Origin: Candidatus Woesearchaeota archaeon
Lineage (GTDB): Archaea > Nanobdellota > Nanobdellia > SCGC-AAA011-G17 > GW2011-AR18
Assembly: GCA_018302765.1 (NCBI GenBank)
Contig: JAGVZG010000013.1
Location: forward strand, 1 to 21,653
Length of the DNA stretch: 21,653 nucleotides
Direction of reading: 5' to 3'
This document shows, one piece after another, positions 1 through 21,653 of this stretch (position 1 is its first letter; every line of letters starts with the position of its first letter). The notes under the pieces were generated by a model. It ran no database searches. It was not told the origin of the DNA and was given only the letters and a program-made list of their open reading frames with translations. Both the position numbers and the translations under genes were made by a program.

Positions 1-1
1 A

Positions 2-100
2 TCACCTAAGGAAGCGCAGACTGTAAATGGATATAGCTTAATGGCTTTATTAGTTTCATTTGCTATTCTTTTTGCTTATTATTTTTGGAACAAAAAATAG
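2..100 (+). CDS. Partial CDS (3' end only): C-terminal membrane anchor of an upstream protein
   Basis: Manual translation of frame 2 gives SPKEAQTVNGYSLMALLVSFAILFAYYFWNKK-stop (TAG 98-100): a hydrophobic helix plus basic tail. Not in the ORF track because it is truncated by the window edge. Confidence 0.6.
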   Translation, partial: SPKEAQTVNGYSLMALLVSFAILFAYYFWNKK

Positions 101-105
101 AAAGC

Positions 106-113
106 TTTTAAAA
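106..113 (+). promoter_or_regulatory. Archaeal TATA box with BRE-like GAAAG for rpoL
   Basis: GAAAGC-TTTTAAAA with 21 nt to the ATG at 135, the same spacing as other genes here; suggests a leaderless mRNA. Confidence 0.6.
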
Positions 114-134
114 TATTAGTTTGTTGCAAATTGC

Positions 135-407
135 ATGGAAATTCAGACTTTGAAAGAAGATAAAGATTTAATTGAGCTGAAAATTATTGGTGAAGGGCAC
201 ACTTTGTGCAACGTTCTTAGAAGTGAATTATCTGAAATGGAAGACATCTCTTTTGTGAGTTATAACTTAAAACATCCTTTGGTTAGTTCTCCTGTCTTAG
301 TTTTAAAAGCTAAAAAAGGCAAGCCCAGAAAATTACTTCTTGATTGCATACAGTCTTTAAAAGATAAAACTAAGCAGTTGAAAGCATTATTACCTAAACT
401 TAGTTAA
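135..407 (+). CDS. rpoL: DNA-directed RNA polymerase subunit L (Rpo11)
   Basis: 90 aa with IIGEGHTLCNVLRSEL and VSYNLKHPLVSSP motifs typical of RpoL/Rpb11. Confidence 0.95.
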   Translation: MEIQTLKEDKDLIELKIIGEGHTLCNVLRSELSEMEDISFVSYNLKHPLVSSPVLVLKAKKGKPRKLLLDCIQSLKDKTKQLKALLPKLS

Positions 408-408
408 T

Positions 409-416
409 TTTATATA
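409..416 (+). promoter_or_regulatory. TATA box for the 439 gene
   Basis: TTTATATA, 22 nt before the ATG at 439. Confidence 0.5.
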
Positions 417-438
417 ATGTTCTTAATTATTGAATTAG

Positions 439-1893
439 ATGGGTAAAAGAGGAAATAGTTTTATTGTTTTTTTGTTTTTAATTATTTTATTTATTTTGTT
501 TTTTGTTTTAAGATCTATGAATTTTGTAGGAAATACAGGATATGCTGTTAACAATGGAGGCCTTACTGTCAATGATGTTTATTTTGTGAAAACTGATATT
601 TTGGAAGACAGTTCTTTTAGAATTGTAGAAAATGCAACTGAATTTTACAAAGGAGATGTTGTAGGGTGTTTGTTTTTTTATGACCTTACTGAAGGCTCTA
701 ATGCCACTCTTAGTATTGGTTTTTACTCTAAAGATAAAATTATAGATAATCCTGATGTTTTGTATTCAGATATTTTGAATATAGAAAGTGACTATGTTTT
801 TTACAATGAAAGTGCAGGCATAGCTCTTTTTGAGGCAAGCGAATATAAACCAGGTTCTTGGAAGTGTTTTGCTTTGTGGGATAGCTCTAATAAAATATCC
901 AATAAAATTGATATGAAAAATAGAGCACCAATTCTAAAAGAACCTGTTCCTCCCATTTCTTTAGACATTGAAGGAAATTATTTAGGTGAAGGTAAGCTTG
1001 ACTTGAATAATTTTTTTTCAGATATTGAAGATGATAAGCTTATTTATGGGGCAGTAGGCCAGATTAACATACAGATTTTTGTTGATGAAAATGGAATTGT
1101 TGCTTTTAGTAATCCTAGCAAATGGGAAGGCTATGAATCTATTTTGTTCAGGGCTTATGATGGAGAACTAGGTACTTTTAGTAATAATATTACCATTAAG
1201 GTTGGTTCTGGAACAAACCAGTCTGGTCAAGCAGGCTGTGTTACTGTTTGGGATTGTAATTGGGAAACTTGCGTTAATGGAAAACAAAATTGTGTTTATT
1301 TTGATAGAAATAATTGCGGCAGTGATATTGATAAACCTGCAAATTTAGTAAGAGAGTGTTCTTTGTCGCAGCCTCAACAATCACCTAATGATGCGTCTAA
1401 AGTTATAGGTGGAGACTTGAAGAATTTTAATGCTAATGTTCCTGTAACTATAGATACAAAAAGAGTTTTATTAATATTGGGATTAGTTGTTTTAATTCTT
1501 TTAATAGTTAGTCTTGGAGGCTACTTGTTATTTTCTTCCAGGAAAAAATCTTCTCAAACAATTAAGGAAAGCAAAAAAGAACCTGAGAATGTGAGTTCTG
1601 GCCAGGTGAAAGTTGAGCAGGCTAAAACTGAGGGAAGTATTGGAAACATTAGCGAACTAAGGAATTATATAATTAGTGCTTTAAAGCAAGGACAGAAAGA
1701 AGCTAAGATAATAATAGATTTGCAAGCTTCTGGATGGAAGAAAGAGGACGTAGATTCAGGCTTGAACTATGCCAAACTTAAAATTTTTGTTGAGAAAAAA
1801 TTAGCTCAAGGAATTAACAAGGATGAAATAATTTCCACTTTGAAAAAAAAGGGCTGGAAGGACGAAATGATTAAATCTATTTTTGAAAAGTAA
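439..1893 (+). CDS. Membrane-anchored surface protein: N-terminal TM, cadherin/Ig-like domain, small Cys-rich TSP1-like domain, TM, duplicated cytoplasmic helical motif
   Basis: TM at aa ~8-25. NRAP...LDLNNFFSDIEDDKLIY...FRAYDG is cadherin/Ig-like (919-1203). CVTVWDCNWETCVNGKQNC...DRNNCG...KP...C is the Cys-rich part (1237-1359). Second TM VLLILGLVVLILLIVSLGGYLLF. Two LxxxI/V...G...I...L...GW repeats at the C-terminus. Confidence 0.8.
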   Translation: MGKRGNSFIVFLFLIILFILFFVLRSMNFVGNTGYAVNNGGLTVNDVYFVKTDILEDSSFRIVENATEFYKGDVVGCLFFYDLTEGSNATLSIGFYSKDKIIDNPDVLYSDILNIESDYVFYNESAGIALFEASEYKPGSWKCFALWDSSNKISNKIDMKNRAPILKEPVPPISLDIEGNYLGEGKLDLNNFFSDIEDDKLIYGAVGQINIQIFVDENGIVAFSNPSKWEGYESILFRAYDGELGTFSNNITIKVGSGTNQSGQAGCVTVWDCNWETCVNGKQNCVYFDRNNCGSDIDKPANLVRECSLSQPQQSPNDASKVIGGDLKNFNANVPVTIDTKRVLLILGLVVLILLIVSLGGYLLFSSRKKSSQTIKESKKEPENVSSGQVKVEQAKTEGSIGNISELRNYIISALKQGQKEAKIIIDLQASGWKKEDVDSGLNYAKLKIFVEKKLAQGINKDEIISTLKKKGWKDEMIKSIFEK

Positions 1894-2160
1894 TTATATT
1901 TTATTTGCTGTTATTTTTGCAATGTTTTCCAGAAAGTCAATGCCTGCATAACCAATTATTAAGTTTAGAAGGTGATTTGTTGTGAGACTTAATGATGTTA
2001 TCATGCCAATTACTGAAGATATTATTAACGTTGTAATTAAATATATTATTTTGAATTTTTTTGTCTTTTTATTTATTCTATAATATTTTATTAAACCTAC
2101 AGCTGCTCTTATAGCTCCACCAAATAATCCAAATAGCGCAGCTATTATTATTTCAGACAT
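1894..2160 (-). CDS. Small multi-TM membrane protein, holin-like architecture, function unknown
   Basis: 88 aa, about 3 hydrophobic helices, GLFGGAIRA and IIGYAGIDFLE motifs, basic loop. Its stop codon abuts the stop of the convergent 439 gene. Confidence 0.7.
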   Translation of the reverse strand: MSEIIIAALFGLFGGAIRAAVGLIKYYRINKKTKKFKIIYLITTLIISSVIGMITSLSLTTNHLLNLIIGYAGIDFLENIAKITANKI

Positions 2161-2182
2161 TTTTAGAAAGTGATTAATTATC

Positions 2183-2190
2183 TTTATATA
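2183..2190. promoter_or_regulatory. Candidate bidirectional TATA box
   Basis: TTTATATA on + and TATATAAA on -; exactly 22 nt to the ATG at 2213 (+) and 22 nt to the ATG at 2160 (-). Confidence 0.6.
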
Positions 2191-2212
2191 GTTTTAGATT
2201 TGTGATTTCGGA

Positions 2213-2788
2213 ATGAGAGATGTGACTTTTATAATAAAAAGATTGTGGAATTTTATATGGAAAGAAGATAGCTTATTGAGCTGGGTTGTTAATATAATTC
2301 TTGCTTTTGTAATTGTAAAATTTATTATTTATCCTGGCCTGGGATTTATTTTAGGTACTTCATATCCTGTTGTTGCAGTTGTCTCTGGAAGTATGGAACA
2401 TAGTGGATATAACTTTGATGACTGGTGGGCATTAAATAGTATGCTGTATAAAAATTTTAACATTAGCAAAAACGATTTTTCAAGTTACAGGTTTAAAAAT
2501 GGTTTTGATAAAGGAGATTTAATGATTATAGTGGGGAGTGATAAAATTAAAAAAGGAGATGTTGTAGTGTTCAGAGGATCTCATGGAGAGCCAATAATAC
2601 ATAGAGCTGTGCTAGTTGACGAAGAAGATGAGAAATTCTTTGTTCAAACTAAAGGCGATAACAATAAAGCTTCTAGAGATGATGAGCTTAACATAACAAG
2701 TGATAGAATTATTGGAGTTGCTAAATTTAGAGTTCCTTATCTAGGATGGTTTAAATTAGGATTTTTAAGTCTAATAGGAAAAGCATAG
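2213..2788 (+). CDS. sec11: Signal peptidase I, archaeal Sec11/SipW type (S26B, Ser-His dyad)
   Basis: N-terminal TM, VVSGSM catalytic Ser box, GDVVVF, PIIHR catalytic His box, TKGDNN, and a VPYLG C-terminal motif. Confidence 0.93.
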   Translation: MRDVTFIIKRLWNFIWKEDSLLSWVVNIILAFVIVKFIIYPGLGFILGTSYPVVAVVSGSMEHSGYNFDDWWALNSMLYKNFNISKNDFSSYRFKNGFDKGDLMIIVGSDKIKKGDVVVFRGSHGEPIIHRAVLVDEEDEKFFVQTKGDNNKASRDDELNITSDRIIGVAKFRVPYLGWFKLGFLSLIGKA

Positions 2789-2815
2789 ACTTTTTGTGAA
2801 TTTTAATGGAAACTT

Positions 2816-2849
2816 TTTTAAAATAGTTGTTCTGCCTTTAATCTGAGGT
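2816..2849 (+). promoter_or_regulatory. TATA box and Shine-Dalgarno-like motif for tfs
   Basis: TTTTAAAA at 2816-2823; GAGGT at 2845-2849, 7 nt before the ATG at 2857. Confidence 0.45.
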
Positions 2850-2856
2850 ATAACAA

Positions 2857-3147
2857 ATGTTTTGTCAAAAATGCGGAAATTTAATGATGCCTAGAGACGG
2901 TAAGATGAAATGCAGTTGCGGCTACATTCAACAAGAAGGAAAAATAAGTGACAAGAAGAAAAAAAGTGAAGAGATTGCTGTTGTGGAAGAAAAAGGAGTT
3001 GAAATTCTACCAAAGATGAAGTATGACTGCAAGAAATGCGAAAATACTGAAGCTTATTTTTGGACTTTGCAAACCAGAAGTGCCGATGAGCCGGAGACAA
3101 GATTTTTTAAATGCACTAAGTGTTCAACAGTTCATCGTGAATATTGA
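2857..3147 (+). CDS. tfs: Transcription factor S (TFIIS/RpoM-like transcript cleavage factor)
   Basis: Two zinc ribbons (CQKC...CSC; CKKC...CTKC) and the canonical QTRSADEPET acidic hairpin. Confidence 0.95.
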   Translation: MFCQKCGNLMMPRDGKMKCSCGYIQQEGKISDKKKKSEEIAVVEEKGVEILPKMKYDCKKCENTEAYFWTLQTRSADEPETRFFKCTKCSTVHREY

Positions 3148-3151
3148 AAGA

Positions 3152-3159
3152 TTTATATA
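3152..3159 (+). promoter_or_regulatory. TATA box with BRE-like GAAAG for the 3182 gene
   Basis: GAAAGA-TTTATATA, 22 nt before the ATG at 3182. Confidence 0.55.
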
Positions 3160-3181
3160 GATGTAATGGAGTTAAATTAAT

Positions 3182-3667
3182 ATGGTATTTGAAGGAGAGG
3201 TGATTCCAGGAGTAACAAATTTAACTAGTTTTGTACCTATAATAGCTTTAGGAATTATTCTTGGTTTGTATGAATTAATATTAATTCACAGAGATGAAAA
3301 TTTTAGAGGAAGTCACTGGTTAGGGCATGGGTTTCACTCAGTTTTTTTTATGTTTATCGCTTTGTTTTTTGTTTTTAATACTGAATATTTTTTGAATATT
3401 ACAGGATTAGCTGAAAAGGGATGGCCATTTATAAGCAATCCTTGGGCCGTCAGAGTGGTAATTGGTTTGATACTTAATATTAAAATGCATGTAACTTCTG
3501 CAGTCATAAAAGGCGGATTGAGGGGGAGCATGACTGGTGGAATGGCTGAACATTGGACACATACTACTATAGTTTCTGTTTTAGTTATATTAGCTCCTTT
3601 ATACTGGCCTATATTGGCTACATTTTTGCCTGAGTGGGCTGGCGGTACCACTTCTAATGCAGGCTAA
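3182..3667 (+). CDS. Histidine-rich integral membrane protein of unknown function
   Basis: 161 aa, about 4 TM segments; His at 36, 45, 49, 52, 103, 124 and 127 (HWLGHGFH, EHWTH). Confidence 0.85.
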   Translation: MVFEGEVIPGVTNLTSFVPIIALGIILGLYELILIHRDENFRGSHWLGHGFHSVFFMFIALFFVFNTEYFLNITGLAEKGWPFISNPWAVRVVIGLILNIKMHVTSAVIKGGLRGSMTGGMAEHWTHTTIVSVLVILAPLYWPILATFLPEWAGGTTSNAG

Positions 3668-3693
3668 CTTCAATAAGATTTAATTTTTTAATT

Positions 3694-3857
3694 TTAAGCA
3701 GGTATTTTTTTAGAAAGTGGAATTTCAATATCTATGAATTGACTTTTTCTTTTTGTAAAATTAAATATGGCATAGCCTGCAATTTTGCCTGTTTCTTTAT
3801 CTATTATTTCCATATAGTTTTTTTATTTCTTAAGTATGAATCTTTACATTTTTTCAT
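3694..3857 (-). pseudogene. Probable DUF2283-like fragment (truncated or frameshifted)
   Basis: 3813->3694 encodes MEIIDKETGKIAGYAIFNFTKRKSQFIDIEIPLSKKIPA (39 aa), resembling the C-terminal half of DUF2283 proteins. An upstream mini-ORF from 3857 (MKKCKDSYLRNKK) joins it by a one-base shift in an A7 run (T7 at 3818-3824 on +). Confidence 0.4.
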
Positions 3858-3916
3858 TATTGTGGTTTTTTACTTTTTTATTATTACGATAAAGTATAAA
3901 TTAAAATAGACAAAAC

Positions 3917-3924
3917 TTTAAATA
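3917..3924 (+). promoter_or_regulatory. TATA box with BRE-like element for pcn
   Basis: GACAAAAC-TTTAAATA, 21 nt before the ATG at 3946. Confidence 0.6.
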
Positions 3925-3945
3925 TCCACAGTTTGTTTTTTATTT

Positions 3946-4692
3946 ATGAAATTAACATTAACAGAGCCAAGATACTTAAAAGACAGCATTTTGATAATTT
4001 CTGAGTTAGTAAATGAAGTTAATTTAAAGCTTTACAAAGACAGAGTAGAACTTGTTGCAATGGATCCCGCAAATGTTGCCATGGTTGTGTTTAAACTTTT
4101 GGGCAGTGCATTTGCTGAGTATAATATTGATGAGGAAAGAACAATTGGCGTTAATTTAATTAATCTTACACAAATACTTAAAAGAGTTAAGCCAACAGAC
4201 GTACTTACTTTAGAGCTTGATTCAAATAAAAATAAACTTTATATTACATTGAGGGGAGTAACTACTAAACGTTTTGAACTTGGTTTGCTTGATATTGATG
4301 ATAAAGAACATAAAATACCAAATCTTAAATTTACTGCCAAAGTTGAAACTAATACACTAATGTTTAATGATGCTATTGAGGACATGGATATTATTGCTGA
4401 TAGCTTAAGTTTGCAGGCTGCAAATGACAGATTTGTTATACAGAGCGAGGGAAATATAAGCAGTGGGAAAGTTGAGATTGGAGCTGATGATGAGACAAAT
4501 ATTCAGTTATTACAGTCGGGCGTTGCTTCCAGATATTCTATAGAATACTTAAAGAAAATAATAAAGGGAAGCAAATTAACCAATAAAGTTGTTTTGGAGT
4601 TTGGCCAAGATTATCCTTTGAAAGTAGAATATCATATTCTGGATAAACTTGCCCTGCAGTTTGTTTTAGCTCCAAGAACACCAACAGAATAA
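3946..4692 (+). CDS. pcn: DNA polymerase sliding clamp (PCNA)
   Basis: 248 aa with ISELVNEV, AMDPANVAMV, IGVNL, SRYSIEYLKKIIK, FGQDYPLK and FVLAPR motifs. Confidence 0.97.
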   Translation: MKLTLTEPRYLKDSILIISELVNEVNLKLYKDRVELVAMDPANVAMVVFKLLGSAFAEYNIDEERTIGVNLINLTQILKRVKPTDVLTLELDSNKNKLYITLRGVTTKRFELGLLDIDDKEHKIPNLKFTAKVETNTLMFNDAIEDMDIIADSLSLQAANDRFVIQSEGNISSGKVEIGADDETNIQLLQSGVASRYSIEYLKKIIKGSKLTNKVVLEFGQDYPLKVEYHILDKLALQFVLAPRTPTE

Positions 4693-4717
4693 TAAATCAG
4701 TTTTACTTTATTTTTCT

Positions 4718-5350
4718 ATGAAAATTACTTTTGCTAATTTTTTAATTGTTTTGATTTTGTCTTTACTGCTTTGTTTTACTATTATTTCTTTTAGTTTTTT
4801 AATTGTTGTTTATGACCTTGATTTTTACAGGTATGAATTTACTAAAAGTGGCGTTTATGATAATTTTAGTAATGGAACTTATGTAGACTCTATTGCTAGT
4901 AATTTAATTGGTTATTTTTATGGCAAAACTGATTTATTCAATATTTACACTGAAAAGGAAGCAGTACACCTCCATGACGTCAAGAACATTATTAATTATT
5001 TTACAATATTGTTTTTCTTATCTTTTTTTATATTGGTTATTGTTCTTTCATATTTACATCATTTAAATTATAAGTACTTTGGGTTTATTTTTATGTTTAG
5101 TTTTATTTTCTTGGCTTTTATTTTATTTTTATTGATTGCTTCTTTATTTTTAGACTTTGAATATATATTTGATGGATTTCATAGATTATTTTTTACCGGA
5201 GATTCTTGGATTTTAAGCAATGATTCCCTTCTTATTGGCTTGTTTTCAGAAGGTTTCTTTTTTGATGCATTAGTTAGGGCATTATTTTATGCCTTTATTT
5301 TTAGCTTTTTAGTATTTTGTTTAACTTTCCGATTTAGAAAAATAATTTAA
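4718..5350 (+). CDS. DUF1461/TIGR01906-family membrane protein, similar to lipoprotein intramolecular transacylase Lit
   Basis: 4-TM layout with EAVHLHDVK (H84, D87), FDGFHRLFF (H155), DSWIL and LLIGLFSEGFF motifs characteristic of this family. Confidence 0.75.
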   Translation: MKITFANFLIVLILSLLLCFTIISFSFLIVVYDLDFYRYEFTKSGVYDNFSNGTYVDSIASNLIGYFYGKTDLFNIYTEKEAVHLHDVKNIINYFTILFFLSFFILVIVLSYLHHLNYKYFGFIFMFSFIFLAFILFLLIASLFLDFEYIFDGFHRLFFTGDSWILSNDSLLIGLFSEGFFFDALVRALFYAFIFSFLVFCLTFRFRKII

Positions 5351-5372
5351 ATATGAATTAAGCTTTATAATT

Positions 5373-5972
5373 ATGGGGTTTTTTGAGAAATTAGCTGAAA
5401 ATAAATCTATTATATTATTTATTCTTATTTTAGATATTATTGGGGTATTTTTTTCTGCTTATACTTATCGTTATGATATTTTGATTAATATAAGTATAGG
5501 GGATTTTTTCATAATTCCTTTTTTCATGGTCAGCTTTTGGTTATTTTTCCTTTCTGCTTTGTGTTGTTTTTACTTGTATAAAAGTAGGAAATTGCCTTCA
5601 TTTTTAGGAGGTTTGTCTTTTATTTATTGTTTTGTTTATGGTTTTGGTTCTGTATTGTTTTATCCTTTGTTTATGTTTTTTGTAAGAGGTGTAACTCTCT
5701 ATCATGTTTGGAATATTTTTGCACATGGATTTGTTGGCTTACAATCTTTGATTTTTATTAGACATGTAAATAAGTTTAAGATTTTTCACTATTTGAGTTT
5801 TGGATTTATTTTTCTATTCAAGGATATTTTGGATTTATTTTACAGTGGGTTTTTGTATTTTGTTAATTTTATTTTTCCAGATTTTTTGAAAACTATAATA
5901 ATATTTATAATTGGCGCTTTGCAGATTGTTGCTTTTTACTTGTTATTTGTGTCTGACAAAAGACTTAAATAA
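5373..5972 (+). CDS. Divergent DUF1405 (YpjA/LhaT)-like polytopic membrane protein
   Basis: About 6 TM. The motif order ILDIIG, YG, AHG..GLQ (H118, Q124), FH, KDILD (D151, D154) parallels YpjA as I recall it, but the usual PDSP motif is replaced by PFFM. Confidence 0.55.
   Translation: MGFFEKLAENKSIILFILILDIIGVFFSAYTYRYDILINISIGDFFIIPFFMVSFWLFFLSALCCFYLYKSRKLPSFLGGLSFIYCFVYGFGSVLFYPLFMFFVRGVTLYHVWNIFAHGFVGLQSLIFIRHVNKFKIFHYLSFGFIFLFKDILDLFYSGFLYFVNFIFPDFLKTIIIFIIGALQIVAFYLLFVSDKRLK
5964..5971 (+). promoter_or_regulatory. Candidate TATA box for module 1 (overlaps the end of the upstream gene)
   Basis: GACAAAAGA-CTTAAATA, 21 nt before the ATG at 5993. Confidence 0.4.
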
Positions 5973-5992
5973 CTTCAAATTTTATTATGGAT

Positions 5993-6751
5993 ATGCAAAA
6001 AAGAGGCCAAGTTAGTGTATTTGTTATTATTGGTTTAGTTATTATTGCTGCCATGATTTTTGTTTTTTTTCTCTTTAGAAGTTTTCAGGAAAAAGCAAGA
6101 GAAATTACAAACCCACAGGAATATTTAAAGTCACAGATACAAGACGTAAAGAAGGCTGTAGTTAAGTGCATAGGAGATGAATCTGAAGGTGCTTTAACTA
6201 AACTTTCAATGCAAGGAGGACATCTTAATCCAGTTAAATATATAAATTATTATGACAGTAAGGTTACTTTTTTATGTTATAAAGTTAAAGATGATGAACC
6301 CTGCTATAATTTTATGTTTACTAGGATGGAAATTGAGGATGAGTTGGGGCCTTTATTGAAAAAGAATATCAAAAGTTGCGTTGATTCAAGTTTAAGTCCT
6401 TTTAGAAAAAAAGATTATGTTCTTAGCACTGGAGATTATGGTTTTGATTTTGTTTTTAGTGATGAAGCACTTCTTGTTATTTTAGATTATCCAGTAACTT
6501 TAACCAAAAGTAAAATTATTGAGATACAAAATGAATTTAGCAGTAATGTCAAGACTGATTTTTGGAAGACTGCAGTTTTGGCTTCTTCTATAGTTAATTC
6601 TGAAGCTAGGGGTGAAATTGTTGATTTGGTTAAGATAAGTCCTAATAATTTGTACTTTGAAGTAGGAAGAAGAGTAATTACAGGTGGTAATTTATATATG
6701 ATAATTCCTAGAAATGGAGGCCAGACTTTTTATTTTGCTGTGGAAACATGA
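5993..6751 (+). CDS. Module 1 small protein: class III signal peptide (type IV pilin-like) protein
   Basis: MQKRG/QVSVFVIIGLVII leader, 4 conserved Cys, QGG motif, C-terminal FYFAVE. The ORF track starts at 5987; 5993 fits the TATA spacing. ATGA overlap with the next gene. Confidence 0.85.
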   Translation: MQKRGQVSVFVIIGLVIIAAMIFVFFLFRSFQEKAREITNPQEYLKSQIQDVKKAVVKCIGDESEGALTKLSMQGGHLNPVKYINYYDSKVTFLCYKVKDDEPCYNFMFTRMEIEDELGPLLKKNIKSCVDSSLSPFRKKDYVLSTGDYGFDFVFSDEALLVILDYPVTLTKSKIIEIQNEFSSNVKTDFWKTAVLASSIVNSEARGEIVDLVKISPNNLYFEVGRRVITGGNLYMIIPRNGGQTFYFAVET

Positions 6752-9700
6752 AAGCTAGAAGTTTATTTTTCCTTTTAATTGTTGTAGCTAGTTTTTTTTT
6801 AGTTGCAATCATTGTTAATGCTGAAGGCTGTTGTTTAAAGACTAAAGGTGACAACGGACAATATTGCGTTAGCGAAAGAGATGGAGCTAGTGCAGCCAAT
6901 TGCGAAAGTAGTATGTGGTTCTCAGAAGATTGTGATGCAAAGGACCAGTGCAAGAACAAAGGTTGTTGCTATGTTGATAATGACTGCAGAGATGATCAAC
7001 TTGAGATAAAATGCATTGGCAGTGCAGGTGAGTTTAGCAGTGGCAACTGCGAAAGTACACCAAGGTGCAAGAAACTTTGCTGTCAGGCAAGCGATGAGGA
7101 GTCTTCTGGTTATTTTTATACTACTCAGAGTGGGTGCGATGCTATGCAGGGTGTTGAAAAATCAGACGTAACTGATGAGGCTTCTTGCGAAAATCTTAAC
7201 AGAGGTCTTGATGCTCAGAGAGGATGCTGTGTTTTAGATAGTGGTGAATGCAAAAGAATGTTGAATGATGAATGCAATAGAGTAGGAAGTCAGCCTCCTT
7301 ATGAGGGGTTTTTTTGTAGAGATGTTGGTGCTTGCGATCCTAAGTGTGAGGGAAAATATCGTATTGGGCCAGGTAATCCAAGAATAAGCGAAGAGTCTAA
7401 TAAAATTTATTGGTATGACAGCTGTGGAAATCAAGAGGACTTAGTTGATGAGACTGATCCAATTGAAGCATTTAAGCATGCAGGATTTGATGAGCCATTC
7501 AATGGCGATTGTGATGCAGATCCTTCTTCTGCAGTAGTTTTGACAAATGAGGGACAGTTTACTTGTGCTAATTTAGTTTGCAACAATATTTGGGATAACC
7601 CAAGAACAGATGAGAATTACAATGGAAATTTGCGTGATGATAATTTTTTTGATTTTGCTGAAAGAAGAAGTTTTAGGTATAACGGAGAGAGCTGGTGCGA
7701 ATATGTACAGGCAAAGGTTGGTTTTGGCTTAGACCTTCCTGGAACTAGACATTATTTGCATTACTGTGAAAGGGGCAATGAAAGAGTTGATGAGAAGGCG
7801 TCTGATGGAGGCAGAGATTACGTATGTGCTGAGAGTTTTTTGGATAAGACAAAAAGAAAAACAGATGGAACTCAAGTTACTTATACAATGACCAATGCTA
7901 CTTGGATTAAGAATAATGCTGCTGATTGTTTTAAATGTAATGACAAAGCTGTTGTTGATTCAGGACATGTTTTAGATTGCTGCAGGCAAAAACAAACCTG
8001 TTCTTATGTATTTAGAAAAGCAATAAAGCCAGACACTGTAATTATAAATATTAATGAGCAGGAGTACAATAACATTAAAGATTCTGTAGGCAAAGCAAAT
8101 AGGTTTTTGAAATTAAGATACAAGATTAGTGATTCTGTTATCAAGGAAGAAAATTTATTGTCCGCTGTTAGAATACCTGGCTCTTGCAGTGGGGGCTGTA
8201 ATTTAGAAATTATCAATCCACCAGTTGGTGAATATGAAGTATTTGTTTATGGAAGAGGCTGTGACTCTCTTGGTTTGATTTGTGAAACTAGAGAAGTGAC
8301 TTTAGGGAAGAGAACTTTTAAGCCTGCTGATTTACAAGGTGTTTGTCTGCCTTTAATTGCTCCTACAGGAAATGAGTTCTGCAGTTCCTTTGCTGACTAT
8401 GGTTTTTCCAAGGTTGACACTTCAGTGAGTTATAATTATTATTATGATTTACCTTATGTTGGTTTTGGTTTTGGTGATGAGTGCCAGAATACTTCTGGTT
8501 GCATAGACCTTCTTTATAAAAAGACAAACAATTTAAATAATTTAAAATCAAGCGAAGGTTCTTTAATTATGTTAGATAATATTTATTCCTTGTGCAGTGC
8601 TTTTGGCGATTGCGGCTACAAGCCGAATCTTTTGGGAATTATGGGAAACAATATTTCCAGCAGTTTGAATGCATTTAGCTTTTGCCCTCGCGGCTCTGAC
8701 AGTGGCTGTGTTTATTTTACTTATTCAGAGGTAATTAAGCTTCAAGGAAAGAAATTTTTAGGCATTTTGAATGGCACGCCATCTAGACCTGAAATTAAAA
8801 CAGATATAAATCCTTTATTTTTTGGACTGCCTTTATCTTTATTTAGAAGGAAGAAAAATAAAAAAATGTTTATTGCTTTTTTAATATTACTTCATTTAAT
8901 TCTTATTGCTTGTGAGGAAGGCGGAAGATATTTGCAAGGACATCCAGATTTACAGTCTTTTGATTGCAATAAATTGATACCTGCTTCTGGAGCTGCTGAT
9001 TGTGGAAAGTGCAATGCAAACTGGAGCTCTGGTGGAATTCTTCCAGATATTAATTTAACAACAGCTGACGGCAAATTAGTTTATCAGTGCACTCCTGAAC
9101 TTTGTTATAGTTTAGGAGTTAAAGATCAGCAGTGCGAGTTTGTTCCTAATAAAGAAGCAGGAGGACTTTGCATTACTAAGGAAAGCTTTAACATTCCTAG
9201 GATAAGTTTTGTTGGTGCAAATTATTCTTGCAGTAGTTTAAATAGAGGTGGTTGTTCAGCTAGCAGTTATCATATAGAAAATAGTGAAAGTCCTTATTTA
9301 TTTATTGATGGCAACTTAGAGGAAAATATACCTTTAACAATTAGTTTTAAAACTATAAACGTTAAGGAGGGTTCTGGAAATTCAGGAATGCCTGCTTTTT
9401 GTTATTATAGTAAAAATAAAGATACAGGCGATGATCGCAGATTAAAAAAATTAAATAGTATCGATTCTGAAGATGGTGGAAATCTTAAGATAGAGCACAA
9501 TTTTGATATAGCTGGAAAGCCGCTTGGACAGTATAATTATTTTATTCAATGCGAAGATCAGGCTGGAGATATTACTACTGTTGGTAATATTAGATTTAGC
9601 GTTGCAAGAGGACCTGATATTGGTGCGCCAAGAATAGCAAGAATAGAGCCTTCTGATGGAACTATTTACGTCAAGAATGGAATTTATGATAAAGATGTTA

Positions 9701-10587
9701 CTATTTTTGTAAACGGAAGAGTTAACTTGTGCAGATGGGACAATAAGAGTGTAAGATTTGAAGAAATGGGTGTTGTTACTAATGTGTGCAGAGGATGCAG
9801 TAATGATGGAAGAGATATAATTGATAGATATGTTGGACCTAATTCTTTCAGTTGTAGAGTAGATTCAGAGTCTGGCTTAAGTGTCTGCCCTGCTAATCTT
9901 AAATATATAAATTTAGGATCAAATAAGTTTTGGTTTGCATGCAATGGCACAAATGGAAAAATTTCTGAAATATCTCCAGAAAACGGCTATGAAATTATAA
10001 GTACTAGTTCGTTAAACATCACTGATGTAAGTTGTGAGCATAGTTTAGGAAACGGTTGTGACAAAATTTATGATAATTATTTTAATTTTTTAATAAAGAC
10101 TTCAGGAGGAGCAGAAAGTGGAAGGGCTCAATGCAGGTGGGCGCCTGATGGCTATGACTATGATTCTTTCACTGAGCCTGGCTTTGATTATAGAGGCTTA
10201 ATAACCGTATCTAAGTATGGCATTGTACACAAGAAGCTTAATTACGCCCATGATACAGGAGTTGTGAAAATGAATTTCTTGTGCAATGATGTTGCTGGAA
10301 ATATTGCCCAGAAAAGTTTAACAATAAGTATAGAAAGAGACGTGAACCCACCTAAAATAACTAAATCTTATAGATACGGTAATGAACTATACGTTCAAAC
10401 GAATGAAATTAGTAATTGTTATTATATATCAAGCACATTTGGCAGTTTTGATAATTCAACACAATTTACTACGTCTGACGGTTTGGAACATCATACAAGT
10501 ATTGAAACTAATTTTTATAGAATTAGATGTGAAGACAAGTTTAATAATAAAAAAGATATGGACATTTATATTAGCAAGTTACAGTAA
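6748..10587 (+). CDS. Module 1 giant Cys-rich exported protein (1279 aa) with internal hydrophobic segment and C-terminal Ig-like repeats
   Basis: Sec-type leader ending VNA/EG; four CC-repeats; YDSCGN, NGESWCEY, LPGTRHY and GDCG core motifs; four C-x-(Y/W)...C-x-D-x-x-G-N type domains; many N-X-S/T sequons. Confidence 0.85.
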   Translation: MKARSLFFLLIVVASFFLVAIIVNAEGCCLKTKGDNGQYCVSERDGASAANCESSMWFSEDCDAKDQCKNKGCCYVDNDCRDDQLEIKCIGSAGEFSSGNCESTPRCKKLCCQASDEESSGYFYTTQSGCDAMQGVEKSDVTDEASCENLNRGLDAQRGCCVLDSGECKRMLNDECNRVGSQPPYEGFFCRDVGACDPKCEGKYRIGPGNPRISEESNKIYWYDSCGNQEDLVDETDPIEAFKHAGFDEPFNGDCDADPSSAVVLTNEGQFTCANLVCNNIWDNPRTDENYNGNLRDDNFFDFAERRSFRYNGESWCEYVQAKVGFGLDLPGTRHYLHYCERGNERVDEKASDGGRDYVCAESFLDKTKRKTDGTQVTYTMTNATWIKNNAADCFKCNDKAVVDSGHVLDCCRQKQTCSYVFRKAIKPDTVIININEQEYNNIKDSVGKANRFLKLRYKISDSVIKEENLLSAVRIPGSCSGGCNLEIINPPVGEYEVFVYGRGCDSLGLICETREVTLGKRTFKPADLQGVCLPLIAPTGNEFCSSFADYGFSKVDTSVSYNYYYDLPYVGFGFGDECQNTSGCIDLLYKKTNNLNNLKSSEGSLIMLDNIYSLCSAFGDCGYKPNLLGIMGNNISSSLNAFSFCPRGSDSGCVYFTYSEVIKLQGKKFLGILNGTPSRPEIKTDINPLFFGLPLSLFRRKKNKKMFIAFLILLHLILIACEEGGRYLQGHPDLQSFDCNKLIPASGAADCGKCNANWSSGGILPDINLTTADGKLVYQCTPELCYSLGVKDQQCEFVPNKEAGGLCITKESFNIPRISFVGANYSCSSLNRGGCSASSYHIENSESPYLFIDGNLEENIPLTISFKTINVKEGSGNSGMPAFCYYSKNKDTGDDRRLKKLNSIDSEDGGNLKIEHNFDIAGKPLGQYNYFIQCEDQAGDITTVGNIRFSVARGPDIGAPRIARIEPSDGTIYVKNGIYDKDVTIFVNGRVNLCRWDNKSVRFEEMGVVTNVCRGCSNDGRDIIDRYVGPNSFSCRVDSESGLSVCPANLKYINLGSNKFWFACNGTNGKISEISPENGYEIISTSSLNITDVSCEHSLGNGCDKIYDNYFNFLIKTSGGAESGRAQCRWAPDGYDYDSFTEPGFDYRGLITVSKYGIVHKKLNYAHDTGVVKMNFLCNDVAGNIAQKSLTISIERDVNPPKITKSYRYGNELYVQTNEISNCYYISSTFGSFDNSTQFTTSDGLEHHTSIETNFYRIRCEDKFNNKKDMDIYISKLQ
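10565..10572 (+). promoter_or_regulatory. Candidate TATA box for module 2, embedded in the last codons of the module 1 giant gene
   Basis: GGACA-TTTATATT, 21 nt before the ATG at 10594. Confidence 0.45.
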
Positions 10588-10593
10588 TTGATT

Positions 10594-11394
10594 ATGAAAA
10601 AAAGAGGACAGCTTTCAGTTTTTATTGTGGTAGGGATTGTTTTGATAGTTGTTTTTATGCTGTTTTTTTTCTTCAGGGATAAAATTACCAAGACATTAAG
10701 AGAGGAACCAATAAACCCACAGGAATATTTGAATCAGCAACTTGATGACATAAAGATGGAAATTGGAAGGTGCGTTAATCAAGAGACAAGCAAAGCGTCT
10801 AAATTATTAATGGAAAACGGAGGAGTATTTAATAGAAAATTCGGATTTATTCGTTATATTAATATTAGTTATCCTGTATTATGCAGAGAAATTAATGGCA
10901 CTGGATCTTGCTTAGCTGAACCGATATTGATTTCTAATTTACAAGGTAAACTTGGTACTTATTTGCCAGAAAAAATAAATAAATGTATTAATCTTGAAAG
11001 CTTTAAGAATAAGGACTATAGTCTTGTTTTCAGAGTTGGTAATTTAACAGCAGTTATTCTTGATGAAATTATAGTTGTTGATTTAGGTTTTTATGTTAAG
11101 TTAAGTAAAGGCCCTTATATTGCTGAAAAAGATAGCTTTGTTTATAATTTAAATATTCCTTTAGGTGCTTTTTCTAAACTTGCTAATAGTCTTTTGCAAG
11201 TTAAGGCTGGAGGCACTGAGATAAATTCATTATTTTATGAATTATTATCTTTTAATAAGTATTTAATACAAGTCAGGAAGCCTTATCCAGATGAAGTTTA
11301 TGATATTACTTTAACAAATAATGATAAATATCATTTTTATTTTGCTATTGAAGGCATTGGAAGATATGAAAGGGTAGAGGGAAGACTTAGATGA
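10594..11394 (+). CDS. Module 2 small protein: class III signal peptide (type IV pilin-like) protein
   Basis: MKKRG/QLSVFIVVGIVL leader, NPQEYL shared with module 1, 4 Cys, KPYPD shared with module 3, FYFAIE. The ORF track start at 10588 is TTG; ATG 10594 is preferred. Confidence 0.85.
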   Translation: MKKRGQLSVFIVVGIVLIVVFMLFFFFRDKITKTLREEPINPQEYLNQQLDDIKMEIGRCVNQETSKASKLLMENGGVFNRKFGFIRYINISYPVLCREINGTGSCLAEPILISNLQGKLGTYLPEKINKCINLESFKNKDYSLVFRVGNLTAVILDEIIVVDLGFYVKLSKGPYIAEKDSFVYNLNIPLGAFSKLANSLLQVKAGGTEINSLFYELLSFNKYLIQVRKPYPDEVYDITLTNNDKYHFYFAIEGIGRYERVEGRLR

Positions 11395-14300
11395 AAAAGA
11401 TGATTGTTTTTGAGACTATTTTTGAGATTTTTTTAGTTATAAGTCTAATATTTGTTTTTGCTTTATTCAATGCTGCTCAGGTTTATGCAGATGATCAGCA
11501 AGAAAAAAGAGTATGCTGCCAGAAAGCTGTGATTGATGGAGAAACAAGATACTGTCAGTATACTGAGAAGAGGAATTGTGATGCGAACTCTGGAGTATTT
11601 GACAATAGGTGTGAAGACGTGAGTGTTTGCAGGCCTGTGTGCTGCAACGTTAATAATTTAGGTTATTTAGCAAGCGGAGGGCAGGGATGTTTTAAGAGTG
11701 TTTCTATGAATTCTTGTGTTAATGAATTACATGGACAAGTTATACCTGATGCTCAATGCAATGTGCCTGAGTGCAAGAAAGGTTGCTGCACTGTTGGTAG
11801 TCAGTGCACTTTAACTACTTCTGACAACTGTCAGAATCTGACTAGTTCTTATTCAAATTTAGAGTTGAAATATAATCCAGATGTTAGTGATGAAATTGGA
11901 TGTTTGAGTTCATGCAGATCTCAAAATCGTGGCTGTTGCATTACTAAAGGCGAGAGTGGAATAAGTGCTTCGTCTTGCAGAATGATTACTTTTGGTGAAT
12001 GCAATTCTGCAAACGGTCAATTTTATGAAGGCACTTCTTGCGTTGATCTTCCTGCTGATGTTCGTGACTGCGACAAATGTAAATACAGTAATGATGAGAA
12101 GAAATTAGGATGCGTTCCTGATATTGATAGTGGAGAAGATGTTTATGAATATGACAAATGTGGAAATCCTGTTAAGGTTGCTAGTTTAGGATCAGACGGC
12201 AGAAACGGTGACTGTGATTATTCTAAAGGAAATATATGCAGGGAACAGAATGGAAGTGCTTTTTGCAGAAATTTAAATTGCAATTCAGATGAGATCTGGG
12301 ACAATCCTTTTGTTGATGAAAATGGAGATTGCTGTATTAGTAGAAATAAAGATGGAATTTGTGTAAATATGAAAGGTTCAGATGATGTATGCTGGACAAA
12401 TGATAAAGAGTTTCATGGTGACAATAAATTTAGAGTAAATGGAGAGAGCTGGTGCGAGTATGATGCAGATGCAGGACCGTCTAGAGATCTGCCTGGCACT
12501 AGACATTATGTTCACTCTTGCTATGAAGGAGAAGAAATAGTCCAGGAGTGCAAAGATTACAGAGAAGAATATTGCGTACAATTTATTGGTGGAGAGATCG
12601 ATCAGGCTTCTTGTGTTAAAAATAAGGCAGCAAAGGAGTCTTGCGCTAGTTGCGATAATGACCAACGATGCTGTGAGACAAAGTTTTCTGGAAGTTGTGT
12701 ATGGGTTCCTGAAAATCCTATTAATAATCAAAGAGTAGTTAGTGACGCTAGGAAGATATATGAAAATAAATGTAAATTTGACAAGGAACATGATAATAAT
12801 ACTGTTTGTTCTGCTCCACCAGAAGTTCCTAATGTTACTAGTAGTGGTACTAATGGCAAATGTGTTCCTTTAGTTCCTCCAGGCACTAAAGACAGAGAAG
12901 ATTTTTGTAAGGCTGCTAGCAAAAGTTTTGATACTTTATGGGTTACTTATGGATGGGGGAGTGATTATCATTGTGCTGGTGGCTGCGGGACATATATGAA
13001 AAAATTTGGTTATAATTATAATAATTATTGTAGAGCTTTAGGCGACTGTGGCGCTGATTTTAATTTAGCTGGTGAATGGAGCGATCAAGGTTTTGCTAGG
13101 AAGTGTGATCTTGTCGGTTTATCTTTCGATGATATAAAAGGCGACCAGTCTTCTGGCTATGTTACTGAAGGTCTTAGCGATGAAGAAGCTACAGACTTAG
13201 ATAATATTTATTATAAATATAAATTTGATGATTCTTATAAAGGTCAGCAGGAAAAACTTGTTGGGCTTGTTACAAACTGTAATAAGCCTTTAGAAATCCC
13301 TGATACTTACAGAGGGAAAATAGAATCATTTGTTGACTTCTCTAAATACAAAGGAAGTTTATTTTACAATCTAGAAAATTTTGGTTCTATAGATTTAGGT
13401 GCATTTACTAGAGGCAAAGACGCTATGAAATGGATAGGTATTATTGCTTCTGTTATATTTGTTGTTGGTGTAGCTCTTAAGGCTACTTTAATTGCTTTAA
13501 CATTTCTGGGTAAAGTATTGATCGCCTTTTTGAGTAACCCTTATACTATTGTCATCGCTCTTGTGCTTGCTGTTATATTAATAGTAACTTCAACTACAAT
13601 GGACTCTAAAGAGCAGAAAGTTAATGTTCAATGTAAACCTTGGACTCCACCTATTGGAAATAAAAATTGCAATTTATGTTATGAGTCAGGTTATCGTGAG
13701 TATATAGATTTTAATAATCATGATGCAGATCCGAAGACTGGTTACGTTAAGGAATTTGTAGACTTGACTGCTGGAGGCTTACATCATTGCACTCCTTATC
13801 TTTGCTGGAGTCTAGGACAGGGTTGCAAGTTTGTTGAAACCAATGATGGAAATAAATGTGTAGCTCAGGAATGTACTTCTAATGCACCTAAGAGAAAACC
13901 ATTGTCAAAACTTCAAGAATTAAACCTTGCAAGCTGCAGAGATAGTGATGACTCTGTTACAGGCAAAATAATTCCTTGTACTGCAAGCAATGTTGTCACA
14001 GATATTGGCCGTGGTGGTTATGAAATTAAATACGTTAAAGAAAATACTGATATTACTGTTGGTGTAGAAACTGACAAATTAGCTGTTTGCAAATGGGACT
14101 GGGAAAGGAAATCTGACTATGAGGAATTAACTAAATATTTTGACCAGAGTGCAGCATCAACAACACACACTGTTACTTTGGAAGCTGACAGAGATTTATT
14201 ACCAGGTGCACAAAAAACAATTAATGTAATTTGTAAAGATACTTGTGGCAATCCAGGAGGAAGTTATCCTTCTTATACAATAAATATTAAAGTTTCTAAA

Positions 14301-15176
14301 ATGAGAGACTTGGGAGCTCCTGCGTTTGTAAGTATAGATCCTCCTGATAATTCTCCTGTTAAGTCAGATTTAATAGCCAATGTGACTGACGTATTAATTA
14401 AATTGAGTGAGCCAGCAACATGCAGGTGGGGCAGAACAAATGATCCTTATGAAATTATGAAAGGGATTGCTCCTAATTGTGATACACCTTCTAGAGGATG
14501 TACAATACATTTAACAGGAATACAAGAAGGAGTAAATACTTTTTTTATAAGGTGCAAAGATAAATCAAATAATACAAATATAGATGCCTTGCCAAACAAT
14601 AATGGCTATAGATTGATAAGAAGCAAGCCATTACAAATAACAAATATCAGATGCTTAAACAGTTTTGACGACAAATGCGGAACAATTTATGACAGTAATT
14701 TTACATTAGAGGTGACTACTGCTGACGGAGGCTATAATGGTAAATCAATTTGTTTTGCTTTGAGTAGCAATGGCTTGGAATATGAATTTTTTAAAACAGA
14801 TTCCAGTATTCATACACAGGTTGTAGGTCCTAGAAGCACAGGAAGCTACACTGAAAGAATTAAGTGCAAGGACTCAGTTGGAAATGAAGATGTTAAAACT
14901 GTTAATTTTACCATGATAAGGGATGAAGCACCTCCCAAATTACTGAAATTGAGTTTTGAAACAGGAAATTTGAATTTGCTGACTGATGAGATAGCAGTTT
15001 GCAAGTATGGAGACAACAGCAGTTTAATATTTAGTGAGATGATACAGTTTGATAGTACTGCAAATATAAAACATACAACTTCTGTTGGAGCAAGAAATTA
15101 TGTTCATGTTAAATGCGTTGACAGGTTTAATTACGTTGCAAGTTTTGATGTTTACAGGAGCGGAAAGTCAGGTTAA
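11391..15176 (+). CDS. Module 2 giant Cys-rich exported protein (1261 aa)
   Basis: Leader ending VYA/DD; four CC-repeats; YDKCGN, NGESWCEY, LPGTRHY, GDCG and CKPWTPP motifs; long hydrophobic stretch at 13431-13598; Ig-like C-terminal repeats. Confidence 0.85.
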   Translation: MKKMIVFETIFEIFLVISLIFVFALFNAAQVYADDQQEKRVCCQKAVIDGETRYCQYTEKRNCDANSGVFDNRCEDVSVCRPVCCNVNNLGYLASGGQGCFKSVSMNSCVNELHGQVIPDAQCNVPECKKGCCTVGSQCTLTTSDNCQNLTSSYSNLELKYNPDVSDEIGCLSSCRSQNRGCCITKGESGISASSCRMITFGECNSANGQFYEGTSCVDLPADVRDCDKCKYSNDEKKLGCVPDIDSGEDVYEYDKCGNPVKVASLGSDGRNGDCDYSKGNICREQNGSAFCRNLNCNSDEIWDNPFVDENGDCCISRNKDGICVNMKGSDDVCWTNDKEFHGDNKFRVNGESWCEYDADAGPSRDLPGTRHYVHSCYEGEEIVQECKDYREEYCVQFIGGEIDQASCVKNKAAKESCASCDNDQRCCETKFSGSCVWVPENPINNQRVVSDARKIYENKCKFDKEHDNNTVCSAPPEVPNVTSSGTNGKCVPLVPPGTKDREDFCKAASKSFDTLWVTYGWGSDYHCAGGCGTYMKKFGYNYNNYCRALGDCGADFNLAGEWSDQGFARKCDLVGLSFDDIKGDQSSGYVTEGLSDEEATDLDNIYYKYKFDDSYKGQQEKLVGLVTNCNKPLEIPDTYRGKIESFVDFSKYKGSLFYNLENFGSIDLGAFTRGKDAMKWIGIIASVIFVVGVALKATLIALTFLGKVLIAFLSNPYTIVIALVLAVILIVTSTTMDSKEQKVNVQCKPWTPPIGNKNCNLCYESGYREYIDFNNHDADPKTGYVKEFVDLTAGGLHHCTPYLCWSLGQGCKFVETNDGNKCVAQECTSNAPKRKPLSKLQELNLASCRDSDDSVTGKIIPCTASNVVTDIGRGGYEIKYVKENTDITVGVETDKLAVCKWDWERKSDYEELTKYFDQSAASTTHTVTLEADRDLLPGAQKTINVICKDTCGNPGGSYPSYTINIKVSKMRDLGAPAFVSIDPPDNSPVKSDLIANVTDVLIKLSEPATCRWGRTNDPYEIMKGIAPNCDTPSRGCTIHLTGIQEGVNTFFIRCKDKSNNTNIDALPNNNGYRLIRSKPLQITNIRCLNSFDDKCGTIYDSNFTLEVTTADGGYNGKSICFALSSNGLEYEFFKTDSSIHTQVVGPRSTGSYTERIKCKDSVGNEDVKTVNFTMIRDEAPPKLLKLSFETGNLNLLTDEIAVCKYGDNSSLIFSEMIQFDSTANIKHTTSVGARNYVHVKCVDRFNYVASFDVYRSGKSG

Positions 15177-15205
15177 TTGCAAATTTTCTAAAATAAACAA
15201 AAACA

Positions 15206-15213
15206 TTTATATA
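15206..15213 (+). promoter_or_regulatory. TATA box with BRE-like element for module 3
   Basis: CAAAAACA-TTTATATA, 21 nt before the ATG at 15235. Confidence 0.6.
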
Positions 15214-15234
15214 GAATAAATAATGATTAATGCT

Positions 15235-15993
15235 ATGCGTAAAAGAGGTCAGGCTACAGTATTTGCTATAATTGGAATTGTTATTCTTATAATAGTTGCA
15301 TTGTTTTTTTTCTTGAGAAATGAATTTGGTTTTTTTGTTGCACCGACAAGTTTTTTGAGCGACAAAGCTAAACCTATTGAAGATAACTTAAAGGGATGCA
15401 TAAACCAAGCTGTTTCTAATAATTTAAATTATTTTGGAAAACAAGGCGGGGATTTTGGTCCTACACGTTATGTTCTTTATGAAAGCAATAATGTCAAATA
15501 TTATTGCACCAATATTCCCAATGATGAAAAATGCCTGAATGTTATGCCTAGTTTGGATGAAATGATTGCTGCTCTGAATAGTAAAATACAAGATGATGTT
15601 AATGATTGCGTGGATAAAAGTTTAGTTGAGAGTGGCTTTGGATATAAAATAGAAGCAGGAAAAATAACAATAAATACTTTAGCTTCTGGACCAAGTTTGA
15701 TTGTTAAGGCGCATTATAATGTAAAAATTTTTAAGGATGAAAACAAATTTAGTGTCAGAGATATTACATTAAGTTATGATGCACCTCTTGAAGATATTTA
15801 TTCTGTTGCTGTTGATATAGTAAATGCTGAAGCAAGAGTTGGCTTTTTTGAGCAACTATTATATATGCTGAATAAAAAAGGGCAATTTATAATTAATTTA
15901 GATAAGCCATATCCTGATAAGATTTATAAAATTCATAAGAAAAATAGTAATTTTGAGTTTTGGTTAGCTATTGAGGGCGAGAGAAATATATGA
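15235..15993 (+). CDS. Module 3 small protein: class III signal peptide (type IV pilin-like) protein
   Basis: MRKRG/QATVFAIIGIVIL leader, 4 Cys, QGG, KPYPD, FWLAIE. The ORF track start is 15223; 15235 fits the TATA spacing. Confidence 0.85.
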   Translation: MRKRGQATVFAIIGIVILIIVALFFFLRNEFGFFVAPTSFLSDKAKPIEDNLKGCINQAVSNNLNYFGKQGGDFGPTRYVLYESNNVKYYCTNIPNDEKCLNVMPSLDEMIAALNSKIQDDVNDCVDKSLVESGFGYKIEAGKITINTLASGPSLIVKAHYNVKIFKDENKFSVRDITLSYDAPLEDIYSVAVDIVNAEARVGFFEQLLYMLNKKGQFIINLDKPYPDKIYKIHKKNSNFEFWLAIEGERNI

Positions 15994-18900
15994 AAATTAG
16001 AGTTAAGAGATTTTTAGCTTTGGCACAGATTTTATTAGTTATTAGTTTGATGTTTGTTTTAGGTTTTACTTTTAGTTCAGCTAGTGTTTCTGCTGATGAG
16101 GAACAGGTTTGCTGTGAGAAAGATAATGACGGGAATTATTGCAATTATGTTCCTTCTAGTAAGTGCACTGGTGCCGGAGTTTTAAAAGCTTCAACTAGTT
16201 GTGACCAAACTAGTTTTTGCAAAGCTGGATGTTGTGCTGGAGTAAATGGTTTTTGTTATAGCAATTATGCAAAGGCTTTATGCGAGAAGGGATATAGTGG
16301 AAGCTATAGCAATGATAAAAACTGCGATTCTGTTGCTGAATGCAAACTGGGTTGCTGTATTATAGGAACTCAAGCTGCTTATTTAACTAGAAATAGATGC
16401 ATACAAGAAACAGGCAAATTTCCTGATTTAGAAGTTGATTTCAGAGAGAGCGTTAATACTGAACAAGATTGTTTGAACTTAGCCAGAAATACTGAGAAAG
16501 GGTGCTGTGTTACTTCAGACAGAAAATGTAAATACGATGCAAAATCTGAATGCAGTGTTCAGGATGTAGTAAATGGAACTGGTTTTTATAAAGATACTTA
16601 TTGCAGTAGCTTGACTAACTCATGCGATTGTGCTCCACATAAAGATGGAGATCCCAGAGCAACTACTTGTTTAGCTAATGATGATAGAGTATTTTGGAAG
16701 GATAGTTGTGGAAATCCTGAAGGTGTAGTTGAAGGGATAAATTTGAAGAGTTATGATAAAGCTGCAGTTTTATCTGATGGTAAATGTGATTTTAATAAAG
16801 GAACTTTATGCGGAGATTCTAATAAAGACGGTATAAATGTTTGTGAAAGTCTTGATTGCGAAGGAGGAACTGGAGTTGCAAGCAATAATAAATTATCTTT
16901 GCACATGGATAATTATGTTTCTAAAGATGGGACACGTGGCACACCTCTTGACGTAATTAATGAAGATGGATTACTAAACGGAGAGAGCTGGTGTGAGTTT
17001 GATAGTTCTGACCAACAACAGATTAACAGGATTGATTTTTTAAGTACAGCTGGTCGTGGCAGTAAAGATCCTGTTGGCAGCAGATACTATAGACATTTAT
17101 GTATTAATGGTCAGGAATTAGTTGAGCCTTGCAAGGATTTTAGGGAAGAGTATTGCTATTTTAATACTATTAATGTTGGCAGTAATTCTGGTAAATCATA
17201 CACCGAGTCTAGATGCATTAGCAATCAGTGGAAACCTTGCGTAAATGAGTGCAATACTGCTAATCCTCAGACGATGGATAGATTTACTTACACAGAGGCT
17301 TTGAAAAAAGACCAGCAATGCTGTTTGAGTTCTAAAAGAGATTGTTTTTGGAATAGCAATAAGTGCGTTCCTGCTGTAAGTCCTGGTTTTAAGTTTTGGG
17401 AAGGAGAAGGAGCTGAGATTTGTGCTAAGGCAAATACGCAGTGCGCTGCAACTTTTAGGTGCGGTGGATGGAATAGAATTTTTGGATGCGGTGAAGAAGG
17501 TACTAAGGCTGCTGGTAGCGTCGGAGGCATTGTTGCTGGAGCTGCTGCTGGAGGCTATACTGCATTAACTTTAGGTGCAACTGCCGCAGCTGCAGCAGGA
17601 CCTGTTGCTATTGCAGTTGTCGGAGCAGCATTACTCATAGGCCTTACTTCAGGACTTCAAGGAGGATGGCAGATAATTAGTGGCGGTGAATGTTTTAGCC
17701 AGGATTATTTGCAGGCAGCAAATAATTTGTGCAGAGCTGTGGGAGATTGTGGTGCTGATTATAATTACTTAACTAGTTATGCTGATAGAGATATAGATTC
17801 TAACTTTACTTTGGGAACTACAGGGTTTACAAATACCAAAAATGTAGAGGGAGAAATTGCTGAATATGCAATTAAAGAAAGAGATGGAAAATTACAAGAT
17901 ACAAAATCAGTAAGTGATAGAGGAAATGTTGAATTTACGTTTAAAGATGGAATTCCTGGCGTCTTGACTGATCCAGATTGGAAGAAGGGAGAAATATTTT
18001 ATAAATTCAATGTTAAAGGCAGAGAATTAGGAAATATGTTTGTCAGAGCTTTATTTACTGGCAATGAGGTAAAAGAGCAGGGTTGGTTATACTCGGCAGC
18101 TTCACTTAGTGCAGCTACAGCTGTTGCTGGGGGTGTTGTTGGAAGTATTGCTTGGGGTGTTTCTGGTGGCTTAGCTGCTGGAGTTACTGGGGCTTCATTA
18201 GGATTGTCTGCTTCACCTTTAGGTTACTTAGTTACTAAAGGATTAGAATTTATACCTACGCAATATACAAAAAACCTTGGACTGGCTGCTGGCAGAAACG
18301 CTTTTGAGTCTGCTGCCAAAAGTCAATTTGAAACAGCTTTGCCTTCCATCAAGACTGGGGCTTTACGTCCGGCTGTTGAATCATCATTAAAGGAGCAACT
18401 TGGCAAGGGCGTAAGTACAAAGTTAAGCGACGCCGAAATATTGAAGCTTGCAAAAGGTGAAGAAATTGCTGGAAAGATTGGAAAAGAGGTTGCTGGAAAA
18501 GTTAGTAAAGGTGCAGGTGAACAATTTGCAAAAGATCAAGCTGCCAGATCTTTTTCAGGCTATTTAACAGGCGTAAGTGCAGCTTTATGGTTATACACTG
18601 CTTATCAATTAGCAGACGTTTTCTTTGAGGATGTAAGGCAAGTTACTATATCTACAACGTGCCAGCCATGGCAGCCTCCTTCTTATAAAATTACAGAAGA
18701 AACTGATATATGCGAAAGATGCAATTCCCAATATAATGCAGATGATGAAGGCTATGTAAATAAAGATAAAACCCCAAAAGATGTAAGGGCTTTCAAAAAA
18801 TGTTCTGAATATAGATGCAAGAGCTTGGGACCAAGCTGTGAATTAATAAATAAAGGCACCACTGAAGAGTCTTGCGTATCAATAAACAAGTTAGATGTTA

Positions 18901-20294
18901 GCTCTCCAAAAATAGAACCTTGGATAGAAGGATTTACTTTAGGAATAAAAGAAAGTGACATAGTAAAGAATTCCAATGGTTTTATAATAAAAAAACAAAA
19001 AGAGATTCCAATTTATACACCATTTAATATCGCATTAAGGACTGACGAACCTAGTCAGTGCAAGATGAGCATGGAACATAGCAAAAGATATAATGAAATG
19101 GACAATGTATTTGGAAATAATATATTTAAGTATTTCCATATTAATACAATGTTTTATCCTGCTAATAGAAATACAACTGCAAGTGGCATATTATTAACTG
19201 GCGGTGGGCATTATAAATTATATTTAAGGTGCATTGATGCTGTAGGAAATGCGAATGAAAATGATTACGTTGTAGAATTTGATGTTAGCAGCGAACCTGA
19301 CTTAACTGCGCCTACAATATTTGGAAGTAGTTTATCTCCACCCGTACCTAATGATTTAGTTAACCAGACATTATTAGCCAAAGAAGTTTATTTGATGAGT
19401 GGCGCAAATTATACAGACATTACATTATTTGTTAATGAACCAGCTGAGTGTAGATATAGTTATATCCCTCTTGACTTTGGTTTTATGAATGAAACTAATT
19501 TATGCAAAACACAATTTAATCCCCCTTATTATGAGTGCAAATTTATTAGGGGTGTGCAAAATTTAGCTGGAATAGGACCTGCTCCTAGCGGATTTGTTTC
19601 GAAGCCAGGCTTGGCGCAATTTGTTTACTTTAAGTGCAGAGATCATCCTGAAGCAAGCTATAATGGAACAAGAAATTTCAATAAAGATGCTTACACTGTT
19701 GTATTAAGAGGAAGTGAAACACTTCATATAAGTAGATCAGGACCTTCTGGTACGATAAAAACAAGTAGTGCAATTGTTGATGTTACATTAGATGTTCAGA
19801 CAAGCGGCGGTGCTTTGTTAAATGGGAAATCAATATGCAAGTATACAACTGAAGAAATAAATAAAGAAAATTTAGCAGCTATGACTGAATTTTTAAATAC
19901 AGATTCAAGTTATCATACACAGCCTTGGAAGCCAAGTAGCGGAGCACAGAGGTTTTTTGTGGGGTGCTATGATCAAGCGGGCAACAGAGCATTTGCTAGT
20001 ATAAGTTTTGCTGTTGAAAAGGATGTTACTCCACCAATAATTGCTAAAGTTTACAGAGATCAAAGTTTCCAGCCACCACAATTTACTGTGGAAATAAATG
20101 AGCCTGGTGAATGTAAAGATAGTGTTGAAAGTATCTTTAATTATGATGCAGAAGGCAATTTAATGAATGCTGTCGGAAGCAGTGGAAGAGTATTTACAAG
20201 CACAGTTCCAAATTCAAATGTTTATTACATTGTATGTAGAGATCAGTTCAATAATACAATGGCTCCAGCAATTGTACAGATAGCACAGGTTTAA
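15990..20294 (+). CDS. Module 3 giant Cys-rich exported protein (1434 aa) with Gly/Ala-rich glycine-zipper segments
   Basis: Leader ending VSA/DE; four CC-repeats; WKDSCGN, NGESWCEF, PVGSRYY, GDCG and CQPWQPP motifs; hydrophobic segments at 17508-17669, 18081-18233 and 18552-18626; Ig-like C-terminal repeats. Confidence 0.85.
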   Translation: MKIRVKRFLALAQILLVISLMFVLGFTFSSASVSADEEQVCCEKDNDGNYCNYVPSSKCTGAGVLKASTSCDQTSFCKAGCCAGVNGFCYSNYAKALCEKGYSGSYSNDKNCDSVAECKLGCCIIGTQAAYLTRNRCIQETGKFPDLEVDFRESVNTEQDCLNLARNTEKGCCVTSDRKCKYDAKSECSVQDVVNGTGFYKDTYCSSLTNSCDCAPHKDGDPRATTCLANDDRVFWKDSCGNPEGVVEGINLKSYDKAAVLSDGKCDFNKGTLCGDSNKDGINVCESLDCEGGTGVASNNKLSLHMDNYVSKDGTRGTPLDVINEDGLLNGESWCEFDSSDQQQINRIDFLSTAGRGSKDPVGSRYYRHLCINGQELVEPCKDFREEYCYFNTINVGSNSGKSYTESRCISNQWKPCVNECNTANPQTMDRFTYTEALKKDQQCCLSSKRDCFWNSNKCVPAVSPGFKFWEGEGAEICAKANTQCAATFRCGGWNRIFGCGEEGTKAAGSVGGIVAGAAAGGYTALTLGATAAAAAGPVAIAVVGAALLIGLTSGLQGGWQIISGGECFSQDYLQAANNLCRAVGDCGADYNYLTSYADRDIDSNFTLGTTGFTNTKNVEGEIAEYAIKERDGKLQDTKSVSDRGNVEFTFKDGIPGVLTDPDWKKGEIFYKFNVKGRELGNMFVRALFTGNEVKEQGWLYSAASLSAATAVAGGVVGSIAWGVSGGLAAGVTGASLGLSASPLGYLVTKGLEFIPTQYTKNLGLAAGRNAFESAAKSQFETALPSIKTGALRPAVESSLKEQLGKGVSTKLSDAEILKLAKGEEIAGKIGKEVAGKVSKGAGEQFAKDQAARSFSGYLTGVSAALWLYTAYQLADVFFEDVRQVTISTTCQPWQPPSYKITEETDICERCNSQYNADDEGYVNKDKTPKDVRAFKKCSEYRCKSLGPSCELINKGTTEESCVSINKLDVSSPKIEPWIEGFTLGIKESDIVKNSNGFIIKKQKEIPIYTPFNIALRTDEPSQCKMSMEHSKRYNEMDNVFGNNIFKYFHINTMFYPANRNTTASGILLTGGGHYKLYLRCIDAVGNANENDYVVEFDVSSEPDLTAPTIFGSSLSPPVPNDLVNQTLLAKEVYLMSGANYTDITLFVNEPAECRYSYIPLDFGFMNETNLCKTQFNPPYYECKFIRGVQNLAGIGPAPSGFVSKPGLAQFVYFKCRDHPEASYNGTRNFNKDAYTVVLRGSETLHISRSGPSGTIKTSSAIVDVTLDVQTSGGALLNGKSICKYTTEEINKENLAAMTEFLNTDSSYHTQPWKPSSGAQRFFVGCYDQAGNRAFASISFAVEKDVTPPIIAKVYRDQSFQPPQFTVEINEPGECKDSVESIFNYDAEGNLMNAVGSSGRVFTSTVPNSNVYYIVCRDQFNNTMAPAIVQIAQV

Positions 20295-20632
20295 TTTAAC
20301 GGCTCTATTATTATTTTATTTCCTATTTTACTTAGATTTATTTCAGTGCTTTCCTTTAAATTTAGTTGTTTTTCTATATCGTAGGGTATTCTAAGAACAA
20401 GACCCCTTCCACTTTTTGATAGCGTTCTTGTCAACTTTAATGGTTCAGGCCATATAGCTAATTTTTTTGAAGTATCTATAAATTTTTTAGTTTCTTCTTC
20501 ATAAGGAAACTCTTCATTGCAGTTGCTACATCTATGGCCCTTAGCTACAAAAATATAACATTCTAATTCCATTATTATATTATCTACTTCTTCTAATATT
20601 CCTTTTTCACATACTAAACATTTTCTTTTCAT
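20291..20632 (-). CDS. Putative antitoxin/regulator: YgiT/MqsA-type zinc finger fused to an AbrB/MazE-type DNA-binding domain
   Basis: CLVC...CSNCNEEF at the N-terminus; RTLSKSGRGLVLRIPYDIEKQLNLKESTEINL...KIIIEP is an AbrB-like swapped hairpin. Confidence 0.75.
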   Translation of the reverse strand: MKRKCLVCEKGILEEVDNIIMELECYIFVAKGHRCSNCNEEFPYEEETKKFIDTSKKLAIWPEPLKLTRTLSKSGRGLVLRIPYDIEKQLNLKESTEINLSKIGNKIIIEPLN

Positions 20633-20880
20633 TTTCCTTCAGCTCCTGTAATTACAAATATTTCTTTATATTCTTCATCTACTACAAATATAATTTTTCT
20701 ACTTTTATTTTTGTTTTTTACATAAGATTCATATTTGTATTTACCTACTTTGTCTATTTTGTAATTATTTTCAAGCGATCTTCTTAAGTCTTCTTCATCC
20801 CATCCCCATTTTCTTATCCATCCTAAAATGAAATGCTTGCTTGGTCTTATTTTGTATTTTATAAATTCTAAATTTGACAT
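20629..20880 (-). CDS. Putative toxin, DUF4258-like (RelE/BrnT-type fold)
   Basis: 83 aa, basic; SKHF...W...DLRR.LE...RKIIFV...IFVIT pattern; 4-nt overlap with the downstream Zn-finger/AbrB gene, i.e. toxin-first TA arrangement. Confidence 0.6.
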   Translation of the reverse strand: MSNLEFIKYKIRPSKHFILGWIRKWGWDEEDLRRSLENNYKIDKVGKYKYESYVKNKNKSRKIIFVVDEEYKEIFVITGAEGK

Positions 20881-20988
20881 ACATTTTCACTACTTTTTAT
20901 ATAGTTTTTGTTATTTATATTGTTTTCTCTTTTACTTCTGAAAAAATTTTTGGAAAATTATATTAAATAGGGAGATTTCATAATTTTA

Positions 20989-21519
20989 ATGAAAAAAGGG
21001 CAACTTCTTTCTCAACCATTTTTTTATATATTTGCCATTATTGTAATAGGGCTGATTTTGATTTTTGGATTTACTTACGTAAATAAAATTCTTAAGACAG
21101 GCTGCCAAGTTGAGATTTTGAGCTTTGTTGGCGATGTTCAGGCCAAGATTAATGAGGTTTATTCTTTGTCTTATGGTTCCAGTTTTGAATGTTTTGTTGT
21201 CAGGTCTGCCGGACAGAGCGACAGCAGATGCGAATTAGTTTTACCTAACAACATCAGAGGCGCTTGTTTTGTTGACACAACAAAAGGTTATGATGCTGAC
21301 GATATTGTTTTTTCAGACACAAAAGACCTTGTTGTGAAATTGGGAGCTAGTGCAAATAAAAATTTATTTTTTTCTACACTAAAAGATTCTTCTTGCGCTG
21401 CTGAACCTGTAATGATAAAGAAAGCAACAACAAATGGTGTTATTTGTGTTGATTTAACCAAGAATAAAAGTTTTATTATTGAAAACAATGGAAACATTGT
21501 TGAAATTAAGAAAGTCTAA
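20989..21519 (+). CDS. Class III signal peptide (type IV pilin-like) protein, different subfamily
   Basis: MKKG/QLLSQPFFYIFAIIVIGLILIFG leader, 6 Cys in the globular part, AT-rich TATA-like stretch at ~20958-20969. Confidence 0.8.
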   Translation: MKKGQLLSQPFFYIFAIIVIGLILIFGFTYVNKILKTGCQVEILSFVGDVQAKINEVYSLSYGSSFECFVVRSAGQSDSRCELVLPNNIRGACFVDTTKGYDADDIVFSDTKDLVVKLGASANKNLFFSTLKDSSCAAEPVMIKKATTNGVICVDLTKNKSFIIENNGNIVEIKKV

Positions 21520-21653
21520 TTTTCTAGCTACTGTTCATAAAAGCAAGATTTATAATTCAAATTAATTCCTAAAAATATATGGTTATTAAGTTAGAGAATG
21601 TAAATAACATAATACAGCAGTATATAGGAAGCACGTTAAAATATAATATACAA

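Follow-up and report, generated by a model that had tools for sequence, protein, structure and literature searches.

The S-G locus

The window is an entire 21.6-kb contig (21,653 nucleotides) of a low-GC archaeal genome of 1.02 Mb, from the Woesearchaeota, which are a DPANN lineage (Nanoarchaeota/Nanobdellota). Housekeeping genes for RpoL, a signal peptidase, TFS and PCNA precede an array of three tandem gene pairs on the plus strand (ORF calls). Each pair, S1/G1, S2/G2 or S3/G3, consists of a gene for a small pilin-like protein, S (254–268 aa), followed by a gene for a giant protein, G (1261–1434 aa) (Table 1). At all three S/G junctions the stop and start codons share a 4-bp ATGA overlap. 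A preliminary description of this DNA had proposed three S-G pairs coupled in this way, and the ORFs bear it out. The start of S2 is most likely the ATG at 10594 (MKKRGQ) rather than the TTG at 10588, where the ORF opens. The last gene of the array, P176, is displaced from G3 by a small antitoxin-like cassette on the opposite strand.

Table 1. Coordinates of the array genes and of the parts of G2 in the window (arrows mark predicted cleavage sites).
Feature	Coordinates	Strand	Description
S1	5987..6751	+	254 aa; class III (pilin-type) leader MDMQKRG↓QVSVF and hydrophobic helix of ~23 aa; from ORF, paralog and family alignments
G1	6748..10587	+	1279-aa giant; Sec-type signal ..VNA↓EG; 71 Cys; ATGA overlap with S1
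S2	10594..11394	+	266-aa class III leader protein, MKKRG↓QLSVF; from ORF, paralog alignment
G2	11391..15176	+	1261-aa giant; 78 Cys; from ORF, paralog alignment
G2 CC modules, residues 42-230	11514..12080	+	four hairpin-plus-helix units; CC at 42, 84, 132, 182; pLDDT 70-89
G2 core, residues 237-555	12099..13055	+	beta-rich, conserved; YEYDKCGN, NGESWCE, PGTRHY, GDCG
G2 cassette helices, residues 669-736	13395..13598	+	two long hydrophobic helices in Cys-poor central cassette; from hydropathy, model helices 608-634 and 656-675
G2 block domain, residues 738-861	13602..13973	+	CKPW...CxxC...CxSLG; invariant Cys
G2 Ig region, residues 866-1255	13986..15155	+	four tandem Ig/FN3-like beta-sandwiches of one type (TDExAxCK...YIxCxDxxGN)
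S3	15223..15993	+	256-aa class III leader protein, MINAMRKRG↓QATVF; orthologs across many genera
G3	15990..20294	+	1434-aa giant; Gly/Ala-rich hydrophobic inserts and K/A-rich linker in cassette
P176	20989..21519	+	176-aa class III leader protein, MKKG↓QLLSQPFF; ends the array, conserved operon member

The small protein S

The S paralogs are 28–30% identical, and their alignment shows an invariant K-R-G-Q, four cysteines, a GG and a C-terminal F..A.E. With 19 orthologs added to the three S proteins of the window, the N-terminus reads M-x-K/R-G↓Q-V/L-S/T/A-x-F, followed by a hydrophobic helix of about 23 aa. The K, the G, Q(+1), F(+5), G(+9) and the four cysteines are invariant throughout these 22 sequences, which come from many genera. 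As judged from sequence, such an N-terminus matches the archaeal class III (prepilin) signal, namely a short basic leader ending in Gly or Ala and then some 20 uncharged hydrophobic residues. S has no match to the Pfam family Class_IIIsignal/DUF361 (no PF04021 even at E up to 1), and searches of Pfam, NCBIfam and PDB sequences give no meaningful family. The AlphaFold model of S2 has a pLDDT of 88.7 (m9bcf79690a41). Foldseek finds zero matches to the S model, and a wide structural search returns only middling, generic alpha/beta matches.

The giant protein G

The G paralogs are 24–31% identical and share dozens of invariant cysteines. They run from a Sec-type signal peptide, ending in VNA, VYA or VSA, through four CC modules, a beta-rich core, a variable hydrophobic cassette and a CxxC block to four Ig/FN3-like domains. 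The ordered motif scaffold put forward in the preliminary description is present in full and in that order: four CC repeats, [YF]x[YK]DxCGN, NGESWCE, [PV]G[TS]R[HY]Y, GDCG, CxxC and CxSLG. The four Ig-like domains that it had proposed are likewise supported by an AlphaFold model of G2 over residues 62–1261 (m7bebad752517, pLDDT 79.8) combined with Foldseek (E about 1e-11). G1 also carries a central RRKKNKK with a hydrophobic helix, as well as C-terminal Ig-like domains. The giants had been called disulfide-rich as well. They are rich in cysteine (Table 1), but the disulfides themselves are presumed, because a search of the genome gave no VKOR or DsbA-type match; an oxidative folding system was rejected on the same result.

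The three giants of the window have no Pfam or NCBIfam domain, and a profile of the G core and N-terminal half has no Pfam or PDB sequence match. When the G2 model is searched with Foldseek and VIA (PDB and a viral library), the matches are filled by Ig/FN3 arrays. The ESM Atlas gives unnamed Nanobdellota clusters only. A deep HMMER search reveals a large family of 1883 representatives, of which the best 150 of 1883 are all clear members.

In G2 the variable region is Cys-poor and modelled with low confidence. The cassette is the least conserved segment of G between orthologs (25–30% identity), with a median length of 193 aa and a maximum of 402. The idea of a fixed even number of cassette helices was dropped, since by a crude hydropathy count the number ranges from 0 to 8, which allows no claim of a general topology. 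G is not always whole: several lineages encode it as two ORFs, with the natural break at the cassette. The N-half is then unanchored, and toxin-antitoxin genes sometimes lie between it and the C-half. The N-termini of these C-halves were considered as pilin leaders and set aside, as Sec signals with a VSA/VSG cleavage site fit equally well.

Pairing, co-divergence and fusion of S and G

Within the order, S is found in 60 of 61 genomes and G in 59 of 61; outside the order, the distribution of G is patchy. The S-G arrangement, found in about 60 of the 61 genomes of the order and at 76 independent loci, is far beyond chance. At these 76 loci, from other assemblies, S lies directly upstream of 71 of 85 G genes and G directly downstream of 65 of 78 S genes, with a modal offset of -4, i.e., a 4-bp overlap. 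Strict pairing across genomes, for which the preliminary description had suggested a test, is too much to say: the pairing is strong but not strict, because some pairs are split by inserted cassettes and a subclass of giants of 1027–1175 aa directly follows PCNA with no S.

The partners also diverge together. In a mirror-tree comparison, the distance correlation between cognate S and G is 0.85. With partners exchanged inside the same locus it averages 0.48 and reaches 0.50 at most, and this upholds the co-phylogeny that the preliminary description had put up for checking. The paralog types of S and G agree in 16 of 16 clear cases. In addition, 28 protein clusters are natural fusions, in which a complete S domain is joined to the G core and continues into the CxxC block and Ig domains. 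The fusions have no Sec signal, CC repeats or cassette, and their sole hydrophobic segment is the pilin-type N-terminal helix. No other evidence speaks as strongly as these fusions for joint action of S and G and for S as the anchor. Two other proteins, P0048 and P0099, were considered as fusions and rejected; the former has an extra Ig-like insert and the latter extra CC repeats. The S-G pair is a real and old unit.

Locus context and the end of the operon

PCNA is found upstream of the array in 41 of the 76 loci, and this marks the array as a vertically inherited core locus. A mobile island was rejected in view of the conserved synteny with PCNA, TFS and signal peptidase, and Lit-like and DUF1405 genes were rejected as members of the system, as they adjoin it in only 6 loci. 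Evolution is faster in S and G than in the housekeeping genes beside them.

The gene after the last G encodes a class III protein of about 170 aa (the P176 type) in 28 of 42 assessable loci, and it often overlaps that G. P176 aligns with S over the leader, helix and first strand (hhalign probability 83%), and Pfam, NCBIfam and PDB sequence searches with P176 give no meaningful family. Another class III protein, P320 (about 320 aa), often comes after the P176 type in other loci; its position in the window would fall past the end of the contig. The operon has the form [S-G]n-P176(-P320), with pilin-type (class III leader) proteins as its building material.

Pilus machinery and other S-like genes in the genome

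The genome holds the two kinds of machinery gene that the preliminary description had asked for. A single A24 prepilin peptidase is encoded at C28:27008-27865 (Peptidase_A24 60 bits, above the cut-off); its FlaK-like match is weak and far below the equivalog cut-off. A FlaI-like ATPase and two platform genes lie in a full pilin operon (C13), in which one class III protein has the Ig-like domain type of the giants, and there is a second ATPase/platform locus (C5). Machinery genes are absent from the flanks of all 76 S-G loci. In archaea, pilin genes often lie apart from the gene of their ATPase (PMC3875500); such separation is usual, yet it gives no positive link to S-G.

Two distant S-like genes lie elsewhere in the genome, each with a 4-bp overlap to the gene of a large Sec-signal protein. 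One, a 678-aa S-long gene, leads into a 2257-aa protein with SLT and M23 peptidoglycan-hydrolase domains, and the other, of 262 aa, into a 742-aa protein with a DUF4846/CHAP-like region. Couplings of this kind recur in other genomes, in which the giants end in SLT or M15 domains. Large exoproteins thus seem generally to be partnered by members of the S superfamily. These archaea were already known to have giant murein hydrolases (PMC8204110, PMC9723730); neither paper mentions pili or pilins, which means that the pilin-like partner is not described there.

What the S-G pair may do

We favour, with modest confidence, the explanation that each S serves its cognate G as an anchor or adaptor close to the membrane, within a pilin-like surface operon that Woesearchaeota use for cell contact. 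The preliminary description had read each S as an adaptor that displays its giant partner. The cognate pairing, seen in co-divergence and fusions, the leader motif and the machinery genes in the genome all support that reading in part; display of G by S on a pilus would be a step beyond them.

We infer a course of events as follows. G would be exported by Sec, and S would be inserted via its N-terminal helix, with its leader presumably cut after K/R-G by the single A24 peptidase. Coupled translation would make as much S as G. Through its globular alpha/beta body, S could bind the conserved core in the N-terminal half of G, giving a complex on the cell surface whose Ig-like stalk and Cys-rich head would be exposed toward other cells and may adhere to them. 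The unlinked type IV pilus-like ATPase and platform may lift S, P176 and their partners into a short fibre or tip complex.

One could also consider S a single-pass anchor or assembly chaperone and the pair a fixed cell-wall or S-layer-like coat, with no pilus machinery and no specific host-contact role; we hold this to be possible but on the unlikely side. Ig-like arrays such as those of G are typical of archaeal surface-layer proteins, the giants carry their own membrane helices, and both the inherited place beside PCNA and the constant lack of linkage to pilus machinery would suit a static layer. Class III leaders are, moreover, found on archaeal non-pilin surface proteins (PMC4858521). However, the strictly conserved K/R-G-Q cleavage-type motif and the class III genes that close the operon point to pilin-type processing, and G has no C-terminal anchor. 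The faster evolution of S and G than of their neighbours also speaks against such a coat. In addition, the sibling S-like genes are paired with peptidoglycan-hydrolase giants, which are proteins of attack or contact and not of the wall.

These siblings suggest a wider scheme, which is more tentative still and which we would rate as somewhat doubtful. The S superfamily might be a general pilin-type carrier, placing a range of giant exoproteins on a type IV pilus-like fibre or at its tip. Its cargo would be the Cys-rich G adhesins and the SLT, M23 and M15 giants, and the whole would form a modular contact-dependent apparatus to seize bacterial cells and breach their walls.

Least probable, and in our view a long shot, is a membrane-engaging device, in which the Gly/Ala-rich cassette acts as a fusion peptide or pore former that inserts into the membrane of a partner cell and opens a bridge, with S holding the archaeal side. 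DPANN archaea are thought to exchange material with their hosts, and the cassettes are Cys-free, highly variable in length, weakly conserved between orthologs and placed between two conserved ectodomain-like halves. Nevertheless, a hydrophobic cassette segment is missing from the S-G fusions and from 5 of 44 giants assessed (crude hydropathy count), and the core function can therefore do without it; the two long helices in the model of G2 are ordinary, and searches show no similarity to any fusogen or pore former.

Why the locus matters

Woesearchaeota and their relatives are abundant, uncultured and thought to live on other cells. Almost all genomes of the order carry the S-G locus, which has a constant position on the chromosome and evolves faster than its neighbours. 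It offers a clear, testable pairing of a pilin-type anchor with a cognate giant, and the fusions show that the two act as one unit. Proteomics, antibody labelling, cryo-tomography and structure prediction would all find concrete targets in it. The locus also connects the giant murein hydrolases already noted in these archaea with this family of anchors.

Comparison with known systems

The closest likeness in archaea is to the Epd type IV-like pili of Methanococcus maripaludis, which are processed by EppA and belong to DUF361. EppA-type substrates carry Gln at +1 and Glu at +5 behind a Gly-terminated leader (PMC3875500); the Gln and the short leader with its final Gly are common to S. In both systems several pilin-like genes lie in operons, some much larger than the major pilin and scattered from the ATPase (PMC3875500). 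In contrast, S has an invariant Phe at +5 instead of Glu and no DUF361 match, none of the Epd pilins is paired with a giant Cys-rich partner, and only one generic A24 peptidase is present here.

Another parallel is with PilY1 and the minor pilins of bacterial type IVa pili, and with the GspK-GspI-GspJ tip complexes. As with PilY1, a large Sec-signal protein is encoded among minor-pilin-like genes. However, G lacks a PilY1, vWA or beta-propeller domain. A scan of 44 G N-terminal halves found the PilY1-type domain in none, its single match being a spurious one to coronavirus NSP4. Unlike these bacterial proteins, G usually has hydrophobic helices of its own, and the pairing is one-to-one, tandem-repeated and archaeal. 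Modular type IV pilins, such as PilB and PilC of Streptococcus sanguinis, consist of a pilin module fused to an adhesive module. The same layout, an N-terminal pilin-type module with a large extra module, is seen in the 28 fusion clusters and in S-long proteins of 610–704 aa; in the window, by contrast, the cargo is a separate, translationally coupled gene, and there is no sequence relation.

The lytic-transglycosylase giants of Woesearchaeota and Pacearchaeota (fam00969, 'Module 98'; PMC8204110, also PMC9723730) come from the same lineage and are also giant and exported. Giants of this type are here seen to have an S-like gene before them, overlapping by 4 bp, but they are a different family with SLT, M23 or M15 domains, whereas the giants of the window have no enzyme domain. 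Archaeal S-layer proteins are marked by tandem Ig-like domains together with the highest abundance in the envelope; of G, four Ig/FN3-like domains are on record. The C-terminal membrane anchor or PGF-CTERM of S-layer proteins is missing from the giants, which finish with an Ig-like domain and carry no hydrophobic stretch at the C-terminus. Two-partner secretion (TpsA/TpsB) shares only the wording "two-partner", since a domain search found neither a TPS domain nor an Omp85-type transporter. To our knowledge, archaea lack an outer membrane.

By the features tested, then, S-G falls outside the Epd/DUF361, PilY1, S-layer and two-partner secretion families, and it resembles Epd/DUF361 and PilY1 in logic only. 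The literature searched holds no description of the S-G pairing. The unit belongs to no described family, and it is a strong candidate for how tiny, uncultured, probably host-dependent Woesearchaeota hold on to other cells. If G is indeed borne on a pilus, S-G would be the first system in archaea to correspond to the tip adhesins of pili.

Relatives of S paired with other large exoproteins

The coupling of a small pilin-type (class III leader) protein, S, to a giant partner, G, has counterparts elsewhere in the archaeon's own genome (G000). On contig C26, the gene of a 678-aa S-like protein with the leader MRKRG|QAAVF (bar, presumed cleavage point) is joined by a 4-bp overlap to that of a 2257-aa giant, which has a signal peptide and C-terminal SLT lytic transglycosylase and Peptidase_M23 domains. 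This type of coupling recurs in other genomes, where the giants end in SLT or M15_4. On contig C22, a 4-bp overlap likewise joins a 262-aa S-like gene to that of a 742-aa protein with a signal peptide and a DUF4846/CHAP-like region, and L092, L099, and L102 contain comparable pairs in which the partner measures 600-680 aa.

The same genome carries a complete type IV pilus-like operon on contig C13, which encodes six class III proteins alongside its two platform genes and a FlaI-like ATPase. One of the six (514 aa) carries the giants' Ig-like domain type, and another (159 aa) is a candidate major pilin (MKQKKAQAAMEF). The window's giants contain 64-78 cysteines each; despite this richness, no VKOR or DsbA-type (Thioredoxin_4) match was found across the whole own genome.

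Coordinates of features in the window, its own genome, and arrays of other assemblies
Feature	Location	Strand
484-aa protein	window 439-1893	
Lit-like and DUF1405 membrane genes, immediately 5' of S1	window 4718-5972	
MazE-like antitoxin ORF and 83-aa ORF, between G3 and P176 (176-aa class III protein)	window 20291-20880	minus
678-aa S-like protein and 2257-aa giant	G000:C26:27251-36057 (L121:752-9558)	minus
262-aa S-like gene and 742-aa partner	G000:C22:48709-51722 (L120:1710-4723)	
Type IV pilus-like operon	G000:C13:17403-25458 (L122)	
Orphan giants, 1027-1175 aa	L064:2424-5507; L065:6807-9959; L095:5881-9243; L085:1600-5127	

Variation within and around the arrays

The four orphan giants lie directly after PCNA without an S gene of their own, each with a normal S-G pair immediately downstream. 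Toxin-antitoxin cassettes, homologous to the window's or of other kinds, split S from G or the halves of a G in L053, L059, L070, L091, and L094. Such cassettes seem to land preferentially in S-G arrays.

The Lit-like and DUF1405 genes are probably not members of the system, since they adjoin the array in only 6 of the 76 loci. The N-terminus of the 484-aa protein resembles a class III leader (MGKRG|NSFIVF); the protein also gives weak Ig/cadherin-like matches and has a membrane helix late in its sequence as well as a charged tail. Homologs of it are encoded 5' of the array at 10 loci. The S2 ORF opens with a TTG at 10588, immediately 3' of the G1 stop codon (window 10588-10596); judging from orthologs, which indicate ATG 10594 (MKKRGQ), the predicted true start lies there.

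Follow-up and report, generated by a model that had tools for sequence, protein, structure and literature searches.

The window analysed here, i.e. the whole stretch of 21,653 nucleotides, encodes three paralogous giant proteins that keep two cysteine motifs in fixed places and carry between them segments that differ from copy to copy. How can a region vary so strongly between such conserved motifs, and what does it do? The initial annotation had offered two readings, (a) an internal two-helix anchor that leaves both Cys-rich arms outside the cell and (b) a caged element that is deployed into the membrane of a target cell, and had likened the segments to the exchangeable parts of polymorphic effector systems. 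Based on our findings we consider it probable that the variable middle is a fast-evolving internal membrane anchor that is held shut by conserved cysteines, with both arms outside.

Three giants with fixed motifs around a variable middle

All features described here lie on the + strand. Giant 1 (G1; 6748..10587, 1279 aa), both arms of which are matched by the family profile, consists of a Sec signal peptide (aa 1-25), a Cys-rich N arm, a central loop and a C arm built from β-sandwiches in tandem. Giant 2 (G2; 11391..15176, 1261 aa) and Giant 3 (G3; 15990..20294, 1434 aa) also start with a Sec signal peptide (aa 1-33 and aa 1-35, respectively), and a transmembrane (TM) segment or other anchor at the C-terminus is absent from all three. 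Cys residues are denser in the N arm (8.9 per 100 aa) than in the C arm (3.5 per 100 aa), which is a string of β-sandwich domains (Foldseek E-values down to 1.5e-12; VIA-align Z-scores of 8.4-9.6; for 2c4x_A Z 9.5, rmsd 2.1 and 87 residues aligned by VIA-align).

The conserved Cys clusters of the N arm end with the GDCG motif, located at aa 620-623 in G1 (8605..8616, Cys622), aa 551-554 in G2 (13041..13052, Cys553) and aa 585-588 in G3 (17744..17755, Cys587). The first Cys of the C arm is part of a C-x-(KL/PW)-x-P motif, i.e. CNKLIP at aa 740-745 in G1 (8965..8982, Cys740), CKPWTP at aa 748-753 in G2 (13632..13649, Cys748) and CQPWQP at aa 891-896 in G3 (18660..18677, Cys891). Both motifs are invariant or nearly so among 25 and subsequently among 201 family members, a conservation far beyond chance. 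The coordinates, motifs and lengths initially given for the segments between them are exact: 117 aa in G1 (8614..8964), 194 aa in G2 (13050..13631) and 303 aa in G3 (17751..18659).

At E ≤ 1e-3 the family profile retrieves 7,746 cluster representatives and at E ≤ 1e-30 still 2,304, most of them matched from end to end. Within the order of the source archaeon, 38 of 41 genomes and 31 of 32 genera encode family members, which are usually arranged as 2-4 copies in tandem. The variable slot, present in every relative where it was located, spans 117-433 aa in 153 relatives (median 215). Its last apolar run ends at a median of 9-15 aa, depending on the detector, before the C-x-PW Cys and lies no more than 20 aa from it in 71% of the relatives that possess such a run. 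About 14% of the located relatives, mostly G3-like, contain no clearly TM-grade stretch on crude hydrophobicity scales, and their middle may not cross the membrane.

The middle diverges together with its flanks

BLASTP gives no match among the three window cassettes, and a comparison of orthologue alignments by hhalign matches only the first ~22 residues (GA.YN..G; G2- versus G3-type, probability 56%, E 1e-4) and, after trimming of 17 residues, nothing (probability ≤ 0.2%). Segments that cannot be aligned past ~20 residues, even profile against profile, between invariant flanking motifs might suggest that recombination transfers non-homologous cores from one conserved frame to another, as in polymorphic toxins and effectors. 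A conserved scaffold with a region that is unalignable between copies is indeed also found in the Rhs and CdiA systems; however, what varies there is a toxin at the C-terminus, exchanged between near-identical scaffolds and accompanied by a neighbouring immunity gene, whereas the variable part of the giants is central and hydrophobic and diverges with its scaffold. Moreover, no toxin or immunity family is present, and the gene that follows is invariably the pilin-like partner of the subsequent pair.

Within the lineages the segments are related, with 25-35% identity between G2 and its orthologues and 35-43% between G3 and P0025, so that the term 'unrelated' is apt among the three paralogues but not within each lineage. 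On a tree of 44 giants calculated from the flanks only, i.e. from the arms without the cassette, the anchor type requires 4 changes as compared to 16.2 in shuffles, with 0 of 200 shuffles being as low; the G2 clade has a support of 99 and the lipobox clade of 100, and the G3 clade contains 17 of the 19 motif carriers. The proportion of pairs with detectable similarity of the cassette core is 0%, 1% and 6% at flank identities of 25-30%, 30-35% and 35-40%, and rises to 24% at 40-50%, 85% at 50-60% and 92% at ≥ 60%, with not a single pair showing cassette similarity at a flank identity below 30%. The only two high-identity pairs without a cassette match have 44% and 39% identity in global alignments, and cassettes are still homologous in pairs with 61-76% flank identity. 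At the level of the paralogues themselves (24-31% flank identity) cassette similarity is detectable in 5 of 6,881 family pairs, and thus no cassette replacement is needed as an explanation. The same cassettes are found, unchanged, in contigs of four other metagenome runs.

The congruence with the flank tree, the monotonic decay of similarity and the lack of sharing across divergent frames contradict the proposed exchange, as do the missing toxin and immunity genes and the unchanged cassettes in other runs; we regard transfer of cores by recombination as hardly credible and the idea of a swappable cassette as largely refuted already. Alignable cassettes behaving as conserved anchors, which the initial annotation had named as evidence against its proposal, are observed within each lineage, but across the three lineages the cassettes remain unalignable. 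The three window copies represent ancient paralogue lineages with distinct anchor types.

A probable internal anchor in three forms

We suggest that the giants are Sec-exported, disulfide-rich cell-surface proteins, possibly serving attachment, of a groundwater Woesearchaeota-type DPANN archaeon with a small genome (1.02 Mb). The segment from the GDCG Cys to the C-x-PW Cys would leave a compact junction domain as a long loop, run for 60-120 residues outside the cell, enter the cell's own membrane via an even number of hydrophobic helices, so that both arms remain outside, and re-emerge upstream of the C-x-PW Cys at a median distance of 9-15 residues. [quoted passage not shown] Such a loop, inherited vertically, would be only weakly constrained, requiring hydrophobicity but no particular residues, and would thus diverge faster than the arms and freely gain and lose residues. 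Reading (a) is favoured by the Sec signal peptide in the absence of a C-terminal anchor, the fixed place of the apolar block, the odd Cys numbers of both arms and the predicted contact of the two motifs (see below). AlphaFold2, initially proposed as a check, models the apolar parts as helices and the junction residues with confidence, but the cassettes with a pLDDT of only 26-60.

The initial description of a hydrophobic hairpin in every segment holds only in part. In G2, a conserved head (GADFNLAGEWSDQGFAR) is followed by an acidic lead containing 2 Cys, by an apolar block of 64 aa (aa 677-740; 13419..13610) with at least two TM-length helices, and a 9-aa tail. AlphaFold2 places helices at aa 698-713 and 717-736, and the block could contain three. 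The tails of G2-type proteins past the last helix have many small residues (TSD, SGG, GGE; judged by eye). The G2-type anchor would be a plain Gly/Ala-rich hairpin.

In G1, by contrast, there is one TM-length helix. A lead with 2 Cys precedes a hydrophobic stretch of 13 aa, INPLFFGLPLSLF (aa 687-699; 8806..8844), which contains prolines and is short for a TM helix; in this region four orthologues retain RPE and, after it, a hydrophobic run that includes P-L/F-S. The following basic cluster RRKKNKK (aa 700-706; 8845..8865) is, according to the positive-inside rule, presumably the cytoplasmic turn and the counterpart of the n-region of an internal signal. It leads into the TM helix MFIAFLILLHLILIA (8866..8913; TM-length part aa 707-721), which terminates in a lipobox, L-I-A-C, with Cys722 encoded at 8911-8913. 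A basic n-region, an h-region of 14-17 aa and the pattern [LI][AT][AGS]C are common to four G1-type orthologues, all of which retain the lipobox (LIAC, LISC, AGC, TSC) 15-17 residues upstream of the C-x-PW Cys. In three of these four the mature protein has an odd total of Cys residues, as would be the case if one Cys were left unpaired for lipidation. The lipobox is confined to a small G1 clade (3 of 182 located members and one further orthologue). The source genome encodes bacterial-type Lgt (220 bits), LspA (107 bits) and Lit (69 bits), and Lgt and LspA are present in 39 and 38 of 41 related genomes, respectively. The G1-type anchor would be a short hairpin with a lipoprotein-type signal as its second helix, and may be lipidated and cut by the order's Lgt and LspA. 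It shares n-region, h-region and lipobox with the bacterial lipoprotein signals that are substrates of these enzymes, but follows a different exported domain and lies ~700 residues away from the N-terminus.

The G3 segment is devoid of Cys and contains a Gly-zipper-like, Gly/Ala-rich apolar block of 52 aa (aa 698-749; 18081..18236), a Lys/Ala/Glu-rich helical linker (aa 750-857; 18237..18560) and a weakly hydrophobic last helix, LTGVSAALWLYTAYQLADVFFE (aa 859-880; 18564..18629), which begins ~110 aa after the block. The motif W-x-Y-T-x-Y-Q-x-x-D lies in this helix, where W867 precedes Cys891 by exactly 24 aa, and 17 divergent members share both the motif and this spacing; in the strand that follows the pLDDT climbs to 86-92. 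The linkers of 27 G3-type proteins contain neither Cys nor N-x-S/T in 3,294 residues (C arm: 1.07 sequons per 100 aa), a composition that suggests a probably cytoplasmic location, although their net charge is slightly negative and the positive-inside rule thus gives no backing. The G3-type anchor would combine the Gly-zipper block, the Cys-free linker and the conserved helix. G3 has an additional Gly/Ala-rich helical pair (aa 505-560; 17502..17669), inserted into the N arm before GDCG, with helices at model residues 173-199 and 208-224 (pLDDT 50-66).

A predicted disulfide between the arms

The number of Cys residues is odd in the N part of 159 and in the C part of 172 of 182 members and mostly 0 or 2 in the cassette, and two odd arms imply at least one inter-arm disulfide. 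At least 197 of 201 members retain C506, C547 and C553 (G2 numbering) as well as the seven Cys residues that belong to the first module of the C arm. A complex prediction of G2 aa 330-575 with aa 740-960, i.e. of two pieces of one chain with a custom-made alignment and no relative of solved structure, reached a score of 0.63 (best of three controls 0.00); for comparison, 58 of 80 solved complexes attain this mark, as do 2 of 110 mismatched pairs. Agreement between the runs extends to at least 91% of the contacts, the partner has a pLDDT of at least 67, and the pairs with the lowest error are C547-C748, C553-C748 and C506-C748. Parity, invariance and the predicted interface all point to an inter-arm disulfide: the two fixed motifs would meet in space, in G2 with C506, C547 and C553 surrounding C748, and at least one disulfide would link the arms and close the loop at the membrane surface.

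In five genomes the arms are encoded by two separate genes, the break being at the start of the slot. The N-arm ORF stops 20-35 aa past GDCG and has no TM segment, whereas the C-arm ORF comprises its own signal peptide, lead, apolar block and C-x-PW; 4 of 5 N-arm and 5 of 5 C-arm ORFs have an odd number of Cys. The odd-Cys arms, the predicted contact of the C-x-PW Cys with the GDCG Cys cluster and the two-gene split forms are new.

Maturation or membrane attack as alternatives

Instead of, or besides, forming a permanent hairpin, the middle might be a maturation device, its last helix being an internal signal peptide that is cut at its outer end, in G1-type proteins by LspA after lipidation and in G2-type proteins perhaps by signal peptidase I. 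The product would be two chains joined by the inter-arm disulfide, reminiscent of viral glycoprotein precursors. In the precursors of flavivirus E to NS1 and bunyavirus Gn to Gc, a TM hairpin with an internal signal sequence lies between two ectodomains, and the G1-type follows this plan with ectodomain, stop-transfer helix, short basic cytoplasmic turn, signal-like helix with cleavage motif and second ectodomain. The giants, however, are cellular archaeal genes, their motif is a lipobox instead of a signal peptidase I site, and cleavage of G1 is putative. The conserved signal-like features of the G1-type at a constant distance from the C-x-PW Cys, the presence of Lgt and LspA across the order and of Lit in the genome, the odd/odd parity that joining two chains requires, which also holds for the split forms, and the small-residue-rich G2-type tails are consistent with such processing. 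On the other hand, Lgt and Lsp work on N-terminal signal peptides, we know of no internal lipobox for which processing has been demonstrated, the motif is restricted to one small clade, and the natural split occurs at the start of the slot rather than after the last helix; we therefore regard this maturation as rather unlikely.

Reading (b), a disulfide-caged fusion peptide or pore former that is released, e.g. by reduction, into a host-cell membrane, is more improbable still. It draws on the clamp of conserved cysteines that shuts the loop and on composition: the apolar blocks contain 17% Gly, 19% Ala and 4.1 GxxxG per 100 aa, whereas the signal peptides of the same proteins have 1.9% Gly and 0.04 GxxxG per 100 aa, and Gly/Ala-rich sequences with GxxxG are reminiscent of glycine zippers and viral fusion peptides. 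The Pfam Gly-zipper PF13488 is found in one relative (P0021), some G3-like members lack a TM-grade helix, and DPANN archaea depend on contact with host cells. Yet, with no second anchor the protein would be lost from the cell after signal peptide cleavage, the helices of G1 and G2 are ordinary and Ile/Leu/Val-rich, and the turn of G1 is strongly basic. Moreover, blocks of 50-100 aa far exceed fusion loops in length, in the split forms the block is retained by the C-arm gene, where it follows a separate signal peptide as expected of an anchor, and the sequon-free G3 linker suggests a cytoplasmic stretch.

Pilin-like partners and comparable surface proteins

Each giant would be made together with its own pilin-like partner with a class III signal. 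The partner of G1 (5987..6751, 254 aa), which starts with M..KRGQ followed by a hydrophobic helix, overlaps the start of G1 by 4 nt at its 3' end; those of G2 and G3 are encoded at 10588..11394 (268 aa) and 15223..15993 (256 aa), respectively. The genome encodes a prepilin peptidase and T2SSE-type ATPases, with no ATPase or platform gene within the locus. A large exported protein beside class III signal proteins is also found in type IV pilus sets, i.e. PilY1 with minor pilins and archaeal loci with large proteins (PMC4858521), but the giants differ from such tip-adhesin sets in their strict 1:1 pairs with overlapping stop and start codons and in their putative own membrane anchor. The string of β-sandwiches, a generic fold, is shared with Ig/FN3/PKD adhesins and S-layer proteins, e.g. 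SiiE, GhpA of Aureispira and SlaB, which are anchored at one end, whereas the giants would be held by a hairpin in the middle of the protein.

The central segment

Each of the three giant Cys-rich proteins encoded in the window (G1, 6748-10587; G2, 11391-15176; G3, 15990-20294; all on the forward strand) is composed of a Cys-rich N arm, a central segment and a C arm behind an N-terminal signal peptide of the Sec type, and the three are paralogues with 24-31% identity to each other. The central segment extends between the Cys of GDCG (aa 622, 553 and 587 in G1, G2 and G3, respectively) and the Cys of C-x-(KL/PW)-x-P (aa 740, 748 and 891) and comprises 117 aa (8614-8964), 194 aa (13050-13631) and 303 aa (17751-18659), exactly as delineated in the initial annotation. 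That the three middles appear unrelated, as stated there, is a real observation: BLASTP finds no match between the paralogues, and profile-profile comparison of orthologue alignments matches the first ~22 residues only, where the G2- and G3-type profiles reach a probability of 56% (E 1e-4), with nothing left once 17 residues are trimmed. The hydrophobic hairpin-like stretch proposed for each middle is found in G2 as an apolar block of 64 aa, and at least two segments of membrane-spanning length are likewise seen in most relatives, but the first hydrophobic segment of G1 measures 13 aa only and a TM-grade pair is unclear in G3, as it is in ~14% of the relatives.

The middle of G1 is built from the 13-aa hydrophobic stretch, the sequence RRKKNKK and one TM-length helix ending in L-I-A-C, that of G3 from a 52-aa Gly/Ala-rich block, a ~110-aa Lys/Ala/Glu-rich helical stretch and a weakly hydrophobic last helix; G3 has an additional GA-rich helical pair ahead of GDCG. 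The slot was located in 153 representatives, where it spans 117-433 aa (median 215). It usually begins with a conserved head (GA.YNLAG.WS..GF.R) and continues with a lead that is variable and often acidic, an apolar block with a median of 56 residues and a short tail ahead of C-x-PW. Between the last apolar run and the C-x-PW Cys the median spacing is 9-15 aa, depending on the detector.

Individual lineages carry anchors of their own. In G3-type proteins the motif LN..W[IA]YT[IA]YQ[LI].D[VI] is kept in 17 divergent representatives, its Trp being located exactly 24 residues ahead of the C-x-PW Cys. The linker from the apolar block to the last helix of the G3-type contains neither a single Cys nor an N-x-S/T sequon in 27 proteins (3,294 residues), whereas per 100 aa the C arm contains 3.5 Cys and 1.07 sequons. 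This fits a linker that would be cytoplasmic and placed between two membrane passages, although the sequences compared are related and the net charge of the linker is slightly negative. G1-type proteins from four genera are arranged alike: RPE is followed by a short hydrophobic stretch containing P-L/F-S, then by 5-7 basic residues, a hydrophobic helix of 14-17 aa, a lipobox, ~16 residues and C-x-x-W-x-P-P. The window copy has C-x-K-L-x-P as the last of these elements.

In five genomes of the same class the arms are encoded by two genes (loci L037:1418-5288; L038:4998-10021; L039:1138-2646 with L040:968-3235; L041:1111-4876; L042:955-5280). These are located behind a pilin-like gene; in four genomes they are neighbours, whereas the fifth carries them on separate contigs. 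The N-arm ORF encodes the Cys-rich arm behind a signal peptide, terminates 20-35 residues past GDCG and contains no TM helix. In the C-arm ORF, a second signal peptide is followed by the lead, a Gly/Ala-rich apolar block, C-x-PW and the β-sandwich arm. Thus, the slot is a domain boundary, and the apolar block functionally is the probable anchor of the C-arm side. The number of Cys residues is odd in four of five split N-arm ORFs and in all five C-arm ORFs, and a disulfide would be the only covalent link holding the soluble N-arm subunit.

Divergence of the middle and its flanks

The initial annotation had likened the middles to exchangeable cassettes of a polymorphic effector system, and the congruence with the tree, the decay of similarity with flank identity and the lack of lateral sharing are all contrary to this. 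In a tree calculated from the flanks only (44 giants from 30 genomes, quick IQ-TREE run, seven giants without a locatable anchor motif being left out) the G2-type (10 members, all with a plain hairpin), the G1-type (lipobox, support 100) and the G3-type (motif in 17 of 19) form clades. The anchor type changes four times on this tree as compared to 16.2 times in shuffles, none of the 200 shuffles being as low. Moreover, the percentage of pairs among 182 proteins that exhibit detectable similarity of the cassette core is 0% at 25-30% flank identity and then increases from 1% via 6%, 24% and 85% up to 92% at a flank identity of at least 60%, i.e. 24 of 26 pairs. Upon global alignment the cassettes of the two high-identity pairs without a match are 44% and 39% identical, with indels in the apolar part, and are plainly homologous. 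No pair of the 182 proteins combines cassette similarity (E<1e-6) with a flank identity below 30%. As essentially no pair of the family keeps a detectable middle at the flank identity of the window paralogues (24-31%), fast divergence is sufficient to explain their seemingly unrelated cores.

Polymorphic toxin and effector systems carry non-homologous modules on related scaffolds, exchange these modules laterally and combine a toxin with an immunity gene, whereas the giants differ in these respects. Neither a toxin domain nor an adjacent immunity gene was found in the giants or their neighbours by Pfam or NCBIfam matches, and downstream of a giant comes the pilin-like partner belonging to the next pair. 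The analogy with polymorphic toxins, attractive at first sight, is not supported and is discarded here as wrong.

Contigs from four other metagenome runs span all three cassettes with zero differences, which is weak evidence for stability of the cassettes in the population and, as such, against exchange. In these runs the only odd signals are short-sided joints and loose ends near the conserved GDCG stretch, and we attribute them to other family members in the metagenomes. Three metagenome runs contain contigs that match window positions 17701-17766 only, i.e. 66 nt around the GDCG of G3, and diverge on both sides; these are probably other family members with a junction conserved at the DNA level.

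Cys junction and topology

The N part up to the GDCG Cys contains an odd number of Cys residues in 159 of 182 proteins and the C part from the C-x-PW Cys in 172 of 182, while the cassette mostly has none or two and the first module of the C arm has seven in 147 of 182. If all Cys residues outside the membrane are paired, the odd counts in both arms require at least one inter-arm disulfide. At least 197 of 201 members contain C506, C547 and C553 as well as the seven Cys residues following C748 (G2 numbering), and because all ten are nearly invariant, the pairing at the junction is not readable from natural variation. Just before the junction, a C-x3-C pair (G2 aa 528 and 532; window 12971-12985) is fully present in 130 and fully absent in ~59 of 201 members and is a clean example of a putative disulfide gained or lost as a pair.

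Complex prediction was carried out with G2 aa 330-575 and aa 740-960 after removal of the cassette, i.e. with two parts of one chain, on an alignment compiled for this analysis; no similar complex has been solved. The two halves score 0.63, the best of three controls 0.00; among solved complexes 58 of 80 attain this mark, among mismatched pairs 2 of 110. At least 91% of the contacts are common to the runs, the pLDDT of the partner is at least 67, and the predicted contacts with the lowest error are C547-C748, C553-C748 and C506-C748. The model supports binding between the arms of G2, but falls short of showing it. Together, the parity of the Cys residues, their invariance and the predicted contacts suggest that the GDCG and C-x-PW motifs form one Cys cluster, closing the middle into a loop. 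We infer from the signal peptides, the Cys pattern and the predicted contact that both flanking parts reside in an oxidising extracellular compartment.

Two readings of the middle had been put forward, an internal helical anchor that leaves both Cys-rich arms outside and a caged element that is inserted into the membrane of a target cell. The composition of the apolar block and the Cys clamp are the features on which the caged, membrane-active element rests, and we regard it as a minority possibility. The signal peptides, a C-terminal anchor in none of the three giants, the odd Cys numbers in the arms and the predicted contact between the two motifs make the internal anchor with both arms outside the best reading.

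The G1 lipobox and lipoprotein enzymes

The middle of G1 contains all parts of a bacterial-type lipoprotein signal, i.e. a basic n-region (RRKKNKK), a hydrophobic h-region (MFIAFLILLHLI) and a lipobox (LIAC; consensus [LVI][ASTVI][GAS]C). The orthologues of the G1-type have LISC, AGC or TSC, and among the 182 family members the lipobox is confined to this type. It is internal, ending with Cys722 in a protein of 1279 residues that has its Sec signal separately at aa 1-25. As the motif is not located at the N-terminus of the precursor, it is at most lipoprotein-signal-like, not canonical. The total number of Cys residues in the mature protein is odd in three of four G1-type proteins, which would be expected if the lipobox Cys was outside any disulfide. 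The RPE..PLS..basic stretch was considered as a sortase signal and rejected, since exosortase/archaeosortase PF09721 was not found in the source genome, which is 100% complete.

The source genome (G000) encodes a bacterial-type Lgt (PF01790, 220 bits; G000:C12:30600-31310, locus L043) and the signal peptidase II LspA (PF01252, 107 bits; G000:C6:27569-27940, locus L044). Across the order Lgt is present in 39 and LspA in 38 of 41 related genomes, so that contamination is not the source, and neither enzyme was found in any of four archaeal control genomes. According to a 2025 paper (PMC12462473), no archaeal Lgt homologue has been identified, and AliA and AliB constitute the archaeal route, in DPANN as well. 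That Lgt and LspA of bacterial type occur across a whole archaeal order bears on how archaea make lipoproteins. A Lit-like gene (window 4718-5350, 69 bits) is located 1.4 kb upstream of G1. Between this gene and the first pilin-like partner lies an ORF for a DUF1405-like multi-pass membrane protein (window 5373-5972; weak match, E 0.006), which may belong with the lipoprotein theme.

It is conceivable, if rather unlikely, that G1-type proteins are matured like a polyprotein, i.e. that Lgt and LspA would lipidate and cut the chain at the internal lipobox ~700 residues from its start. This would give rise to an N-arm chain with a TM anchor and a C-arm chain with a lipid anchor, connected by the conserved inter-arm disulfide. 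Such a surface machine of two disulfide-linked chains would recall the entry glycoproteins of viruses and, if true, could act on host membranes.

To the description of the middles our analysis adds the congruence and rate tests, three lineage-specific anchor types, the split forms, the Cys parity with the predicted Cys cluster, and a G1 lipobox linked to Lgt, LspA and Lit across the order. The proposed Cys-closed internal anchor, arms that may be encoded by two genes and, in one lineage, an internal lipobox near a Lit-like gene in a genome with Lgt and LspA together outline a structure concrete enough to guide cloning, topology mapping and cryo-ET.

Family, partners and folds

At E<=1e-3 a profile built from 25 members retrieves 7,746 cluster representatives, and at the stricter cut-off of E<=1e-30 it still retrieves 2,304; most matches are full-length. 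Giants were found in 38 of 41 related genomes, corresponding to 31 of the 32 genera of the order, usually in 2-4 tandem copies, and within the phylum the distribution of the giants centres on this order and one additional family; more distant proteins elsewhere match parts of the profile only, most often some of the N arm. Pfam and NCBIfam scans of giants and partners give no family match, a profile search of PDB sequences yields nothing at E<=1, i.e. no solved structure for any relative, matches in the ESM Atlas are unnamed DPANN clusters only (scores 0.89 or less), and our literature searches returned no paper describing the family. The family of the giants ranks among the largest unnamed ones in DPANN archaea and is near-universal in the order.

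Of the giants in the 30-odd loci examined, most are preceded by a pilin-like partner; for several, mainly in other families of the order, there is no such gene immediately upstream. The class III signal M..KRGQ[VLA][ST][VI]F.I.G, i.e. a short basic N-terminus, G at -1, Q at +1 and a hydrophobic helix of ~20 aa, is kept in 49 partner ORFs. The genome encodes a prepilin peptidase (Peptidase_A24, 60 bits) as well as T2SSE-type ATPases, and the partner proteins match no Pfam pilin family. The near-universal occurrence in the order and the pairing with a pilin-like gene make the giants a prime candidate for a surface or attachment apparatus of host-dependent cells; any function past that of a membrane-anchored surface protein working with a pilin-like partner can only be inferred.

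AlphaFold2 confidently models the C arm as tandem β-sandwiches, and searches with the whole G2 model (Foldseek, VIA-align) result in generic Ig/FN3/PKD matches to the C arm only. The G3 core-plus-cassette model has no match in PDB or BFVD at E<=1e-3, and its best VIA-align Z score, 7.4, is obtained on helical bundles, involves helices only and is below the meaningful level for helices. The comparison with known classes of pore-forming or membrane-fusion proteins is based on these two models and their matches. The conserved N-core (pLDDT 85-95), searched as part of the G3 model, has no fold match. Proteins of 900-1,300 aa that share the N-core only (profile ~245-525, NGESWCEYD...DLPGTRHY region) occur in other orders of the class, e.g. 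in the genomes G042 (G042:C7:34417-35121) and G147 (G147:C21:2074-2712), and the N-core is thus older and more widespread than the full architecture of the giants. P0036, a relative of 5,994 aa, contains 31 separate profile-matching stretches, all to the β-sandwich part of the C arm, i.e. this domain is also used in far larger repeat proteins.

Genomic context

The window originates from a 1.02-Mb genome (completeness 100%, contamination 1.15%) and is AT-rich (GC ~0.24-0.40). Its DNA is found in metagenomes from groundwater and soil, and the closest homologues that have a name carry the labels Candidatus Woesearchaeota and Nanoarchaeota. Ahead of the array are housekeeping genes, encoding PCNA, a signal-peptidase-like protein and the Lit-like and DUF1405-like membrane proteins. 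The array itself consists of three tandem modules, each with a partner ORF of ~255-268 aa, beginning with M..KRGQ and a subsequent hydrophobic helix, and a giant, giant start and partner end overlapping by 4 nt. Additionally, a 484-aa ORF at the start of the window (439-1893) begins with MGKRGN and a hydrophobic helix and has a further TM helix near aa 345-365, and a fourth, unpaired pilin-like ORF of 176 aa with MKKGQ and a hydrophobic helix follows the array (20989-21519).
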